A stretch of DNA of 64,000 nt from positions 7,954 through 71,953 of the forward strand of contig DATFWO010000318.1 in NCBI GenBank assembly GCA_035259205.1. Reading direction: 5' to 3'. Position 1 is the stretch's first letter. Each line of letters opens with the position of its first letter. The translations under genes were made by a program, and so were the position numbers. Positions 1-64,000 of this stretch are shown piece by piece. Below the pieces are notes generated by a model. It searched no databases, was not told where the DNA came from, and saw only the letters and a list, made by a program, of their open reading frames with translations. The DNA comes from Burkholderiales bacterium (GTDB lineage: Bacteria > Pseudomonadota > Gammaproteobacteria > Burkholderiales > SG8-41).

Positions 1-15
1 TCGGAAATTTTTACA
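1..15 (+). promoter_or_regulatory. Window-truncated copy of the 17-bp box TGTCGG-N5-TTTTACA; candidate enhancer (UAS) for a sigma-54 activator
   Basis: tcggaaatttttaca matches positions 3-17 of the box found 9 more times in this window. It ends 88 bp upstream of the sigma-54 promoter at 103, in the same orientation as the downstream gene. Confidence 0.55.
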
Positions 16-102
16 ACTGGCCCGGTCCGGCGAGCCGTCCCAGCGACGTGCTAAGGCAAAAATTCATACCGTACAGGGTGTTATGGCGTTTGGGTCGGCG
101 TT

Positions 103-118
103 TGGCGCGAAACTTGCT
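103..118 (+). promoter_or_regulatory. Sigma-54 (-24/-12) promoter
   Basis: TGGCGC-GAAAC-TTGCT has exact GG-N10-GC spacing. It is intergenic, about 95 nt upstream of the ATG at 212. Confidence 0.6.
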
Positions 119-211
119 TTCGCAAAGCTGGGGTAAACAAATAGGCGCATGCCTCTGTGTGGGCCTGCGTTTTGGCCTATTCTGGGGCCTGTTCCCATGG
201 GAGATACGGCT

Positions 212-703
212 ATGAAGAAGACACGAGTTTTGGCTTTTGTTATTTTCCTTGTCGCCTGCTCGGGCCCCGCATTCGCTGGATGCGGCAGTAATCCCTCCAA
301 ATTGACTCAGGCTCAGGTAGAGACGATTCTGCCGGGAAATTTTGCATGCGCCAGATCGACGACATTGGATCCCCCGGGATGGAACGAACGGCATCTCGGG
401 AGTGCCCCAGGAGGAACCCTGCAGGAGCAGCACGAAGGGGGTAGTACCGTCGAAACGGTGGGAACCTGGGCTACATCCACGCAGGGCGGTAACGGTAGAG
501 TGACTCATACCTATTCCGCTACCGTAGCCCCGATATACGAAATCGCGGTGGTCGCAGACGGAAATTGCAATCCCAACTGCACGAACCTTCCTCAGAACTA
601 TCAATTTTGTCCTGTTGGTGGTCCAGGGGCGCCCGCTGCCCCGATCACGGTCCTCGTCACGACGGCAGCTCCCACGCTGGCCGGCTGCCCTTCCAACCCT
701 TAG
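212..703 (+). CDS. Small secreted lipoprotein, function unknown
   Basis: Internal ATG of ORF 149..703, preceded by gggaga. The N-terminus MKKTRVLAFVIFLVAC has a signal peptide plus lipobox (LVAC). The mature part is Gly/Thr/Pro-rich with paired Cys. Confidence 0.6.
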   Translation: MKKTRVLAFVIFLVACSGPAFAGCGSNPSKLTQAQVETILPGNFACARSTTLDPPGWNERHLGSAPGGTLQEQHEGGSTVETVGTWATSTQGGNGRVTHTYSATVAPIYEIAVVADGNCNPNCTNLPQNYQFCPVGGPGAPAAPITVLVTTAAPTLAGCPSNP

Positions 704-720
704 TCGTCATCGCTACATGA

Positions 721-756
721 GGTCGCCCGGGATGTTTGATCCGCATCCCGGCGACC
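721..756 (+). terminator. GC-rich imperfect hairpin downstream of the lipoprotein gene (possible terminator, no U-tract)
   Basis: ggtcgcccgggatg / catcccggcgacc forms an inverted repeat with a 9-nt loop, beginning 18 nt after the stop at 703. Confidence 0.3.
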
Positions 757-1068
757 GACGACTGCCGCGACCGGCGGCGTGCGCTTTGTTGTTACCCTGG
801 TTCCGACGCTACTCGATCCTCGCTTGCCCGTTTCGGCGCCCGGGCTCGGTACCGCTGGCTTCGTCCGCTGCGCGTGACTCTCCGCCTTCCTGATCAGCGG
901 CAGGATTTCGTTGCGGTATCGCGCGTAGCGTCGGACAACCGGGTAATTTAGTATTCTGGCGTCGCGACGATGCATGCCTCGGCGCCAGCCCGCTCGCATG
1001 CGCGGCGTGCACAGCCGCATCGAGATCCATTGACGAGCCCATATACCGAAAGTGACTCCAGCCGGCGC

Positions 1069-4000
1069 ATGACCTTGGCCGTCGCCGCCGGCTGCTACCT
1101 GCTGTTCGTCGTCTATGGCAGCTTGGTGCCGCTGGACTTCAATCCCCGGCCACTGGAAACAGCGTGGCGGGAATTTCTCGATACAAAATATCTGACACTG
1201 GGTGTCCAGTCGCGCGCGGATTGGGTCGCCAACATCCTGCTCTACATTCCGCTCGCGTATCTGCTGAGCGCCGCGTTCGGGGCGCGCACTCGGTCTGCGG
1301 CCGCTCGCGTGCTGCTGGCTGGCGCGGTGTGGCTCGCGTGTGCCGCGCTTGCGCTGGGTATCGAGTTTACGCAGTTGTTTTTCCCGCCGCGCACGGTATC
1401 CCTTAACGACATCGTCGCCGAATTCATGGGGAGCGCGCTCGGCGTCGCCATCTGGCTCGGTTGGGGCGATGCGCTTCAGCGGCTGTGGGTCGAAATGATG
1501 CGCGGCGGATTGCCGGCAATCCGCGCCGCGGTCGTTCTCTACGTGCTGGCGTATCTGGCCTTGAGCTTCTTTCCGTACGATTTTCTCGTTTCGCTGAAGG
1601 AGTTCTCGGACAAGCTCGCCTCCGGCAACTATGGATTGCTCATGGCGCCCCAAACCTGCGAGCAATTGTCGATTTGCGCCAGCAAGCTCATCGCGGAGAT
1701 CGTAGTCGTCGTTCCGCTCGGCGTATTGCTGGGCATGGCGCTCGGCAGAGCTGCGCGGCACGCCTACGCCATCGCTGCGCTGTGCGGTGTGGTGCTCGGC
1801 CTGACGATAGAGGCTGTACAGCTGGTCATCGCGTCGGGAATCTCGCAGGGCGTGTCGGTGGCGACGCGCGCGGTGGGAATGGCGATCGGCGTGGCCTGGT
1901 ACCGGCATATGCGCTGGCAGTGGCTGTATGGACTGCGGCCGTACGCCATCCTTGCCGTCCTGCTGGCGATCCCGGCCTATCTGTTTGCCGTGATGTGGGC
2001 CAACGGCTGGTTCAGCGCGCGTTGGGGAGGGCTCGAGCACGCCCATGCCAGCCTGCAGGAGGTGAACTGGCTGCCCTTCTACTACCATTACTACACCACC
2101 GAAACGGAGGCCCTGCGCAGCGCGCTGACCAACGTCGCCATCTACATGCCGATCGGTGTCCTTTACTGGATGTGGACCCTGCGCCGCTCGCATACCTATT
2201 CCGACGGTTTGACCCTGGTTCCGGCCTTGATCGCCGCGCCGCTCGCGGTGGCGATGGAAGTAGGCAAGCTGTTCGTCCCGGGAAAACATCCCGATCCGAC
2301 CGACGTGCTGATTGCGACGGTTACGGCGCCGGCAGCCTACGTCCTGGCGCGGCAATTGCAAAGATGGGCAGTGGAAGGCGAATCGGGGGCCGGGCGTATC
2401 GCGGCACACCGTGGCTCGTCGGGCGCGGCTCAGGCCGTCCCCGTTGCGTCGCAAAGCGCGGGAAGAGTGGCGGCGGCGTTGCTGCTGCTCGCCGGCACCG
2501 GCATCGCGGCGTTCTACTATCCGCTCGGCGGCGGCTGGCTGGGGTTGGCGCTGGGGCTCTACGCCGCCGTGTTGTGGCGCCATCCGGGAGCGTCCCTGCC
2601 CGCCGTGCTCGCGCTGCTGCCTTTGCTCAACTTCGCGCCGTGGAGCGGCTGGATACTGCTCAATGAATTCGACCTGCTCGTCGCGGTTACGCTGGCGGTG
2701 CGCCTGCTGCGGCCACCCCCGCCAGTTCGCGGTCCCGTCCTTACCGGGTCTGCAAAGTACGCGATTGGACTGCTCGCAGTGTCCTTCCTCGCAAGCGCCA
2801 GCGTCGGTCTCCTGCCGTTGCCGTCGTTCGACCAGAATGCGCTGGTGAGCTACTACACGGGGTTCAACAGCCTCAGGCAATTGAAGGGCTTCGCGTGGGC
2901 GCTGGCGCTGCTGCCGCTGCTGATCGAGGAGACGCAAAACCGGCGCATGGATCAGCGACTGGCTGCGGGTACGCTCGCCGGACTGTGCGCGGTGGTTGCG
3001 GTGGTCGTTTGGGAGCGCGTCGTGTTTGCGAGCCTGAAGGATTTTGCCGGCGAGTATCGTGTCGACGGCCCGTTCCCGGAGCTGCACACCGGGGGCGGGG
3101 ACGTTCACGCCTATCTCGTGATGGCGATACCGCTCGTCGTGGCGTGGATCGCGCTGCGGCCCAATGCGATCCGGATCGCGTTTGGAACCGCCCTGTTTGC
3201 ACTTGCGAGCTACGCGCTCGCAATGACCTTCACCAGGGGTGGCTACGTGGGGTACTGCGGCGCGCTGGGGGTGCTCGCGGTCTCGGCGGTGATCTACTGG
3301 GTGCGGCAGCGCGCGTGGAGGCTCGGCCCCGTCGTTGTGGCTGGCGCGCTCGGGTTGGCCGGTCTCGCAGTCATGGTCCCGATCGTATCCGGCTCCTTCA
3401 TGGGGAGCCGGCTGGCGGCAGCGCATTCGGATGCCGCTACTCGCACGCGGCACTGGGCCGAGGCCATCAACATGATGGACCGCGGCACGGCGACTGCGCT
3501 GTTCGGGATGGGGCTGGGCAGTTTTCCGAAGACCGTCGTCTTCAAGGAGCGCGACGCAGCTTCGGCGACGTTCAGCTACAGGCAGGAAGGCGGCAACAGC
3601 TATGTGCGTCTGGGCTCGGGAAAAGCCCTGTATCTCGATCAGAGGGTAGCCGTCGAGGCTGGAAAGGCGTACACGATTTCGCTGGATCTGCGCAGCCCAA
3701 ACCGGGGGGCGAAGGTTGACATTCCCATCTGCGAAAAGAGCTTCCAGTACTCGTTCCGGTGCGGAAGCGTGAGCTTTGCGGTCAAGACGCCGGGGACGGG
3801 CTGGGAACACAACGAAGCTGCTTTCAACTCGAAGGAAGTCGGATCGGGTGCGCGGTTTCTGCAGCGTCCGGTGGCGCTCGGTCTTACCAATGCGCAGCCG
3901 GGCACCCTCGTTGACGTGGACAACGTGCGGCTGCTGGATGAAAAGGGCCGCAATCTTATCGCCAACGGAGATTTCTCGCGGGGCGGCGAGCGCTGGTTCT

Positions 4001-4353
4001 TTGCGGCCGACGACCATTTGCCGTGGCACATTTTCAATCTCTGGGTGCAGGTCCTGTTCGAGCAGGGATGGGTCGGTGTCGTGGCGCTTGCGGTAGCCGT
4101 CCTGATGTCGCTGGCGCGGCTCGCAAGCGGAGCGTGGAGGGGCGAGCTCGTTTCCGGGGCGCTGCTTGCGGCCCTGTGCGGATTTCTCCTGGTCGGCCTC
4201 ACCGAGAGCCTGTTCGATGGGCCGCGCGTAACGACGTTATTTTTCCTGTTGCTGTTTGCCGGGCTTCTGCGATCTGCCGGACAGAGCGCTATCGACCGCT
4301 CCCAGCGCGATTCTGCGTCCGGCGGTTTGACTTCCGTCCATTCGATATCCTAA
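1069..4353 (+). CDS. Polytopic membrane protein: VanZ-like N-terminal repeats, O-antigen ligase (Wzy_C)-like core and a periplasmic carbohydrate-binding-like insert
   Basis: VanZ-like motifs are EFTQLFFPPRTVSLNDIVAEFMGSALG and MEVGKLFVPGKHPDPTDVLIA. There are many TM helices. Ligase-like elements are TFTRGGYVGY and ALFGMGLGSFP. A soluble stretch with NGDFSRGGERWFF resembles CBM4_9, and two more TM helices follow. The start could be the ATG at 970 rather than 1069. Confidence 0.7.
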   Translation: MTLAVAAGCYLLFVVYGSLVPLDFNPRPLETAWREFLDTKYLTLGVQSRADWVANILLYIPLAYLLSAAFGARTRSAAARVLLAGAVWLACAALALGIEFTQLFFPPRTVSLNDIVAEFMGSALGVAIWLGWGDALQRLWVEMMRGGLPAIRAAVVLYVLAYLALSFFPYDFLVSLKEFSDKLASGNYGLLMAPQTCEQLSICASKLIAEIVVVVPLGVLLGMALGRAARHAYAIAALCGVVLGLTIEAVQLVIASGISQGVSVATRAVGMAIGVAWYRHMRWQWLYGLRPYAILAVLLAIPAYLFAVMWANGWFSARWGGLEHAHASLQEVNWLPFYYHYYTTETEALRSALTNVAIYMPIGVLYWMWTLRRSHTYSDGLTLVPALIAAPLAVAMEVGKLFVPGKHPDPTDVLIATVTAPAAYVLARQLQRWAVEGESGAGRIAAHRGSSGAAQAVPVASQSAGRVAAALLLLAGTGIAAFYYPLGGGWLGLALGLYAAVLWRHPGASLPAVLALLPLLNFAPWSGWILLNEFDLLVAVTLAVRLLRPPPPVRGPVLTGSAKYAIGLLAVSFLASASVGLLPLPSFDQNALVSYYTGFNSLRQLKGFAWALALLPLLIEETQNRRMDQRLAAGTLAGLCAVVAVVVWERVVFASLKDFAGEYRVDGPFPELHTGGGDVHAYLVMAIPLVVAWIALRPNAIRIAFGTALFALASYALAMTFTRGGYVGYCGALGVLAVSAVIYWVRQRAWRLGPVVVAGALGLAGLAVMVPIVSGSFMGSRLAAAHSDAATRTRHWAEAINMMDRGTATALFGMGLGSFPKTVVFKERDAASATFSYRQEGGNSYVRLGSGKALYLDQRVAVEAGKAYTISLDLRSPNRGAKVDIPICEKSFQYSFRCGSVSFAVKTPGTGWEHNEAAFNSKEVGSGARFLQRPVALGLTNAQPGTLVDVDNVRLLDEKGRNLIANGDFSRGGERWFFAADDHLPWHIFNLWVQVLFEQGWVGVVALAVAVLMSLARLASGAWRGELVSGALLAALCGFLLVGLTESLFDGPRVTTLFFLLLFAGLLRSAGQSAIDRSQRDSASGGLTSVHSIS

Positions 4354-4411
4354 CCTACCATCGTCTGGACCAAGACGGTTTCGTGCTAACCCGTCGAAGA
4401 GAGGACATTGA

Positions 4412-5887
4412 ATGGATACTCCGCTGACTCGCCTGCAGCCGCAGGCCGCGACACTGAACAGCGCACGGCGCTACGCGATCGTGCTCGCGGGCGGTTCCGG
4501 AACGCGACTCTGGCCGCTGTCGCGCGCGACCATGCCCAAGCAGTTGCTCGCCCTGAACGGCGCCGAGACGCTCTTGCAGCAGACCGCTCTCAGGCTCGCG
4601 CCGATGGTCGATCCCCGACACGTCGTCACCGTAACCCACGCCGATCACCGCTTCGAAGTAACCGGACAACTGCACGCGCTCGATTCACGCCTTGCCGAGG
4701 GCGTGCTGGCGGAACCGATCGGGCGCAACACGCTCCCTGCCATCGCTTGGGCGGTCGCGCGCATCGCCCGGGAGACGCCTGATGCGCTGGTCGGCGTCTT
4801 TTCTTCCGACCATGCAGTCGCGGATCCGGCGGCGTTTCTCGCTGCCTGGCAGACGGCGGAATCGGCGGCTGAAGCGGGCTATATCACGTTGTTCGGCATG
4901 CGTCCGACCGAGCCCGCGACCGGCTTCGGTTACATCGAGGCGGGTGCGCCGCTGCAATTGCCTGCGCAGGCGGGTGCGGTGCCGCAACCCGTGCGACGGG
5001 TCGCGCGCTTCGTGGAGAAGCCCAACCTCGAAAAAGCGCGCGAATTTGTCGAGCGCGGCAACTACTATTGGAACGGCGGCATGTTCGTGTTCCGTGCCGA
5101 TCGGCTGCTCGCGACCCTGGAACGCTGTCAGCCCGTCCTCTCCTCGGCATTGCCGGATCTGGCCCGCAGCGAGCGGCTCGCGCCCGTCGAGCTGTACCGG
5201 GACTTGCCCGACACGTCCATCGACTACGGCGTTCTCGAGCACACCGATAACGTGGCCGTGGTGCCGGTGGAGATGGGCTGGAGCGATCTTGGCGGGTGGG
5301 ATGCGCTGTATCAGCAACGCGTCAAGGACAGCGACGGCAACGTGATGCAGGGTGATGTGGTGGCGGTGGGCAGCCGTAACAATCTGCTGTGGAGCGAGCA
5401 CGGCACGTTGGCGACCCTCGGGCTGGAAAACATTGTGGTCGTGCAGACGCGCGACGCGACGCTCGTGTGCGACCGCGATCAGGCCGTCGATCTGAAGCAG
5501 CTGGTTACCCGCCTGAAGACCAAGCACGGCAATCTCACGGAGATGCACCTTACGGTAGCGCGACCCTGGGGAACCTACACGACCCTGGAAGAGGGGCACC
5601 GCTACAAGATCAAGCGTATCGTAGTGAATCCGGGCGCGAAGCTATCGCTGCAGATGCACTATCATCGCTCGGAGCATTGGGTGGTGATCGCCGGTACCGC
5701 GAAGATCGTGAACGGGGAGCAGGAGATATTTCTGGAGGAAAACCAGTCCACCTACATCCCCAAAACCCACCGTCACCGCCTCGAGAATCCCGGCAAGATC
5801 CCGCTCCAGATCATCGAGATCCAGACCGGTCCCTACCTCGAAGAAGACGACATCGTGCGCTTCGGGGACGTCTACGGGCGGTCATGA
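4412..5887 (+). CDS. manC: Mannose-1-phosphate guanylyltransferase / mannose-6-phosphate isomerase (bifunctional GMP/PMI type)
   Basis: N-terminal LAGGSGTRLWPLSR nucleotidyl-transferase motif. C-terminal cupin with HYHRSEHWVV and HRLENPG. The length of 491 aa is typical, and a strong RBS (gaagagagga) precedes the start. Confidence 0.9.
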   Translation: MDTPLTRLQPQAATLNSARRYAIVLAGGSGTRLWPLSRATMPKQLLALNGAETLLQQTALRLAPMVDPRHVVTVTHADHRFEVTGQLHALDSRLAEGVLAEPIGRNTLPAIAWAVARIARETPDALVGVFSSDHAVADPAAFLAAWQTAESAAEAGYITLFGMRPTEPATGFGYIEAGAPLQLPAQAGAVPQPVRRVARFVEKPNLEKAREFVERGNYYWNGGMFVFRADRLLATLERCQPVLSSALPDLARSERLAPVELYRDLPDTSIDYGVLEHTDNVAVVPVEMGWSDLGGWDALYQQRVKDSDGNVMQGDVVAVGSRNNLLWSEHGTLATLGLENIVVVQTRDATLVCDRDQAVDLKQLVTRLKTKHGNLTEMHLTVARPWGTYTTLEEGHRYKIKRIVVNPGAKLSLQMHYHRSEHWVVIAGTAKIVNGEQEIFLEENQSTYIPKTHRHRLENPGKIPLQIIEIQTGPYLEEDDIVRFGDVYGRS

Positions 5888-6583
5888 CCGGCTCTGATAG
5901 ATGATATGCCGCGAGTCCCGCTTCACCACGATCCAGTGGGCTTCGTCGAAGACGTGCGGGTGTAGCGGCTCGACGTAGATTACGAACACGTCGCGCGGGC
6001 TCTTCCGGAGCGAACGTTCGATGTTACCGACCACCTCCCGCATGACGATCTCCCCGAAAGGGTTGTAGAAGTAGCACACGAGTGGATCGTCGGGTAGCTC
6101 GAGGTCCGCGGCATCGCCGAGGACAGCCTGTATATTCCTGCATCCGTTGGTCCGACCGAGGAGCGCGGCAATATTCTTCTGGAGGATCTCATGCAGCTCT
6201 CGTGAGAATTCCACTCCGAGAATTCTCCGGAACGGAAACTCGGCCGCCAATAGCATCACACGGCCCTTGCCGCAGCCGAAATCGATGAAAACAAAATCCG
6301 AATACCTGATGCCGCAGTCGCGGAGGATTTGTCTTACGAGGTCGACTCCGCTGGGTTGATAGCGCCCCGCATGCGCGGCGTGGCGCGAATCGATGTCGAG
6401 CGAGCCTATCTCCCTGATCTCGGTCGTCTCGACCCCGAGTGCCTCGTCGAGCGAACGACCCGAGGGATCGGATTCCCCGCGCCTCCCGATCCGTCGCAGG
6501 TAGTATCCGGCGTTGTAGGCGAGCAAATAGCAGAACTTGGCGAAGCCGTGCCGCCGAAAAGCCTTGAGCGCTCGCTTGAACAT
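5882..6583 (-). CDS. Class I SAM-dependent methyltransferase
   Basis: SAM-binding motif I is FIDFGCGKGRVMLLAA, followed by ILGVEFS. It is convergent with manC, with a 6-nt overlap. Confidence 0.7.
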   Translation of the reverse strand: MFKRALKAFRRHGFAKFCYLLAYNAGYYLRRIGRRGESDPSGRSLDEALGVETTEIREIGSLDIDSRHAAHAGRYQPSGVDLVRQILRDCGIRYSDFVFIDFGCGKGRVMLLAAEFPFRRILGVEFSRELHEILQKNIAALLGRTNGCRNIQAVLGDAADLELPDDPLVCYFYNPFGEIVMREVVGNIERSLRKSPRDVFVIYVEPLHPHVFDEAHWIVVKRDSRHIIYQSRS

Positions 6584-6665
6584 CGATACCGTCTATTTGC
6601 GGCTGGAACCAGGCTCCCGATGATATCGTGCAGGCGGCGTGACGGCACGACATGCTCGCGCCGCG

Positions 6666-7547
6666 TTACGCGGCCCTGCGCACCAGGCGCCGTACCGCGT
6701 TCTTCAAGCCGACACTGTCCAGCACGCGTCCCGTCGATGCCGTCAACGCATCGACGGCCGCGTGCAGACGAACGCACAGGAGATTCCAGGCGTTGCGGCG
6801 GTAGAAATAGACGTCCGCACAGTGCACGTGATCGGTGGCGAAAAACGCTTTCTGCTGCCCTTCGCCCTCGGTGAAATCGAATATCCGGTAGCAGCCCTCG
6901 TCGAACAGCTTTTTCAATATCACGTACTGCAGTACGGTTCCAGGGGATAGATGCCGGCAGGACGCATCGTAGCCGACGTACTGATAGACGAGAACGCCGG
7001 CGTGGAGTGGACAATAAACGTACGCCGCGGGCTGGTCACCGTTGAACAGCAGGTACGCGCGCACCTCCCCCCGAGCGCCGGCGTCGAGCATCTGCTCTTT
7101 GAATTCGACGCACGCCGGCAGCCCGCTGTGGAGCAGACGCTCCTGATAAGTCCTGCTCGAGAGCTCGCGGGCGAGGCGGTAGAACTCTGCGAGTTCCGCC
7201 GGCGAGCGGTACTCCTTCCAGACGAGTTCCCCGCCGCTCGTGCTGGCGTAGCGACGCACCTTGCGCGCGAGGGTCGATCGGGACTTTGAAGAGAAACGCT
7301 TGAGGTAGCCCTCGAAATCTCCCCTCAAATCGACGTAGAACCTTTTATATTGATGCGGCACGTACCTGATCCAATCGCGGTCAACGCTGATGCGTGGGAG
7401 CGGAGGGTTGACGGGAAGAGATCGCATCAGGAACGGGCCATTGCCGGGGGGGAGTCGATTCGCCGGCGAAAAATGCGGCTCCTCGCCGCCGGAGGAACCG
7501 CAGAATCGGCGGTTGTAGGAAAACCCGTTCTGCACCCAGGTAAACAT
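6666..7547 (-). CDS. GNAT-fold acetyltransferase of the FemAB/BcsL-like type found in EPS and PEP-CTERM loci
   Basis: C-terminal GTVLQYVILKKLFDEGCYRIFDFTEGEGQQKAFFAT and the KSRSTLARKVRR block resemble the Acetyltransf_6 (FemAB-like) family. The start is uncertain: the ORF extends to a GTG at 7607, the first ATG is at 7547, and another ATG is at 7427. Confidence 0.55.
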   Translation of the reverse strand: MFTWVQNGFSYNRRFCGSSGGEEPHFSPANRLPPGNGPFLMRSLPVNPPLPRISVDRDWIRYVPHQYKRFYVDLRGDFEGYLKRFSSKSRSTLARKVRRYASTSGGELVWKEYRSPAELAEFYRLARELSSRTYQERLLHSGLPACVEFKEQMLDAGARGEVRAYLLFNGDQPAAYVYCPLHAGVLVYQYVGYDASCRHLSPGTVLQYVILKKLFDEGCYRIFDFTEGEGQQKAFFATDHVHCADVYFYRRNAWNLLCVRLHAAVDALTASTGRVLDSVGLKNAVRRLVRRAA

Positions 7548-7910
7548 GGAGATCTCGCCGAGGCGATAGCTCAGCCGGACGCTGGCGGGCGACCAGTCCG
7601 GGCTCACGGATCTCTCGCGCTGGCCTGCTCGACTATGCCCGTCTCATCGGGCTCCAAGGCCAATCTTGGCCAGTCTTGCTGGGACGGCCGCAGGTCGGCA
7701 TGAAGAGCTTGAAGGTTTTGGGAATTCTTCATCGACTTTCGGCCCAACTCAGGATTGCACGCTCGGAGATCGAAGGCAACGGCAAGCGAGCTGGCACCCA
7801 TCGATGTTGCGTTGACTCATGGTGCGCGCCAACCGGTGCGAAATAACGAACGAGGGATGGAACCTCAACGCATTCATAGGGTCAGTGAGTGGCGAACATT
7901 CTGCGCAGTT

Positions 7911-7927
7911 TGTCTAAAAATTTTACA
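7911..7927 (+). promoter_or_regulatory. 17-bp box copy (TGTCTAAAAATTTTACA)
   Basis: Matches TGTC..-N5-TTTTACA. It ends 63 bp upstream of the sigma-54 promoter at 7990, in the same orientation as the downstream gene. Confidence 0.6.
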
Positions 7928-7989
7928 AAACCCGCCTGCGCCGCTACCGAACGGCCAAAAACATTAAAGTAATCAGAGGGGGGCGCGAT

Positions 7990-8005
7990 TGGCTCAAAAA
8001 TTGCT
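7990..8005 (+). promoter_or_regulatory. Sigma-54 (-24/-12) promoter
   Basis: TGGCTC-AAAAA-TTGCT has correct spacing and lies 36 nt upstream of the ATG at 8041. Confidence 0.65.
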
Positions 8006-8040
8006 TCAGCGTGCATAGTTAATCTCTCGATTTCAAGCCC

Positions 8041-8949
8041 ATGAAACGAGCAATTATCCTGTTCATGGCGGTTATGGGATGGGCGCCGGCTGCGGTGTGG
8101 GCACTGGGCGAACCGGCGGTGCCGATCGAGGCACTCGAAGAATCGGCCGCGCGCACGGGCGATCCCGAAGCAATGACGCTGCTGGCGCAGAAGTACGAGC
8201 ACGCCGAAGGCGTCGCCAAAGATTTCAACCGGGCCAATGAGCTCTACTGCAAGGCCGCGAAACTCGGCTATGCGGAGGCGCAGTTCAAGCTCGGCTGGGT
8301 CTATGCCAATGGGCGCGGTGTGCCGCGCGACGACCACGTCGCGGCGGCGCTGTTTGCGTTGGCGGCCGATCAGGGCCACGAGTACGCCGCAAAGCTCCTT
8401 CCGTATGTGCGCCGCGATTCCGAGGCGAAATTGCCCGACTGCATGTTACCCGACACGGTCCGGGTCGCAACCGATGATCCTTTGGACTCGCCGCGCGGCC
8501 GCAGCGAGATCGAGTTGCTGGTGCACAGGCTGGCGCCGCAGTTTGCGGTGGATCCGAAGCTCGCGCTGGCGGTGATCTCCGTCGAATCTGCCTTCAATCC
8601 CGCGGCGATCTCGCCCAAGAACGCGCAAGGGTTGATGCAATTGATACCCGAGACCGCGGAGCGCTTCGGCGTGAAGCAGATCTTCAGCCCGGTCGAGAAC
8701 ATCAAGGGCGGGCTGGCGTATCTGCGCTGGCTGCTGGCGTTCTTCCAGGGCGACGTGCCGCTGGTCCTCGCGGCGTACAATGCGGGCGAGCGCGCGGTCG
8801 AGAAGTATCGCGGCATCCCTCCCTACGCGGAAACCCGCAACTACGTCAGAAAGATTACCAGCGTTTACCGCCAACCTCTTCATCCCTTCGATGCCGGCGT
8901 CGTCGAGCCTTCGCAGATCATGATCGAGGCGAAGCGCATCCGGCGCTAA
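8041..8949 (+). CDS. Secreted Sel1-repeat / lytic transglycosylase (SLT domain) protein
   Basis: Signal peptide MKRAIILFMAVMGWAPAAVWA. Sel1 repeats (AQKYEHAEGVAKDFNRANELYCKAAKLGYAEAQFKLGWVYANGRGVPRD). SLT catalytic region ISVESAFNPAAISPKNAQGLMQLIPETA and AAYNAGERAV. Confidence 0.8.
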   Translation: MKRAIILFMAVMGWAPAAVWALGEPAVPIEALEESAARTGDPEAMTLLAQKYEHAEGVAKDFNRANELYCKAAKLGYAEAQFKLGWVYANGRGVPRDDHVAAALFALAADQGHEYAAKLLPYVRRDSEAKLPDCMLPDTVRVATDDPLDSPRGRSEIELLVHRLAPQFAVDPKLALAVISVESAFNPAAISPKNAQGLMQLIPETAERFGVKQIFSPVENIKGGLAYLRWLLAFFQGDVPLVLAAYNAGERAVEKYRGIPPYAETRNYVRKITSVYRQPLHPFDAGVVEPSQIMIEAKRIRR

Positions 8950-9038
8950 TTTCGGGCTTCCTTCTGCTCTAAAATCTGGAACTTCCGCCACTGCTGGGGG
9001 CCCGAACCAGGGGTGGACACCGCGCAACCAATCGGCGC

Positions 9039-10949
9039 ATGCTTTCCTTCGTGCAAACGCCCAATTTGAGAATCCGCGTTTTCGTGGCGGTATTCGCGCT
9101 CGCCTGCATTGCGAGCCTCGCGTTTGTTTTTGCGCGCCCTGCCGTATACGCCGGCAGCGCTCGCCTGCAGGTAGAGATGCTGCCCGGTTCGTCCCAGAGC
9201 GGGGACGGCGATAACACCGCTCCCAATCTGCTCGTGGCGGCGCAGGCCCTTACCAGCAACGTGGTCCTCGACGAGGTCGCACGCCAGCTCGGCGGCTCGC
9301 CGTCGCTCAATGCGGACGCGCTGCGGGGCATGCTGAGCGCGGCGCCGGTCGAGGGAACCAACGTTATCGACCTGCACGGCGAAGGCGGCGATCGCGAGCT
9401 TCTGCTGCGCGCGCTCAGGGCATGGACCGAAGCCTGGCGGCGGACTGAAACCGATGCCCACGCTCAATCGTCTACGGCCACGCTCGAGGATGCGCGCACC
9501 AGCGTGGAACAGCTCAAGCGGGACGTCGCCGCCAAGCGCCAGGAGCTCGAGCAGTTCCGCAAGAAGTTTGACATCGTATCGGGGGAGCGGGATGAAAATC
9601 AATCCGCCGCGCGACTGAGAGCGCTGAATAGCGCCATCAACGAGGCGCGCAACCGGGAAGTGAAGGCCGAGGCGGCCTTGAACGCCATGCGCGAGAACAT
9701 GGCCGCCGGCAAGCCGGTTGCGGGAGCGGCGGAGCGTGCCGTCGTGGCCGACCTGGAAAGGCGGGCGAGTGATCTGCGTGACCGGATGAAGGATCTCGAG
9801 CAGGAGTTCACTCCCCACTATCTGTCGTTCGATCCCAAATACAAGGCGATGAAGGCGAACCTGACGCGGCTCGAGCAGCAGATCGAGCAGGAGAGGCGAG
9901 GCAGCGCTGCTCAGGCTGTACAGGCTGCGGAGGACGAACTCGCAAGCTCGAGGCAGGCCCAGCTGCGCTTGCAACAGGAGTTCACTGTACGCAAACGGGA
10001 GACCCAGGAGTTCTCCACGCGATTTTCCGAGCAGACCGCGCTGGTCAATGAGCTCAAGCGGCTGGAGGAATCGTACGACGGCGAGAAGGCGCGCCTTGCG
10101 GCGCTCGATGCAGGAAGGAAGCGCGCTGGTCCGAAGATGACCGTATTGGCGGTTCCCTCGGTCCCCGAGCGCCCCATCCGCCCCGATTACTGGCGCGACG
10201 CCCTGATCGGCATTGCCGGTTCTTGCGCGCTCGGCTTCGCGGCGGTTTGGTTCGTGGAATTTTTCAAGCGCTCCGGTGTGCCGCGCCTGGAGCCGGCTAC
10301 GCAACCCATCATCCATATCTCCTATCCGCCCGGCATAACGCTCGATCGCGCGGTGCCGGTACTGGCCTCTGACGCACCGCGCCTCATCGAGCGGATCCCC
10401 CAGTTTCCCCGCGAACTGTCCGGGCCCGAGGTCTACGCGCTGTGGAACGCCGCGGGCCCGGACGCACGGGTGGTCGTCGCCGGATTGCTCGGTGGCCTGT
10501 CGCTCGAGGATCTCACCGCGTTGCGCCATGAGGATGTCGATTTCGACGCCAACAGCATGCGGATCCCCAGCGTTTCAGGCCGGTCAGGCGCTTTGCGCGA
10601 CCCGTTGCGGCGTTTGTTGATCGAGCGGCGGCCGGCGACTGGCAGCGGAGCCGCGCTGAGCGACCGGCAAGGGAAACCGCTGTCGAACGCGGACCTCGAG
10701 GGCCTGGTCGCATGCGCCGCCTGCGACGCGGGTCTATCGAACCCGGTCGAGGTAACCTCCGAAGCGCTGCGCCACACCTATTTTGCATATCTCATCCGGC
10801 AGGGCGCGCGGTTGGCGGACATCGGCGAATTCATAGGCCATATTTCGCCTGCGGCTTTCCGCGACTACGGTCGGCTCTCGCCGGCCGGACCCGGACTGCC
10901 GCTCGAGCAGATAGACCCGGTTTTTCCCGCGCTGCGCGTCCAAGGCTAG
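9039..10949 (+). CDS. Polysaccharide co-polymerase (Wzz/GumC-like chain-length determinant) with a C-terminal tyrosine-recombinase-like domain
   Basis: N-terminal TM helix, a long periplasmic coiled-coil (ELEQFRKKFD, LEQQIEQERR) and a second TM helix (ALIGIAGSCALGFAAVWFVEFF). A cytoplasmic tail of about 178 aa (nt 10413-10946) then aligns by eye to integrase catalytic-domain blocks: GLSLEDLTALRHEDVDFD, ALRHTYFAYLIRQGARLADIGEFIGH, RDYGRL. Confidence 0.7.
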   Translation: MLSFVQTPNLRIRVFVAVFALACIASLAFVFARPAVYAGSARLQVEMLPGSSQSGDGDNTAPNLLVAAQALTSNVVLDEVARQLGGSPSLNADALRGMLSAAPVEGTNVIDLHGEGGDRELLLRALRAWTEAWRRTETDAHAQSSTATLEDARTSVEQLKRDVAAKRQELEQFRKKFDIVSGERDENQSAARLRALNSAINEARNREVKAEAALNAMRENMAAGKPVAGAAERAVVADLERRASDLRDRMKDLEQEFTPHYLSFDPKYKAMKANLTRLEQQIEQERRGSAAQAVQAAEDELASSRQAQLRLQQEFTVRKRETQEFSTRFSEQTALVNELKRLEESYDGEKARLAALDAGRKRAGPKMTVLAVPSVPERPIRPDYWRDALIGIAGSCALGFAAVWFVEFFKRSGVPRLEPATQPIIHISYPPGITLDRAVPVLASDAPRLIERIPQFPRELSGPEVYALWNAAGPDARVVVAGLLGGLSLEDLTALRHEDVDFDANSMRIPSVSGRSGALRDPLRRLLIERRPATGSGAALSDRQGKPLSNADLEGLVACAACDAGLSNPVEVTSEALRHTYFAYLIRQGARLADIGEFIGHISPAAFRDYGRLSPAGPGLPLEQIDPVFPALRVQG

Positions 10950-10994
10950 CCCTCGCCGTGCGGCGTGTGCCGGCCAATGGCCGACGGGCTGTCC

Positions 10995-11834
10995 TTATTC
11001 GAATCCGGCGATCTTTGCGTTCCGCAGCATCTCGCGGATGTACTGGGACGGAATCGCATAAGTAATTCCGCTGGGCCGGCTGATCGCCGCCTCACGGGTT
11101 CCCTGCACGAATACGGCATTGATGATCCCATAGACCGTTCCGTCATCCGGATCGTATAGCGGACTGCCGCTGTTGCCGGGATACGCGGTGCCGTCGAGCT
11201 GGAACACGTGGTAGAAGGAATTGCGGATGCGATCTATCGCCTGCGCGGTCAGCTGCTGGGCGGTGATGCCCGGAAGAGCGACGGGCGTGATCGCGGCAAT
11301 CATGGCGCGGTGGGTCGCTGGATGAAAGCCGAGCACGGCGACGATGGGAAACCCCGTTAGAACGAGCTGCTGGCCTTCGCGCACCCCGGCCGAATCGCCA
11401 AGCTTGAGCGCTGGCAGTGGATCACCGGCGATCTTCAGTAGCGCCAGATCATGGTCCTTGTCGACCGCCACGACTTCGGCCGCTCGAACCTGGCCTGCGC
11501 CGTCCTTGGAAACGAGCACCACGCGCGATTCTTTCTTCTCCTCGTCGAGGGGCCGCATGGCGACGTGGGCGTTGGTCACGACGTACCGGCCGTCGGCGAC
11601 CACGAAACCGGTGCCGCCGAACTGAACGGCCGGGCTGCGGACCTTGAGAAACGTGCCGATTGCAACGATGGACGGCTTCACCCGTTCAATGGTCTGCGTC
11701 AGCTCGGCGCCGCCGGCCGGATGAGGTATCGCCAGGCTTGCGGTGAGCGATAAGAAGAGCAGCAACTGGGTGATATGCCGGAGGGCACAGTCGAGCAGAA
11801 GGTTGAGGGGCGCGGACCTCATTGAGGTAGCCAT
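10995..11834 (-). CDS. Secreted trypsin-like serine protease (S1 family, DegP-like protease domain, no PDZ)
   Basis: Catalytic triad contexts VVTNAHV, DLALLKI and GNSGSPL, with an N-terminal hydrophobic signal-like segment. Confidence 0.8.
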   Translation of the reverse strand: MATSMRSAPLNLLLDCALRHITQLLLFLSLTASLAIPHPAGGAELTQTIERVKPSIVAIGTFLKVRSPAVQFGGTGFVVADGRYVVTNAHVAMRPLDEEKKESRVVLVSKDGAGQVRAAEVVAVDKDHDLALLKIAGDPLPALKLGDSAGVREGQQLVLTGFPIVAVLGFHPATHRAMIAAITPVALPGITAQQLTAQAIDRIRNSFYHVFQLDGTAYPGNSGSPLYDPDDGTVYGIINAVFVQGTREAAISRPSGITYAIPSQYIREMLRNAKIAGFE

Positions 11835-12025
11835 TTTACGTGTTTGCCATTAGACTTGGCGCGTTTTGGCGTTCATCCGGAACGTCGCGCCCGCCAGTTG
11901 CGGGTGCGGGCAAAAAAATGGCGGTCGGCTTGCGTCGGCCCGCATGAACCGCCGCTGGTGAAGGGCCTCACCGCGCCGGCGCGCCGGAAACGGGACTGCC
12001 TGCTGTCAATAATACAGAGCACGGA

Positions 12026-13309
12026 TTGATGAGCGTAATCGCTGTCGTTGGGCTTGGATACGTGGGCTTGCCGCTTGCCGTGGAGTTCGGCAAGAAGGGC
12101 GAGACCATTGGGTTCGACTTGTCGCGGGAGAAGGTCGAGAGCTACCGCCGCTTCGAGGACCCGACCGGCGAGGTGGCGAGCGCGGATCTGCGCGCCGCGA
12201 AGCATCTGACAGTGACCTCGGAGCCGGCGGCACTCGCGCGGGCTGATTTCATCATCGTTGCGGTGCCGACGCCGGTCGACGGTGCGCATCAGCCCGATCT
12301 GAGCCCGCTCGTACGCGCGAGCGAAACGGTGGGCAGGAATCTGAAACGCGGCGCCATCGTCGTCTATGAATCGACGGTCTACCCGGGCGCGACGGAGGAA
12401 GTGTGCATTCCGGTCATCGAGAAATTTTCCGGAAAGCGCTGGAAACACGATTTCCACGTCGGCTATTCTCCGGAGCGCATCAATCCCGGCGACAAGGAAC
12501 ATACGCTGACCCGGATCCTGAAAGTGGTGTCCGGAGACGATGCCGAGACGCTCGAAAAGGTCGCCGCGCTCTACGAAAGCATCGTCACCGCCGGAGTGTA
12601 CCGGGCGTCGAGCCTCAAAGTAGCGGAGGCCGCCAAAGTGATAGAGAACACGCAGCGCGACCTCAATATCGCCCTGATGAACGAGCTTGCGATCCTGTTC
12701 GACCGGATCGGCATCGATACACTCGAAGTGCTGCAGGCCGCCGGGACGAAATGGAACTTCCTGCCGTTCCGGCCGGGTCTCGTCGGCGGACACTGCATCG
12801 GCGTCGATCCCTATTACCTTACCCACAAGGCCGACATGCTGGGCTACCACCCGCAGGTGATCCTGGCGGGGCGCCGGATCAACGACGGCATGGGCAAGTT
12901 CATAGCCGAGCAGACCGTCAAGCACATGATCCGCAACGGCTCGCAGATCAAGGGCTCGAAGGTCAACGTCCTCGGATTGACCTTCAAGGAAGACTGTCCC
13001 GACATCCGCAATACGCGGGTGATCGACGTCGTCCACGAGTTACAGGCGTACGGCGTCGACGTGCACGTCCATGATCCCGTGCCCAATGCGGACGAGGCGC
13101 GACACGAGTACGGGATCGTGCTCGAGTCGTGGGAAGCGTTGCCGCGCGCGAGCGCGGTGATTGTGGCGGTCGTGCACCGCGAGTTCGTGACGAAGCCGAT
13201 GTCCGAGTTCGTCGCCAAAGTCGTCGACGGGGGCTGCTTCATCGACGTCAAGGCCCGCTTTGATGTGGCCGCATTGCGGAAAGCGGGTCTGACGGTCTGG
13301 CGGTTGTGA
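12026..13309 (+). CDS. Nucleotide-sugar 6-dehydrogenase (UDP-N-acetyl-hexosamine dehydrogenase, TviB/WbpO/CapL-like)
   Basis: Rossmann [15 protein letters not shown], catalytic [11 protein letters not shown], 427 aa. The ORF opens with TTG at 12026; the ATG at 12029 is the likely start. Confidence 0.85.
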
Positions 13310-14388
13310 TTGCCAGGGTCGGCGTGACGTCCAGATATCAGGAGGTTAAGGCGTCCCTGCAGCGTGGCCCGCGCCGGTGGCTGGTCACGGGCGCCGCGGG
13401 CTTTATCGGTTCGCACCTCGTGGAGGCGTTGCTCCAGCTCGATCAGGACGTCGTCGCGCTCGACAACTTCGCGACCGGGTACGCGCACAATCTCGAGGAG
13501 GTGAAGAAGCTGGTCGGCGACCAGCGCTGGCGCAGGCTGAACTTCATCGAGGGCGATATCCGGGATCTCGCACACTGCCGCCGCGCATGCGCCGGCGTCG
13601 CCTATGTGCTTCATCACGCGGCCCTGGGCTCCGTGCCGCGTTCGATCGAGGAGCCGCTGAAGAGCCATGAATCCAACGTAACGGGGTTCGTCAACATGCT
13701 CGTTGCAGCGCGCGATGCAGGGGTCGAGCGTTTTGTCTACGCGGCGTCGAGCTCCACCTATGGCGATCATCCGGGTCTACCCAAGGTCGAGGATGTTATC
13801 GGACGACCCCTGTCACCGTATGCCGTCACGAAGTACGCGAACGAGCTCTACGCCGATGTCTTTGCCCGCTGCTATGGCGTCGCTTCAGTCGGACTGCGCT
13901 ATTTCAACATCTTCGGATCGCGGCAGGATCCCGACGGCGCATACGCGGCGGTCATCCCGAAGTGGATCGCCCAGTTTCTCAGCGGCCAGCCCGTGTACAT
14001 CAACGGTGACGGCGAAACCAGCCGCGATTTTTGCTACGTCGAAAACGCGATCCAGGCGAACCTGCTCGCCGCGGCCACTGCCGATGCGGCCGCTCTGAAC
14101 CAGGTCTACAACGTTGCGGTCGCCGAACGCACAACGCTTAACGAGCTGTTCGAAATGCAGCGCGATCTGCTGGTGGAGCATGTTCCGTGGGTGCGCGACT
14201 CCAAGCCGCATTACCGGGAATTCCGAGAGGGCGACGTGCGCCACTCCCAGGCCGATATCTCCAAGGCCGAGAAGCTCCTCGCTTACGTGCCGACCCATCG
14301 CCTACGCGAGGGCCTCAAGGAGGCGATGGGATGGTATGTCAGAAACCTGCGGCAGCAGGCCGGGAACGATCCAGCCAAGGCGACGTGA
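13306..14388 (+). CDS. NAD-dependent nucleotide-sugar 4-epimerase (TviC/WbpP-like SDR)
   Basis: [11 protein letters not shown] and [11 protein letters not shown] (YxxxK) motifs. The GTG start overlaps the upstream stop, suggesting translational coupling with the dehydrogenase. Confidence 0.85.
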
Positions 14389-14434
14389 GAGTACTCCTGC
14401 CGCGCGTTACGATCGGCGGGCCACGCAAAAACGC

Positions 14435-14755
14435 CTAGCTCTGGACCAGATCTTCCAGGCGGCGTCTGGGTAGGGTTCCCCTTTGAGTCCCACCACTGGC
14501 GCATAGCAGGCTGGTGAGAGGGTTTCTGCGCTGGCGCCGCCGCCGTTCCTGGTGAGGGGCGCCATCGGAGACCCATTCCCCCTGAGCGAGCGGGGCGCGG
14601 GCCTGTTCCAGTCGCGCTACGACCATCTCGTTGCTGTGTAACAGGAATTCGAGAATGGTGCGCGTCTGGTTCTCTATCTTTAGCGACAGCATGTAGATGG
14701 CGGTTGCAGTCACCGCCAGTCCCACCACTATCAGCCACCCGATTAATTCATTCAT
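14435..14755 (-). CDS. Small single-pass membrane protein, unknown function
   Basis: ATG preceded by AGGA. N-terminal TM helix LIGWLIVVGLAVTATAIYML, then a short helical segment and an Arg-rich tail. A sigma-54 promoter and a 17-bp box lie upstream in the correct orientation. Confidence 0.35.
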   Translation of the reverse strand: MNELIGWLIVVGLAVTATAIYMLSLKIENQTRTILEFLLHSNEMVVARLEQARAPLAQGEWVSDGAPHQERRRRQRRNPLTSLLCASGGTQRGTLPRRRLEDLVQS

Positions 14756-14865
14756 CTAGCCATCCTGACGTCATGATGCTTTACACTTGCCACGTAGCCG
14801 CACGCGTCGCCTAGACCTCGAGGAGCGACCGACCCATGAGCATTTCGACTTCCTCACCACCCACA

Positions 14866-14881
14866 CGCAATTTCCACGCCA
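14866..14881 (-). promoter_or_regulatory. Sigma-54 (-24/-12) promoter (minus strand)
   Basis: The reverse complement reads TGGCGT-GGAAA-TTGCG, about 110 nt upstream of the ATG at 14755. Confidence 0.5.
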
Positions 14882-14944
14882 AGAAATGTTTATGTAATTG
14901 AAACAGATACTTGTTAAAGTGCTCCAGCCGGCTATGGCGCCGTT

Positions 14945-14961
14945 TGTAAAATATTTCGACA
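14945..14961 (-). promoter_or_regulatory. 17-bp box copy (reverse complement TGTCGAAATATTTTACA)
   Basis: Oriented toward the minus-strand small ORF, 64 bp upstream of the minus-strand promoter at 14866-14881. It is also about 200 bp upstream of the plus-strand promoter at 15159. Confidence 0.6.
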
Positions 14962-15158
14962 GAAATTCGAGGAATTGCCGGGTAGACATTTCGCTGCTGC
15001 AAGACTCAAATCGCACAACGCGTCACGCTTCCGCCCTGTCATAAAGTCGACACGTGCGCTGAATTTCAATCACTGAGACGCACTGGTTTGGATCGGGCAT
15101 TGCCCTTTAACACCATGATTGTATTGAATTATAGGTGTTTACCTCGACGCGTTGCCGG

Positions 15159-15174
15159 TGGCACGCGGTTTGCG
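15159..15174 (+). promoter_or_regulatory. Sigma-54 (-24/-12) promoter in front of the sugar-transferase-prsK-prsR operon
   Basis: TGGCAC-GCGGT-TTGCG is a near-consensus match. The GC of the -12 element is only about 15 nt from the ATG at 15188. Confidence 0.55.
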
Positions 15175-15187
15175 GTGTAGGGCTGTC

Positions 15188-16579
15188 ATGATCCCGATAT
15201 TCAGCCATTACGTTCCCGGCAGACTGATATTTCTCGCCGCTCTGGAGGCGGGAGTACTGTTGCTCGCTGCCTATGTCGGTATTTCCATGCACATGGCCGA
15301 GCCCGGCGTGATCGCCAGTTCCGCGCCCTCGCTGCCGCCGCAGATCGTCGCGTTTGTGTTCGGCATGTTGATCGTCATGTCGAGCATGGGTCTTTACCAG
15401 CCCGATCTGTGGGGCAATACCCAGGCGGTTGGCGTGCGCCTCGTTGCCGCGCTCGTGCTGGGATTTACTGTCATCGGGCTCGTTTCGCATCTGGTTCCGT
15501 CGCTGCACTTCGGTCCGCACGCACTCGGCGGCGCGCTGGTCGTAGCGCTGACCGGAAGCATTGTCGTCCGCGCCGCATTTTTCAAGTGGAGCAACCTGGG
15601 CGTATTCAAATCACGGGTGCTGGTGCTCGGCACGGGCTCGCGCGTGATGAGGCTTGCAGAATTTGCCCAGCACAATCCGAATCACGTCGTGATCGGGTAC
15701 GTCGCTCTCCAGGAGTCCAAGCACTACATTCCGCTGCCTCACGTGTTGCCCATGGAGCCCGGGGAATCGCTGTTGTCCATCGTCAGGAAGTACTCGATCG
15801 ACCAGATCGTCATTGCGGTGCGCGACCGGCGCGGAGGCGGCTTCCCGGTGCAGCCGCTGCTGGAGTGCCGCCTGAACGGCGTCAAGGTCACCGAGCTGCC
15901 GACGTTCTTCGAACGCGAGTACCGTCAGGTGCTGCTCGAGTCGCTCAACCCGAGCTGGATGGTCCTCGGAGAAGGTTTCCGTCAGGGATTTTTCCGCAAT
16001 TCCGTAAAGCGCTTGTTCGATCTGGCCGTGAGCGGTGTGCTGCTCCTGCTGACGCTGCCGATCATGTTCATCACCGCTATCTGTATCGCGCTCGAAAGCG
16101 GACTGCCCGTCCTGTATCGCCAGGACCGCGTCGGCCAGGGTGGCCGCATTTTCACGCTCTACAAGTTCCGCAGCATGAAGAACGATGCGGAGAACGACGG
16201 AACGCCGCGCTGGGCGGCCACCGACGATGACCGTACCACGTACGTGGGGAAGATCATCCGCAAGCTGCGGATCGATGAGCTGCCGCAGATCATCAACGTG
16301 CTGAAGGGCGACATGAGCTTTGTCGGACCGCGCCCGGAACGGCCGTATTTCGTCGACCAGCTCGGGAGGCAGATACCGTACTATGCATTGCGGCACAGCG
16401 TTAAGCCGGGGATCACCGGCTGGGCTCAGGTGCGTTACCCCTATGGCGCGTCAGTTGACGATGCGATCGAAAAACTTCAGTATGATCTGTACTATGTGAA
16501 GAATCACTGCCTCTTCCTCGATCTCATGATCCTGATCGATACCGTGCAAGTCGTATTGTGGGGCAAGGGGGCGAGATAG
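15188..16579 (+). CDS. Undecaprenyl-phosphate sugar phosphotransferase (priming sugar transferase, PEP-CTERM-locus EpsB/WbaP type)
   Basis: N-terminus MIPIFSHYVPGRL followed by TM helices. The C-terminal bacterial sugar transferase domain includes YKFRSM, DELPQIINVLKGDMSFVGPRPERP and GITGWAQV. The ORF-track start at 15152 is a TTG lying inside the promoter. Confidence 0.85.
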   Translation: MIPIFSHYVPGRLIFLAALEAGVLLLAAYVGISMHMAEPGVIASSAPSLPPQIVAFVFGMLIVMSSMGLYQPDLWGNTQAVGVRLVAALVLGFTVIGLVSHLVPSLHFGPHALGGALVVALTGSIVVRAAFFKWSNLGVFKSRVLVLGTGSRVMRLAEFAQHNPNHVVIGYVALQESKHYIPLPHVLPMEPGESLLSIVRKYSIDQIVIAVRDRRGGGFPVQPLLECRLNGVKVTELPTFFEREYRQVLLESLNPSWMVLGEGFRQGFFRNSVKRLFDLAVSGVLLLLTLPIMFITAICIALESGLPVLYRQDRVGQGGRIFTLYKFRSMKNDAENDGTPRWAATDDDRTTYVGKIIRKLRIDELPQIINVLKGDMSFVGPRPERPYFVDQLGRQIPYYALRHSVKPGITGWAQVRYPYGASVDDAIEKLQYDLYYVKNHCLFLDLMILIDTVQVVLWGKGAR

Positions 16580-16617
16580 CAAGAGGCTGTTGACCGGGCG
16601 CTGGACGGAAATAACCG

Positions 16618-18696
16618 ATGGCACTACCTGTCGGGACCTTGGGGTACGCCGCTGCAGCAGCGGCGTTTCTTTTTCTATCCGTGCTGTTGGTGATGAGCTG
16701 GCGCGGCCGCTTGCCCGGCATTTTGCTGGCCGCGGGCAGTCTCACGACCGTAGCGTGGGCGGGCGCAACAGCGTATCTCATCGCTCGGCCCGACCCCTCT
16801 CTATTCGCCGCCGACCTGCTCGAGGTTCTGCGCACCGCCGCATGGCTCATTTTCCTGATGGTGCTGCTCGGGTACGGCAGCAAGGAGGTCGGGCGCCTGC
16901 GGCTGTTCGCTGTTGCCCTGGTGGTGTTTTGCGGCGTGCTCTTCGCGGCGACGTTCTTTTCGGGCTATACGTTCGCGACCAGGCTGGGCGCCTTCGGCAT
17001 TTTCGGCCGGCTGACTCTGGCGGTGGTCGGCATGATCCTGGTCGAGCAGCTCTACCGCAACGTCAATCCGCAGCAGCGGTGGGGCATCAAGTTCCTGTGC
17101 CTCGGATTCGGCGGAATTTTCGCCTGCGATTTTTATCTTTACGCCGACGCGCAGTTGTTCCGGCGCGTGGACGGCGACATCTGGGCGGCGCGTGGTGTCG
17201 TCAACGCGCTGGTCGTCCCGCTCCTCGCCATCGCGACTGCGCGCAACCCGACGTTGTCGCTGGATGTGACCATTTCGCGTCGAATCGTGTTCCACTCCAC
17301 GGCGATGCTCGGGGCGGCGACGTACCTGCTGTTGATGGCGCTCGCCGGATTCTACATACGCTACTTCGGCGGCAACTGGGGCTCGGTGCTTCAGGTCATC
17401 TTCCTGTTCGGCGCCGTGATGTTGCTCTGCGCAATCCTGTTCTCGGGCACCCTCCGCGCCCGCCTGAAGGTCTTTCTCAGCAAGAACTTTTTCAGCTACC
17501 ACTACGATTACCGCGACGAATGGCTGCGCTTCACGCAAACGTTGTCGGAAGGCGAGCCCGGCACGCAATTGCGCGAGCGCTCCATCCAGGCGATCGCCGG
17601 CCTGGTCGACAGTCCGGGCGGCGCGCTGTGGCTGGCCCAGGAATCGGGGACTTTCGAGCTGAGCGCGCACTGGAACACTCCGAGCGCGAGCGGGACCGAG
17701 CAGGCCGACGGCGCGCTCTGCCAGTTCCTGGAACGGCGCCATTGGGTCATCGACCTCGACGAGTACGTGACGCACCCTGAGCTCTACGAGGGGCTCAAGA
17801 TCCCGGAATCGGTGCGTTTGGTCCCGCTCGCCTGGCTCGTGGTGCCGCTGACGCTTCACGAGCGGCTGGTGGGATTTGTGGTGCTCGTCCGGTCGCAGGG
17901 CCGCGTCAAGCTCAATTGGGAAGTGAACGACCTGCTGAAGACCGCCGGCCGGCAGGCGGCGAGCTACCTCGCACAGCTGGAGGCTGCCAAGGCGTTGCTG
18001 GTGGCGCGGCAGTTCGAATCTTTCAACCGCATGTCCGCATTCGTGGTGCACGACCTCAAGAACCTGGTGGCGCAGCTGTCGCTGCTCCTTTCGAATGCAG
18101 ACCGGCACAAGCACGAGCCCGCATTCCAGCAGGACATGATAGAGACGGTGGCCCATTCGGTCGAAAAGATGAGCCGGCTGTTGTTCCAGTTACGTGGCGG
18201 CTATACTCTGGAAGCTCCGAAGCCGGTCTCGCTCGAGGAGCTGCTGCGGCAGGTAGTCGCTGCACGTTCGGGCCTGAAGCCGGCTCCACGACTCGAGGTG
18301 CGAGACGGCTCGATGAGCGTGGTCGCCCACCGCGCGCGCCTCGAGCGCGTGATCGGCCACCTGGTCCAGAATGCCATTGACGCGACGCCCGCGGAGGGCA
18401 ATGTGGTAGTCCAGCTTTTGCGGCAGAATAGCTCTGCGGTGATCGAAATCGCCGATACCGGATGCGGAATGAGCGAGCAGTTCATCCGCTACCGGCTGTT
18501 CAAGCCGTTCGAGTCGACGAAAGCTGCGGGCATGGGAATCGGCACTTATGAGACGCAGCAGTATGTGAGGGAGCTCGGCGGACGCATCCATGTGGAGAGC
18601 CGGGAGGCGCGGGGAACCACCTTCCGCGTCGACCTCCCGTTACATGCCCATGCGGATGCCGCGGGAGAGGGTGTGGCGGTGGAGGACCAGGCTTGA
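16618..18696 (+). CDS. prsK: PEP-CTERM system sensor histidine kinase
   Basis: About 8 N-terminal TM helices and a GAF-like middle region. H-box FVVHDLKNLVAQL, N-box LVQNAIDAT and G-box IADTGCGM. It lies immediately upstream of, and overlaps, the sigma-54 activator gene. Confidence 0.85.
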   Translation: MALPVGTLGYAAAAAAFLFLSVLLVMSWRGRLPGILLAAGSLTTVAWAGATAYLIARPDPSLFAADLLEVLRTAAWLIFLMVLLGYGSKEVGRLRLFAVALVVFCGVLFAATFFSGYTFATRLGAFGIFGRLTLAVVGMILVEQLYRNVNPQQRWGIKFLCLGFGGIFACDFYLYADAQLFRRVDGDIWAARGVVNALVVPLLAIATARNPTLSLDVTISRRIVFHSTAMLGAATYLLLMALAGFYIRYFGGNWGSVLQVIFLFGAVMLLCAILFSGTLRARLKVFLSKNFFSYHYDYRDEWLRFTQTLSEGEPGTQLRERSIQAIAGLVDSPGGALWLAQESGTFELSAHWNTPSASGTEQADGALCQFLERRHWVIDLDEYVTHPELYEGLKIPESVRLVPLAWLVVPLTLHERLVGFVVLVRSQGRVKLNWEVNDLLKTAGRQAASYLAQLEAAKALLVARQFESFNRMSAFVVHDLKNLVAQLSLLLSNADRHKHEPAFQQDMIETVAHSVEKMSRLLFQLRGGYTLEAPKPVSLEELLRQVVAARSGLKPAPRLEVRDGSMSVVAHRARLERVIGHLVQNAIDATPAEGNVVVQLLRQNSSAVIEIADTGCGMSEQFIRYRLFKPFESTKAAGMGIGTYETQQYVRELGGRIHVESREARGTTFRVDLPLHAHADAAGEGVAVEDQA

Positions 18697-20075
18697 GCAA
18701 AGACGGGAAAATTCTGCTGATCGTCGAGGATGACCCCGGCCTGCAGAAGCAGATGCGCTGGAGCTTCGACGCCCATGAAACGCTCGTTGCGGGTGATCGC
18801 GAGAGTGCACTCGCATTGCTGCGCCGGCACGAGCCTCCGGTCGTTACCCTGGACCTGGGGCTTCCTCCGGACGCCGATGGGGCGTCGGAAGGGCTTGCGA
18901 CCCTGGAACAGATACTGGCCCTCGTGCCGGACACGAAGGTGATCGTGGTAACCGGCAATCAGGATCGCGCCAACGCGGTGAAGGCGGTCGGCATGGGCGC
19001 CTACGATTTCTACCAGAAGCCGTTCGAGCCGGAAGTACTGGGACTCGTCGTCGACCGGGCGTTTCGCCTGCATTCCCTGCAGCAGGAAAACCGCCGGCTG
19101 CAACAGCAGGCGTCGGAATCCGAAACCAAGGGCATCATCACCCGCGATCCGGCGATGCTCAAGGTATGTCGCAGCGTGGAGAAGGTGGCGCCCTCGGACG
19201 CCACGGTTCTGCTGCTGGGCGAGTCCGGCACGGGCAAGGAGTTGCTGGCCAAGGCCCTGCACCAGTCGAGCCCCCGTTCGGCCAAGCGGTTTGTCGCGAT
19301 CAACTGCGCGGCAATTCCGGAAACCCTGCTCGAGTCGGAGCTGTTCGGCTACGAGAAGGGGGCGTTTACCGGCGCGAACAAGCAAACCCGTGGCAAGATC
19401 GAGTTCGCCGATGGTGGTACGTTCTTTCTCGACGAGGTCGGGGATCTCTCGGCCGCATTGCAGGCGAAGTTGCTGCGCTTCCTTCAGGAACGCGTGGTCG
19501 AGCGCGTCGGGGGGCGGGAAGAGATTCCGGTCGATGTGCGCATCGTGTGCGCTACTCATCAGAACCTGAAGCAGCTGATCGCGGACGGCCGGTTCCGGGA
19601 GGATCTCTACTATCGTCTGAGTGAAATCGTGATCGCTATCCCGCCCCTCCGCGAGCGGCCCGGAGACGCGGCGCTGCTCGCGCACGCGTTCATGCATGCG
19701 TTCAGCCGCCAGCAAGGACGCTCCCTGCTCGGTTTCAAGCAGGATGCGCTCGACGCGATCGAGAACTATACCTGGCCGGGCAACGTGCGCGAGCTCGAGA
19801 ATTACATCAAGCGCGCGGTCATCATGGCCGATGGATCCCAGCTCAGTGCCGGTGATCTGGGGCTCGCGGTATCGCCTGGAGAGGCCGAGCCGGTCAACCT
19901 GCGGGAGGTGCGCGACGAGGCGGAACGGAAGGCAATCGTCAGAGTTCTGAGCCGGGTGGACGGCAACGTTGCCGACGCAGCGCAGTTGCTGGGCGTAAGC
20001 CGGCCCACGTTGTACCACTTGATCAATCGCTACGGCCTCAAGCAGCCCGGATCGTTCAAGCCGGAAGAGGCATGA
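18693..20075 (+). CDS. prsR: PEP-CTERM-box response regulator, sigma-54-dependent transcriptional activator
   Basis: Receiver domain (LLIVEDD, TLDLGLPPD), AAA+ domain (GESGTGKE, GAFTGA, the sigma-54 contact loop) and a C-terminal Fis-type HTH (AAQLLGVSRPTLYHLINRYGL). The TTG start overlaps the prsK TGA stop. Confidence 0.85.
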   Translation: MSKDGKILLIVEDDPGLQKQMRWSFDAHETLVAGDRESALALLRRHEPPVVTLDLGLPPDADGASEGLATLEQILALVPDTKVIVVTGNQDRANAVKAVGMGAYDFYQKPFEPEVLGLVVDRAFRLHSLQQENRRLQQQASESETKGIITRDPAMLKVCRSVEKVAPSDATVLLLGESGTGKELLAKALHQSSPRSAKRFVAINCAAIPETLLESELFGYEKGAFTGANKQTRGKIEFADGGTFFLDEVGDLSAALQAKLLRFLQERVVERVGGREEIPVDVRIVCATHQNLKQLIADGRFREDLYYRLSEIVIAIPPLRERPGDAALLAHAFMHAFSRQQGRSLLGFKQDALDAIENYTWPGNVRELENYIKRAVIMADGSQLSAGDLGLAVSPGEAEPVNLREVRDEAERKAIVRVLSRVDGNVADAAQLLGVSRPTLYHLINRYGLKQPGSFKPEEA

Positions 20076-20094
20076 GCGGCCGAGAGGGGGAAAC

Positions 20095-20135
20095 AAGAAA
20101 GGGCACGGCGATCGACGCCGTGCCCTTTTCGTTTT
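20095..20135. terminator. Rho-independent, potentially bidirectional terminator between convergent prsR and a PEP-CTERM gene
   Basis: A 10-bp perfect GC-rich stem gggcacggcg / cgccgtgccc with a 5-nt loop. It is flanked by aagaaa upstream and ttttcgtttt downstream. Confidence 0.75.
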
Positions 20136-20168
20136 AGTCCCGGTCTTGAAGACCGCTGCTGCGCACCC

Positions 20169-20954
20169 TCAGCTGCCGAGAATGGCGCGGCGTCGCACTA
20201 AAGCTGCCAGCCCGAAGAGTCCAATCCCGAGCAACGCCACTGTGCCAGGCGATGCTACGACCTGGGATGTGCGGAATCCGGGACTGAGCATATCCACCTT
20301 CCAGTTGTCGCCGCCCAGCACGCCCGCAACGAGGAGGTAGCGCGGTGCGCTGCCTCCTTGTCCCCCTGAGCCGCCTGTATCCACACCAGACCCACCGCCA
20401 CTGAGGGAGGGGATACTGCCGGTGTACACCACGAGGTTATTGGTGGTGCTTGAAGAAGAGTCGTTCGTCGTGCCCTGAGTCGTGTTCGCACACCCGCTGA
20501 AACAGGCGTAGGTGAAATCGTAATTCCCGTTGGGATTCTGGCTCCCGAAAAACACCGAAAGCTCTGGCGCGCCTTGCGCCCCGGAACCGGAGCCGGAACT
20601 ATCCGGCCAACCCAGCCGCAAGGCGTCTGCGTCGAGTCCCTCTGCTGGCAACTCGAACACCGCCACGGCTACGGTGCCGCCCGCATACTTCGTTAACGAT
20701 CCCCCTTCGTAGCTGCCGCCGGCAAGCTGGTTGCCAGTCCCGAATCCTCCGCTGTAGAGCGCGAGCTGGAGAATGTTCGTGAAGAGACTGCTACCCCCAA
20801 TCGAGCCGGTATTCACGCTCGAATACTGACCGGTATTAGCGGCTACCTGATAGGTACCTTGGGTGGTATAAGACGACAGCCACTGCGTCGCCCCCACAGG
20901 CGCAGCAATGAGGACTCCGAAGATCGCTGCCAAGAACACCAAAATTCGTACCAT
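20169..20954 (-). CDS. PEP-CTERM-type sorting-domain protein (variant motif), Gly/Ser/Thr-rich secreted protein
   Basis: Signal peptide MVRILVFLAAIFGVLIAAPVGA. C-terminus VASPGTVALLGIGLFGLAALVRRRA has the motif, TM helix and Arg cluster, with SPG in place of PEP. The start was chosen at the internal ATG because the longer ORF would include the sigma-54 promoter. Confidence 0.75.
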   Translation of the reverse strand: MVRILVFLAAIFGVLIAAPVGATQWLSSYTTQGTYQVAANTGQYSSVNTGSIGGSSLFTNILQLALYSGGFGTGNQLAGGSYEGGSLTKYAGGTVAVAVFELPAEGLDADALRLGWPDSSGSGSGAQGAPELSVFFGSQNPNGNYDFTYACFSGCANTTQGTTNDSSSSTTNNLVVYTGSIPSLSGGGSGVDTGGSGGQGGSAPRYLLVAGVLGGDNWKVDMLSPGFRTSQVVASPGTVALLGIGLFGLAALVRRRAILGS

Positions 20955-21021
20955 TTTTGCTACTTTCACGCTGTCTACGCGCTCGAGCACCGGCGCAATG
21001 CTCCCTCCTCGACCGACTGTG

Positions 21022-21037
21022 AGCAAGTTTCGGGCCA
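21022..21037 (-). promoter_or_regulatory. Sigma-54 (-24/-12) promoter (minus strand)
   Basis: The reverse complement reads TGGCCC-GAAAC-TTGCT, about 68 nt upstream of the ATG at 20954. Confidence 0.65.
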
Positions 21038-21135
21038 TTCGTCGCCCGTTACTATGTAACTACATGTTCTGTAACGAAGTTTATAGATGAGCATCGTCGA
21101 CCTGGAAGCGCCCATCGCGTCCGTGAAGTCCATTT

Positions 21136-21152
21136 TGTAAAAAACATGGACA
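21136..21152 (-). promoter_or_regulatory. 17-bp box copy (reverse complement TGTCCATGTTTTTTACA), proximal site
   Basis: Lies 99 bp upstream of the promoter at 21022-21037, in gene orientation. Confidence 0.55.
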
Positions 21153-21267
21153 AGGATCGCTGGAGTTGATGCATGCTTTAGCCCCAATTTTACGCTGAGA
21201 TCATCTATAACATATTGATTTAAGGACACTTCAGTTACTGGTCACACATGCTTTCGTCAATTTCAAT

Positions 21268-21284
21268 TGTAAAAAAAACCGACA
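21268..21284 (-). promoter_or_regulatory. 17-bp box copy (reverse complement TGTCGGTTTTTTTTACA), distal site
   Basis: Lies 132 bp from the proximal copy. It is identical to the copy at 24899-24915. Confidence 0.6.
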
Positions 21285-21345
21285 GCGACAAAGCTGACCT
21301 CCAACCCATCCAAAAGCCCGTGGCGAGCGGCTTGCGAAAGCTTGT

Positions 21346-24147
21346 TCACGGCCCCAAGGACTTCAATAACGCCTGCGCGTCGTCGGAGTGAGGGAATGCC
21401 TTGCCGGCGCCGAGTATGTTCCTCAATTCGGCGCGCGCGCGCGTCTTGTCGCCCGCCTGAACCAGTGCCTGTGCGAGATGATACCGGATTTCCCGGTTCT
21501 CGCCGTCGAGGGCGACTGCCTTGAGGAGCATCTGTATGCCTTCGTGCAGCTTGCCTCGACTCACGAGTATCCACCCAAAGGTGTCGAGGACGGCCGGTTC
21601 GCCGGGGGTGAGCTGGTAGGCGCGCTCCGCGAAATCGAAAGCGGCCCCATCTCCCACGGCGTGCAGCGACCACGCGAGGTTATTGAGCGTGCGGGCATCC
21701 TGAGGCTTGCGTCGGTCCAGTTCCACGTAGTGCGGAATGGCTTCCTTGTAGCGGCCTTTGGCGCTCAACGCCTCCGCCAGGTAGGTACGCGTCGCCACGT
21801 CGTCCGGGTTCTTCTGCACCCATTCTTCGAGGGGTGCCTCTCGCGCCTGATCGGGGCTCGCGACCGACAAGGCTCGATGCACATTGGTCAGCATCTGTCC
21901 GCTGGGCTCCAACTTGGCCGCGGCCTCGAATGCCTTCACGGCGCCGCGCCCTTCGCCTTGTGCCAGCAGGATATCCCCTTCGAGCCTGAAGCCAACAACG
22001 GATTTCGGATTGTCACGCTGGACCTGCCGGGCCAGATCGAGCGCCTCACCATACTTCTTGTTCGAGATCAAAATGTTGGCAAGGAGCGCCTTGGCGTCCT
22101 GACTGCGCGGATTGCGCTTGAGCGCGCCGCGGACCACCTCCGTCGCCGTGCGGGAGTCCCCGTTAGCCATGTTGGCCGAAGCCAGCAGAAGGTAGGCCTC
22201 GACCGAACCGGATTGCACCATGGTCAGCGTGCTGAACGTTGTTATGGCGCCGGAGTAGTCCTTCGCAGCCATCTGAACGGTGCCCAACGTCTTCAGCACC
22301 TTGGGATCGCGCGGCCGCAGCCTCAGCGCCTGCTTCGCCGACTGGACCGACTCCTTGAGTTCACCCGCGCCCACCTGTGCTTCAGCGATCATGAGCAACG
22401 CCGTAATCGATTCCGGATGCGCATCAGCCGCCTGGCGTGCCCATTTAAGGCCCTCGGCGCGCTGGCCCGCCTTGAATTCGAGCTGCGCCATCGACAACAG
22501 TGCTTCGAGGTGCGTCGGATTCTTGTTCAGAACTTCCGAGATCCGTTTTCGGGCTGAATCAGGCTTGCCCTCGTCGAGGTCCATTCCGGCGAGCTCCTGG
22601 ACCGCCGGGAAATAGGCCGTGTTCAGTTGCGTGGCACGTTGAAAGGCGAGGCGCGCACCGGACGCATCACCTGCGGCGCGCATTACTACTCCCTTGAGCA
22701 TATGCGTTTCCGGGTTGGACGGAAGGCGCCGCTCGACGGCAAGGGCGGCTTCGCGCGCCTTCTCGATCCGTTTGTCGGCAACGAGCATCATGATCAGCCC
22801 GTAATCGGCTTTCGTATTCGGGGGATTCATAGCAATTGCCGCGCGGAAATCGGCTTCTGCGCGCTCGCGCATTCCGCTCGCGAGGTGCGTCATCGCCAAC
22901 GCTGTACGGAATTCCACGTCCTGCGGCGCCAGCTTCACCGCCTTGGCGAGCGTCTCGCGCGCCTCCTGGACGTCTCCGAGCTGCAGCATGGCCTGTCCGG
23001 CAAGTCCGAGTAGCTGCGGGTCTTCCACCTCACCCGCGAGTAGCGGCCTCAGGACGTTGAGGGCGGCCTGCCCGTAGTTCTTGGCGAGGAGAGTTGCGGC
23101 CAGCAACTTGCGCGCATTGGTATCCGTTGGATATCTGGTGAGGTAGCGAACCAGGGCTGTCTGAGCCTGCTCCAGCTCGCCCGTCGCGTAGCTGAGCTGT
23201 CCCGAAACGAGCAGCGCTGGCGCGTACTGGGGCAGGACGTCCAGCACTTTTTGCAGGTATTGACTGCATGTCTGGTATCGCTTCTCTTTGCACTCGATGA
23301 GCCCCTGGGCGAAGTTGAGCAGGGGCCCGGCCGGCGCCATCTTGCTGGCTCGCTCCAGAACCGGCCGTGCATCCGCGATGCGATCGGCGCTGACGAGTGC
23401 AATGCCCTGGAGCAGGGCGAGATTTACATTGCTGGGTTCGAGCTTCGCCGCTTCCACATACTCCGGCAGCGCCTGCTCCAGCTCCCCGGCGGTGCGCCGC
23501 AGCTCGGCCAGGGCAAGATGAGCCTCGGCGCTGCGTGGATTCGATGCAAGAACCTCGGCGATCAGGCTTTCGGCCCGTTGCCGCTCGTCTTTCCGTGCCA
23601 GAGCAAGTCGCGCCAATCCGAGTCTGGCCTTGTCAGGCGATGCTCCCATGGCAAGCTGGAACTGGGTGTTGGCGCTCGTGAGATCGCGCTCCGCGAGGTA
23701 GGCAAGGCCGCGCAGCACCGCAAATTCCGCAAGCGTCTTGGCGTCCGTGGGCTGGGGGCGCTTGGGATCCGGCTCGAGGAGCTGGAGCAACTCCTTGGAC
23801 TTGTCGAGGTCGAGCAATACCGGGCCGAGCACGGGTATGACGTCCACCGCCGGCTTTCCGAGATCGATGGCCTGACGGAGGAAGCTTTCCGCCTCCGGCA
23901 ATATGCTCGAATCCGCCAGTATCTTGCCGAGTTGGAAGGCCGCCTCGGCATGTTTTGGGTCGCGTGCCAGAAGCGCCCTGAACGTGATCGCTGCCGAGAT
24001 TCGGTCGCCATTGGCGAGATAGACGCTGCCCTCGCGCTCCAAACTCTCGACGCTATCGCATCCCGGGAGGAGGAGCATCAATACCGCAGCCAGCAGCAGC
24101 GGCTGGCGGGCGACCACCCGCTTACCGGTCGATCGAATCAACATCAT
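21346..24147 (-). CDS. prsT: PEP-CTERM system TPR-repeat lipoprotein (paralog 1 of 4)
   Basis: About 930 aa of tandem TPR repeats. Lipoprotein signal LLLAAVLMLLLPGC. Start chosen at the internal ATG pair (MMLIRS). It lies near prsKR and PEP-CTERM genes. Confidence 0.8.
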   Translation of the reverse strand: MMLIRSTGKRVVARQPLLLAAVLMLLLPGCDSVESLEREGSVYLANGDRISAAITFRALLARDPKHAEAAFQLGKILADSSILPEAESFLRQAIDLGKPAVDVIPVLGPVLLDLDKSKELLQLLEPDPKRPQPTDAKTLAEFAVLRGLAYLAERDLTSANTQFQLAMGASPDKARLGLARLALARKDERQRAESLIAEVLASNPRSAEAHLALAELRRTAGELEQALPEYVEAAKLEPSNVNLALLQGIALVSADRIADARPVLERASKMAPAGPLLNFAQGLIECKEKRYQTCSQYLQKVLDVLPQYAPALLVSGQLSYATGELEQAQTALVRYLTRYPTDTNARKLLAATLLAKNYGQAALNVLRPLLAGEVEDPQLLGLAGQAMLQLGDVQEARETLAKAVKLAPQDVEFRTALAMTHLASGMRERAEADFRAAIAMNPPNTKADYGLIMMLVADKRIEKAREAALAVERRLPSNPETHMLKGVVMRAAGDASGARLAFQRATQLNTAYFPAVQELAGMDLDEGKPDSARKRISEVLNKNPTHLEALLSMAQLEFKAGQRAEGLKWARQAADAHPESITALLMIAEAQVGAGELKESVQSAKQALRLRPRDPKVLKTLGTVQMAAKDYSGAITTFSTLTMVQSGSVEAYLLLASANMANGDSRTATEVVRGALKRNPRSQDAKALLANILISNKKYGEALDLARQVQRDNPKSVVGFRLEGDILLAQGEGRGAVKAFEAAAKLEPSGQMLTNVHRALSVASPDQAREAPLEEWVQKNPDDVATRTYLAEALSAKGRYKEAIPHYVELDRRKPQDARTLNNLAWSLHAVGDGAAFDFAERAYQLTPGEPAVLDTFGWILVSRGKLHEGIQMLLKAVALDGENREIRYHLAQALVQAGDKTRARAELRNILGAGKAFPHSDDAQALLKSLGP

Positions 24148-24270
24148 TTTTTGCGCTTGGTGTGCTGAGCTGGAAAAGACGTGGTGCTGCGCCCCAGGTT
24201 CGCTCCCAATCATGCCATGGATTACCGGGAGGTGCTTAGCCCGCACGATTTACCGAGAGCCTTCCCATGT

Positions 24271-24286
24271 TGGTCCGGAAATTGCT
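24271..24286 (+). promoter_or_regulatory. Sigma-54 (-24/-12) promoter
   Basis: TGGTCC-GGAAA-TTGCT lies 37 nt upstream of the ATG at 24323. Confidence 0.55.
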
Positions 24287-24322
24287 TCTATGCCCCAGAG
24301 GGAATAAATCAAGGGGTCGCAA

Positions 24323-24580
24323 ATGAAGATCCTGTCCGCCGAGAAATCCAAGCTGCTGGCCGAGCAGAATGGCTGGTCGCTGGAATTTGCGCAAGGTTTT
24401 GTCGACGGCGAAACGTCGCGCAGACTCGGCAAGGCGCCTGCGCTGCTTGCGCTGGTCGGAATCGACGAGCGTTCCATGGGCTTTCGGGCCGGATACTTCG
24501 AGCGGGTGAACCTTGAGCCCGCGCGGACTGCGAAATCGGACACGCCCGTCAGGCGTCGTGAGCAGGTTCGGGTCGGCTGA
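24323..24580 (+). CDS. Conserved small cytoplasmic protein (85 aa), paralog of 58858..59088, unknown function
   Basis: RBS aagggg. About 60 percent identity by eye over 61 aa to the second copy (ILSxEKxKxLAExNGWSL, GFVDGE, LVGIDE, GFRAGYFER). No signal peptide or TM helix. Confidence 0.65.
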   Translation: MKILSAEKSKLLAEQNGWSLEFAQGFVDGETSRRLGKAPALLALVGIDERSMGFRAGYFERVNLEPARTAKSDTPVRRREQVRVG

Positions 24581-24898
24581 CCCTCCCCAGCACGTAGAAA
24601 CTTCGACAAATTAGTCGGCGCCGCGACGCCATGGTCTTGGCGGGCGCTGTCGCATTGGCGAAATTTTTCACGAATGCGCCGGACCTGAAAAAACAGCAGA
24701 GGATGCGTCCGCGCGATCGCGCGACGCGACCGGCGGTCGGCAAGGGCTCGGCATCGGAATCCCCTTTGTCAGATTTCCTTACGGTCAAATTTGCAGCAGA
24801 GCCTGGTCGAAAATCCTTTCCCGGCCCTTAAACAATTAATAATCAATATCTTGAGATCGACTTTTCACCCTTTCTTACACGCATCTTACGATTTTCCC

Positions 24899-24915
24899 TG
24901 TCGGTTTTTTTTACA
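24899..24915 (+). promoter_or_regulatory. 17-bp box copy (TGTCGGTTTTTTTTACA)
   Basis: Lies 207 bp upstream of the PEP-CTERM gene start at 25122, in gene orientation. Confidence 0.6.
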
Positions 24916-25121
24916 AGACGCCTCGATAGCGGATTTTGAGTCCTGGGTTTGTTGCATAGAAAACAATATGAAACAATGAGTTGAACTAATACCTCGATTA
25001 TGAGCATGAATATTGCTTCCGGTTTCCGGTGCAATTTTCCGGTTGTTAAGTAAAGGCGTTACTGGCGTACGCCTTGTCCACTAGACCCGGCTGGTGGAAT
25101 CTGGTTTTTGGGGAGGGGTGA

Positions 25122-26219
25122 ATGCCTCGCAAGTTCCATGAAAGTCGGCGGTTGCCTGTTGCTGTACAGTTGGCGACCGCATGGGCTCTACTGTGGGTCA
25201 GCGGAGCCGTGATGGCTGCCAATCCCGTGTCGTCGTCCTGCGCCACGCCCGATCCCAATACACCGTCCATTACCACGTGTTTCTTCGACCTGACCGCGTC
25301 GCCGTCGACCACGGCAGTTCCCGCGTCTGCAGTGTTGAATGGCGGGATTTTCCAGGTGCCTGGCCCGAACGACCCGCTCGGGCAGGGGTTCATAACGGGT
25401 ACCGGCGTATTCAACCCGTTCGTGCGCATCCAGGAGTCGGGCAACGGGAACGCAGCTTCCAACGGCGTCGAGACCGGCTTCAATACCGACGGGCGTAGCG
25501 GCGTCGGGCAGCTTGCGACGGAGCTGGACAATCACGACAAAGGCGGCAGCAACTGGAACCATTCAATCAAGCTGGGCGACATCAACATCGTGACCGTCGG
25601 TGGCAAGCAGTACTATGAGTTTTTGCTCGACAGCAACGAGCAGGGGAATACCAAGAACTCCGGAATTTCACTGGACGAATTCAAGGTGTTCACCGCCGCG
25701 ACCGGCGACATCCACAGTGGCTATACGGGACAGGACGACACCGCGGGATTCACCAACTTCCAGTTGAACAACGGAGCGACGCTCAAGTATGACATGGACG
25801 CCGGTCCGGGAGGGGATTCATCGATCTTGATGGATTACAGCAACTTCAGCGGGAGCGGGAATGGCGTCGATCTTCAGGCGCTGGTGCCGGTGACAAACTT
25901 TGCCGGTGTTTCCCCCGACAGTTTCGTCTACCTCTACTCGAAGTTCGGATGGACATCCAACCAATGCACGGTGACCGGGCAACAAGTCAGCCCTTGCCTG
26001 ACTCCGGACGGAACGACGGGTCAAGGCACGCCATTGGGAGGTGCCGGGACAAAGGTAGGCAGCTTGAATTTCGAAGTGGACGCCGGATTCGAGGAATGGT
26101 CGATACGCAAGAGAACTCCGGTGCCTGCTACTGCACTGTTGCTGGGTATCGGCTTGGCGGGATTGGCGGCAGTGCGCAAGGGTAAGGGCCGTAAGAAGGC
26201 TCCGGGCCTTTCCGCCTAG
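25122..26219 (+). CDS. PEP-CTERM-type sorting-domain protein (variant motif)
   Basis: Strong RBS ggggagggg. Signal peptide ending SGAVMAA. C-terminus TPVPATALLLGIGLAGLAAVRKGKGRKK has VPA in place of PEP, followed by a TM helix and a basic cluster. Confidence 0.75.
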   Translation: MPRKFHESRRLPVAVQLATAWALLWVSGAVMAANPVSSSCATPDPNTPSITTCFFDLTASPSTTAVPASAVLNGGIFQVPGPNDPLGQGFITGTGVFNPFVRIQESGNGNAASNGVETGFNTDGRSGVGQLATELDNHDKGGSNWNHSIKLGDINIVTVGGKQYYEFLLDSNEQGNTKNSGISLDEFKVFTAATGDIHSGYTGQDDTAGFTNFQLNNGATLKYDMDAGPGGDSSILMDYSNFSGSGNGVDLQALVPVTNFAGVSPDSFVYLYSKFGWTSNQCTVTGQQVSPCLTPDGTTGQGTPLGGAGTKVGSLNFEVDAGFEEWSIRKRTPVPATALLLGIGLAGLAAVRKGKGRKKAPGLSA

Positions 26220-26236
26220 AAGATAGCTATTGCTCG

Positions 26237-26259
26237 TGGTGCGCCCTGGGGGCGCACCA
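26237..26259 (+). terminator. GC-rich hairpin after the PEP-CTERM gene (possible terminator or attenuator, no U-tract)
   Basis: tggtgcgccc / gggcgcacca forms a 10-bp stem with a 3-nt loop, 18 nt after the stop. Confidence 0.3.
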
Positions 26260-26442
26260 GCATAACCGGGGGCGCACGTCGCGCCCCTGTTCACATGCAA
26301 GCACGGTTACTGCCTTCGGCTGTTGCCCTCGGCGGTCTATCGCTGTTTTAACGGGTTTATTCACTATCCACCCGTCGAGTGCTACTCTTTCGGGGGTTAG
26401 CACGTTGCCGCGGCCAGGGCACCGCGGTTTTCCATTCCTTTT

Positions 26443-29211
26443 ATGACTATACGGTGCAAGGGCAGGGTGATCGTTGCGCTCCTGGCGAGCGTGCTGGTGA
26501 TCGCCTGCAGCCCGCCAGATACCGACAAAATGATGCTGGAGGCGAAGCAATACCAGCAGAAAGGAGATCTCAAAGCCGCCGTCATCGTGCTGAATAACGT
26601 CCTGCAGCTGAAACCTGAGGAAGGTGAAGCTCGCCTGATAATGGGCACGATCTCCATGCAGAACCGGGACCCGCGCGCAGCCGAGCACCATTTTCGCGCG
26701 GCCCTCGAAGCAAAGGTCGATCCGAAGGTCCTGCTTCCGCTCCTTGCCCAGGCACTGTTCGAACAGGCTGAATTTCAAAAGCTTCTGGATGCCACGCGGG
26801 CGAGCGATTACGGCGACGCGGCGCAGCAGCCGGAGATACTCAGTTTTCGGGGCCACTCGCAGCTTTCCCTCGGACGCCTCGAAGAAGCGGCCGCATCGTT
26901 CCAGGAAGCACTGAAGCGCAGACCCGAATATGCTCCGGCGCTGCTGGGAGAGGCACGCCTCGCCTTGCTCAAGAGGGATGTCCCCGCCACCGTAACCTTG
27001 GTCGATCGCGCGCTCGCCGCTGACCCCTCCAACATCGACGCCTGGTTGATCAAGGGCGACCTCGACCGGGCCGCAGGTAATTTCCGCGCAGCCCTTGCCG
27101 ATTACGAGAAGGGGCTCGCCCTCAGCCCCAAAAGTCTCGCCGCCAACCTCAATCTGGCCTCGTTGCACATGCAACAGGGGGAGCTCGAGCTCGCGCGCAA
27201 GCACGTTCGCTCCGTGCTGGAGACGGCGCCCGACAGCCCGATCGGCTATTACCTGCTCGGATTGCTGGAATTCCAGAGCAAGAATTTTGCCGCCGCCAAC
27301 GATGCGATCCAGCAGGTTCTGAAGGCCGCGCCCAGCTACCTCCCCGCGACCGCACTGGCTGGAGTAGTCGCCTACACGGTAGGCGCGAACGAGCAGGCAG
27401 AGCAGCGCTTGGGCGATGCAGTGGCTAGGTATCCGACCAGCGTCTCCCTGAGGAAGTTGTTTGCTGCGGCCCTGTTGAGGAGCGGCAAGGCGAGGCGCGC
27501 GATCGACGTGCTGGAGCCCGCGCTCAAGGCCGCGCCGAGCGATACGGGCCTGCTGGTCTTGTTCGCCGAGGCCAAGTCGCTCAATGGTGAAGCTCCGGTT
27601 GCGCGGAAGTACTTTGAACTGGCCGCCAAGTACTACCCGCAGAGTCCCGGCGTGCGCGCCGGCCTCGGGATGACGCGGCTTGCGACCGGGGAGATTGACA
27701 AGGCGTTGGCCGATCTGGAGGCGGCGGTCGAGCTTGGCAGCGGTGTCGCGGAGATTTCCCTGGTGAAGGCGCTCGTGTCGATGAAGCGCTACGACAAGGC
27801 GCTCGAGGCCGTAGCTCGACTGGAAAAGAAGCGGCCCGAGGATCCAGTAACGTTCAATCTCAAGGGAGCGGTGCTGTTCGCGAAAGGCGATACGGCAGGG
27901 GCGCGCAAGGCATTCGAGCAGGCTGTAGCGCTGCAGCCATCGAAGTTTGCCGCGGCCAGGAATCTTGCGCAGCTCGACGTGCGCGAAAACAATCCGGCCG
28001 CAGCGCGCATACGTTTCGAGAAGATCCTCGAGCGCGACGCGGAGAACGTGCCCGCTATGCTCGCGCTCGCCGAACTCACAGCTGCGGCCGGCAACAGCGC
28101 AGAGGCGCTATCGTGGGTGAAGCGGGCAAGGGATGCGCAGCCAAAATCCTACGCGCCTTCCATGGCACTCGCGCATCTGTACTTCGCCGCGGGGGACTAC
28201 GCCAGCGCCATCGCCGCGGTGCGCGATGCGGTGGCCGCCGACCCCGACAGCGCCGATGCTCTCAACCTGCTGGCTTATTCACAGCTGCGGCTCGGCCAGC
28301 GAACGCAGGCTCTGGCCACTTATTCGGTGCTCGTCAGCCGCTATCCGAAATCGGCGGAAGCGCACTACGGGTTGAGCGGGGCGCTGTCCGCGGATGGCCA
28401 GTACAGAGCCGCGGAACGCAGCCTCAAGACGGCGCTGCAACTGAGGCCGGGCTTTCCCGAGGCGATGTATGCCCTCGCCGCATTGCAACTGCGGATGGGA
28501 AAGACCGCGGAAGCAGGAAAGCTCGTGGGCGATGCGCAAAAATGGCTGCCGCAGACATCCCTGGCGTCCGTCATTGCCGGCGACACGGCCATGGCGGAGA
28601 AGCGTTACGACCGCGCCGTACAGGCGTATGGGGTGGCCTTCGCTGCGGAGAAATCCCGCGAAATGCTGCTGAGACTCCATGGCGCGTTGCTCGGCGCCGG
28701 TAAGACCGCCGCCGCAGAAGCGCTGACCACGGAATGGCTGAAGAAGAATCCGGACGACGTTCAGGTGCGCTATCTGGTGGCCGACACGGCAATCCGCAAT
28801 CAAAACTTCCGCCTTGCAGCGGAGCAATACGAGTACGTGCTGAAGATCGAGGGCACCAAGCTGCCCCTGCTGCACAACCTCGGAATGGTCTACGAGCGGA
28901 TGAATGATCCACGCGCGCTGGAGCTCGCCGAGACGGCATACAAGATAGCGCCCGAGCAGCCGGGTGTCCTGTTCAACCTGGGCCGACTTGTGCTGCAAAA
29001 GGGGGATGCCGAGCGCGCGGTCAAGCTGCTGGAGAAGGCGCGGACCATGTCGCCTGACTCCCAGCTGGTCCGTTACGATCTCGCCAAGGCCTACATCAAA
29101 GTGGGCTCCAACGACCTTGCGCGGATTGAACTGCAGCAATTGCTCCGCAGCCGCCAGGAATTTCCCGAACGCGCCGAAGCCGAAGACCTGCTGCGGAAAC
29201 TCAAGAATTGA
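26443..29211 (+). CDS. PrsT-like TPR-repeat lipoprotein (paralog 2 of 4)
   Basis: 922 aa of TPR repeats. Lipobox VLVIAC. Collinear by eye with the other three paralogs. Confidence 0.8.
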   Translation: MTIRCKGRVIVALLASVLVIACSPPDTDKMMLEAKQYQQKGDLKAAVIVLNNVLQLKPEEGEARLIMGTISMQNRDPRAAEHHFRAALEAKVDPKVLLPLLAQALFEQAEFQKLLDATRASDYGDAAQQPEILSFRGHSQLSLGRLEEAAASFQEALKRRPEYAPALLGEARLALLKRDVPATVTLVDRALAADPSNIDAWLIKGDLDRAAGNFRAALADYEKGLALSPKSLAANLNLASLHMQQGELELARKHVRSVLETAPDSPIGYYLLGLLEFQSKNFAAANDAIQQVLKAAPSYLPATALAGVVAYTVGANEQAEQRLGDAVARYPTSVSLRKLFAAALLRSGKARRAIDVLEPALKAAPSDTGLLVLFAEAKSLNGEAPVARKYFELAAKYYPQSPGVRAGLGMTRLATGEIDKALADLEAAVELGSGVAEISLVKALVSMKRYDKALEAVARLEKKRPEDPVTFNLKGAVLFAKGDTAGARKAFEQAVALQPSKFAAARNLAQLDVRENNPAAARIRFEKILERDAENVPAMLALAELTAAAGNSAEALSWVKRARDAQPKSYAPSMALAHLYFAAGDYASAIAAVRDAVAADPDSADALNLLAYSQLRLGQRTQALATYSVLVSRYPKSAEAHYGLSGALSADGQYRAAERSLKTALQLRPGFPEAMYALAALQLRMGKTAEAGKLVGDAQKWLPQTSLASVIAGDTAMAEKRYDRAVQAYGVAFAAEKSREMLLRLHGALLGAGKTAAAEALTTEWLKKNPDDVQVRYLVADTAIRNQNFRLAAEQYEYVLKIEGTKLPLLHNLGMVYERMNDPRALELAETAYKIAPEQPGVLFNLGRLVLQKGDAERAVKLLEKARTMSPDSQLVRYDLAKAYIKVGSNDLARIELQQLLRSRQEFPERAEAEDLLRKLKN

Positions 29212-29313
29212 CTCCGGCCGATGCAAGCTCTCGTCCCCGGAAAGAGATAGGATTACACTGAACGTACGGGCCTTGACCGGGCGACCATTTCACGCGCGCA
29301 AGAGGTGAATCCC

Positions 29314-32109
29314 ATGGTCGACTTGCAACTTACGCGAGGGTATGCAACGCGCGTCGCGCTGTTGCTGATGATCGTGCTGTGCATCGGCAGCTGTGGCAAG
29401 AAGATGCCCAGCGTCGAAGACGCGATGGCCAGCGCCAAGCAGGAGCGCGCGAAGGGTAACAATGCGGCGGCCATCGTCCATCTCAAGAACGTGATCCAGA
29501 GAGCCCCCGACAACGCGGAGGCGCGCTATCTTCTGGGACTGGGCTACGTCGACACCGGCGACTTCGCTTCGGCGGAAAAGGAGCTGCGCCAGGCGCTCGA
29601 ACTGCGCTACGACGCGGCGCAGATCGTTGCGCCGCTCGGTAAGTCGCTGCTGGCGCAGGGCGAATTTCAGAAAGTCCTCAACGATATCCGCGTCGACGCT
29701 GCAACCGGCAACGCAGCGCAGGCGGAGATCCTCTCGCTGCGGGGACTCGCTGCGCTCGGTGCGGGGCGCACCCGCGACGCCCGCGAAGCGTTCGAGCAGG
29801 CGCTCGCCAAGCAGCCGGAATTCGCCGATGCATTGCTCGGCCAGGCGCGGCTCGCCGCCGGTGAGCGCAAACTCGACGAAGCCGCGGCTCTGATCGAGCG
29901 CGCCATCGCCAGCGCTCCGAACAGCGTCGACGCATGGCTCATGAAGGGGGATCTGCAGCGGATTCTGAAGCAGGAAGGCGCGGTCGCCTCCTACCAGAAA
30001 GTACTCGAGCTCAAGCCGGATAACGTCCCCGCCCGACTGAACGTGGTTTCAATGGAGATCGCCGCCGGGAATTTCGACGCCGCCAACAAGCAGCTCGAGC
30101 AGGTGCGCCAGGTCGCTCCAAAGAGCCCGATGGTCAAGTACATGGAGGCGCTCATCGAGTTCCGGAAGGGCAACTACGCCGCCGCGCGCGATGCCGTGCT
30201 GCAGGTCCTCAAGGTCGCGCCCAACCATCTGCCCAGCGTGCTGCTGGCGGGCGCAATCGAGTATGCGCTGGGGTCGCATTCCCAGGCGCAATCGTACCTC
30301 GCGCGCGTGGTCGAACGGGCGCCGGGCAACCTCTATGCGCGCAAGCTCCTGATCGCGTCGCTCGCAAGAAGCGGCAACATGCAGCGGGCTCAGGAAGTGC
30401 TCGAGCCCGGATTGAGACAGTCGCCTAACGATGCGGGGTTGCTGGCGCTCGCCGGAGAGGTGGCAATGCAGGCCAATGATTTCGCCCGGGCGAGAGAGTA
30501 CTTCGACAAGGCCGCCAAGCTCGATCCCAAGAGCGCCGGCGCCCGCACCGGGCTTGCCGTGAGCCGTCTCGCTTCCGGCGAGGCGGACCGCGCGCTGGCC
30601 GACCTCGAGGCGGCGGTGCAGCTCGATTCCGACAAGTACCAGGCGGACATATTGCTCGTGACGTCGCATCTGCAACGCGGCGAGTTCGACCAGGCGCTCA
30701 AGGCGCTGCAAAGCTTGGAAAAGAAGCAGCCCGACAATCCGCTCACCTACAATCTGAAAGCCGCCGCGTACCTTGGCAAGAAAGACAGCCTGAACGCGCG
30801 CAAGAACCTGGAGCGGGCGCTCGAGCTTCGGCCCACCTACCTGCCCGCGGCATTGAACCTCGCACAACTCGACTTGCAGGACAAGAATCCCCAGGCCGCC
30901 CGCCGCCGGGTCGAGGCGATCGTCGAGAAAGACCCGAACCACGTGCAGGCTTTGCTTGCGCTCGCGAATCTCGGGCCGCGGCTTGGGGCGACGGTAAAGG
31001 AGCAGGTCGAGTGGCTGGAGCGCGCCCAGCGGGCGAGTCCCGCAACGCCTCAGCCGCAGCTCATGCTGGCGCGTCTCTACATCCAGACCGGCGAGCCGAA
31101 AAAAGCGCTCGAGCTGGCGCAGAAGGCGCAAGCAGCGAACCCGAACAGCATCGAAGTGCTCGATGCCCTCGGCGCCATCCAGATCGCGGCAGGCGAGAGG
31201 AACCAGGCCCTTGCGACCTACGGCAAGCTGGCGACCTTGCAACCCAAGTCGGCGGTCGCCCAGTACCGTCTCGCTACCGCGCAGTCCATCAACGGCGACA
31301 CCACGGGGGCTGCGAATTCGCTGCACAAGGCGCTCGCGCTGCAGCCCGACTTCGTGGATGCGCAGGCGGCGCTCGCCGAGCTGGAGCTGCGCGCCGGCCG
31401 CTCGGCGGAAGCGCTCAAGATCGCACGGCAGCTGCAGAAGCAGGCCACCTCTTCCGCCGTGGGCTACACCCTCGAAGGCGATGCCCTGATGGCGGAAAAG
31501 AAGTTCCTCCCGGCGGCGAAGTCGTACGAAACGGCCTACGGCATGGACAAGAACGGCGTGCTCGCGGCGAAAATGCACGCGGCATACCTGCAGGGCGGGA
31601 AGCCCGATGAGGCGGAAGCGCGGCTGGCGCAATGGCTGAAAGCCTCACCCGAAGACAGCGCCGCGCGGCTGTACTCCGCGGATGCCAGCCTCAGGACCGG
31701 CAAGTACAAGAGCGCGATCGAGCAGTACGAATGGCTGCAGCAGAAGCAGCCCGACAATATCATCGTGCTGAACAACCTCGCCTGGGTGTACCAGCAGGTG
31801 AAGGATCCGCGGGCGCTGGCGACCGCCGAGCGGGCGTACAAGCTCAAGCCCGACAACCCCGCCGTCGCCGACACCCTCGGCTGGATGCTGGTGGAGCAGG
31901 GCAACACCGCGCGTGGCGTCGAGCTGCTGCGGAAAGCGGTGGTGGCGGCGCCCCAGTCGCCCACCATCCGTTACCATCTCGCTCAGGCATGGCTGAAGTC
32001 CGGCGACAAGGCGAAAGCCCGCGACGAGCTGGAGGGGTTGCTGTCCACCGGCACGAAGTTCCCGGAGCAAAACGAAGCGCAGAACCTGCTGAAAGAATTG
32101 CGCAGGTAG
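29314..32109 (+). CDS. PrsT-like TPR-repeat lipoprotein (paralog 3 of 4)
   Basis: TPR repeats throughout. Lipobox CIGSC. The ATG at 29314 lies 8 nt after the aagagg RBS, whereas the ORF track begins at a GTG at 29305. It is the closest paralog of 55899..58685 (shared blocks NAEARYLLG, EQALAKQPEFADALL, SAPxxVDAWLMKGDL). Confidence 0.8.
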   Translation: MVDLQLTRGYATRVALLLMIVLCIGSCGKKMPSVEDAMASAKQERAKGNNAAAIVHLKNVIQRAPDNAEARYLLGLGYVDTGDFASAEKELRQALELRYDAAQIVAPLGKSLLAQGEFQKVLNDIRVDAATGNAAQAEILSLRGLAALGAGRTRDAREAFEQALAKQPEFADALLGQARLAAGERKLDEAAALIERAIASAPNSVDAWLMKGDLQRILKQEGAVASYQKVLELKPDNVPARLNVVSMEIAAGNFDAANKQLEQVRQVAPKSPMVKYMEALIEFRKGNYAAARDAVLQVLKVAPNHLPSVLLAGAIEYALGSHSQAQSYLARVVERAPGNLYARKLLIASLARSGNMQRAQEVLEPGLRQSPNDAGLLALAGEVAMQANDFARAREYFDKAAKLDPKSAGARTGLAVSRLASGEADRALADLEAAVQLDSDKYQADILLVTSHLQRGEFDQALKALQSLEKKQPDNPLTYNLKAAAYLGKKDSLNARKNLERALELRPTYLPAALNLAQLDLQDKNPQAARRRVEAIVEKDPNHVQALLALANLGPRLGATVKEQVEWLERAQRASPATPQPQLMLARLYIQTGEPKKALELAQKAQAANPNSIEVLDALGAIQIAAGERNQALATYGKLATLQPKSAVAQYRLATAQSINGDTTGAANSLHKALALQPDFVDAQAALAELELRAGRSAEALKIARQLQKQATSSAVGYTLEGDALMAEKKFLPAAKSYETAYGMDKNGVLAAKMHAAYLQGGKPDEAEARLAQWLKASPEDSAARLYSADASLRTGKYKSAIEQYEWLQQKQPDNIIVLNNLAWVYQQVKDPRALATAERAYKLKPDNPAVADTLGWMLVEQGNTARGVELLRKAVVAAPQSPTIRYHLAQAWLKSGDKAKARDELEGLLSTGTKFPEQNEAQNLLKELRR

Positions 32110-32116
32110 AGCTGGC

Positions 32117-35089
32117 TTAGGGCGCTATGCTGTGCGCGGCCAGGATGAAAAACAGCATCTGTGACTGCGCATCGGGGGCGATTTCCCCCCGATAGCGCGA
32201 CCACAGCTCCCGAGCGGCTGGCTTGTTTCTTTGCGCGATATGGCCCAGCATCGCCACCATCACCAGGTAACGCGTGCGCTGCGGAGTCAAGCCGCCGCCT
32301 TGGAGCAGATGCTCGGCGAGCTTGGTCATCTCCTTCGAGTTGCGATTCCCTATCATTTTCAATAGGGCGAGCCAATCATTTTCCACGGCGTTCAATTGCG
32401 AGCCGCAGGGCTGCGTCTCGATCCAGCGCCAGATCGGCACGAGCTCCTCGGGGCGCAAATATGGCACCACAGCCATGCCGACGTTGAGCATGCCGTCGAT
32501 CTTATCACCACGCACCGCGGGCTCGGCGCAGCTTGCCGCTGCGCGCCTCGGCACCGCCGTTGATGCGTCTCGCAGCACTGTCGCGGCACGATATAACTGG
32601 CTCGCTCGATAATACTCGGACGCGGTAATGCTGGTCGTATCCGTAACCGCCAGTCGCACGCCCAGTAACTCCAGCGCCGGAACCGGCACCGCCGCCAGCG
32701 CTATGAGGTCCCCCGCGTTCAATTGAAGGAACCGCGTACGCGCCGCGTTCTGGTCCAGCACCGGATAGTAGTCAGAATTGGCGGCGATAGGGATGCGGGC
32801 AAGCAACGGGGCGAGCAGCTCCTTTGTCGCGATATGCCGCACCTCCACGTCCGCCGTCTGGTTGATGCCCACACGGGCCAGCTCCCCGGCGAACCGCGGC
32901 ACCTGGAACAGCGAACCATCGATCGGTGGCAGAGGCGCACCGTTGCGGGCAACGATGAGGATGTCACCATCGTTCGCAGCGAATATCGCGTAATGATCGA
33001 AATGCGACCCCAGTGCCTTGAGCACCGAAGCGACCAGGATAAAGTCGACTTCGTAGAGTTGCAGCCATTGGACCAGCATGCCGCCTTCTCGGAGTTGGTG
33101 CCGCACCAGACGATAGAACTCCACGGAAAACAGTCCTGCCACGCCGCTCACCCAGGGATTTGACGGCTCGGAAATAATGAGATCGTATTTCTCGTTGTGG
33201 GTCAAAAAAAAAGTCTTGGCGTCCTCGAAATGGATGTGGCTGCGCGGATCGCTGTATGCGAGTTCGTTACGGACTCGGAACCTCCTGGCGAGCGCCACCA
33301 TTGCCGGTTCGATTTCCACTGTATCGACCTGCTCCACCGATGGATGCGTGAGCACCACGTGGGTACTTACGCCGGAGCCGAACCCGATATTCGCCACCCG
33401 CTTTGCCTGCGGGTTCAAGAGCAATCCCAAGGTTCCGGACAGTACCATCGTCGATTCGTCCGATGCAACCTTCCCACCTCCCGTCACGTTTACCGAAGCG
33501 TCTATCTTTCCATTGGTGCGGATCGACAGTAGATCCTGCTGCTGCGTCAGGTGAACAGTGGCGGTCTTGCCGTCCCTGTGGTCTACCACGTCGACATCGA
33601 CAGGCGACAAGAGCGTGCCCAGCCGAAACACGCCGGACGCCATTTTGTGCGGGTCGAGTTGCACCCAAATGAGCGTCGCCGCCACCGCGCTGACGCCTAA
33701 TGCCGTCCCCAGCGCGGGTAGGCGCCAGCCGTCGCGCTTCCACCCCCACCACAGGAGCGCCACGCCGAGCCCCATGTCCACGGCAGACCCGAAGGCGATC
33801 AGCCCTTTCAGGCCCAGCAGCGGCATGCCGAGGTGGACTGCTGCGAACACCCCGGTGATCGCGCCCACGGTATTGGCCGCGTATACCGCTCCGATGCTGC
33901 CTTCCCCCCAGCCTCCCCGCAGCAGCGTGTAGGTGACGAGCGGCAGTGTCATCCCGGCGCAGAAGGTGGCGGGCAACATCACGGCGAGCGCGATGCCGTG
34001 GCTGCCCAGGTTGAACCACGAATAGCCCGTTTCGGTCCTGGGCAGCATGTCCAGCATCCACTTCATGACGTCGAAGGTGTGGCTGTAGACCAGCAGCGTA
34101 GAGAGCGCCAGCAGCCCCATGAAGAACTGCACGTATCCCAGATAGCGCAGGGGATCGATAATCCCATCTATACGGCGGCGGATCCACAGCCCGCCGAAGG
34201 CCAGGCCGAAAATGAAGGCGCTCAACATCAGCTCGAACGCATGGGTCGAACTGCTCAGTACCAGACTCAACATGCGGATCCAGCCGATCTCGTAAATCAG
34301 CGAGGCGAACCCCGTCAGTAACGATGCGGCCAGCAACAGGCGGTGCATGGCATCGTCAGCGGAATGTTCTCCCGGACTCGCCGCTATCGGCGCGGGTTTC
34401 CTCGTCTCGGGCTCGTCGCCGGCGAACCGCCACACCAAAACCGCCAGCGCGATATTGATGATTCCAGCCAATCCGATGGTGCCAGGGAGCCCCACCAGCT
34501 TTATGAGCCAGAAGCCGCTGGCCAGCACTCCCACGGCGCCACCGATGCTGTTGGTGAAGTAGAGCAGCGCTATGGTTTCGCCTGGTCTGAGGGGAAAACG
34601 CCGGATCATGCCGGCGCTCATGAGAGGGAAGGTCATTCCGAGCAGCACCGACTGCGGCAGAATGAGAAGCGCTCCGCCGCCCCACTTGAAAGCGGTCGCT
34701 GCAGCCGTGGACCCGAGCTCGGGTATGACGATGGAATACGCGACGTTCACGAAGCCGTCAAAGACGGGATGGAAAACCACGGCCAGGAGCCCGATTATCC
34801 CCTCCGTGACCGCGTAGCCTTTGAGCAGGTTGCTCCAGCGGGCGGAATAGCGGCTGCACAGCCACGAGCCGGCTCCCAGTCCTGCCATGAAGATGGCCAG
34901 CACGAGCGTCTGGGCATACGCCGCATGACCGAGGAACAGCTTCAGGTAATGCGTCCAGATGGACTCGTAAATGAGACCGGCGAACCCCGAGACCGTGAAT
35001 ATGAGGAAGAAGACCTTGCGCAAGGGACGGTGGGACCGGGAATTATGGCCGCTGCCTTTAAGTCGAGGATGGTAGCAGAGACCGCGCAT
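32117..35089 (-). CDS. Fused polytopic membrane / spermidine-synthase-like (class I methyltransferase fold) protein with an extra C-terminal domain of about 300 aa
   Basis: About 12-14 N-terminal TM helices beginning FTVSGFAGLIYESIWTHYL. Spermidine-synthase-like core IGFGSGVSTHVVL, VDTVEIEP and YDLIISEPSNPWVSG. The C-terminal region is not recognised. Confidence 0.7.
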   Translation of the reverse strand: MRGLCYHPRLKGSGHNSRSHRPLRKVFFLIFTVSGFAGLIYESIWTHYLKLFLGHAAYAQTLVLAIFMAGLGAGSWLCSRYSARWSNLLKGYAVTEGIIGLLAVVFHPVFDGFVNVAYSIVIPELGSTAAATAFKWGGGALLILPQSVLLGMTFPLMSAGMIRRFPLRPGETIALLYFTNSIGGAVGVLASGFWLIKLVGLPGTIGLAGIINIALAVLVWRFAGDEPETRKPAPIAASPGEHSADDAMHRLLLAASLLTGFASLIYEIGWIRMLSLVLSSSTHAFELMLSAFIFGLAFGGLWIRRRIDGIIDPLRYLGYVQFFMGLLALSTLLVYSHTFDVMKWMLDMLPRTETGYSWFNLGSHGIALAVMLPATFCAGMTLPLVTYTLLRGGWGEGSIGAVYAANTVGAITGVFAAVHLGMPLLGLKGLIAFGSAVDMGLGVALLWWGWKRDGWRLPALGTALGVSAVAATLIWVQLDPHKMASGVFRLGTLLSPVDVDVVDHRDGKTATVHLTQQQDLLSIRTNGKIDASVNVTGGGKVASDESTMVLSGTLGLLLNPQAKRVANIGFGSGVSTHVVLTHPSVEQVDTVEIEPAMVALARRFRVRNELAYSDPRSHIHFEDAKTFFLTHNEKYDLIISEPSNPWVSGVAGLFSVEFYRLVRHQLREGGMLVQWLQLYEVDFILVASVLKALGSHFDHYAIFAANDGDILIVARNGAPLPPIDGSLFQVPRFAGELARVGINQTADVEVRHIATKELLAPLLARIPIAANSDYYPVLDQNAARTRFLQLNAGDLIALAAVPVPALELLGVRLAVTDTTSITASEYYRASQLYRAATVLRDASTAVPRRAAASCAEPAVRGDKIDGMLNVGMAVVPYLRPEELVPIWRWIETQPCGSQLNAVENDWLALLKMIGNRNSKEMTKLAEHLLQGGGLTPQRTRYLVMVAMLGHIAQRNKPAARELWSRYRGEIAPDAQSQMLFFILAAHSIAP

Positions 35090-35290
35090 GTCGTATCACG
35101 GGCCGAGCCAACGCAGAATCAGGACCCGCACGGCGCTCACACAAAGCGGGTGACATCAGCGAAAACGATGCGTTCGTCATGCGGACGCACGACTTTTATC
35201 CTATGATGTGCGCGGGAGCTGCTCGCGGAATACTCGTCTGCCGGGGCGGCAGTTCCGCTCATAAATCCTACACAACCACAGGAGAGGGCG

Positions 35291-35614
35291 ATGGCCTATT
35301 ACATGATCCAGACTGCGTTCACCGCAGATGCGTGGGGGACGATGCTGAAGAACCCGCAGAACCGCGCCGAGCAGGTGCGCCCGATGATCGAGAAGCTGGG
35401 GGGCAAGCTGGAAGGCTACTGGAGCTGCTTCGGCGACTACGACACGGTGCTGATCGTGCAGGCGCCGGACAACGTTGCCGCCGCAGCCCTGTCACTCGCT
35501 GCCGCAGGCGGAGGGGCGCTGCGCTCGGCCAAGACGACCCCGTTGATGACGATGGACGAGACGGTGCAGGCGTTGAAGCGCGCCGGCAAGGCGGGGTACA
35601 AAATCCCCGGCTGA
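35291..35614 (+). CDS. GYD-domain protein
   Basis: 107 aa. MAYYMIQTAFT ... GDYDTVLIVQAPD fits the GYD family pattern. Confidence 0.65.
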   Translation: MAYYMIQTAFTADAWGTMLKNPQNRAEQVRPMIEKLGGKLEGYWSCFGDYDTVLIVQAPDNVAAAALSLAAAGGGALRSAKTTPLMTMDETVQALKRAGKAGYKIPG

Positions 35615-35690
35615 ACTCCCTCGGTCCAGCTGCCGCCGCCAGGGGCAGCGAGAAGCCGCGCACGATGGAACGGGCGAGCGCCGCGCGCGG

Positions 35691-36428
35691 CTATCTTTTC
35701 TGCGCAATTTCCTCGGCGACGGTGCGGTAGAGCGAGCGGACCAGGAAATTGACGTCCTTTCCCACCCGCCCCGTGTTTATTCTCGAGGGAATGCGTTCGC
35801 CGCGGTGTTCGATCGCGCCGCCGATGACTTGAGGCCTGGTTCCGATAAGTCTGCCGATGCTGCTCACCTCTCTCGGTTCGGTCAGCATGAAAAGCGTTTC
35901 TATGCCATTCAACCGTGCGAGCTCGACGACGCCAAAGAAGAGGCCAGCCGAAATATACGGGAAGCGGGGATTTTTCCAGGTGCCGAAGTTCTTGTCGGCA
36001 GTTCCCTGCGGAGTCTGCGCTTCGCCCTTGCGCTTGCGAAACCGGGAGATGACGGCGAGCCGCGAGATCTCGCCGATGCTCTCGCGCGGGAGCTTGGCCG
36101 GATCGACGATGGAGCGATCCAGCGTGGCCGCGCAGCTTTTCTCGAACGGCAGCGGTTGGTGACGATCGTCGGCCCGTGTGCGGACGATGCGCGTGCAGCC
36201 GATGAAGTCGCCGAGCTGCACGCTGCGTATCAGCACGTGCAACGATTGAGCGTCGTAGGCGTCGGTCTCGCGCTCGTCCGGCCGCTCCCGTTCAAAGCCC
36301 AGGTCCACGCAATAGACCTGGTGGCGCAGCCGATAGACTTCGTCCTTCAACGTATCCGTGAGCGCCGGGACGATTTCGAAGTATTGCCTGAAGCCCTTAC
36401 CCAGATTCAATATTTCGGGTAAAAACAC
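35691..36428 (-). CDS. PEP-CTERM/exosortase-system-associated acyltransferase (long-chain N-acyl amino acid synthase-like, GNAT/LuxI-like fold)
   Basis: N-terminal FEIVPALTDTLKDEVYRLRHQVYCVDLGFE and ETDAYDAQSLHVLIRS ... IGCTRIV fit the pattern of the exosortase-associated NAS family. The genomic context (PEP-CTERM locus) agrees. Confidence 0.65.
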   Translation of the reverse strand: MFLPEILNLGKGFRQYFEIVPALTDTLKDEVYRLRHQVYCVDLGFERERPDERETDAYDAQSLHVLIRSVQLGDFIGCTRIVRTRADDRHQPLPFEKSCAATLDRSIVDPAKLPRESIGEISRLAVISRFRKRKGEAQTPQGTADKNFGTWKNPRFPYISAGLFFGVVELARLNGIETLFMLTEPREVSSIGRLIGTRPQVIGGAIEHRGERIPSRINTGRVGKDVNFLVRSLYRTVAEEIAQKR

Positions 36429-36469
36429 GGCGCGATATCCTGCAGCATCCCGTCGTCTGCCGCCCGGTG

Positions 36470-37231
36470 CTATTCAAGCCTTTGCAGGTAGTCCTTGGTG
36501 AAAACCCGGTCGGGCAGGTCGCGCAGTTTCATCCCCGAGTATTCCAGCACCGACTCATCGCCCTTGCGCAGCGCATCCTCCATTACCATGCGCGTCGGTC
36601 GCGCCTTGCCGAGCATGGTCTGGAAGTTCTCGTAGCGGGCGGTTTTGAGCAGACGGTTGGACAACGAGTAGAACTCGGCGCGGTGAGGCCAGAAATTGGA
36701 CTGCTTAACCCAGTAGACGACTTTTTGATAGGTCACGCCGCGGTCGACGGCGGTGAGTTCCAGCACGTAATAGGGCTCGCCGTCGATGGTGTCGGTGCGC
36801 AGGATCTTGGGATTGTAGTCGCCGCTGAAGTTCGATCGAGCGAGGTCACCATTGGCGACCTGGCCGGTGAGGCGCTGCGCCAGCCCGAGCCGCACCGGCT
36901 GCGATACGCTGGGCATGAATATCCACAGGTCGCGGCCTTTCATGAGCATGATCTGCCCGCGCTCGGCGACGGGCTCGGTGATCTGGACCACCGTATTCTC
37001 GTTGCCCTTGGACAGCACGCGATATTTCCGGACTTCGGCCGGCTGGCCCGGGGAGGTCGTGTTGATGGCGATCTCCACCTGAAAGCCCTCGCGCGGGAAG
37101 CGTATCTGGTCCGATTTTTCCAGTATACTTCTGGCGAGATCATCATCCGCAGCCCGGGCCACGTGGATGCCGGGCCCAGCGAGGCACAACAGCGCAGCGA
37201 TCAGCGCGCGTCTCAAGAATCGTCTTGTCAT
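36470..37231 (-). CDS. Periplasmic LolA-like outer-membrane lipoprotein-sorting-type protein
   Basis: Signal peptide MTRRFLRRALIAALLCLAGPGIHVARA. The remaining 250 aa resemble the LolA_like family often encoded with FtsX/MacB ABC transporters. The start is taken at the internal ATG because the longer ORF would overlap the divergent ABC gene. Confidence 0.6.
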   Translation of the reverse strand: MTRRFLRRALIAALLCLAGPGIHVARAADDDLARSILEKSDQIRFPREGFQVEIAINTTSPGQPAEVRKYRVLSKGNENTVVQITEPVAERGQIMLMKGRDLWIFMPSVSQPVRLGLAQRLTGQVANGDLARSNFSGDYNPKILRTDTIDGEPYYVLELTAVDRGVTYQKVVYWVKQSNFWPHRAEFYSLSNRLLKTARYENFQTMLGKARPTRMVMEDALRKGDESVLEYSGMKLRDLPDRVFTKDYLQRLE

Positions 37232-37282
37232 ATCCGCTCTGTGAAAGGGTGTCTGCACCCGCACATTTGAGGAGGGACTTGC

Positions 37283-38056
37283 ATGAGTGTTGCAAGCGTA
37301 GTTCGAATTGAAAACGTATGCAAAGACTACCAGATGGGCGGGCAGCAAGTCCATGCCCTGAAAAGCATTACGCTCAACATCGAGGATGGAGTTTTTCTCG
37401 CCATCGCCGGGCCGTCAGGCAGCGGCAAATCCACGCTGCTCAACCTGATGGGCTGCATCGACACGCCTACGACGGGCAAGATCTATATCAACGGGCAGGA
37501 CGTCACCGGCAAGACGCCCGACCAGCTCGCCGACCTCAGGGCGCGGACCATCGGGTTCATTTTCCAGACGTTCAACCTGCTGCCCGTGCTGACCGCGGCG
37601 GAGAACGTCGAGTATCCCCTCCTGAGGATGAAGGAACTGAGCGCCGCGGAGCGCCGCGACCGGGTCGCAAAATATCTCGGCATCGTCGGCCTCGAGAAGT
37701 ATCGCGACCGTCGTCCCAACCAGCTGAGCGGCGGCCAGCGGCAGCGGGTAGCGATTGCGCGCGCCCTGGCGACGCACCCCAAGATCGTGCTGGCGGACGA
37801 GCCGACCGCGAACCTGGATCACAAGACCGGCTCAGGGATCCTGCAGCTGATGAAGGAGAGCAACCGCTACTACAAGACCACCTTCATTTTTTCCACCCAC
37901 GATCGGCGCGTGATGGACATGGCGGACCGGCTGATCATGGTCGAGGACGGCGAGATTCGCATGTTCGGCATCAAGGGGGCGAACAAATGGTTGATGGTGA
38001 ACGAGCGTATGGGCACTATGGAGGACGCTCCGATCGTGGAAGACAACCTCATTTAG
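37283..38056 (+). CDS. ABC transporter ATP-binding protein (MacB/LolD-type)
   Basis: Walker A GPSGSGKST, Q-loop, signature LSGGQRQRVAIARAL and Walker B IVLADEPT. RBS ggaggga. No permease gene is adjacent. Confidence 0.85.
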   Translation: MSVASVVRIENVCKDYQMGGQQVHALKSITLNIEDGVFLAIAGPSGSGKSTLLNLMGCIDTPTTGKIYINGQDVTGKTPDQLADLRARTIGFIFQTFNLLPVLTAAENVEYPLLRMKELSAAERRDRVAKYLGIVGLEKYRDRRPNQLSGGQRQRVAIARALATHPKIVLADEPTANLDHKTGSGILQLMKESNRYYKTTFIFSTHDRRVMDMADRLIMVEDGEIRMFGIKGANKWLMVNERMGTMEDAPIVEDNLI

Positions 38057-38106
38057 CTTCTTGGCATCTTGATGTCGGACAACCCTTAACACAACGGGTC
38101 ATTCGA

Positions 38107-38520
38107 TTAAGCGATCGAAGGACGCTGCCCTTTAAGGCCGGGAAGCGCAACATCCACGAACACCCGTACATTCGGCGCTAGAAGTCGCGCCGTGCGGGTA
38201 GACAATCTGAACGGGTAGCGGTGGCGGCTCGAACGCACCGAAGACTCGCCGTAGTTTTTGCTTCGCTACCAGCAATTCAACTTGGAAGTAGGGGAACTGC
38301 GCGCAGCCAGGCCGGTGCGTTGCCGCGTCGGTCGCGACCTCAAAACTGGTTGGTGCGCAGAACCGGCTGAATCGGAACGCGTGCAGGCGACTACACGTCG
38401 GCGATCCGCCTCGTCCCGAGAGACCTCGTGCTCGCCTTCATCGTGGGGCTGCTCGACGGCGCTGTTCCCGGCGCGACGCGCATCCCGCTGGTCTACGTAC
38501 TGCCGCAGAAACGTCTGATT
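38107..38520 (-). pseudogene. Remnant of a LysR-family regulator (C-terminal substrate-binding half only, frameshifted, with an in-frame stop)
   Basis: Minus-strand translations in shifting frames give VLRTNQF(stop), FEVATDAATHRPGCAQFPYFQ, ELLVAKQKLRRVFGAFEPPPLPVQIVYPHG and LLAPNVRVFVDVAL(stop). Together these resemble the end of a LysR effector domain. No HTH-encoding 5' part is present. Confidence 0.45.
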
Positions 38521-38537
38521 CCAGGAAACGCGGGGGT

Positions 38538-39722
38538 TCAGGCTTCGAGGCCGACCTCCTTGTAGCTCAGGCCGAGCTTGCCCAGTGTCTTGGAGATCGC
38601 GCGCTGCAGGAGCACCTTGTAGCGCGACGCGAATTCCGCCACTTCGAAGGCGTTGCGCCAATAAACCGGATCGTTCTCCCGAAAGCGGATCATTTCGGCG
38701 AATTCCGGCTCGAAGCTGCAATAGCCGATGGTCTTGAAGTCGATCGCGGTCATGATCGAGAGCACCTGATTGTTGGTCAGGATGGGCGAGGAATCGATCT
38801 CGGGCATCAGTTGCGCGCTCTCGAGCTCGCCCAGTATGGCGGCCTTGTCCGGGCGCCAGGCGACGAAGGGTATTACATACTGCGGGACGCGATCGGGGTC
38901 CTTGCCCGTGCCGTCCCAGAACAGACCCTGGTCTTCCTTGGAGAAGATGTCGGCGATCTTGAAGCCCGAGCGCCGCTCCATGCGGTCGGTCAGCGTGCGC
39001 GAGCACATGTCCTCGAACGGCATGACGTAATAGGAATGGAACTGCATGATCAATTCCTGCGCGAAATCGACGCCCGCCAGCACCAGCGGAATGTCCATGT
39101 CGTAGGCGTAGTAGAAGCCCAGCATCTGGTTGAGCGTGCCGTCGAGGCGGTCGACCGTCTGATAGCTGCCCTTCATCTCGACGTTCTGCAGGGTGTAGCG
39201 GTAGAGTGTCTTGTAAACGGAGGAGCGCGGCTTGTAGACGATGTGGTCGAGGTCCAGCTTGGCCGCGACTTCCTTGCAGCGCTGCAGCGAGAGGATGGAG
39301 TAGAAGCCGTTGTCCCAGGTCATGAGCAGCAGGCGCAGGCCGGGATATTCCTTGCCCAGGCGTGAGAGCATATAGCAGCTGTCCTTGCCGCCGCTGAACA
39401 GGACGATGGCGTCGTAGCGGCCGCGCCCCTTGCCCTGGTGGCTTTTCAGCAGTTGATCGAGCTCCTTGCGCTGGTGCTCGACGTACTTCTTCTGCCAGAG
39501 CGTCTCGTCGTCGTTCGCCTTCAGCTTGTTGTGCTCGTGGCACAGGTTGCAGACGCCATCGGTCAGCGTGACGTAGGGCACGCGCGAGGAAATCACGCAC
39601 TGATTGCAGCGCTGCGCGACCGAGCCCTTGAACAGGCCGCGGACAAAGGGCCAGACATTCCGCGAAACGAAGTCAAACCGCCGCAAGTCATCGAGAATTT
39701 CTTGGTCGATATCACGCGCCAT
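38538..39722 (-). CDS. PP-loop ATP-pyrophosphatase family protein, N-acetyl sugar amidotransferase-like (WbuX/PseA/LfnA type)
   Basis: N-terminal zinc-ribbon-like CNQC ... CNLC, then YDAIVLFSGGKDSCYML (SGGxDS PP-loop). About 390 aa, as in that family. Confidence 0.6.
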   Translation of the reverse strand: MARDIDQEILDDLRRFDFVSRNVWPFVRGLFKGSVAQRCNQCVISSRVPYVTLTDGVCNLCHEHNKLKANDDETLWQKKYVEHQRKELDQLLKSHQGKGRGRYDAIVLFSGGKDSCYMLSRLGKEYPGLRLLLMTWDNGFYSILSLQRCKEVAAKLDLDHIVYKPRSSVYKTLYRYTLQNVEMKGSYQTVDRLDGTLNQMLGFYYAYDMDIPLVLAGVDFAQELIMQFHSYYVMPFEDMCSRTLTDRMERRSGFKIADIFSKEDQGLFWDGTGKDPDRVPQYVIPFVAWRPDKAAILGELESAQLMPEIDSSPILTNNQVLSIMTAIDFKTIGYCSFEPEFAEMIRFRENDPVYWRNAFEVAEFASRYKVLLQRAISKTLGKLGLSYKEVGLEA

Positions 39723-39762
39723 GGGCTCCTCCCGGGAAACGCATTGTGAGATGTGGACGAAC

Positions 39763-40029
39763 TCAGCCGGCCTTACCGCCGCGGGACGGCACCTTCACCA
39801 GCGGATGCACGCGGATATGGTTCTGGCGGAACTTCTGGCCGTCCAGCGCGTCCACCGCCCCCTTCGGGTCCGGGGTGTCCAGCTCGACATGGGCGTAAGG
39901 CTCACGGGTCGGGTTGACCCAGTCGGCATGCAAATCCACGGACAAGACCTTGCCATAAGGCTCAAAAAGCTTGCGGATGAAAGCCTCGTCGGCCTGGAAC
40001 GGAAGGCTGCTGATGAAAATGGTCGCCAT
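39763..40029 (-). CDS. RRM-type RNA-binding protein
   Basis: 88 aa. RNP-like IFISSLPF and YAHVEL. Strong RBS gaggagag. It is directly upstream of, and co-oriented with, the PP-loop gene. Confidence 0.7.
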   Translation of the reverse strand: MATIFISSLPFQADEAFIRKLFEPYGKVLSVDLHADWVNPTREPYAHVELDTPDPKGAVDALDGQKFRQNHIRVHPLVKVPSRGGKAG

Positions 40030-40564
40030 ATCCAACTCTCCTCGCACTGCGCCGAGTTCGCCTCTTCCCGGCGACTTGCTCCAGTCTGTTCCAGAATGAC
40101 GGCAAGATCAACCGGCCCGCAATTTCGCGGCAGCGAATTCCCCTCGGGAATATATTGCAAGGCCCAGTGCAAAGCAAGCGCTCTTCCGCGGCTGCGTTAT
40201 CCGGTATCGGCAGCTGCGCGTGCTCGCTTACCCGCTGCCCAACGCTCCCCCGCGCACTGCGTGCGCAAGGGCGGGCGAAACGAGGTAGCTTCCCGCGCAC
40301 CATACGAGTGTCGGTTCGGGAAATTATGACCACATCTTATCCGACAATTCTGACTGGTGCGGCTCAAACTCTGGTACGCTTTTACCTGTGATCTCCCGCG
40401 TCTATTGGCGAAAACTCGGGGATTCACAATGACCGTCGTACAGGTCAAACCCTGGCGAATCCCCCGGCGGAGCCGGGGCTTGCCTTTGCGAGTTAGCGCG
40501 ATTCGCCCACAATCCGGAAAGCTCGAACCGATCTTCCTGCGAGGTCACTCGGACAGCCGGCCCC

Positions 40565-42241
40565 ATGCCTGAAGAAAACGCCACGCCCATCATCAGTGCG
40601 TTCGATCCCCGCAGCAATCTGAGCGCTGCGCTCGTCGCGTGGCGAGCGATCCTCGGCGACCCCAACGTGCTCGTCGACGATGCGGCGCGCGATCGCTACG
40701 CCCGCAGCACCTCGTCGTCCAGCCGACGCCCGGCGGCAATCCTGAAGCCGGCCTCGCGCGACGAGGTCGTGGAACTCGTCAAAGTGGCGCGCCGCTGCCG
40801 GACGCCGCTCTATCCGATCAGCACTGGCCAAAACTGGGGCTACGGCGACGCCTGCGCGGTTTTCGATGGCCAGGTGATCGTCGATCTTGGCCGCATGAAC
40901 CGGATCCACCATGTCGACACCGAGCTGGGCTACGCCGTCATCGAGCCCGGCGTCACGCAGCGCCAGCTGTCCCGGTACCTCGCTCACCAGAACGTAGCGT
41001 TCTGGGTCGATTGCACGGGCGCAGGACCGAATACCAGCTTGATCGGGAACATCGTCGAGCGCGGTATGGGGCACAGCCCCTACGGTAACCGATTCCAGAC
41101 GATTTCGGGGATGGAGGTCGTGCTCGGAACCGGAGATGTGCTGCGCACAGGATTCGGCCAATTCCCGGGCGCAAAGACCACCCACCTCTATCCGTACGGC
41201 ATAGGCCCGTACCTCGACGGGATTTTCACCCAATCGAATTTCGGGATCGTCACCGAGCTTGGGCTGTGGCTGCTGCCGGTACCGGAGTCGTTCTGTCCGT
41301 ACATTGTGCTGTTCAACGAGGACCAGGACTTGCTCGGCGCCCTCGCGCCGCTGCGGGAGCTGCGGCTCCACCGGATACTGCAAAGCGTGCCCCACATCGG
41401 AAATGACCTTCGGGCGCTGGCCGCGGACGCGCCGTTTCCGCGCGACCGGCTGCCAGGACGCACCCGACTGACACCGGAGATCAGGGCGGCCCTGCGGAAG
41501 CGCGCGGGCATCGGTGCATGGTCGATGTCAGGCGCGTTCTACGGCACGTCACGCCAGGTTGCACTGCACAAGAGGCTTTTGAGGCGCGCGTTAGGCGGGG
41601 TCAACGCAAAGGTGATGTTCCTTCCACGGCACATTCTCGCGGCCGGACGGCTCTTTGTGCGGCTCTTCGGCCACTTGGCGTCGTTCCGGGGGTTGGAGAA
41701 GAAGATCCGCTTGGGCTCGGCACTCGCCGGCATGCATAGCGGCACGCCGACGGGGGCGTTCCTTCGTGGATGCTATTGGCGCCACCAAACAGGAGGACCG
41801 GCCGATTTTTCCGACGATACCGATCTCGCGGGCGAGCGCATCGGGATCATGTGGATGGCCCCGATCATCCCCTTCCGGCAGGACGATCTCGCGCTGCTCA
41901 ACCGGGAGATGGACACACTTTTTTCGCGCTTCGACTTCGATTGCCACGTTACCCTCAACATGATCAACGACCGCGCCCTGGCGGCCGTGTACACGATCGA
42001 ATACGATGCGGAAGACGACGCGGAAACTCGGAGGGGTATCGCGTGTTACGAGGCCGGCGTTCGCAGGCTGTTCGAGCTCGGCTACCCGTTATATCGATCC
42101 TCCGTGAGGGGGATGGCGCTCCTGCCATCGCAAGGCGATGGCAGCGTTGGCGATGCGGTCGGCCGGTTGAAAGGGGCGCTCGATCCGGACGGGGTCATTG
42201 CCCCCGGGCGCTACGATTGGCAGGACCAAGACACGAGGTGA
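40565..42241 (+). CDS. FAD-binding oxidase (FAD_binding_4 / vanillyl-alcohol-oxidase superfamily)
   Basis: PAAILKPASRDEVVELVKVARRCRTPLYPISTGQNWGYG is a typical FAD-binding PCMH segment. 558 aa. Confidence 0.7.
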   Translation: MPEENATPIISAFDPRSNLSAALVAWRAILGDPNVLVDDAARDRYARSTSSSSRRPAAILKPASRDEVVELVKVARRCRTPLYPISTGQNWGYGDACAVFDGQVIVDLGRMNRIHHVDTELGYAVIEPGVTQRQLSRYLAHQNVAFWVDCTGAGPNTSLIGNIVERGMGHSPYGNRFQTISGMEVVLGTGDVLRTGFGQFPGAKTTHLYPYGIGPYLDGIFTQSNFGIVTELGLWLLPVPESFCPYIVLFNEDQDLLGALAPLRELRLHRILQSVPHIGNDLRALAADAPFPRDRLPGRTRLTPEIRAALRKRAGIGAWSMSGAFYGTSRQVALHKRLLRRALGGVNAKVMFLPRHILAAGRLFVRLFGHLASFRGLEKKIRLGSALAGMHSGTPTGAFLRGCYWRHQTGGPADFSDDTDLAGERIGIMWMAPIIPFRQDDLALLNREMDTLFSRFDFDCHVTLNMINDRALAAVYTIEYDAEDDAETRRGIACYEAGVRRLFELGYPLYRSSVRGMALLPSQGDGSVGDAVGRLKGALDPDGVIAPGRYDWQDQDTR

Positions 42242-42424
42242 TTTGCGGCTGAGGCGAGGCGCGAGCTCCGGATCGCTCTGGACGCGCCTATCCTCGTTCG
42301 ATTGATGCCTTTCCGGTAAGGTGTGCTGTCGGGCTTGCACCATCCGGCAGGCGCGCCTTGGCGGCAGGATGAAACCAAAAAAAACGGCAGCCCTGCGGCT
42401 GCCGTTTCAGAACGCGCGCTGTTG

Positions 42425-43411
42425 CTATACAGAAGACTTGCTGCGGCGTGCCGCCACCCCGAATCCGGCCAGGGCCAGACCGAGAAGGGCGAGCGTGCCC
42501 GGCTCGGGAGCCGTCAGGACTTGGAACTGGAAGTCGCCGCGGGCAAACGGGTCGACGCCGTCTACGTATGTAGCGCCCGTCGTTGAAAGCCCCTTACCAC
42601 CTTGTACGGTGCCTGACCCCTTGAAGTCGACGGGAAACAGGGGATTGCCAAAGAAGGGGCAGCCTGCAGGAGGCAAGTTGGTGTCGCAAATCTGCGGGTC
42701 CACATCCGGCCCGGTGCCGCCCGCCCCTTGCTGGAACGCGAAGTCGGGCGTGCCAACAATGCCGGTGACTTGCTTCACGAGCGAGGGGTTGTCGCTTGCA
42801 GTAATTGTCAGGTGCTCGTTGCCGGCCGGCGCCCCGCTAGCCCCCGTGAACACAACGTTCCAAAATAACGTCCCGTTCGAAGCGCCCGTCAGGCAACTAG
42901 ACAAGCTGACTTGGGCACCGGCGAGCGCGGTGTTGCAGTCACCGGCAGCGAGATCCATATCCGCGATCGGGCCGTCCCAAGTACGGGCGATGGTGCCGGC
43001 CGGCGCCCCGGCGGTAGCCGCCGCTGGTATTACTAGTCCGGGCGCGAAGGGTACCGTATTAGAAAGGAATCCCGTGGGATTCGCGCCAAAAACAAAGAGG
43101 AATTGCCCGGGTCCAGCAGGGATCTTGGTAAGTACAAACTGATCTATGATACCGGTGAACTCGGGCGGAGTGATGGTAACCGAGCTGCCGGGCCCCGTGG
43201 CGGGGTGAGTTGACTGAACCGTGATGATCGCGACGATGCTGTCGCCCTTGTCGATCAAGCCATTCCCGTTCCGGTCGATAAAAAAGTCGAGCAGGTCGTC
43301 CTCGAACGCCGTGCCCGCCGGTCCGAAGAACGTGGGTGCAGCCGTCGCCGTCCCCCCCAGCCCCATGCCCAGTGCAAGCGCGACGCTTGCGGAAAGTGTT
43401 TTCAGTTTCAT
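42425..43411 (-). CDS. PEP-CTERM sorting-domain protein (canonical motif)
   Basis: Signal peptide MKLKTLSASVALALGMGLGGTATA. C-terminus VLTAPEPGTLALLGLALAGFGVAARRSK. RBS aaggga. Confidence 0.85.
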   Translation of the reverse strand: MKLKTLSASVALALGMGLGGTATAAPTFFGPAGTAFEDDLLDFFIDRNGNGLIDKGDSIVAIITVQSTHPATGPGSSVTITPPEFTGIIDQFVLTKIPAGPGQFLFVFGANPTGFLSNTVPFAPGLVIPAAATAGAPAGTIARTWDGPIADMDLAAGDCNTALAGAQVSLSSCLTGASNGTLFWNVVFTGASGAPAGNEHLTITASDNPSLVKQVTGIVGTPDFAFQQGAGGTGPDVDPQICDTNLPPAGCPFFGNPLFPVDFKGSGTVQGGKGLSTTGATYVDGVDPFARGDFQFQVLTAPEPGTLALLGLALAGFGVAARRSKSSV

Positions 43412-43473
43412 AGTTTGTCCCTTCGATGCCGGTTAATGTGTTGCGCCAAAAGCTTTTACCACACCCCTCGTAA

Positions 43474-43489
43474 AGCAACGGCCGTGCCA
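43474..43489 (-). promoter_or_regulatory. Sigma-54 (-24/-12) promoter (minus strand)
   Basis: The reverse complement reads TGGCAC-GGCCG-TTGCT, a consensus-grade match, 63 nt upstream of the ATG at 43411. Confidence 0.7.
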
Positions 43490-43563
43490 TAATTTATAAC
43501 TACTTGATACTTAGAATAAATATAAATACCCGCCCCAGACCACTGGCTTATCCGAAGCCGATT

Positions 43564-43580
43564 GATAAAATTTTCCGACA
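43564..43580 (-). promoter_or_regulatory. 17-bp box copy (reverse complement TGTCGGAAAATTTTATC), proximal site
   Basis: Lies 75 bp upstream of the promoter at 43474-43489, in gene orientation. Confidence 0.55.
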
Positions 43581-43676
43581 AAAAACAGGCGCAATTTACG
43601 CAGATGAGACCGGCTCTGGACGGCGTATTCGACAGCTTTCTTCATTTAATCCTTTAGTTACAGCTTGAAACCCGGT

Positions 43677-43693
43677 TGTAAAATTTACCGACA
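43677..43693 (-). promoter_or_regulatory. 17-bp box copy (reverse complement TGTCGGTAAATTTTACA), distal site
   Basis: Lies 113 bp from the proximal copy, in gene orientation. Confidence 0.6.
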
Positions 43694-44073
43694 AAACGCA
43701 GCGGCCGTGCGGGAAGCGAAGTAAGACATTGTTTTAAATAGATACCCAAACTACAGCGGAAAGCACCCGCCACTGGTCCAACCATCCGTTCACGGAATCG
43801 GACGCCTGCCCCGGTCATCGCTTCCAGAACGCTCGTCTGAACAACCCGTGAAAACGACAGGCCTTGCGGCACGTCCCCTCGTTCCTCGCATTATGGGCGC
43901 CCGGTGTGGCCCTAGCAAACGGCGGCGCACTACCCCATCGGGACGGCCGTAGATCGCCGCCTGCAGCGGCAGCGAGGCATGGTCTTCGCACCGCAACGGC
44001 TACAGGCCACGCACCTGCGGGCCGCGTGCAGAGGGTGCGTGGGGGCTCTTATGTCGCGCCGCCAGCTCGCGGG

Positions 44074-46017
44074 TTACCGGCGGGAAACGACATGGAAATT
44101 CGACGCGTGGACGTACTCGAACCGGCGCGCTATCTCGTAATCCATCGCGGCGAGGTACGATCGGAAGCGTTCGACGTTCGCGTTCGCCACTTCGACGAGC
44201 ATCGGCGGCCGGTGTGCCGCGACTAGCCGGCGCCCTCCTTGCAGGACCTCGATTTCCATGCCCTCGGCATCGATCTTCAGGAAATTGACCGGGCCTTCGA
44301 CAAGTTCATCCAGCGGCCATGCCTCGACGCCTGTCGCGTCGAGGCTCGGAGTCAGGCAGGTTGCCCCGAGGTTGTCCGCCTCCTTGGACACCAGTTTGAA
44401 CTGCCCGCGCCGATCCGCCGCCGCGACACGACGGATGGTCACGGCGGCGCCGTCCAGCCCATTCGCCCGGAGATTCGCCTCGAGCAGCGCGACCGCCGCC
44501 GGGTTGGGCTCTACGAGCAGCATCGATGACGGGCTGGTGAAGAGCCCCAGGAACACCGCGTGATTCCCGACGTGGGCGCCGACCTCCACGATACGCGCGC
44601 CGGCGGGCACGTGCTCGCGCAGGTAACGCAGCTCCGCAGCCTCGAAGAACCCTCCGGCGATGAAATGGCGGTCGATCGAGTCGCGCGGGTTTCCCACGTG
44701 GAATGTAATCTCGCGTCCCTCGAACGGGAAGCTGCAAGGTGCCGTGCGCCCGCGGAACCACGCCCGGATCCGGGCTTCCGCCGCGTCGCTCCATTGTGCC
44801 CCGGACGCCGACCGCGGCCCGACCGAGTGCCTGCCCCTGCGGTTGTGAAAGAGCGGCCGGGGCAGCTTCAGGCAGCGCGCGGAGTCCCACACGCGCAGGT
44901 AGTAGTCGAAATCCTCTCCCGCATCCAGGGACTCGTCGAACAGATGGTGCGACGCAATCCCCGTGCGCACAAAGTGCCCCATCTGCAGCGTGAGCGAAGG
45001 GTGCAGGAACAGCACGTCAGAGAGGCTTGCCGAGCACCAGAGCTGGTCGGCGCGAAGGATCGCGTCGGCGGGACGATCCCGAAACGTGGAAATTGCGCCC
45101 CAGATGGCATCGTGCTCGGCGAGATACGGAGCAACGACCGCGAACGCGTCCGCGCTCATCGTGTCGTCCGCATCGAGAAAGAACACGTAGTCGAAGCCCT
45201 CGGCCGCCGCCTGCCGCGTGCCCTCGTTGCGAGCCCGCGAACGGCCCAGCGCGCCTTGTCGGTCGTCGATGCGAAGATGGCGCACCTCGGCAAAACGCCC
45301 TGGGTCGGCAACGAACGCGCACTCTACCGACCGCGCACATTCATCCGCCAAATCCACGTGGCCGGGACCCACGGGCGTGATCACGGCGCACCGCAGGTCG
45401 CGCGCCGCTGCGTCGAGACGGGCCGTCACACACGGGTCCGGCGCCCGCCCCAGGCGCCGCAGCGCCTCCCGGCGGTTGTAGGCCGCCTCGACAAAGGACG
45501 GTGCTTGAGCGAGGGCCGCGTCGAACTCGGCGAGTGCCGCTGCGACTTCCCCGCGCTCAAGCAGTGCGCCACCGAGGGCGTTATGTGCGGCAGGCAGTAC
45601 CGGGTTCAAGCGCAGTGCGCGGCGCCAGCACTCCCCGGCCATTTCGAATTCACCGCACTCGCGCAGAGATGCGCCCAAAGCCGCGAGCATCTGGGCATCC
45701 GCACTCGGCAATCGTAATGCCGCTACCAACGCGGCGCGCGCCTCGGACAGTTTGCCGGTCTTGAGCAGGACCGAGCCCTGGAAAAAGCGGACCACCGCGC
45801 TCTCCCCGCCCAGGCGCAGAGCGTCGCCGGCGAGGCGCGCCGCGACCGCATAGTTGCCCACCTGATCGGCGATGACGGCGAGCATGTACGTCGCGCCGGC
45901 ATGGCGGGGATTCCATTCGATGGCCTTGCGATACAGGGTCTCGGCCTCGCGCAGCCGGCCTGCCTGGTGCGCCCGCAGCGCGCGTTGATACGGCGAATCG
46001 GCCGGACGTCTTGTCAT
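44074..46017 (-). CDS. Triple-fusion protein: TPR repeats, family-2 glycosyltransferase and FkbM-type methyltransferase
   Basis: N-terminal TPR region (AETLYRKAIEWNPRHAGA and following). GT2 core ITPVGPG ... VFFLDADD. C-terminal FkbM-like VEVGAHVGNHAVFLG ... FLKIDAEGMEIEVLQG. Confidence 0.7.
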   Translation of the reverse strand: MTRRPADSPYQRALRAHQAGRLREAETLYRKAIEWNPRHAGATYMLAVIADQVGNYAVAARLAGDALRLGGESAVVRFFQGSVLLKTGKLSEARAALVAALRLPSADAQMLAALGASLRECGEFEMAGECWRRALRLNPVLPAAHNALGGALLERGEVAAALAEFDAALAQAPSFVEAAYNRREALRRLGRAPDPCVTARLDAAARDLRCAVITPVGPGHVDLADECARSVECAFVADPGRFAEVRHLRIDDRQGALGRSRARNEGTRQAAAEGFDYVFFLDADDTMSADAFAVVAPYLAEHDAIWGAISTFRDRPADAILRADQLWCSASLSDVLFLHPSLTLQMGHFVRTGIASHHLFDESLDAGEDFDYYLRVWDSARCLKLPRPLFHNRRGRHSVGPRSASGAQWSDAAEARIRAWFRGRTAPCSFPFEGREITFHVGNPRDSIDRHFIAGGFFEAAELRYLREHVPAGARIVEVGAHVGNHAVFLGLFTSPSSMLLVEPNPAAVALLEANLRANGLDGAAVTIRRVAAADRRGQFKLVSKEADNLGATCLTPSLDATGVEAWPLDELVEGPVNFLKIDAEGMEIEVLQGGRRLVAAHRPPMLVEVANANVERFRSYLAAMDYEIARRFEYVHASNFHVVSRR

Positions 46018-46105
46018 GGCAGAACTTGATTTAAAACGCGAATCGCACCAGCGAGCGGGCCGTTATTGTATAGGGGAGTCAGGGGTTTCAGGGTGTGGCC
46101 GACTT

Positions 46106-47677
46106 ATGGCAGAGTTACGCGATAACCACGCCAACGGCCGATCGGCGAGGGAGCAGCGTGTGAGCAGACCGGTAGCCGGCGCGGGAATGCGGCATCAAGT
46201 CGCCCGGTTCCTCGAACGGGCCCAGGCACAATTTCAGGCGGCGGCCTACCGGGAGGCCGGCGATATCGCCCAGCGGGTCCTGGCACTCGACGCGAACAAC
46301 GCGGAGGCCTATCACCTGCTCGGGGCGATCGCGCACCGGGAAGAGCGGTTTGCCGAGGCGGAGGCCCTGCTCGACAAGGCCATCAGTCTCAACCGCCGCT
46401 CTCCGTACTTCCGGCATAGCTTGGGAAACGTCTATCGCGCGCAGGGAAAGTTCGAAGCGGCGGAGGCTGCGTACCGCCAGGCGCTGAAGCTCGATCCCGG
46501 GCTGTCGGCCGCGTACCTCGGCCTGGCCACGGCATTGCGAACGCTCGGCCGGTCGCGTGATGCGGTCGTGTACCTGGAGCGGTATCTGCAGCGTGAACCG
46601 AACGATGCAGAGGCCTACAACGAACTGGGGCTGAACTACCTGGAGCTGGGAAGGCTTGATCTGGCTGTCGAGCAGTTGCGGGCGGCATTGAGACTCAACC
46701 CCGCTCACAAGGCCGCCCGGGACAATATCGCGCTGGTCCTCCTCCTCGCCGAAAACTTCCGGGAGGGGTGGCCCGCTTGGCTGCGCAGCCTGACGGAACT
46801 TCCTTTTCCGCATCCGTCTACCGCGACTGCGCCGTTCGAAGGCAGGCGCGTCCTCATCCATGGCAGCATGGGTGTGGGCGACGAAATCATGTACGCTTCC
46901 TGCCTTCCCGCGCTCACTCCGCATGCCGAGGAAGTCACGCTGCATTGCGACCGCAGGCTGGCGCCCCTCTTCGAGCGCTCTTTCCCGTCCGTGCGCACGG
47001 TTGGCGTGGATAGGCAAGGTCATACGCAGCACGTTATCGGCATTCTGGCGCCGGATGAAATCCACATCGCGGGTTCTTTCCTGCCTGCTTACTTCCCGCC
47101 GAACATCGAACGCTTCGCGCGGCGCAGATCTTTCCTCGTGGCCGACCCGGCGCAGGTCGCCGAGTGGCGCAAACGGTTTGACGGACTCGGTACGGGACTC
47201 AGGATCGGCCTGTCGTGGCGGGGCGGCGCCGATCCCGTCAATCGCCGTCAGCGGTCCATTCCGCTTGCGGCATGGGGCTCCATTCTTGCCGTTCGGGGCG
47301 TTCACTTCGTCAACCTCCAGTATGGGGATGTGGACGGGGAGATCGAGGAGGCGCGGCTCGCGGTGCCGATTAACCGCTGGCGCGATGCGAACCCGCTCGC
47401 CGATCTCGACTTCTTCGCCGCCCAGATCGCGGCGCTGGACCTCGTCATCTCGGTGGACAACACGACCGTCCACATGGCCGGCGCGCTCGGGATAGCCACG
47501 TGGGCACTGCTGCCGAAAGTGCCGGATTGGCGGTGGACGATGGCGGGGACGACGACCCACTGGTACCCGTCCGTGCGCCTCTTGCGTCAGCAGGAAGCGG
47601 GCCGGTGGGAAGGCGTGATGCAGGAAGTGGCAACGAGACTCGAAAGTTGTGTCGCTGCAGGGCTCGTCGATACCTAG
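46106..47677 (+). CDS. TPR-repeat protein with a C-terminal GT9 (heptosyltransferase-like) glycosyltransferase fold
   Basis: TPR region (NAEAYHLLGAIAHRE, AEAAYRQALKLDP, AEAYNELGLNYLE). C-terminal RIGLSWRGG ... FVNLQYGD ... ISVDNTTVHMAGALG. The start is uncertain (ATG at 46106 or 46187); the ORF-track start at 46016 would overlap the divergent gene's start codon. Confidence 0.6.
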   Translation: MAELRDNHANGRSAREQRVSRPVAGAGMRHQVARFLERAQAQFQAAAYREAGDIAQRVLALDANNAEAYHLLGAIAHREERFAEAEALLDKAISLNRRSPYFRHSLGNVYRAQGKFEAAEAAYRQALKLDPGLSAAYLGLATALRTLGRSRDAVVYLERYLQREPNDAEAYNELGLNYLELGRLDLAVEQLRAALRLNPAHKAARDNIALVLLLAENFREGWPAWLRSLTELPFPHPSTATAPFEGRRVLIHGSMGVGDEIMYASCLPALTPHAEEVTLHCDRRLAPLFERSFPSVRTVGVDRQGHTQHVIGILAPDEIHIAGSFLPAYFPPNIERFARRRSFLVADPAQVAEWRKRFDGLGTGLRIGLSWRGGADPVNRRQRSIPLAAWGSILAVRGVHFVNLQYGDVDGEIEEARLAVPINRWRDANPLADLDFFAAQIAALDLVISVDNTTVHMAGALGIATWALLPKVPDWRWTMAGTTTHWYPSVRLLRQQEAGRWEGVMQEVATRLESCVAAGLVDT

Positions 47678-47892
47678 TCCGGTAACGAAATCGCTTCGTT
47701 GGCGGTATTCGTCGGTAGATTGTCGCTTAATTGCGGATGTTTGCTGATTGAGGAAGCGGTATAGCTTAGGCTAGCACCGCGGCGCGCGACGGTGGTATAA
47801 CTGGCCGGTCCTGGAGTTCACGAAATGCGCCATCTGCTCCTCGATCGTCGGCAGGCACGCGGCTCGGGGCGGCGGTCGGCGACTCGATAAAC

Positions 47893-49122
47893 ATGCGATC
47901 GCTCTTGCTCGATTTCTCGCTGGCGTTGCGTAATGTCCTGCGCCACCGGCGCCGCAGTGCCGTGGCGATCGGCGCCGTCGCGTTCGGCATCATGGCGCTC
48001 CTGATCGCAGGCGGTTTCATCGAGTGGATCTTCCAGGATCTTCGCGAGTCCACGATCCAGTCGCAACTGGGCCATTTGCAGATCGCCAGGCCGGGGTATC
48101 ACGACGCCGGCAAGGCCGATCCCTACGCGTATCTGTTGCCCGATGAGATCCCGCAGTTCGAGACGCCGAACGAGTCGCGGCGCATCAAGACTGTGGCCCC
48201 ACGCTTGTCCTTCAGCGGGCTTGCCAGCCACGGCGACGCGAGCGTTTCGTTCATCGGCGACGGCGTCAGTCCGCGGGATGAAGCCCTGTTCGGCCGGGGC
48301 GTGCTGATCACCGCGGGCAGGAATCTTGCGCCGGACGAGCCGCTCACCGTGATCATGGGGGAGGGACTCGCGCGCAACCTCGGAGTGAAGATCGGCGACA
48401 AGGTCGTGCTCCTCGTCAATACCGCGACCGGGGGCACCAACGGGGTCGAGCTGACCGTGACCGGCCTGTTTGCTACGGTCAGCAAGGCCTACGACGATGC
48501 GGCGCTGCGCATGCCCATCGCGACGGCGCGCACGCTGCTGCGCACGAAGGGCTCGCACGTCTGGGTCGTGCTGCTGAACGAAACCGCCGCTACCGACGGC
48601 ATGCTCGCGCGGCTGAGCGCCGCGCTGCCGAAGGACCAGTTCGAGGTTGTGCCGTGGCACCAGCTCGCGGACTTCTACAACAAGATGAAACGGCTTTTCA
48701 CCCAGCAGGTCCACGGCGTGCGCCTGATCATCGCGCTGATCATCCTGCTCAGCATCTCGAACACCATGACGATGAGCGTGCTCGAGCGGATCAGCGAGAT
48801 CGGGACGTCCATGGCGCTCGGGAGCAAGCGCGTCGGCGTCCTGCGCCAGTTCGTCGGCGAAGGCGTGCTGCTCGGCTGTTTCGGCGGGTTGCTGGGCTTG
48901 CTGGTGGGCACCGCGCTGGCCGCCACGATCTCGGCCATCGGCATTCCGATGCCGCCGCCGCCCGGCCTGTCGTACGGCTTGACCGGCCAGATCATCGTGA
49001 CCTGGCAAATTGCGCTCGAGGCGCTGCTCCTCGCGATCGCCACGACGCTCGTCGGCAGCATGTACCCGGCCTGGACCGCGTCGCGCAAGCAGATCGTGGA
49101 CGCGCTGCGTCACAGCCGCTGA
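47893..49122 (+). CDS. ABC transporter permease (FtsX/MacB-LolC type), subunit 1
   Basis: N-terminal LALRNVLRHRRRSAVAIGAVAFG, a large periplasmic loop and three C-terminal TM helices with the FtsX signature (ISEIGTSMALGSKR). Confidence 0.8.
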   Translation: MRSLLLDFSLALRNVLRHRRRSAVAIGAVAFGIMALLIAGGFIEWIFQDLRESTIQSQLGHLQIARPGYHDAGKADPYAYLLPDEIPQFETPNESRRIKTVAPRLSFSGLASHGDASVSFIGDGVSPRDEALFGRGVLITAGRNLAPDEPLTVIMGEGLARNLGVKIGDKVVLLVNTATGGTNGVELTVTGLFATVSKAYDDAALRMPIATARTLLRTKGSHVWVVLLNETAATDGMLARLSAALPKDQFEVVPWHQLADFYNKMKRLFTQQVHGVRLIIALIILLSISNTMTMSVLERISEIGTSMALGSKRVGVLRQFVGEGVLLGCFGGLLGLLVGTALAATISAIGIPMPPPPGLSYGLTGQIIVTWQIALEALLLAIATTLVGSMYPAWTASRKQIVDALRHSR

Positions 49123-49135
49123 TCCCGGCATCGCC

Positions 49136-50347
49136 ATGATTTCCCTCGCGCTGCGCAATGTCCTTCGCCAGAAGGCGCATACCGCGATGACGCTGACGGC
49201 GATCAGCTTCGGCGTGATCGGCCTCGTGCTCGCGGGCGGATGGGTGAACGACATCTTCGTGCAGCTCGGCGAGGTGCTCATCCACTCGCAATCCGGGCAC
49301 CTGCAGGTCTACCGGAGCGGCTTCTACGCATCCGGCGCGCGCAGTCCCGAGAAATACCTGATCGCCGACCCGGAGCCGGTCAAGCAGCGCATCGCGGGCA
49401 TCGCGGGCGTCCAGAGCGTGATGGCGCGGCTTAACTTCTCGGGTCTCATCAACACCGGGCGCAGCGACCTGCCGATCATCGGCGAAGGGGTGGAGCCCGG
49501 CAAGGAAGCCGAGCTCGGCGCCTCGCTTAGAATTACCGCGGGACGCCAGCTCGCGGACAAGGACGCGTTCGGCATCTTGATCGGCTCCGGCGTCGCGCAC
49601 GCGCTCAAGCTCAAGCCCGGAGACCGGGTAACGCTGCTTGCCAACACGCCCGAGGGCGCGCTGAACAGCCTGGACCCGGAGGTGATCGGCGTATTCCAGA
49701 GCTTCTCCAACGATTACGACGCCCGCGCGGTGAAGATTCCGCTCGCCGCGGCCCAAGAGCTGCTCGGAACCCGGGGCGCCAATGCGCTCGTCGTCACCCT
49801 CGGGAAAACGGCGGACACGGATCGCGTCGCGACGTCGTTGAAGAAGCAGCTGGGTAAGGAGGGCATGGAGATCAAGACCTGGATCGAGCTAAACGATTTC
49901 TACGAAAAAACCGTCCAGCTCTACAAGCGCCAGTTCGGCTTCCTGCAGCTCATCATACTCATCATGGTGCTGCTGAGCGTGACCAACAGCGTGAACATGA
50001 GCGTTTTCGAGCGCGTGGGCGAGTTCGGCACCATGATGGCGCTCGGCAACCGCAGCGGCGAGGTGTTTCGGCTGATCGTGACCGAAGCCGTCGTGCTCGG
50101 GCTCGTCGGGGGCATATTGGGTGTGCTGCTCGGCGTGGCACTGGCGCTCGCCATTTCGGCTGTCGGCATTCCGATGCCGCCGCCGCCGAACGCGAACATG
50201 GGCTATACAGCCCACATCCAGGTGATTCCCCGGTCGCTCGTGGTGGCCTTCTTCATCGGCTTCAGCGCGACGGTCCTGGCAGTGCTGATGCCCGCCAGAC
50301 GCGTGACGCGTATAGAGGTGGTCGAGGCGCTGCGGCAAAATATCTAG
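49136..50347 (+). CDS. ABC transporter permease (FtsX/MacB-LolC type), subunit 2
   Basis: MISLALRNVLRQKAHTAMTL and the FtsX C-terminal domain (VGEFGTMMALGNRS). The internal ATG lies 14 nt after the upstream stop. Confidence 0.8.
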   Translation: MISLALRNVLRQKAHTAMTLTAISFGVIGLVLAGGWVNDIFVQLGEVLIHSQSGHLQVYRSGFYASGARSPEKYLIADPEPVKQRIAGIAGVQSVMARLNFSGLINTGRSDLPIIGEGVEPGKEAELGASLRITAGRQLADKDAFGILIGSGVAHALKLKPGDRVTLLANTPEGALNSLDPEVIGVFQSFSNDYDARAVKIPLAAAQELLGTRGANALVVTLGKTADTDRVATSLKKQLGKEGMEIKTWIELNDFYEKTVQLYKRQFGFLQLIILIMVLLSVTNSVNMSVFERVGEFGTMMALGNRSGEVFRLIVTEAVVLGLVGGILGVLLGVALALAISAVGIPMPPPPNANMGYTAHIQVIPRSLVVAFFIGFSATVLAVLMPARRVTRIEVVEALRQNI

Positions 50348-50363
50348 CGCGCTGCGGAGCCGA

Positions 50364-51974
50364 TCAGAACGAGTAGCGCAGCTCGGCGTAGACCCGGTCG
50401 TTGTTGTCGTAGCGGCCGAATAGCCCTATCGGCGGACCACCGAAAATGTCGGCCCCCGCCGACAGGCGCCAGTTCTTTTCGAACGTCCAGGTGACTTTCG
50501 GCCGGACCAGCCAGTCGCTGCGATTGAGGCTGTGGGCGAGCAGCAGCCGCCCTTCCACATTGTTGGCAAGCTTGACGGCGTCGAAGAGCACGCTCAGGCC
50601 GGTCTCGTACTTGTCGAGCAAGGTGTCGGCGTCGTGATCGAGGAAGGCGCGCTGGAAGACCTGCAAGTTGAGCCGCGCGTCCTTCGGCAGGGCGAAATCG
50701 AGCCCGATCGCCCAGTCGATAGTGTCCTGCTCGACGAGGCCATTGGGCTGGGTGAGACGAGTCACGTTGAACTGGCGGCCGTTGGTGTAGACCGCCTCGG
50801 CTTTGAACACGAAGCTCTGGAGATCCTTGGAAACGGTGCCGCCGAACTGGTTGATCTTGTCGTGCCGCGCCTGATAGAGGAACACCGGCGCTCCCGGCGC
50901 GACGCCGGGTACCAGCGGCAATCCCGGCGCCGGCGCAGCCAGGACTTGCCGGTAAAAGGTGGGAGTGATGTCGAGGCTGTGGTAGTAGAAAGCCGACATG
51001 TCCCAGCCGCTCTTCAGCGCGGACAGGCGCGCGCCGTAATTCGTATTCGAAAGGCCGCGGGCAGGCGTATCCTCGCCGAGGAATTGGCTGCCGCCCGGCC
51101 CCGGGATCGGATACGGATAGAAATCCGCCCCCGCCGCTCCCTTGACCCCGTTAATGCCGGGCTTGCCGATATTGTCGAAGGTCGGGACCGGAATCCACAG
51201 GAGCTCGGCCTTCATGTCCTTGCCGAAATATTCCGCGCGCGCGGCCCATTGCGGGGTGCGCAGTACCTGGAGCTCGGGTTCGGGCAGGATGAATTCCCGC
51301 ATATCCCGCGCCGACACGACGTCGGCTATGAACACTCCGACCATCTCGCCCCACACCACGTGCTGCCGGCCGAGGCGGATTTCCCAGTTGCCGCGGGTCG
51401 AAATGTCGAGGTAGTTTTCGCGCAAGGTGAACTCGTAGCGCTGATCGCGGCGCACGTCAGGCGCGTAGAAGTCCAGCAGATCGTAGGCGGCGTCATAGTC
51501 CGCCCGGCCGCCGATCTTCCACTTCACGTTTTCGCTGAACTGTCCCTGGCGGGTCACATCGGCCCGCAACCGCAACTTGGACCAATGCTCCGGATCGCGA
51601 TAGGCGCGCGCTACTTCGCCCTGGATGAAGCCTCTCCAAGCGGACCCGGGCTGCGGTTTGCCCGCTGGAGGGGGGGCATCGTCGCCGAACAGGGAATCGC
51701 GCGTCGTCGGCTGCGGTTTTTGCGCCGGAGGCGCATCGTCCTCGAACAGGGAGTCGCGCGTCCCCGGCTTGGCGGCTTGGGCGATGACCTTGGGAGTCGT
51801 GGAATCAGCGGAGCGCGCTTCCTCGACAGGCGGCGGGAAAGCTTCCGCGAACGAGCCCGCTGCGGTGAACGCCATTGCACAGGCAGCCAGAGCAGGGAGG
51901 CCGGCACATCGCCGCGCCACAGCGCTCTCTCGATCGGCCCGTGTTCGCCTCATCCGAAATTTTCCATTCCGCAA
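50364..51974 (-). CDS. Outer-membrane beta-barrel protein (DUF1302-like)
   Basis: Signal peptide ending SFAEA. An N-terminal tandem repeat, then alternating beta-strand pattern and a terminal YAELRYSF (C-terminal Phe). WRGFIQGEVARAYRDP ... KIGGRADYDAAYDL resembles DUF1302. Confidence 0.6.
   Translation of the reverse strand: MRNGKFRMRRTRADRESAVARRCAGLPALAACAMAFTAAGSFAEAFPPPVEEARSADSTTPKVIAQAAKPGTRDSLFEDDAPPAQKPQPTTRDSLFGDDAPPPAGKPQPGSAWRGFIQGEVARAYRDPEHWSKLRLRADVTRQGQFSENVKWKIGGRADYDAAYDLLDFYAPDVRRDQRYEFTLRENYLDISTRGNWEIRLGRQHVVWGEMVGVFIADVVSARDMREFILPEPELQVLRTPQWAARAEYFGKDMKAELLWIPVPTFDNIGKPGINGVKGAAGADFYPYPIPGPGGSQFLGEDTPARGLSNTNYGARLSALKSGWDMSAFYYHSLDITPTFYRQVLAAPAPGLPLVPGVAPGAPVFLYQARHDKINQFGGTVSKDLQSFVFKAEAVYTNGRQFNVTRLTQPNGLVEQDTIDWAIGLDFALPKDARLNLQVFQRAFLDHDADTLLDKYETGLSVLFDAVKLANNVEGRLLLAHSLNRSDWLVRPKVTWTFEKNWRLSAGADIFGGPPIGLFGRYDNNDRVYAELRYSF
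51648..51761 (-). repeat. In-frame tandem duplication (2 x 19 aa) in the barrel protein's N-terminal region
   Basis: TRDSLFEDDAPPAQKPQPT followed by TRDSLFGDDAPPPAGKPQP. The repeat is also visible at the DNA level. Confidence 0.7.
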
Positions 51975-52295
51975 GCCGCTAAAGCTCGTTATCAGCCGGT
52001 CGAGCTAATGCGATGATTTAACACAAAGTTGTTGAAAAGCCCAGCGTTTCTTGATGAATTCGGAGGTCTGTGCCAGGGCTGTTGTCTTTTTGCAACCCGA
52101 AGCTCCCATCGGGCTCCCGAGGGAAGGACGGCGGACGCCGCCTGGTCGATGGGAAGCGGAGGGACATCGTGGCGGCATATGACGGATAGAATCGCCTTCG
52201 TTGCGGCGACTTCCGACGATGCGTTGTAACATTAGCCGCTTACAGGGGATTTCCATACAAGATCGATATCCTGGCGGTCGTCACGGCCGGACTGA

Positions 52296-55200
52296 ATGCA
52301 TCCGCAGACCATCTATACCAAAACCCCCAAAGGGGTCCTTGAGATCAAGAACAAGACCATACGGCTGCCGCGCGATCTCGGCTTGTTGTTCCTCGCTGTC
52401 GACGGGAAAAGCACGGTTGCCGAGTTGCCGCAAAAAGCGCACATGGACGCCGCAAGCCTGACGCCGGCGCTCGACAGGCTCGTCGCCGACGGTTACATCA
52501 AGGTGTTTTACCAACCGTCCGAAGCGGGGCAGGCCGCGGCTCTATCCGCTGACGATCTCGACCTCGACTTCACCTCGGCCGAAGCGGTAGCCCAGCTCAA
52601 CGACGAAGCCAGAACGCGCGCGAGGGCCGAGGCGGAGGCCAAGGCGCGGGCTGATGCGGCAGCGCGCGCCGCCGCCGAGGCGAAGGCGCGTCAGGAGGCC
52701 GAAGCCAAGGCGCACGCCATCGCGCAGGCCAAAGCGAAGCTGGAGTCCGAAGGCAAGGCTCGCGCCGAAGCGGCGGCCGCTGCTGCTGCGCAGGCGCGGG
52801 CTCGAGCCGAAGCGGAGATCAAGGCGGCGACCGAAGCCCAGGCGCGCGCAGCCGCTGAGGCGCGTATGCGCGCGGCGATGGAAGCGAAGGAAAAGGCGGA
52901 AGCAGAAGCAGCCGCACGCGCCGAAGCCGAAAGCAAGGCCAAGCTCGAGGTCGCAGCCGCGATGCAGGCGGAGGCGCGCGCGCGCGCCGAGGCCGAAGCC
53001 AGAGTACGCGCCGAAACCGAAGCGCGCGCGCACGCCGGAGCCGAGGCCCGGGCGCGCGAGGCGGTCGAAGCCAAGATGCACGCCATGGAAGTGGCGCTGC
53101 GGCAGGCGGAGGAGCGGGCGAAGGCCGAGGCCGAAGCGCGCATCAGAGCCGAAGCCGAGGCCCAGGAGCGAGCGGCAGCCGAGGCCCAGGCGCGTGTCGC
53201 GGCCGATGCGCGCGCCAAAGCCGCGGAAGAGGCGATCGCGCATGCGCGAGCGATGGCTGAGGCCGCCTCGGCGGCCAGAGCCGAAGCCGAGGCGCGCGCC
53301 AAGGCCGAAGCCGAAGCGCGGGCGGCGGCGGAAGGGCGCTTCAAGGAGCGCGCGGGCGATGAGCTCAGGGGTGAAACTGAGGCGATCGTCAAAGCGGCGG
53401 AAGCAGCGCGCCAAGAGGCGCTCGCCAAGGCGCAGCAGGCGGAGCGCGCGCTCGCCGAAGCTCAGGCCAGAGCCAGAGCCGAAGCGGAAGCGCGCGCGAA
53501 AGCTGACGTGGAGGCGAGAGCCGAAGCCGAGCGGCGCGCGCAGGAGGCGGGCGAAAAACTGAAGCGCGAGAGCGAGCTGCAGATCGCTCGCGAGGAAGCG
53601 CAGGCGAGGACCCGCGCCGAGATGCGGGCGCTTGAGGACAACATCCGCAAGGCGCGCGAGGAGGCCGAGTCGAGCGCCGCAGCCGAGCGCAGGGCGCGTG
53701 AAGAGGCGGAAGCGAGCGCCGCAGCCGAGCGCAGGGCGCGCGAGGAAGCCGAGGCGACCGTCGCGACCGAGCGCAAGGCGCGCACCGAGGCGGAGGCGCA
53801 AACGGAGTTGGAGCGCCAGCTACACGAAGAAGCGTTGAAAAAAGCGTACGCCGAAATGGAGGCGCAGCTCGAAGTCGAGCGCCGGTTGCGCGCGGATGCG
53901 ATCAAGAAGGCCCGCGAGGAGGCGGAAGCCAAGGCGCGCACCGAAATCGAAGCGCGGATCGAGGCCGAGCGCAAGGCGCGCGAGGAGGCCCAGGTCAGGC
54001 TCGAGATCGAGCGCCAGGCCCGAGAGGAAGCCGAGCGCAAGGAACAGCTCGAGGTCCAGGCGCGGCTCGATGCCGAGCGCAAGGCGCAAGCCGACGCCGA
54101 GGCCAAGGCTGCGGCTGCGGCGGCAGCCAGTGCAGCCGCCGAAAAACTGATGCGGGAGGCCGCCGAAAGGTCCACGTCCACCGTGGACCTGCACGCCGTT
54201 CGCGATGAAGCCGAAAAACTGGTGGGCAATGCACGCAAGGCGCATGCGGAAGCGATCGCGAAAGCGCAGGCGGAGATGATGGCGCGCGTGCAGGCCGAGC
54301 AGCAGGCGATTGCCGAAAAGCGCGTGCGCGCCGTAGCCGAGGATCGGGCCAAGGACGAAACCGTTGCGCTCGCCACCCGGGAGCGCGACGCGCGCGAGCG
54401 CGCCGAGCGGGAGGTGATGGCCAAGCTCGAGGCCGAAAACAGGGCGCGCGAGCAGGCCGAGCTCGAAGCCGATGCCAGGGCGCGTGCCGAGGCCCAGAAG
54501 CGGGCGGAGGCGATGGCGGCCCAGTATCTGGCGGAGCGGAAGGCGGCCAGAGACGCCGCCGCCAGGGCCAGAGAGCCGGTCAAGTGGGGGCGGCTGGTGA
54601 CGATTGGCGCCCTAGCGCTGATCGCGCTCGTGGTCAGCCTGCTGCACATCGTGCCGCTATCGGTCGGCGGCACTGAAAAACTGCTAACCGAACAGTTGCA
54701 GGAGCCTGTCAGCATCGGCGCGCTGCGTTTCGCGGCGTTTCCGTCGCCGCATTTGACGGTGCAACGCATCTTCATCGGCAAGGGACAGGATGCCATGATA
54801 GAGGCGGCGACGGTTCCGGCGAGCCCGCTCGCGCTGTTCCGGGACCGGAAGCACTTTGACGAAGTACGGCTCTCCGGCGTCACGATCGATCAGGACGTCG
54901 TGCCGCGCATGGCGGGCTGGACCAAGTCAAAGAGCGGTGAGCGAAGCCTGCAGATCGACCGTCTGGAGATGAGCGGGCTCAGGGTGGCGCTGCGTGACGT
55001 CAAGCTGCCAAGCTTGAGCGCCACGATTACGCTGGGCAAGGACGGCGCGCTTCAAAAGATGGTCCTGCGCGAGCCTACCTTGAGCGTGGAGTTTACGCCG
55101 GCCGGGGATCAGGCGTGGCAGGCCGATTTCAAGGGCAAAGGCTGGCGCCCGCCGCTCGGCTTGGGAATGGAGTTCTCCGACCTGAGCGGCAGTGCGCGCA

Positions 55201-55769
55201 TCACTTCCGGGCAGGCTGTGGTCTCCGGTTTCGACGGCACGCTCTATAACGGGTCGGTCAAAGGCGAGGCGACGATCAAATGGGGCAGCAACATCAACGC
55301 GGAGGGCCGATTCAACGTGAAAGGCTCCGACCTCGGGCAGTTGCTGCCGGCCATGGCGAGCGCGTTCAGCGCCAGTGGCGCGCTCGACACCAATGCGACG
55401 TTTGCAAGCGAAGGGCAAACCCCTGGCGAGTTGCTGGCGGCGCCGCGCGTGAATGCGACGTTCACGCTGCGCAAAGGCACGATCAACAACGTTGATGTGA
55501 TGCGGGCGCTGCAGGCGCCGGGACGCACCAGCGGCAAGACTCAATTCGACGAGATCACGGGTGAAGCGCAGGTTGAGGGCAATCGCATCGCCTATCGCAA
55601 CCTCAGGCTCAACTCCGCGCCGATGCAAGCCAGCGGCGCCATCGACGTCTTGCCGAATTCCGACCTTTCAGGTCGGATCACCGTGCAGGTGGGTACTCGA
55701 ACCACCACGGTGGCGCGCGGCACGCTCAACGTTGGCGGCAGCGTGAGGAGTACCCAGCTCACCCCCTAG
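52296..55769 (+). CDS. Giant bitopic protein: small N-terminal domain, charged Ala/Glu/Arg/Lys coiled-coil of about 650 aa, one TM helix and an AsmA-like C-terminal domain
   Basis: Residues 1-75 are globular (LPRDLGLLFLAVDGKSTVAEL). Residues 103-760 are EAKARAEAE-type repeats. The TM helix is LVTIGALALIALVVSLLHIV. The C-terminal 380 aa has AsmA-like blocks (FDGTLYNGSVKGEATI, VKGSDLGQLL, FDEITGEAQVEGNRIAYRNLRLNS). Confidence 0.7.
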   Translation: MHPQTIYTKTPKGVLEIKNKTIRLPRDLGLLFLAVDGKSTVAELPQKAHMDAASLTPALDRLVADGYIKVFYQPSEAGQAAALSADDLDLDFTSAEAVAQLNDEARTRARAEAEAKARADAAARAAAEAKARQEAEAKAHAIAQAKAKLESEGKARAEAAAAAAAQARARAEAEIKAATEAQARAAAEARMRAAMEAKEKAEAEAAARAEAESKAKLEVAAAMQAEARARAEAEARVRAETEARAHAGAEARAREAVEAKMHAMEVALRQAEERAKAEAEARIRAEAEAQERAAAEAQARVAADARAKAAEEAIAHARAMAEAASAARAEAEARAKAEAEARAAAEGRFKERAGDELRGETEAIVKAAEAARQEALAKAQQAERALAEAQARARAEAEARAKADVEARAEAERRAQEAGEKLKRESELQIAREEAQARTRAEMRALEDNIRKAREEAESSAAAERRAREEAEASAAAERRAREEAEATVATERKARTEAEAQTELERQLHEEALKKAYAEMEAQLEVERRLRADAIKKAREEAEAKARTEIEARIEAERKAREEAQVRLEIERQAREEAERKEQLEVQARLDAERKAQADAEAKAAAAAAASAAAEKLMREAAERSTSTVDLHAVRDEAEKLVGNARKAHAEAIAKAQAEMMARVQAEQQAIAEKRVRAVAEDRAKDETVALATRERDARERAEREVMAKLEAENRAREQAELEADARARAEAQKRAEAMAAQYLAERKAARDAAARAREPVKWGRLVTIGALALIALVVSLLHIVPLSVGGTEKLLTEQLQEPVSIGALRFAAFPSPHLTVQRIFIGKGQDAMIEAATVPASPLALFRDRKHFDEVRLSGVTIDQDVVPRMAGWTKSKSGERSLQIDRLEMSGLRVALRDVKLPSLSATITLGKDGALQKMVLREPTLSVEFTPAGDQAWQADFKGKGWRPPLGLGMEFSDLSGSARITSGQAVVSGFDGTLYNGSVKGEATIKWGSNINAEGRFNVKGSDLGQLLPAMASAFSASGALDTNATFASEGQTPGELLAAPRVNATFTLRKGTINNVDVMRALQAPGRTSGKTQFDEITGEAQVEGNRIAYRNLRLNSAPMQASGAIDVLPNSDLSGRITVQVGTRTTTVARGTLNVGGSVRSTQLTP
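52602..54575 (+). repeat. Low-complexity GC-rich coding repeat (GCx/GAG/CGC/AAG codons) encoding the coiled-coil
   Basis: About 2 kb of degenerate A-E-A-[KR]-A-R periodic sequence. It produces long spurious ORFs in most other frames on both strands. Confidence 0.8.
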
Positions 55770-55868
55770 CCCGCATGACTCACACGTACTGAGACTGTGC
55801 GGTTCTCGAGGCGGCGACGCTTTGTTTGGCGTCCGAGCATCGGGCTGACTACTTAATTCATGTAGCAG

Positions 55869-55894
55869 CTTGTCGGACGGCTGAGCCCGACAAG
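55869..55894. terminator. Hairpin between convergent genes (weak terminator candidate)
   Basis: cttgtcgg / ccgacaag forms an 8-bp stem with a 10-nt loop, 5 nt beyond the stop of the minus-strand PrsT paralog. There is no clear U-tract. Confidence 0.25.
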
Positions 55895-55898
55895 GTGC

Positions 55899-58685
55899 TC
55901 ACCGGCTGAGTTCCGCCAACAATTCTCTTGCTTCCTTGGCGAACCTTGAATCTGGGGAATTGGCCAGCAATTTCTCCAGTTCCTGTCGCGCTTTAGTACG
56001 ATCCCCCGTTTTGACGAGCGCCCGTGCCAGGTGGTACCGAGGTTCGGTAGCCTTGGGCATGTCGGTCACCGCCTTCTGCAGCAGCTCGAGCCCACGTTCG
56101 GCGTTGCCCCGCTCGACCAGCATCCAGCCGAGTGTGTCGGCGGCCGCCGCGTTGGGACTGAGCTTATAGGCGCGCTCCGCCGTCTCCAATGCGCGGGAAT
56201 CCTTGACGCCGTGATAGGCCACGGCGAGGTTGTTGAGCAGCTGCGCGTCGTCAGGCTGTTTTTTCAGCAACCACTCGTAGTCTTCGATTGCCTCCTTATA
56301 CATGCCGCTCTTGAGGTGATTGTCCGCGCGGTAACGCCGCACCATTGCGTCGTCCGGCGATTCCTTCAGCCACTGCGCCAGGCGCCCCTCAGCTTCCTCC
56401 GGCTTCCCGGCCCGCGTTAACGCCGCGTGCAGCTTGATCAGGACGGTGCCGCTCTTGCCCATGCCGTAGGCGACTTCGTACGCCTTGACGGCTTGCGGAA
56501 ATTTCCTCTCCGCCATCAGGACGTCGCCTTCGAGGACAAAGCCTGCGGGAGACTTGGCGGACCGCTTTTGCACCTGCTGCGCGATCTTCATCGCCTCCGA
56601 ATAACGCTTCGCGCGCAACTCGAACGCGGCGAGCGCCATTTGAGCGTCAGTGAAATCGGGCTGCAACGAAACCGCTTTGCGCAGCGCGTTCGTCGCTCTC
56701 GTCCGGTCGCCACTGACTGCGTATGCCTTAGCGAGTTGCATGAGGGCGGCCGCAGATTTGGGCTGGAGCGCGACGAGCTTCTCGTAGGTACTCACCGCCT
56801 GTTCATTCGCGCCGGCGCCGATCTGGGTGGCGCCCAATGTATGCAGCACTTCCGGATCATCCGGGCGCGCGGTCCGTGCCTGTTGTGCGACCTCCAGCGC
56901 TTTTTTCCAATCTTCGGACTTCGCGTAGGCGCGCGCCAGCATCAACTGCGGTTGCACCGAATTGGGACTCGCTTTGCGGGCGCGCTCCAACCAGTCGATC
57001 TGCTCTTTCGGCGTGGCGCCGATGCGCGCGGCGAAATTGCTGAGCGCCAGCAGAGCCTGCGTATTGTCCTTGTCCCTTTCGAGAATGGCCTCGAGGCGGC
57101 GACGCGCGCTCGCCGGCTGCTTATCCTCGAGGTCGAGTTGTGCGAGGTTAGTCGCCGCCGGCACGAAGGTCGGCTGCAGCTGGAGCGCGCGCTCGAAGGC
57201 CTTGCGCGCAGCCGCTCCTTCATTCTTGTTCCTATAGATCAAACCCTTCAGATTGTAGGTCAGCGGATTATTCGGCTGCTTCTTCTCGAAGGATTGCATC
57301 GCCTGCAGCGCCTGGTCGTAATTCGCCTGCTGCAGGAGCAACAGAACGAGCAGAAAGTCCGCGCGGTATGAGTTGGGGTCCACCGCCACCGCAGACTCTA
57401 GATCCGCCAGCGCGCGATCCGTTTCGCCGGCAGCCAATCGGCTTGCTCCCAGGCCGATGCGCGCCTCCGCGCTCTTGGGATCGAGCTTCGCCGCCTTCTC
57501 GAAATACTGGATCGCGATGGCGAACTCGTTGCTTCGCAGGTATACCTCGCCGGCGAGCGCCATCAGCGCTCCGTCTTCCGGCGCCTGCCGGAGGCTGGGC
57601 TGCAACACGTCGATGGCGCGCTGCGTCTGGCCGGCTTCCGCCAGCGACGCAATCAGCAGCTTCCGCGCATAGAGAAAGCCGGGCGCGCGTTCGACGACCT
57701 GTCCAAGGTGCGCCTGCGCTTGGGCGTGCGTTCCCAGGGCATACTCGGCCGCGCCCGCCAGCAATACGCTCGGCAGATAATCTGGCGCCACCTTGAGCAC
57801 TTCCAGCGCCGCGTCGTGCGCAACGGTGTACTTTTTCTGCTGAAACTCGATCAACGCAAGCAAGTGTTTCCTCTGTAGGAGGTTGGGAGCGAGCTTGCGC
57901 ACCTCTTCTAGTTGCTTGCGCGCCTCATCGAAGTTGCTGGCGGTGATGTGCTGCCACGCCATGTTGACGCGAGCTTGGACATCTTCCGGGCTGATCTCGA
58001 GGACCTTCTGGTAGGCCGCCATGGCGCCTGCCTGATCGGCCCTGAACCGGGCAAGATCGCCTTTCATCAGCCATGCATCTACGTTCTTCGGCGCGCTGGC
58101 GAGCGCCCGCTCGATCAATTTCGACGCTTCATCCGGTTTGTTCTGGATTGCCGCAAGGCGCGCCTGCGCGAGCAGCGCATCGGCGAACTCCGGCTGCTTG
58201 GCGAGCGCCTGCTCGAGCAGCTCGCGTCCTTCCGGGATGCGGTTGAGTCCGAACGACGCCATCGCCCGCAGTGTCAGGATTTCGGCTTGCACCGCGTCGC
58301 CGGCATTGGTGTCCGGAGGCACCTGGTCGAGCACCTTCTGGAATTCGCCCATCATCAGCAGCGACTTGCCGATCTTTACCTTGGCCAGGTCGTAACGCAG
58401 GTCCAGGGCCTTGCGCAGCTCTATTTCGGCCGATTTGAAATCACCCACGTCGTTGTAGGTCACGCCCAGGAGGTAACGCGCTTCGGCGTTCTGCGGAGAC
58501 TTCTGCAGCAGGCTCTTCAGGTGGACGATCGCGCTCCTATAGTGACCTTTGTCGCGCTCCTGCCTGGCGTCCGCAAGAATTTGCTCGGGGTTCGCGCTCT
58601 GCTCCTTGCAACCTGAGGAAAGCAGCAGGAGCGAGAGCACCACTGCGCACGCTGCGAAGCCGCGCATGTTTCTGGTTCTGATCAT
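55899..58685 (-). CDS. PrsT-like TPR-repeat lipoprotein (paralog 4 of 4)
   Basis: 928 aa of TPR repeats. Lipobox LLLSSGC. Highly similar to 29314..32109. Confidence 0.8.
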   Translation of the reverse strand: MIRTRNMRGFAACAVVLSLLLLSSGCKEQSANPEQILADARQERDKGHYRSAIVHLKSLLQKSPQNAEARYLLGVTYNDVGDFKSAEIELRKALDLRYDLAKVKIGKSLLMMGEFQKVLDQVPPDTNAGDAVQAEILTLRAMASFGLNRIPEGRELLEQALAKQPEFADALLAQARLAAIQNKPDEASKLIERALASAPKNVDAWLMKGDLARFRADQAGAMAAYQKVLEISPEDVQARVNMAWQHITASNFDEARKQLEEVRKLAPNLLQRKHLLALIEFQQKKYTVAHDAALEVLKVAPDYLPSVLLAGAAEYALGTHAQAQAHLGQVVERAPGFLYARKLLIASLAEAGQTQRAIDVLQPSLRQAPEDGALMALAGEVYLRSNEFAIAIQYFEKAAKLDPKSAEARIGLGASRLAAGETDRALADLESAVAVDPNSYRADFLLVLLLLQQANYDQALQAMQSFEKKQPNNPLTYNLKGLIYRNKNEGAAARKAFERALQLQPTFVPAATNLAQLDLEDKQPASARRRLEAILERDKDNTQALLALSNFAARIGATPKEQIDWLERARKASPNSVQPQLMLARAYAKSEDWKKALEVAQQARTARPDDPEVLHTLGATQIGAGANEQAVSTYEKLVALQPKSAAALMQLAKAYAVSGDRTRATNALRKAVSLQPDFTDAQMALAAFELRAKRYSEAMKIAQQVQKRSAKSPAGFVLEGDVLMAERKFPQAVKAYEVAYGMGKSGTVLIKLHAALTRAGKPEEAEGRLAQWLKESPDDAMVRRYRADNHLKSGMYKEAIEDYEWLLKKQPDDAQLLNNLAVAYHGVKDSRALETAERAYKLSPNAAAADTLGWMLVERGNAERGLELLQKAVTDMPKATEPRYHLARALVKTGDRTKARQELEKLLANSPDSRFAKEARELLAELSR

Positions 58686-58813
58686 GGAACGAAATACCCC
58701 CCCTCTTAGGACGGCGATTTTGCTCCGGCAGCGGTTTGCCGGACCAGGAATTTTCGCATTTTCTTGTTGCCCGGGAATACTACCTGATTCCGTGAATTTG
58801 TTCCGGCCCGGCT

Positions 58814-58829
58814 TGGCGCGCTAATTGCT
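58814..58829 (+). promoter_or_regulatory. Sigma-54 (-24/-12) promoter
   Basis: TGGCGC-GCTAA-TTGCT lies 29 nt upstream of the GTG at 58858. Confidence 0.55.
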
Positions 58830-58857
58830 TTCCCTGTCCGGCGGGGCAGGGGGAAAA

Positions 58858-59088
58858 GTGAGAATTCTTTCCAGGGAGAAATTCAAAGTGCTGGCCGAGA
58901 GAAACGGCTGGTCGCTCGCACGTGCGGAAGGCTTTGTCGACGGCGAATCGTTTCGTCGCCGCGGCAAACGGCCTCCAAATTACGTTCTCGTAGGAATTGA
59001 CGAGTATTGCCAGGGTTTTCGGGCGGGCTACTTCGAGCGCAAGCCGGCGTCCGCCAGGAATCAACCCTCGAGCGCAAAGAAGCTGTAG
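58858..59088 (+). CDS. Conserved small cytoplasmic protein (76 aa), paralog of 24323..24580
   Basis: The GTG start is preceded by agggggaaaa. The ORF-track TTG start at 58825 lies inside the -12 element. VRILSREKFKVLAERNGWSLARAEGFVDGE ... LVGIDEYCQGFRAGYFER aligns with the first copy from its residue 1. Confidence 0.6.
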   Translation: MRILSREKFKVLAERNGWSLARAEGFVDGESFRRRGKRPPNYVLVGIDEYCQGFRAGYFERKPASARNQPSSAKKL

Positions 59089-59441
59089 AGATTCTGTCGA
59101 GGTGTCGATACCGCGACACAGGCACGTAGAGCCCGTGTGACTTTGCGCACGCACCTGCCGTCGCTGACACCGTAATTGCCGCAGGCGTCTCATGCGCAGG
59201 GCACGCCGCCCTGCACGTGCAGATTCCCGCGATCGTTTCCCTGCCACGCGGCGTTCAGAAGCCGGCGCAGCCATTGCCGGCGGCTTCGGGCGATGAAGTC
59301 GAGCGCGAACGTGTCGCGCGGCTGAAATGCTGATTTCGCCGGTCGGGCGATGCAGTCATGCAAGTCTCCTGCTAAAATCCAAGCATTGCACCGGGTCGCC
59401 TCCCAAACCGCGCTGTTTCGGCGTGGCCGCTCGCATGAATC

Positions 59442-60662
59442 ATGCCTGACGCAGACCTGTCCAAGCTGCGCATCGACCGTGGCTCGGATGTTCGTCTTGG
59501 CAGTCCCGCGCGCCGGTGGCGACGCCGCGCGCTGTGGATTGCAGCATTGCTTGTGGTGGTAGCGACCATCGCAGGCACCTTTTTGCTCAACGCGGCCGTG
59601 CCAGTTGAAATCGCCGCGGTCACGACGGCCTATCCCTCGCAAGCGTATACACTGCTCAACGCCACGGGTTACGTGGTCGCGCAACGCAAGGCCGCCGTCG
59701 CATCGAAGGCGACCGGGCGCCTGGAATGGCTCGGTGTTCGAGAGGGCAGCCTGGTAAAGGAAAACGAGGTCCTGGCGCGCCTCGAGAACAGGGACGTGGT
59801 GGCCGCAATGGAGCAGGCGGCGGCGAACGTTCGCGTGGCGCGGGCCAATCTCGAGCAGGGCGTGGCGGAAGCGACGGAAGCCGAGCGGGCGCTCGCGCGC
59901 TCGCGCGACCTGCTGTCGAAGAACTTCGTGTCGCAGGCCGCGCACGACACGGCGGTAGCTCGCTACGAGAAGGCGCAGGCGGCGATCAGCGGCTTCAAGG
60001 CGGCCATTGCCGTCGCGCAGGCAAACTACCGCTCGGCGCAAGTCGCGGTTGACCAGACACTGATACGCGCGCCGTTCGACGGGGTGGTGCTCACCAAGAA
60101 CGCCAACGTCGGCGATGTCATCACGCCGTTTTCCTCGGCGCTCGGTTCGCAGGCGGCAGTGGTGACGATGGCCGACATGTCCACGCTCGAGGTCGAAGCC
60201 GACGTCTCCGAGGCGAGCCTCGGCAAGGTCAAGCTCGAGCAGCCCTGCGAGATCCAGCTGGATGCCCTGCCGGGCACTCGATTCCGCGGGGTCGTCGGGC
60301 GCATGGTGCCGACCGTCGATCGCTCCAAAGCCACCGTGACGGTAAAGGTGCGCTTCGTAGACAAGGATCCGCGCGTGCTTCCGGAGATGAGCGCCAAGGT
60401 CGCCTTTCTCGCGCAGGAGCTGCCGCCGGAGTTGCGCGAGCGGCGCACGGTCGTACAGCCACCGGCGATCGTCGAGCGCGGTGGAAAGCGCGTCGTTTAC
60501 GTTGTGCGGGGCGATAAGGCGGTCGAGACGCAGGTGGAGGTCGGCGGGAAGATCGGCGACATGGTCGAAATCCGCAATGGGGTGCAACCCGGCGAGAAGA
60601 TCGTCGCCAGGCCGCCGGAACGGTTGCACGACGGCGCCAAGGTGTCGCTTCGTGCAAAGTGA
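59442..60662 (+). CDS. Periplasmic adaptor (HlyD/MacA-type membrane fusion protein)
   Basis: N-terminal anchor LWIAALLVVVATIAG, lipoyl-like and coiled-coil hairpin segments (ANVRVARANLEQGVAEATEAERAL), and a beta-barrel region (IRAPFDGVVLTKNANVGD). Confidence 0.8.
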   Translation: MPDADLSKLRIDRGSDVRLGSPARRWRRRALWIAALLVVVATIAGTFLLNAAVPVEIAAVTTAYPSQAYTLLNATGYVVAQRKAAVASKATGRLEWLGVREGSLVKENEVLARLENRDVVAAMEQAAANVRVARANLEQGVAEATEAERALARSRDLLSKNFVSQAAHDTAVARYEKAQAAISGFKAAIAVAQANYRSAQVAVDQTLIRAPFDGVVLTKNANVGDVITPFSSALGSQAAVVTMADMSTLEVEADVSEASLGKVKLEQPCEIQLDALPGTRFRGVVGRMVPTVDRSKATVTVKVRFVDKDPRVLPEMSAKVAFLAQELPPELRERRTVVQPPAIVERGGKRVVYVVRGDKAVETQVEVGGKIGDMVEIRNGVQPGEKIVARPPERLHDGAKVSLRAK

Positions 60663-60717
60663 CGCATATCGGCCGCCAGATGCGGAGCCGGCCGCCGTTT
60701 TGGGAGCTGCGCAGCCC

Positions 60718-61398
60718 ATGGTCGAAATCCGGCACCTCGCCAAGTCGTACCGCCGCGGTGGCCAGACCGTGCCGGTGCTGGGCGACATCTCGCTCGACAT
60801 CGGCGCCGGTGAATTTACCGCCCTCATGGGACCCTCCGGCTCGGGCAAGAGCACGCTGCTCAACCTCATCGCCGGCATCGACAAGCCGGACAGCGGCGAG
60901 CTCCGGGTTGGCGGGCTCGATATCACCGCATTGACCGAAACCGAGCTCGCGCACTGGCGCGCGCGGCACATCGGCTTCGTCTTCCAGTTCTACAACCTGA
61001 TGCCCGTGCTCACCGCTTTCGAGAACGTGGAGCTGCCCCTCCTGCTGACGAGGCTGTCGCGGGCGGAGCGGCGCGAGCGCGTGGAATTGACGCTCGCGAT
61101 GGTGGCCCTGACCGATCGCAAGGAGCACTATCCTTCCGAGCTCTCGGGGGGACAGCAGCAACGGGTCGCCATCGCGCGAGCGGTGGTCTCGGATCCGGCG
61201 CTGGTCGTCGCCGACGAGCCGACGGGGGACCTCGACCGCGTGTCTGCCGCTGAAGTTCTGGAATTGATGAGACGGCTCAACGGGGAGCTGGGCAAGACGG
61301 TGCTCATGGTGACGCACGACGCGCAGGCGGCGAAGACGGCCCGGCGGCGGATCCAGCTGGAAAAGGGCGAGCTGATCGGGGAGGCACGAGTTAGCTAG
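60718..61398 (+). CDS. ABC transporter ATP-binding protein (MacB/LolD-type)
   Basis: Walker A GPSGSGKST, signature LSGGQQQRVAIARA and Walker B LVVADEPT. The internal ATG (MVEIRHLAKSY) is taken as the start. Confidence 0.85.
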   Translation: MVEIRHLAKSYRRGGQTVPVLGDISLDIGAGEFTALMGPSGSGKSTLLNLIAGIDKPDSGELRVGGLDITALTETELAHWRARHIGFVFQFYNLMPVLTAFENVELPLLLTRLSRAERRERVELTLAMVALTDRKEHYPSELSGGQQQRVAIARAVVSDPALVVADEPTGDLDRVSAAEVLELMRRLNGELGKTVLMVTHDAQAAKTARRRIQLEKGELIGEARVS

Positions 61399-61414
61399 TC
61401 CTGGCGGAGCGCGC

Positions 61415-62569
61415 ATGCACGTATTCAAGCTGATTTTCAAGAACGCGCTGCGCCACAAATTGCGTACCGCACTGACGGTCGTCGGCCTGCTGGTCGCGGT
61501 GCTCGCGTACGGGCTGCTGCAGACCGTGGTCGACGCGTGGTATGCCGGCGCGCAGGCCGCTTCCAGCGGGCGCCTGATCACGCGCAATTCGATATCCCTG
61601 GTGTTTTCCATGCCCGTCAGCTATGAGGCGCGTATCCGCGCCGTGGAGGGGGTGACGACAGTTGCACGGTCGAACTGGTTCGGCGGTGTCTATCAGGACA
61701 GCAGGAAGTTTTTCGCGCAATTCGCGGTATCCGACAACTATCTCGATCTCTACCCCGAGTTCGTGCTGCCCGCAGCCGAGCGTCAGGCCTGGCTGCGCGA
61801 TCGCAAGGGATGCGTCGTGGGAAGGCAGCTTGCCGAGCTCTACGGATTCAAGGTAGGCGACGTGCTGCCCCTGCGCGGCACCATTTTTCCAGGGACCTGG
61901 GAGTTCGTGGTGCGGGGGATATTCGACGGCAGTGACAGCACCAAGATCACCCGGCATATGCTGTTTCACTGGGACTACCTCAACGAGACGTTGCGCAAGA
62001 CCGCCAGACAGCGCGCCGACCAGGCGGGAATCTACATCGTGGGCATCGAGCATCCGGAAAACGCGGCGGCCGTCGCGCGGGCGATCGATGCGACGTTCAA
62101 GAACTCGCTGGCCGAGACCCTCACGGAATCCGAGCAGGCGTTCCAGCTCGGATTCGTCGCGATGTCGAACGAGATCATCGCCGCGATCCGGCTGGTCTCG
62201 TACGTCGTGATCCTGATCATCATGGCGGTAATGGCGAATACGATGGCGATGAGCGCGCGCGAGCGCACGCCCGAGTATGCGACGCTCAAGGCGCTCGGCT
62301 TCGGCCCGGGATTTCTCGCGCTGCTGATCTTCGGAGAATCGCTGGCGATCGCCGCGGTCGGCGGAGGACTCGGCGTCCTCGCGACGCCGCCAGCAGCGCA
62401 GGGGTTCAAGCATTTTGCGGGGACCTATTTCCCCGTATTCGAAGTGTCGGTCCTCACGCTCGGCCTGCAGTCGCTGTGCGCGGCGGTGGTCGGCGTCGCC
62501 GCGGCGGTCGTCCCTGCGATCCGCGTCTCTCACATACGCATCGCCGAGGGGCTGCGGGCGATCGGGTAG
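61415..62569 (+). CDS. ABC transporter permease (FtsX family), subunit 1
   Basis: MHVFKLIFKNALRHKLRTALT, a periplasmic loop and the FtsX C-terminal TM bundle (RTPEYATLKALGFG). Confidence 0.8.
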   Translation: MHVFKLIFKNALRHKLRTALTVVGLLVAVLAYGLLQTVVDAWYAGAQAASSGRLITRNSISLVFSMPVSYEARIRAVEGVTTVARSNWFGGVYQDSRKFFAQFAVSDNYLDLYPEFVLPAAERQAWLRDRKGCVVGRQLAELYGFKVGDVLPLRGTIFPGTWEFVVRGIFDGSDSTKITRHMLFHWDYLNETLRKTARQRADQAGIYIVGIEHPENAAAVARAIDATFKNSLAETLTESEQAFQLGFVAMSNEIIAAIRLVSYVVILIIMAVMANTMAMSARERTPEYATLKALGFGPGFLALLIFGESLAIAAVGGGLGVLATPPAAQGFKHFAGTYFPVFEVSVLTLGLQSLCAAVVGVAAAVVPAIRVSHIRIAEGLRAIG

Positions 62570-62589
62570 GCATCGTGGCCGTTCCGTAC

Positions 62590-63741
62590 ATGTATGTTGC
62601 TCGCAACCTGTGGACGCGGCGACTTACCACCGCGCTCACCGCGGGCGGTCTGGCGCTGGTCGTCTACGTCTTCACTACGGTGCTCATGCTGGACGCAGGG
62701 CTCAAGCGTACCCTCGTGACTACGGGCGAGTACGACAACGTGATCGTCATCCGCAAGGGCGCCGAGACCGAGATCCAGAGCGGCATCTACCGCGATCAGG
62801 CGGCGATCGTCGAAATGCATCCGGCCGTGGCACTCGGCCCCGGCGGCGAGCGCATGGCGTCGAAGGAAACCGTAGTGCTGATATCTCTTGCCAGGCGCGG
62901 GGACGACAAGCCCTCCAACGTCGTCATACGCGGCACCTCCGCGACGGGGCTCATGCTGCGACCGCAGGTAAGGCTCTCCGCAGGACGCATGTTCCGCCCT
63001 GGCACGTCCGAGATCGTCGTGGGCAGGAGCATCGCCGCCCGGTTCGAAGACGCGGACATCGGTGACGTGCTGCGCTTCGCGCAGCGCGACTGGATCGTCG
63101 TGGGGAGCTTCGATGCCGCGGGCAGCGGGTTCGACTCCGAGGTGTGGGGGGACGTCGAGCAGCTGATGCAGTCGTTTCGCCGCATCGCGTACTCCTCGAT
63201 GGTCGTGCGCCTCGCCGATACCGGGGCCTACGAACGCTTCAAGTCGGATATCGACGCGGATCCGCGGCTCAGCAACGAGAGCAAGCGCGAGCAGGTTTTC
63301 TACAGCGACCAGTCGCGAGTGCTGTCGAACTTCATCAGCATCCTCGGGTTGACGCTGTCGGCCATCTTCTCGATCGGCGCGATGATCGGCGCGATGATCA
63401 CGATGTACGCTTCGGTCGCAAACCGGGTGGGGGAGATCGGCACGCTGCGCGCGCTGGGATTTACACGGCGGGCAGTGCTCGGCGCCTTTCTCTTCGAGTC
63501 GCTGCTCCTGGGACTCGTGGGCGGAGCGGCGGGCCTGGTGCCGGCCTCGTTCATGCAGCTCGCGTCCTTCTCCACGATCAATTTCCAGACCTTTGCCGAC
63601 CTTTCCTTCCGCTTCGTCCTCACGCCCGGTATCGCTTTTCAGGCGCTGCTCTTCGCGTTGGTCATGGGCCTGATCGGCGGCTTCCTGCCCGCGGTGCGCG
63701 CAGCCAGGCTCAACATCGTCGATGCGCTGCGTGCTGCCTGA
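62590..63741 (+). CDS. ABC transporter permease (FtsX family), subunit 2
   Basis: MYVARNLWTRRLTTALTAGG and the FtsX C-terminal domain (VGEIGTLRALGFTR). The GTG at 62575 is an alternative start. Confidence 0.8.
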   Translation: MYVARNLWTRRLTTALTAGGLALVVYVFTTVLMLDAGLKRTLVTTGEYDNVIVIRKGAETEIQSGIYRDQAAIVEMHPAVALGPGGERMASKETVVLISLARRGDDKPSNVVIRGTSATGLMLRPQVRLSAGRMFRPGTSEIVVGRSIAARFEDADIGDVLRFAQRDWIVVGSFDAAGSGFDSEVWGDVEQLMQSFRRIAYSSMVVRLADTGAYERFKSDIDADPRLSNESKREQVFYSDQSRVLSNFISILGLTLSAIFSIGAMIGAMITMYASVANRVGEIGTLRALGFTRRAVLGAFLFESLLLGLVGGAAGLVPASFMQLASFSTINFQTFADLSFRFVLTPGIAFQALLFALVMGLIGGFLPAVRAARLNIVDALRAA

Positions 63742-63761
63742 GCCGCGCGACGGTTTCTAGC

Positions 63762-63778
63762 TGTCGAGGATTTTTACA
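63762..63778 (+). promoter_or_regulatory. 17-bp box copy (TGTCGAGGATTTTTACA), distal site of a pair
   Basis: Lies 21 nt after the permease stop, plus orientation, pointing at a gene beyond the window end. Confidence 0.55.
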
Positions 63779-63894
63779 ACAAAGACGAGAGGGGACGAGC
63801 GTATGGGTCGCTGCAGAGACACAATTTTTCAATTGGTTAGCGCACGAACCGGGTCCAGGGGGCTGAGGCCCATTCCCAATTCCGACCTGAACTC

Positions 63895-63911
63895 TGTCGG
63901 AAAATTTTACA
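63895..63911 (+). promoter_or_regulatory. 17-bp box copy (TGTCGGAAAATTTTACA), proximal site of a pair
   Basis: This is the best consensus copy, 133 bp from the distal copy. The target promoter or gene is presumably at or beyond position 64000. Confidence 0.6.
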
Positions 63912-64000
63912 GCGCCGCATTCGCACCGCCATGGGGCACCCGGCTAATCAGCAGGACAAACAGCAACTTGTACCGCAAATTTGATTTCTGGTACGGTCTA

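Follow-up and report, generated by a model that had tools for sequence, protein, structure and literature searches.

A Lol-like gene set linked to a PEP-CTERM-associated synthase of N-acyl amino acids in a Burkholderiales bacterium, and a possible envelope route for its lipid

The DNA analysed here, called the window, is a stretch of 64,000 nt from a Burkholderiales bacterium (SG8-41; GCA_035259205.1, contig DATFWO010000318.1, positions 7,954-71,953 of the forward strand). No RNA run was found to contain its sequence, and matches came solely from soil-metagenome DNA runs. The window holds PEP-CTERM machinery, with PrsK (876 bits), PrsR (750 bits), four PrsT-like genes (three of the paralogs score 677-919 bits), a TIGR03013 glycosyltransferase (543 bits) and PEP-CTERM genes. 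No exosortase gene was seen within the 64 kb. [quoted passage not shown] The open reading frames and spacings are exactly as it gave them, the three identities are right, with family scores far exceeding chance, and the PEP-CTERM link holds, because the machinery listed above shares the window.

The NAS gene (35691-36428, minus strand) encodes a predicted cytoplasmic member of TIGR03694, the PEP-CTERM/exosortase-associated acyltransferases, which it matches with 225.3 bits (cutoff 111.95) over residues 11-243 of 245. Pfam adds matches to PF13444 and PF21926 (FeeM). The start codon is GTG at 36428, with AGGA 8 nt upstream. The AlphaFold model (pLDDT 84) has a GNAT fold of the FeeM/AHL-synthase type, and the top Foldseek matches are RpaI, MesI, LasI, TofI, BjaI and FeeM (2G0B), with probability 1.00. 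One glutamate, E96 in the motif LPFE, is invariant in an alignment of 18 sequences and is a candidate counterpart of the catalytic Glu95 of FeeM. Long-chain N-acyl amides are the product of PEP-CTERM-type NAS enzymes (PMC9762135, citing Craig 2011), and a polysaccharide band is lost in a Methylomonas NAS mutant (PMC11072679). By analogy with family members elsewhere, whose activity is known, the enzyme encoded at 35691-36428 would synthesize N-acyl amino acids.

Upstream on the same strand, the LolA-like gene (36470-37231) encodes a periplasmic protein of family PF17131 ('TP_0789-like'; 173.7 bits, cutoff 30). It is the ortholog of Nitrosomonas europaea NE2245, whose structure (PDB 3BUU) it matches with 355 bits over residues 32-253 (222 residues) and whose depositors labelled it an 'uncharacterized LolA superfamily protein'. 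Searches with the canonical LolA and LolB models gave no NCBIfam match at E<=0.01, and Pfam returned PF17131 LolA_like alone. The protein carries a Sec signal peptide (MTRRFLRRALIAALLCLAGPGIHVARA|ADDD). The cysteine in this signal peptide is not conserved among orthologs, so the protein is not a lipoprotein. A longer start at 37354 was rejected.

Only 51 bp (37232-37282) separate the LolA-like/NAS operon from the divergently oriented ATPase gene, and in the 18 loci compared this gap stays short throughout (34-84 nt in relatives). In most of these loci a -10-like, A/T-rich hexamer (TCAAAT in the window) is similarly placed. A promoter scan of 35.1-38.7 kb found no consensus sigma-70 site, and terminator-like sites occurred there at chance level. 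Over the window as a whole, matches to the PrsR-type box TGTAAAA-N5-CGACA are more frequent than expected (10 matches, 1.7 expected), and the window scan placed none near the NAS, LolA-like and ATPase genes or near the FtsX permease pair described below. With neither a consensus sigma-70 site nor a PrsR-type box, a promoter in the divergent region can only be presumed. Sigma-54-like promoters occur in the window at 15159(+) and 43489(-) only. In the window scans neither a PrsR box nor a shared promoter connects the operon with the PEP-CTERM regulon, a point against the lipid route proposed below.

The ATPase (37283-38056, plus strand) belongs to the type VII ABC class and resembles LolD, DevA and MacB. 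It matches ABC_tran with 121 bits, and its best full-length matches are to DevA (226 bits), LolD (221.9 bits, cutoff 307.75) and MacB (204 bits), all of them below the equivalog cutoffs. The preliminary description called it an orphan of MacB type. This part of its interpretation did not stand. Two FtsX-type permeases and a DUF1302 barrel lie 9.8 kb away in the window and are contiguous with the ATPase gene in relatives. 'MacB-type' is too loose, as the ATPase is not fused to a permease and has no membrane-fusion adaptor, and the nearest solved permease relatives are LolE, LolC and LolF.

Both permeases are FtsX-type by Pfam and LolC/E-like. Permease 1 (47893-49122, plus strand, 409 aa, MacB_PCD and FtsX domains) has LolE, LolC and LolF as its nearest PDB chains, and permease 2 (49136-50347, plus strand, 403 aa) matches the PDB LolE with 75 bits. 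Against the lolCE model TIGR02212 they score 89.8 and 95.2 bits, respectively (cutoff 362.45). The start of permease 2 was taken as 49136 from the sequence and from homologues of 403 aa, and the longest-ORF start at 49010 was rejected. The two are paralogs with 41% identity and probably form a heterodimer like LolC/LolE. Judged by its family matches and by its neighbours in relatives, the ATPase is the motor subunit of this split exporter.

Could the ATPase instead be a stand-alone or MacB-type motor, or serve another exporter? The window shows no permease adjacent to it, and its N-terminal MacB match (NF007826) reaches 204 bits. However, that score is far under the cutoff of 966, the aligned region is the ATPase part only, and there is no adaptor. 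The window does have a second exporter with FtsX permeases (59442-63741), consisting of a HlyD/MacA-like adaptor, an ATPase of its own and two FtsX permeases (61415-63741). Its ATPase is only 49% identical to the one considered here. Synteny contradicts the idea too, since orthologs of the ATPase (70-86% identity) adjoin the DUF1302 gene and the LolC/E-like pair in at least 22 genomes. A stand-alone, MacB-type or borrowed motor is therefore hardly credible.

Following the permeases on the opposite strand is a gene for a DUF1302-family outer-membrane beta-barrel with a signal peptide (50364-51953, minus strand; PF06980, 57.3 bits, cutoff 23.2). A longer start at 51974 was rejected. The N-terminal stretch is Pro/Ala-rich, and the conserved motif RDSLF(G/E)DD occurs in it twice. 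The structural model is of moderate quality (pLDDT 62) with about 20 strands, and its top PDB matches are all outer-membrane porins. The preliminary description had overlooked this barrel.

What splits the unit in this genome is a variable block of 9.8 kb between the ATPase and the permeases (38057-47892). It contains a LysR remnant, a WbuX-like PP-loop amidotransferase, an RRM protein, two TPR-glycosyltransferases, a FAD oxidase (40565-42241) and a PepA-like PEP-CTERM protein (42425-43411). The last of these is accompanied by two PrsR-type boxes and by the sigma-54-like promoter at 43489. A 444-aa ORF at 38266-39600 has no family match and overlaps the WbuX-like gene, and was rejected. In the nearest relatives (loci L001/L007, L006 and L085) the same slot is occupied instead by ThiF, a flavin oxidase, a glycosyltransferase and a PEP-CTERM gene.

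Is the association of these genes conserved? Homologue searches yielded close relatives (at least 57% identity for NAS and at least 72% for the LolA-like protein), and the counts cover those: 79 species-level NAS loci, with a genome scan of the best 80 of 464 relatives and a limit of 10 kb around the NAS for partner genes. At least one transporter part lies within this limit in 49 of the 79 NAS loci (62%), and all five transporter genes do in 22, among the best 80 of 464 relatives. On the same basis (79 loci, best 80 of 464 relatives) the LolA-like gene is present in 30, the ATPase in 28, DUF1302 in 28 and the FtsX pair in 39-42 (39 for permease 1 orthologs). Nitrosospira, Nitrosomonas and related MAGs have all six genes side by side, and the order FtsX-FtsX> <DUF1302 <ATPase LolA-like> NAS> occurs in a Nitrosospira MAG, in a JGI contig and elsewhere. 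In 32 of 33 loci the ATPase gene lies next to the LolA-like gene and diverges from it. Where the LolA-like and NAS genes are both present they share a strand (34 of 34 loci), with the LolA-like gene upstream in 33 and a gap below 150 nt in 21. Annotation of the modules in relatives called no adaptor of the HlyD type. That NAS, LolA-like protein, ATPase, FtsX pair and DUF1302 barrel constitute one module is thus well supported. The neighbourhood recurs in other genomes, and this conserved synteny backs the dedicated extraction-and-shuttle route of the preliminary description, whose interpretation as a whole is partly supported: the gene identities, the PEP-CTERM link and the shuttle idea survive, and the labels 'orphan' and 'MacB-type' do not.

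The link also withstands rearrangement of the genes. Thauera, Azoarcus and Zoogloeaceae have the NAS directly 3' of the FtsX pair. Two loci (L034 and L077) have the order FtsX-FtsX-NAS-NAS2 <DUF1302 <ATPase; the LolA-like gene comes after the ATPase in L034, and the L077 contig stops within the ATPase gene. In another locus (L025) the FtsX pair is relocated downstream.

Conservation of this kind raises the question of whether the module serves the NAS at all. It might be a general envelope or hydrophobe transporter, acting in outer-membrane lipid homeostasis or in hydrophobe uptake or efflux, that sits near the NAS through inherited synteny in an exopolysaccharide island and has no cargo relation to it. 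The link to the LolA-like gene is found mostly in Nitrosomonadaceae and in the clade of the window itself, the context class tracks NAS phylogeny, and about five gains or losses suffice on the NAS tree; much of the count is therefore inherited synteny and not a set of independent events. Of the 79 loci, 30 have a NAS but not the module, and 20 have no partner gene at all inside 10 kb (at least four of those 20 contigs are short). Conversely, locus L086 has the module with no NAS within 10 kb, yet retains a PEP-CTERM gene and has a fusion of ThiF with an oxidase. The phenotypes of DUF1302 systems elsewhere are pleiotropic or catabolic (10.1101/072470; 10.1101/2020.07.04.188060; PMC6394551). However, the transporter part that the NAS adjoins differs between families. 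In Nitrosomonadaceae it is the LolA-like gene, Zoogloeaceae and Rhodocyclaceae have the FtsX pair in that place, and L034 and L077 have both. Simple inheritance is insufficient to explain this. The gaps are operon-like (41-70 nt), and the genes around the module serve lipid tailoring (ThiF, flavin oxidase, glycosyltransferase, FAD oxidase) and not catabolism. A general transporter unrelated to the NAS therefore seems unlikely.

The alternative is that the transporter and the synthase work together. With a pump, a carrier and a barrel adjoining the NAS, the gene set probably exports the NAS lipid, a fatty-acylated amino acid, to the cell surface of these bacteria, which build PEP-CTERM/exopolysaccharide biofilms. 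For a Lol-like, adaptor-free envelope route assembled from the six-gene unit and dedicated to the NAS-derived lipid, we see an even chance. The cargo, the direction of transport and the hand-over steps are what we infer. The cytoplasmic NAS would join an activated fatty acyl group to an amino acid, and the resulting N-acyl amino acid, with its long acyl chain, would partition into the inner membrane. The ATPase (37283-38056) and the FtsX heterodimer (47893-50347) might then pull the lipid from the periplasmic leaflet and hand it to the soluble NE2245-type carrier (36470-37231), which would deliver it to the DUF1302 barrel (50364-51953). The lipid could end up inserted in the outer membrane or released into the exopolysaccharide/PEP-CTERM matrix. 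The lack of a membrane-fusion adaptor suggests a shuttle like Lol and not a channel like MacAB-TolC.

One clue to the nature of the cargo comes from the tailoring genes. ThiF and the flavin oxidase occur in 34 and 30, respectively, of the 79 related NAS loci (best 80 of 464 relatives), and in many relatives they would turn the lipid into an acyl-oxazolone. A tblastn search of the 64-kb window with representatives of ThiF and of the nitroreductase-superfamily flavin oxidase gave no match at E<=1e-8. The cargo in this genome is therefore more likely a plain N-acyl amino acid or another derivative. These acyl-oxazolone genes, near the NAS in many relatives and absent here, were also overlooked by the preliminary description.

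An observation that does not fit a free lipid is that LolCDE-type machines are known for extracting acylated proteins and not free lipids, and LolC, LolE and LolF are the nearest characterised relatives of the permeases. Perhaps, then, the module carries proteins. PEP-CTERM proteins, processed by exosortase and either anchored through the NAS-derived lipid or covalently bound to it, would be pulled from the inner membrane by the FtsX/ATPase machine and pass to the LolA-like carrier and on to DUF1302 at the surface. The window's module does have a PEP-CTERM gene within it or next to it (42425-43411), as do those of L001, L003 (PepA family, 181 bits), L085 and L086, the last of which retains it despite the absence of a NAS, and a PEP-CTERM ORF is found within 10 kb in at least 33 of 79 NAS loci. 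However, PEP-CTERM genes are plentiful across such loci, which makes proximity weak evidence, and the papers examined report no lipidation of PEP-CTERM proteins. An N-acyl amino acid has a blocked amine and so would be a poor transpeptidase acceptor, and the ThiF and oxidase genes, a potential source of a reactive oxazolone, are missing from the window. Overall, protein cargo appears distinctly unlikely. Very improbable, in our estimate, is the bolder idea of a second 'Lol pathway' belonging to the exosortase system, in which the NAS lipid (oxazolone-activated in relatives) anchors exosortase-cleaved PEP-CTERM proteins and the module takes them from the inner membrane to the surface. If true, it would account for the NAS/PEP-CTERM link of 2011 and the fate of exosortase products together.

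The Lol-like lipid route would offer a concrete account of the fate of the NAS lipid and of its tie to exosortase. It would give a candidate function to the orphan crystal structure 3BUU and a functional hypothesis for one branch of the DUF1302 barrels, a family for which we know of no solved structure and no defined function. Lol-type mechanotransmission would extend beyond lipoproteins and include a small amphiphile or a new class of anchored protein. The hosts, which include ammonia oxidisers, Zoogloea, Thauera and Azoarcus, are relevant to wastewater floc formation and soil nitrification.

How does the module compare with known systems? The NAS is a full-score member of the PEP-CTERM-associated family (TIGR03694; Craig, Cherry & Brady 2011, J Bacteriol 193:5707, as described in citing papers) in a PrsK/PrsR/PrsT locus. 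The papers examined on NAS and PEP-CTERM describe the link in general and do not mention a LolA-like, FtsX or DUF1302 export module; nor are such genes mentioned in Haft 2006. A search of the open literature found no description of a link between NAS and a Lol-like module. The acyl-oxazolone pathways OxzA/OxzB of Pseudoalteromonas rubra and TyzABC of Mycobacterium tuberculosis, the latter encoded next to the lipid exporter gene mmpL9 (10.1101/2020.06.11.147165; PMC10404671), resemble those related loci in which ThiF and flavin oxidase flank the NAS, and NCBIfam NF011425 is a GNAT-ThiF-oxidase fusion. The window differs in lacking both genes, and its exporter is of the ABC/LolA-like/DUF1302 kind and not MmpL. 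The tripartite exporters MacAB-TolC and DevBCA resemble the module in their type VII ABC ATPase and in a permease architecture of FtsX/MacB_PCD type. However, the module has no MacA/DevB adaptor, fused ATPase-permease or TolC-type duct.

A parallel for the barrel is found in clusters of DUF1302 with DUF1329, BNR and RND proteins, namely AmeABCD of Castellaniella defragrans, PP_0765/0766 of Pseudomonas putida and Sama_1588-1591 of Shewanella amazonensis (PMC6394551; 10.1101/072470; 10.1101/2020.07.04.188060; PMC13499233). There, DUF1302 barrels, together with the LolA/LolB-like DUF1329 and an inner-membrane RND pump, are implicated with hydrophobic substrates (PMC6394551; 10.1101/072470; 10.1101/2020.07.04.188060), and an AlphaFold-Multimer complex of DUF1302 with DUF1329 has an ipTM of 0.84 (PMC13499233). 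Both systems thus combine a DUF1302 barrel, a periplasmic protein of the LolA/LolB superfamily and an inner-membrane pump. However, the pump here is ABC/FtsX and not RND/MMPL, the carrier is PF17131 (250 aa) and not DUF1329 (~450 aa), there is no BNR protein, and the tie is to biosynthesis (NAS) and not to catabolism.

The inner-membrane and periplasmic parts can be compared with LolCDE-LolA-LolB, the lipoprotein trafficking pathway of E. coli. In both there is one LolD-like ATPase, two paralogous four-helix FtsX permeases of ~400 aa each with MacB-type periplasmic domains, and a soluble LolA-fold protein, with no membrane-fusion adaptor. The differences are that the carrier is PF17131 and not canonical LolA, that the receiver is a large DUF1302 barrel where E. 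coli has the lipoprotein LolB, and that the module is not a housekeeping one, being located in an island of exopolysaccharide and PEP-CTERM genes, with a link to a lipid synthase. The permeases (90-95 against 362 bits) and the ATPase (222 against 308) also fall far under the equivalog cutoffs, and the proteins are therefore Lol-like in architecture and not a housekeeping LolCDE.

Three genes, N-acyl amino acid synthase-like (NAS), LolA-like and ABC ATPase, lie exactly where the preliminary description had placed them. NAS (36428 to 35691, minus strand) encodes 245 aa that score 225 bits against TIGR03694 (cutoff 112), a family named 'PEP-CTERM/exosortase system-associated acyltransferase'. PF13444 and FeeM also match, and the predicted model (pLDDT 84) adopts the fold of AHL synthases and FeeM. 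The GTG start, preceded by AGGA, follows the LolA-like gene (37231 to 36470, minus strand) by 41 bp. The latter encodes 253 aa with a Sec signal peptide, matches PF17131 LolA_like (174 bits) and is an ortholog of Nitrosomonas europaea NE2245 (355 bits, 222 residues aligned), the crystal structure of which (3BUU) was deposited under the title 'uncharacterized LolA superfamily protein'. The cysteine of its signal peptide is not conserved, which makes it a soluble protein of the periplasm, not a lipoprotein. Its true start is 37231 (MTRRFLRR), the longest-ORF start overshooting through 37232-37354; here, as for two genes below, starts were judged by signal or transmembrane sequences and ortholog lengths. 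The ATPase gene (37283 to 38056, plus strand, 257 aa) diverges 51 bp away. Of the models it matches over their full length, DevA, LolD and the N-terminal part of MacB rank highest, and it scores below the equivalog cutoffs for all three alike.

What does this ATPase work with? It had been described as an orphan motor of the MacB type, but two FtsX permease genes and a DUF1302 gene are present in the same window and are contiguous with the ATPase gene in relatives. Synteny with a separate FtsX pair and DUF1302 contradicts both the orphan and the MacB-type reading. The permeases (47893-49122 and 49136-50347), both FtsX/MacB_PCD by Pfam, are paralogs 41% identical to each other. For both, the best NCBIfam model is lolCE (90-95 bits, far under the 362 cutoff), and the nearest solved structures are LolE, LolC and LolF, with MacB ranking behind. 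The second starts at 49136 (MISLALRN), its longest ORF overshooting over 49010-49135. The DUF1302 gene (50364-51953, identified by Pfam) is convergent with the permease genes and starts at 51953 (MRRTRADR; overshoot 51954-51974). Its product has a signal peptide and a beta-rich model of moderate confidence (pLDDT 62), the structural matches of which are outer-membrane porins only.

A Pro/Ala-rich linker (the N-terminal ~100 aa) precedes the barrel, as it does in three relatives' loci (L007, L044 and L059). It carries a conserved acidic motif, RDSLF(G/E)DD, of which the window protein has two copies (TRDSLFEDDAPP and TRDSLFGDDAPP). The motif is single in most orthologs (consensus SRESLFGD) and might act as a peptide on which the LolA-like carrier, or the periplasmic domains of the permeases, dock. 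Divergent from the DUF1302 gene is a gene for an AsmA-like protein (52296-55769, 1157 aa). This pairing recurs at the edge of locus L001/L007 (67% identity) but does not appear in Nitrosospira loci, in which DUF1302 lies between the ATPase gene and the FtsX pair. Such a bridge-type lipid transporter beside the barrel may be relevant.

No ATPase gene adjoins the FtsX pair or the DUF1302 gene in the window, where 9.8 kb part the ATPase from the FtsX pair. This gap holds a LysR remnant, a WbuX-like PP-loop amidotransferase, an RRM protein, an FAD oxidase, a PepA-like PEP-CTERM gene and two TPR-glycosyltransferases. In nearer relatives (L001/L007 and L085) the two are likewise apart, by a few kilobases that hold ThiF, a flavin oxidase and a PEP-CTERM gene. 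Therefore, the gap is a variable 'cargo' slot and no sign of an orphan ATPase. The FAD_binding_4 oxidase (40565-42241) recurs near the module in 9 of the best 79 loci from 464 relatives (29-53% identity), for example directly upstream of the FtsX pair in a Nitrosospira MAG (L003/L013) and in L077, and may be a lipid-tailoring enzyme. A second FtsX exporter (59442-63741) is complete, with an HlyD adaptor and its own ATPase, which is only 49% identical to that at 37283.

A scan with a NAS alignment, one genome per species, found 464 relatives. From these the best 79 loci, all of Betaproteobacteria-type lineages (~50-85% identity), were retained, and partner genes found by tblastn of the window's proteins were counted within 10 kb of NAS. 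Among these best 79, the LolA-like gene is near NAS in 30, the ATPase ortholog in 28, DUF1302 in 28 and the FtsX pair in 39-42; at least one transporter part is present in 49 (62%) and all five in 22. Where both flanks extend for at least 9 kb (51 loci), the LolA-like gene occurs in 17, one or more parts in 30 and all five in 15. In 32 of 33 loci the LolA-like and ATPase genes sit side by side and diverge. The LolA-like gene shares the NAS strand in all 34 loci that have both; it is upstream in 33, and less than 150 nt separates the two in 21. A Nitrosospira MAG and a soil contig from JGI show the contiguous order FtsX-FtsX> <DUF1302 <ATPase LolA-like> NAS>. The earlier proposal is partly supported: conserved synteny with transporter genes favours its dedicated extraction and shuttle route and contradicts its orphan, MacB-type ATPase.

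Three layouts occur: the full module in Nitrosomonadaceae and the window's clade, <oxidase <ThiF FtsX> FtsX> NAS> in Thauera, Azoarcus, other Zoogloeaceae and Rhodocyclaceae, and <oxidase <ThiF NAS> in Zoogloea and Aromatoleum. A further Burkholderiales clade among the 79 loci has no partner gene near NAS. The layouts track lineage on the NAS tree, where the LolA-like label changes ~5 times, against 24.7 when shuffled, so much of the linkage count is inherited. Alternatively, the module might serve hydrophobe or envelope transport in general, its adjacency to NAS being inherited. The lineage pattern fits this, but repeated re-linkage of NAS to different transporter parts does not, and we regard it as unlikely. 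NAS adjoins different parts of one transporter in different families, and all components are together in L034; without functional coupling, such a pattern across families is hard to account for. L077 has the order of L034 up to the ATPase gene, inside which the contig ends, ahead of any LolA-like position. It is very probable that the six genes form one unit.

Some loci merit separate mention. In L085 and L087, both ENA long-read contigs, the module's FtsX, ATPase and DUF1302 genes are called as fragments, most likely through long-read frameshift error rather than gene decay. Directly downstream of the LolA-like/NAS pair in L087 is an NRPS cluster (12169-20753; condensation, AMP-binding and PP-binding domains), which hints at lipopeptide-type elaboration in some lineages.

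Of the best 79 loci from 464 relatives, 34 have ThiF-like genes flanking NAS and 30 have flavin-oxidase genes of the nitroreductase superfamily there (NCBIfam families PRK08223, PRK14851 and Rv1355c). NAS, ThiF and flavin oxidase make up the experimentally characterised acyl-oxazolone pathway OxzA/OxzB (bioRxiv 10.1101/2020.06.11.147165), and the same set, TyzABC, lies beside the lipid exporter gene mmpL9 (PMC10404671). In NF011425 (PRK14852, 989 aa) a GNAT, ThiF and a flavin oxidase appear to be naturally fused. A second, divergent FeeM-like GNAT (cluster c46) follows NAS in some loci (L034:10941-11882, L077 from 9148, L003:1-664); that in L003 is a Pfam FeeM match, and the GNAT of the fusion appears to be of this type. 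By tblastn, neither ThiF nor the oxidase is found in the window. Therefore, unless these genes lie elsewhere in the genome, an N-acyl amino acid that is plain, or tailored in another way, is the likelier cargo here.

Could the cargo instead be a lipid-tethered, exosortase-processed PEP-CTERM protein? Acylated proteins are substrates of LolCDE relatives. The window, L001, L003, L085 and L086 (the last without NAS within 10 kb, and with a ThiF-oxidase fusion kept) have PEP-CTERM genes inside or next to the module, and at least 33 of the best 79 loci from 464 relatives have one within 10 kb. However, such genes are common across these islands and no lipidation of PEP-CTERM proteins is known, making this quite improbable.

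The window, from a soil-metagenome contig, is an XrtA-type PEP-CTERM/exopolysaccharide island with PrsK (16618-18696), PrsR (18693-20075), three full-score PrsT paralogs plus a fourth long TPR protein, a TIGR03013 priming glycosyltransferase, sugar-nucleotide enzymes and PEP-CTERM proteins. The box TGTAAAA-N5-CGACA has 10 matches in it (at most 2 mismatches; 1.7 expected by chance), at 330, 7911, 14945, 21136, 21268, 24899, 43564, 43677, 63762 and 63895. The PEP-CTERM gene at 43411 has both PrsR-type boxes and a sigma-54-like promoter. The latter (43489-43475, minus strand) is one of only two TGGCAC-N5-TTGC matches in the window. The other (15159-15173, plus strand) begins 7 nt into the TIGR03013 glycosyltransferase's longest ORF, so the gene probably starts downstream of the TTG at 15152. 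Scans of the window found no PrsR-type box near the NAS, LolA-like and ATPase genes and no sigma-54 promoter near the NAS/LolA-like operon, and a promoter scan found no consensus sigma-70 site there. The LolA-like/ATPase divergent region is short in all compared relatives (34-84 nt), and most have an A/T-rich, -10-like hexamer at a similar position, tentatively a putative -10 element.

From these gene identities, folds and linkage we infer a direction of transport, hand-over steps and a cargo. In an adaptor-free, Lol-like shuttle, the ATPase and permease heterodimer would pull the NAS lipid out of the inner membrane, the NE2245-type carrier would take it through the periplasm and the DUF1302 barrel would accept it in the outer membrane. 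Among the annotated modules, none had a gene called as a membrane-fusion adaptor. With the NAS lipid taken as the cargo, we give the full model about an even chance. Parts of it are supported by published work: PEP-CTERM-type NAS enzymes make long-chain N-acyl amides (PMC9762135), and a Methylomonas NAS mutant loses a polysaccharide band (PMC11072679). Each of the six proteins falls in a named family, and papers already describe the NAS/PEP-CTERM link; a link between TIGR03694 NAS genes and a LolA-like/FtsX/DUF1302 exporter was not found in the open literature. Further support comes from systems in which hydrophobic substrates are handled by DUF1302 barrels together with DUF1329 proteins, which are LolA/LolB-like, and an RND pump of the inner membrane (PMC6394551; bioRxiv 10.1101/072470; 10.1101/2020.07.04.188060), the DUF1302-DUF1329 complex being predicted at high confidence (PMC13499233). 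We class the finding as envelope transport of the Lol or DUF1302 type that is coupled to a lipid synthase, with an ATPase and FtsX pair where the DUF1302/DUF1329 systems have an RND pump.
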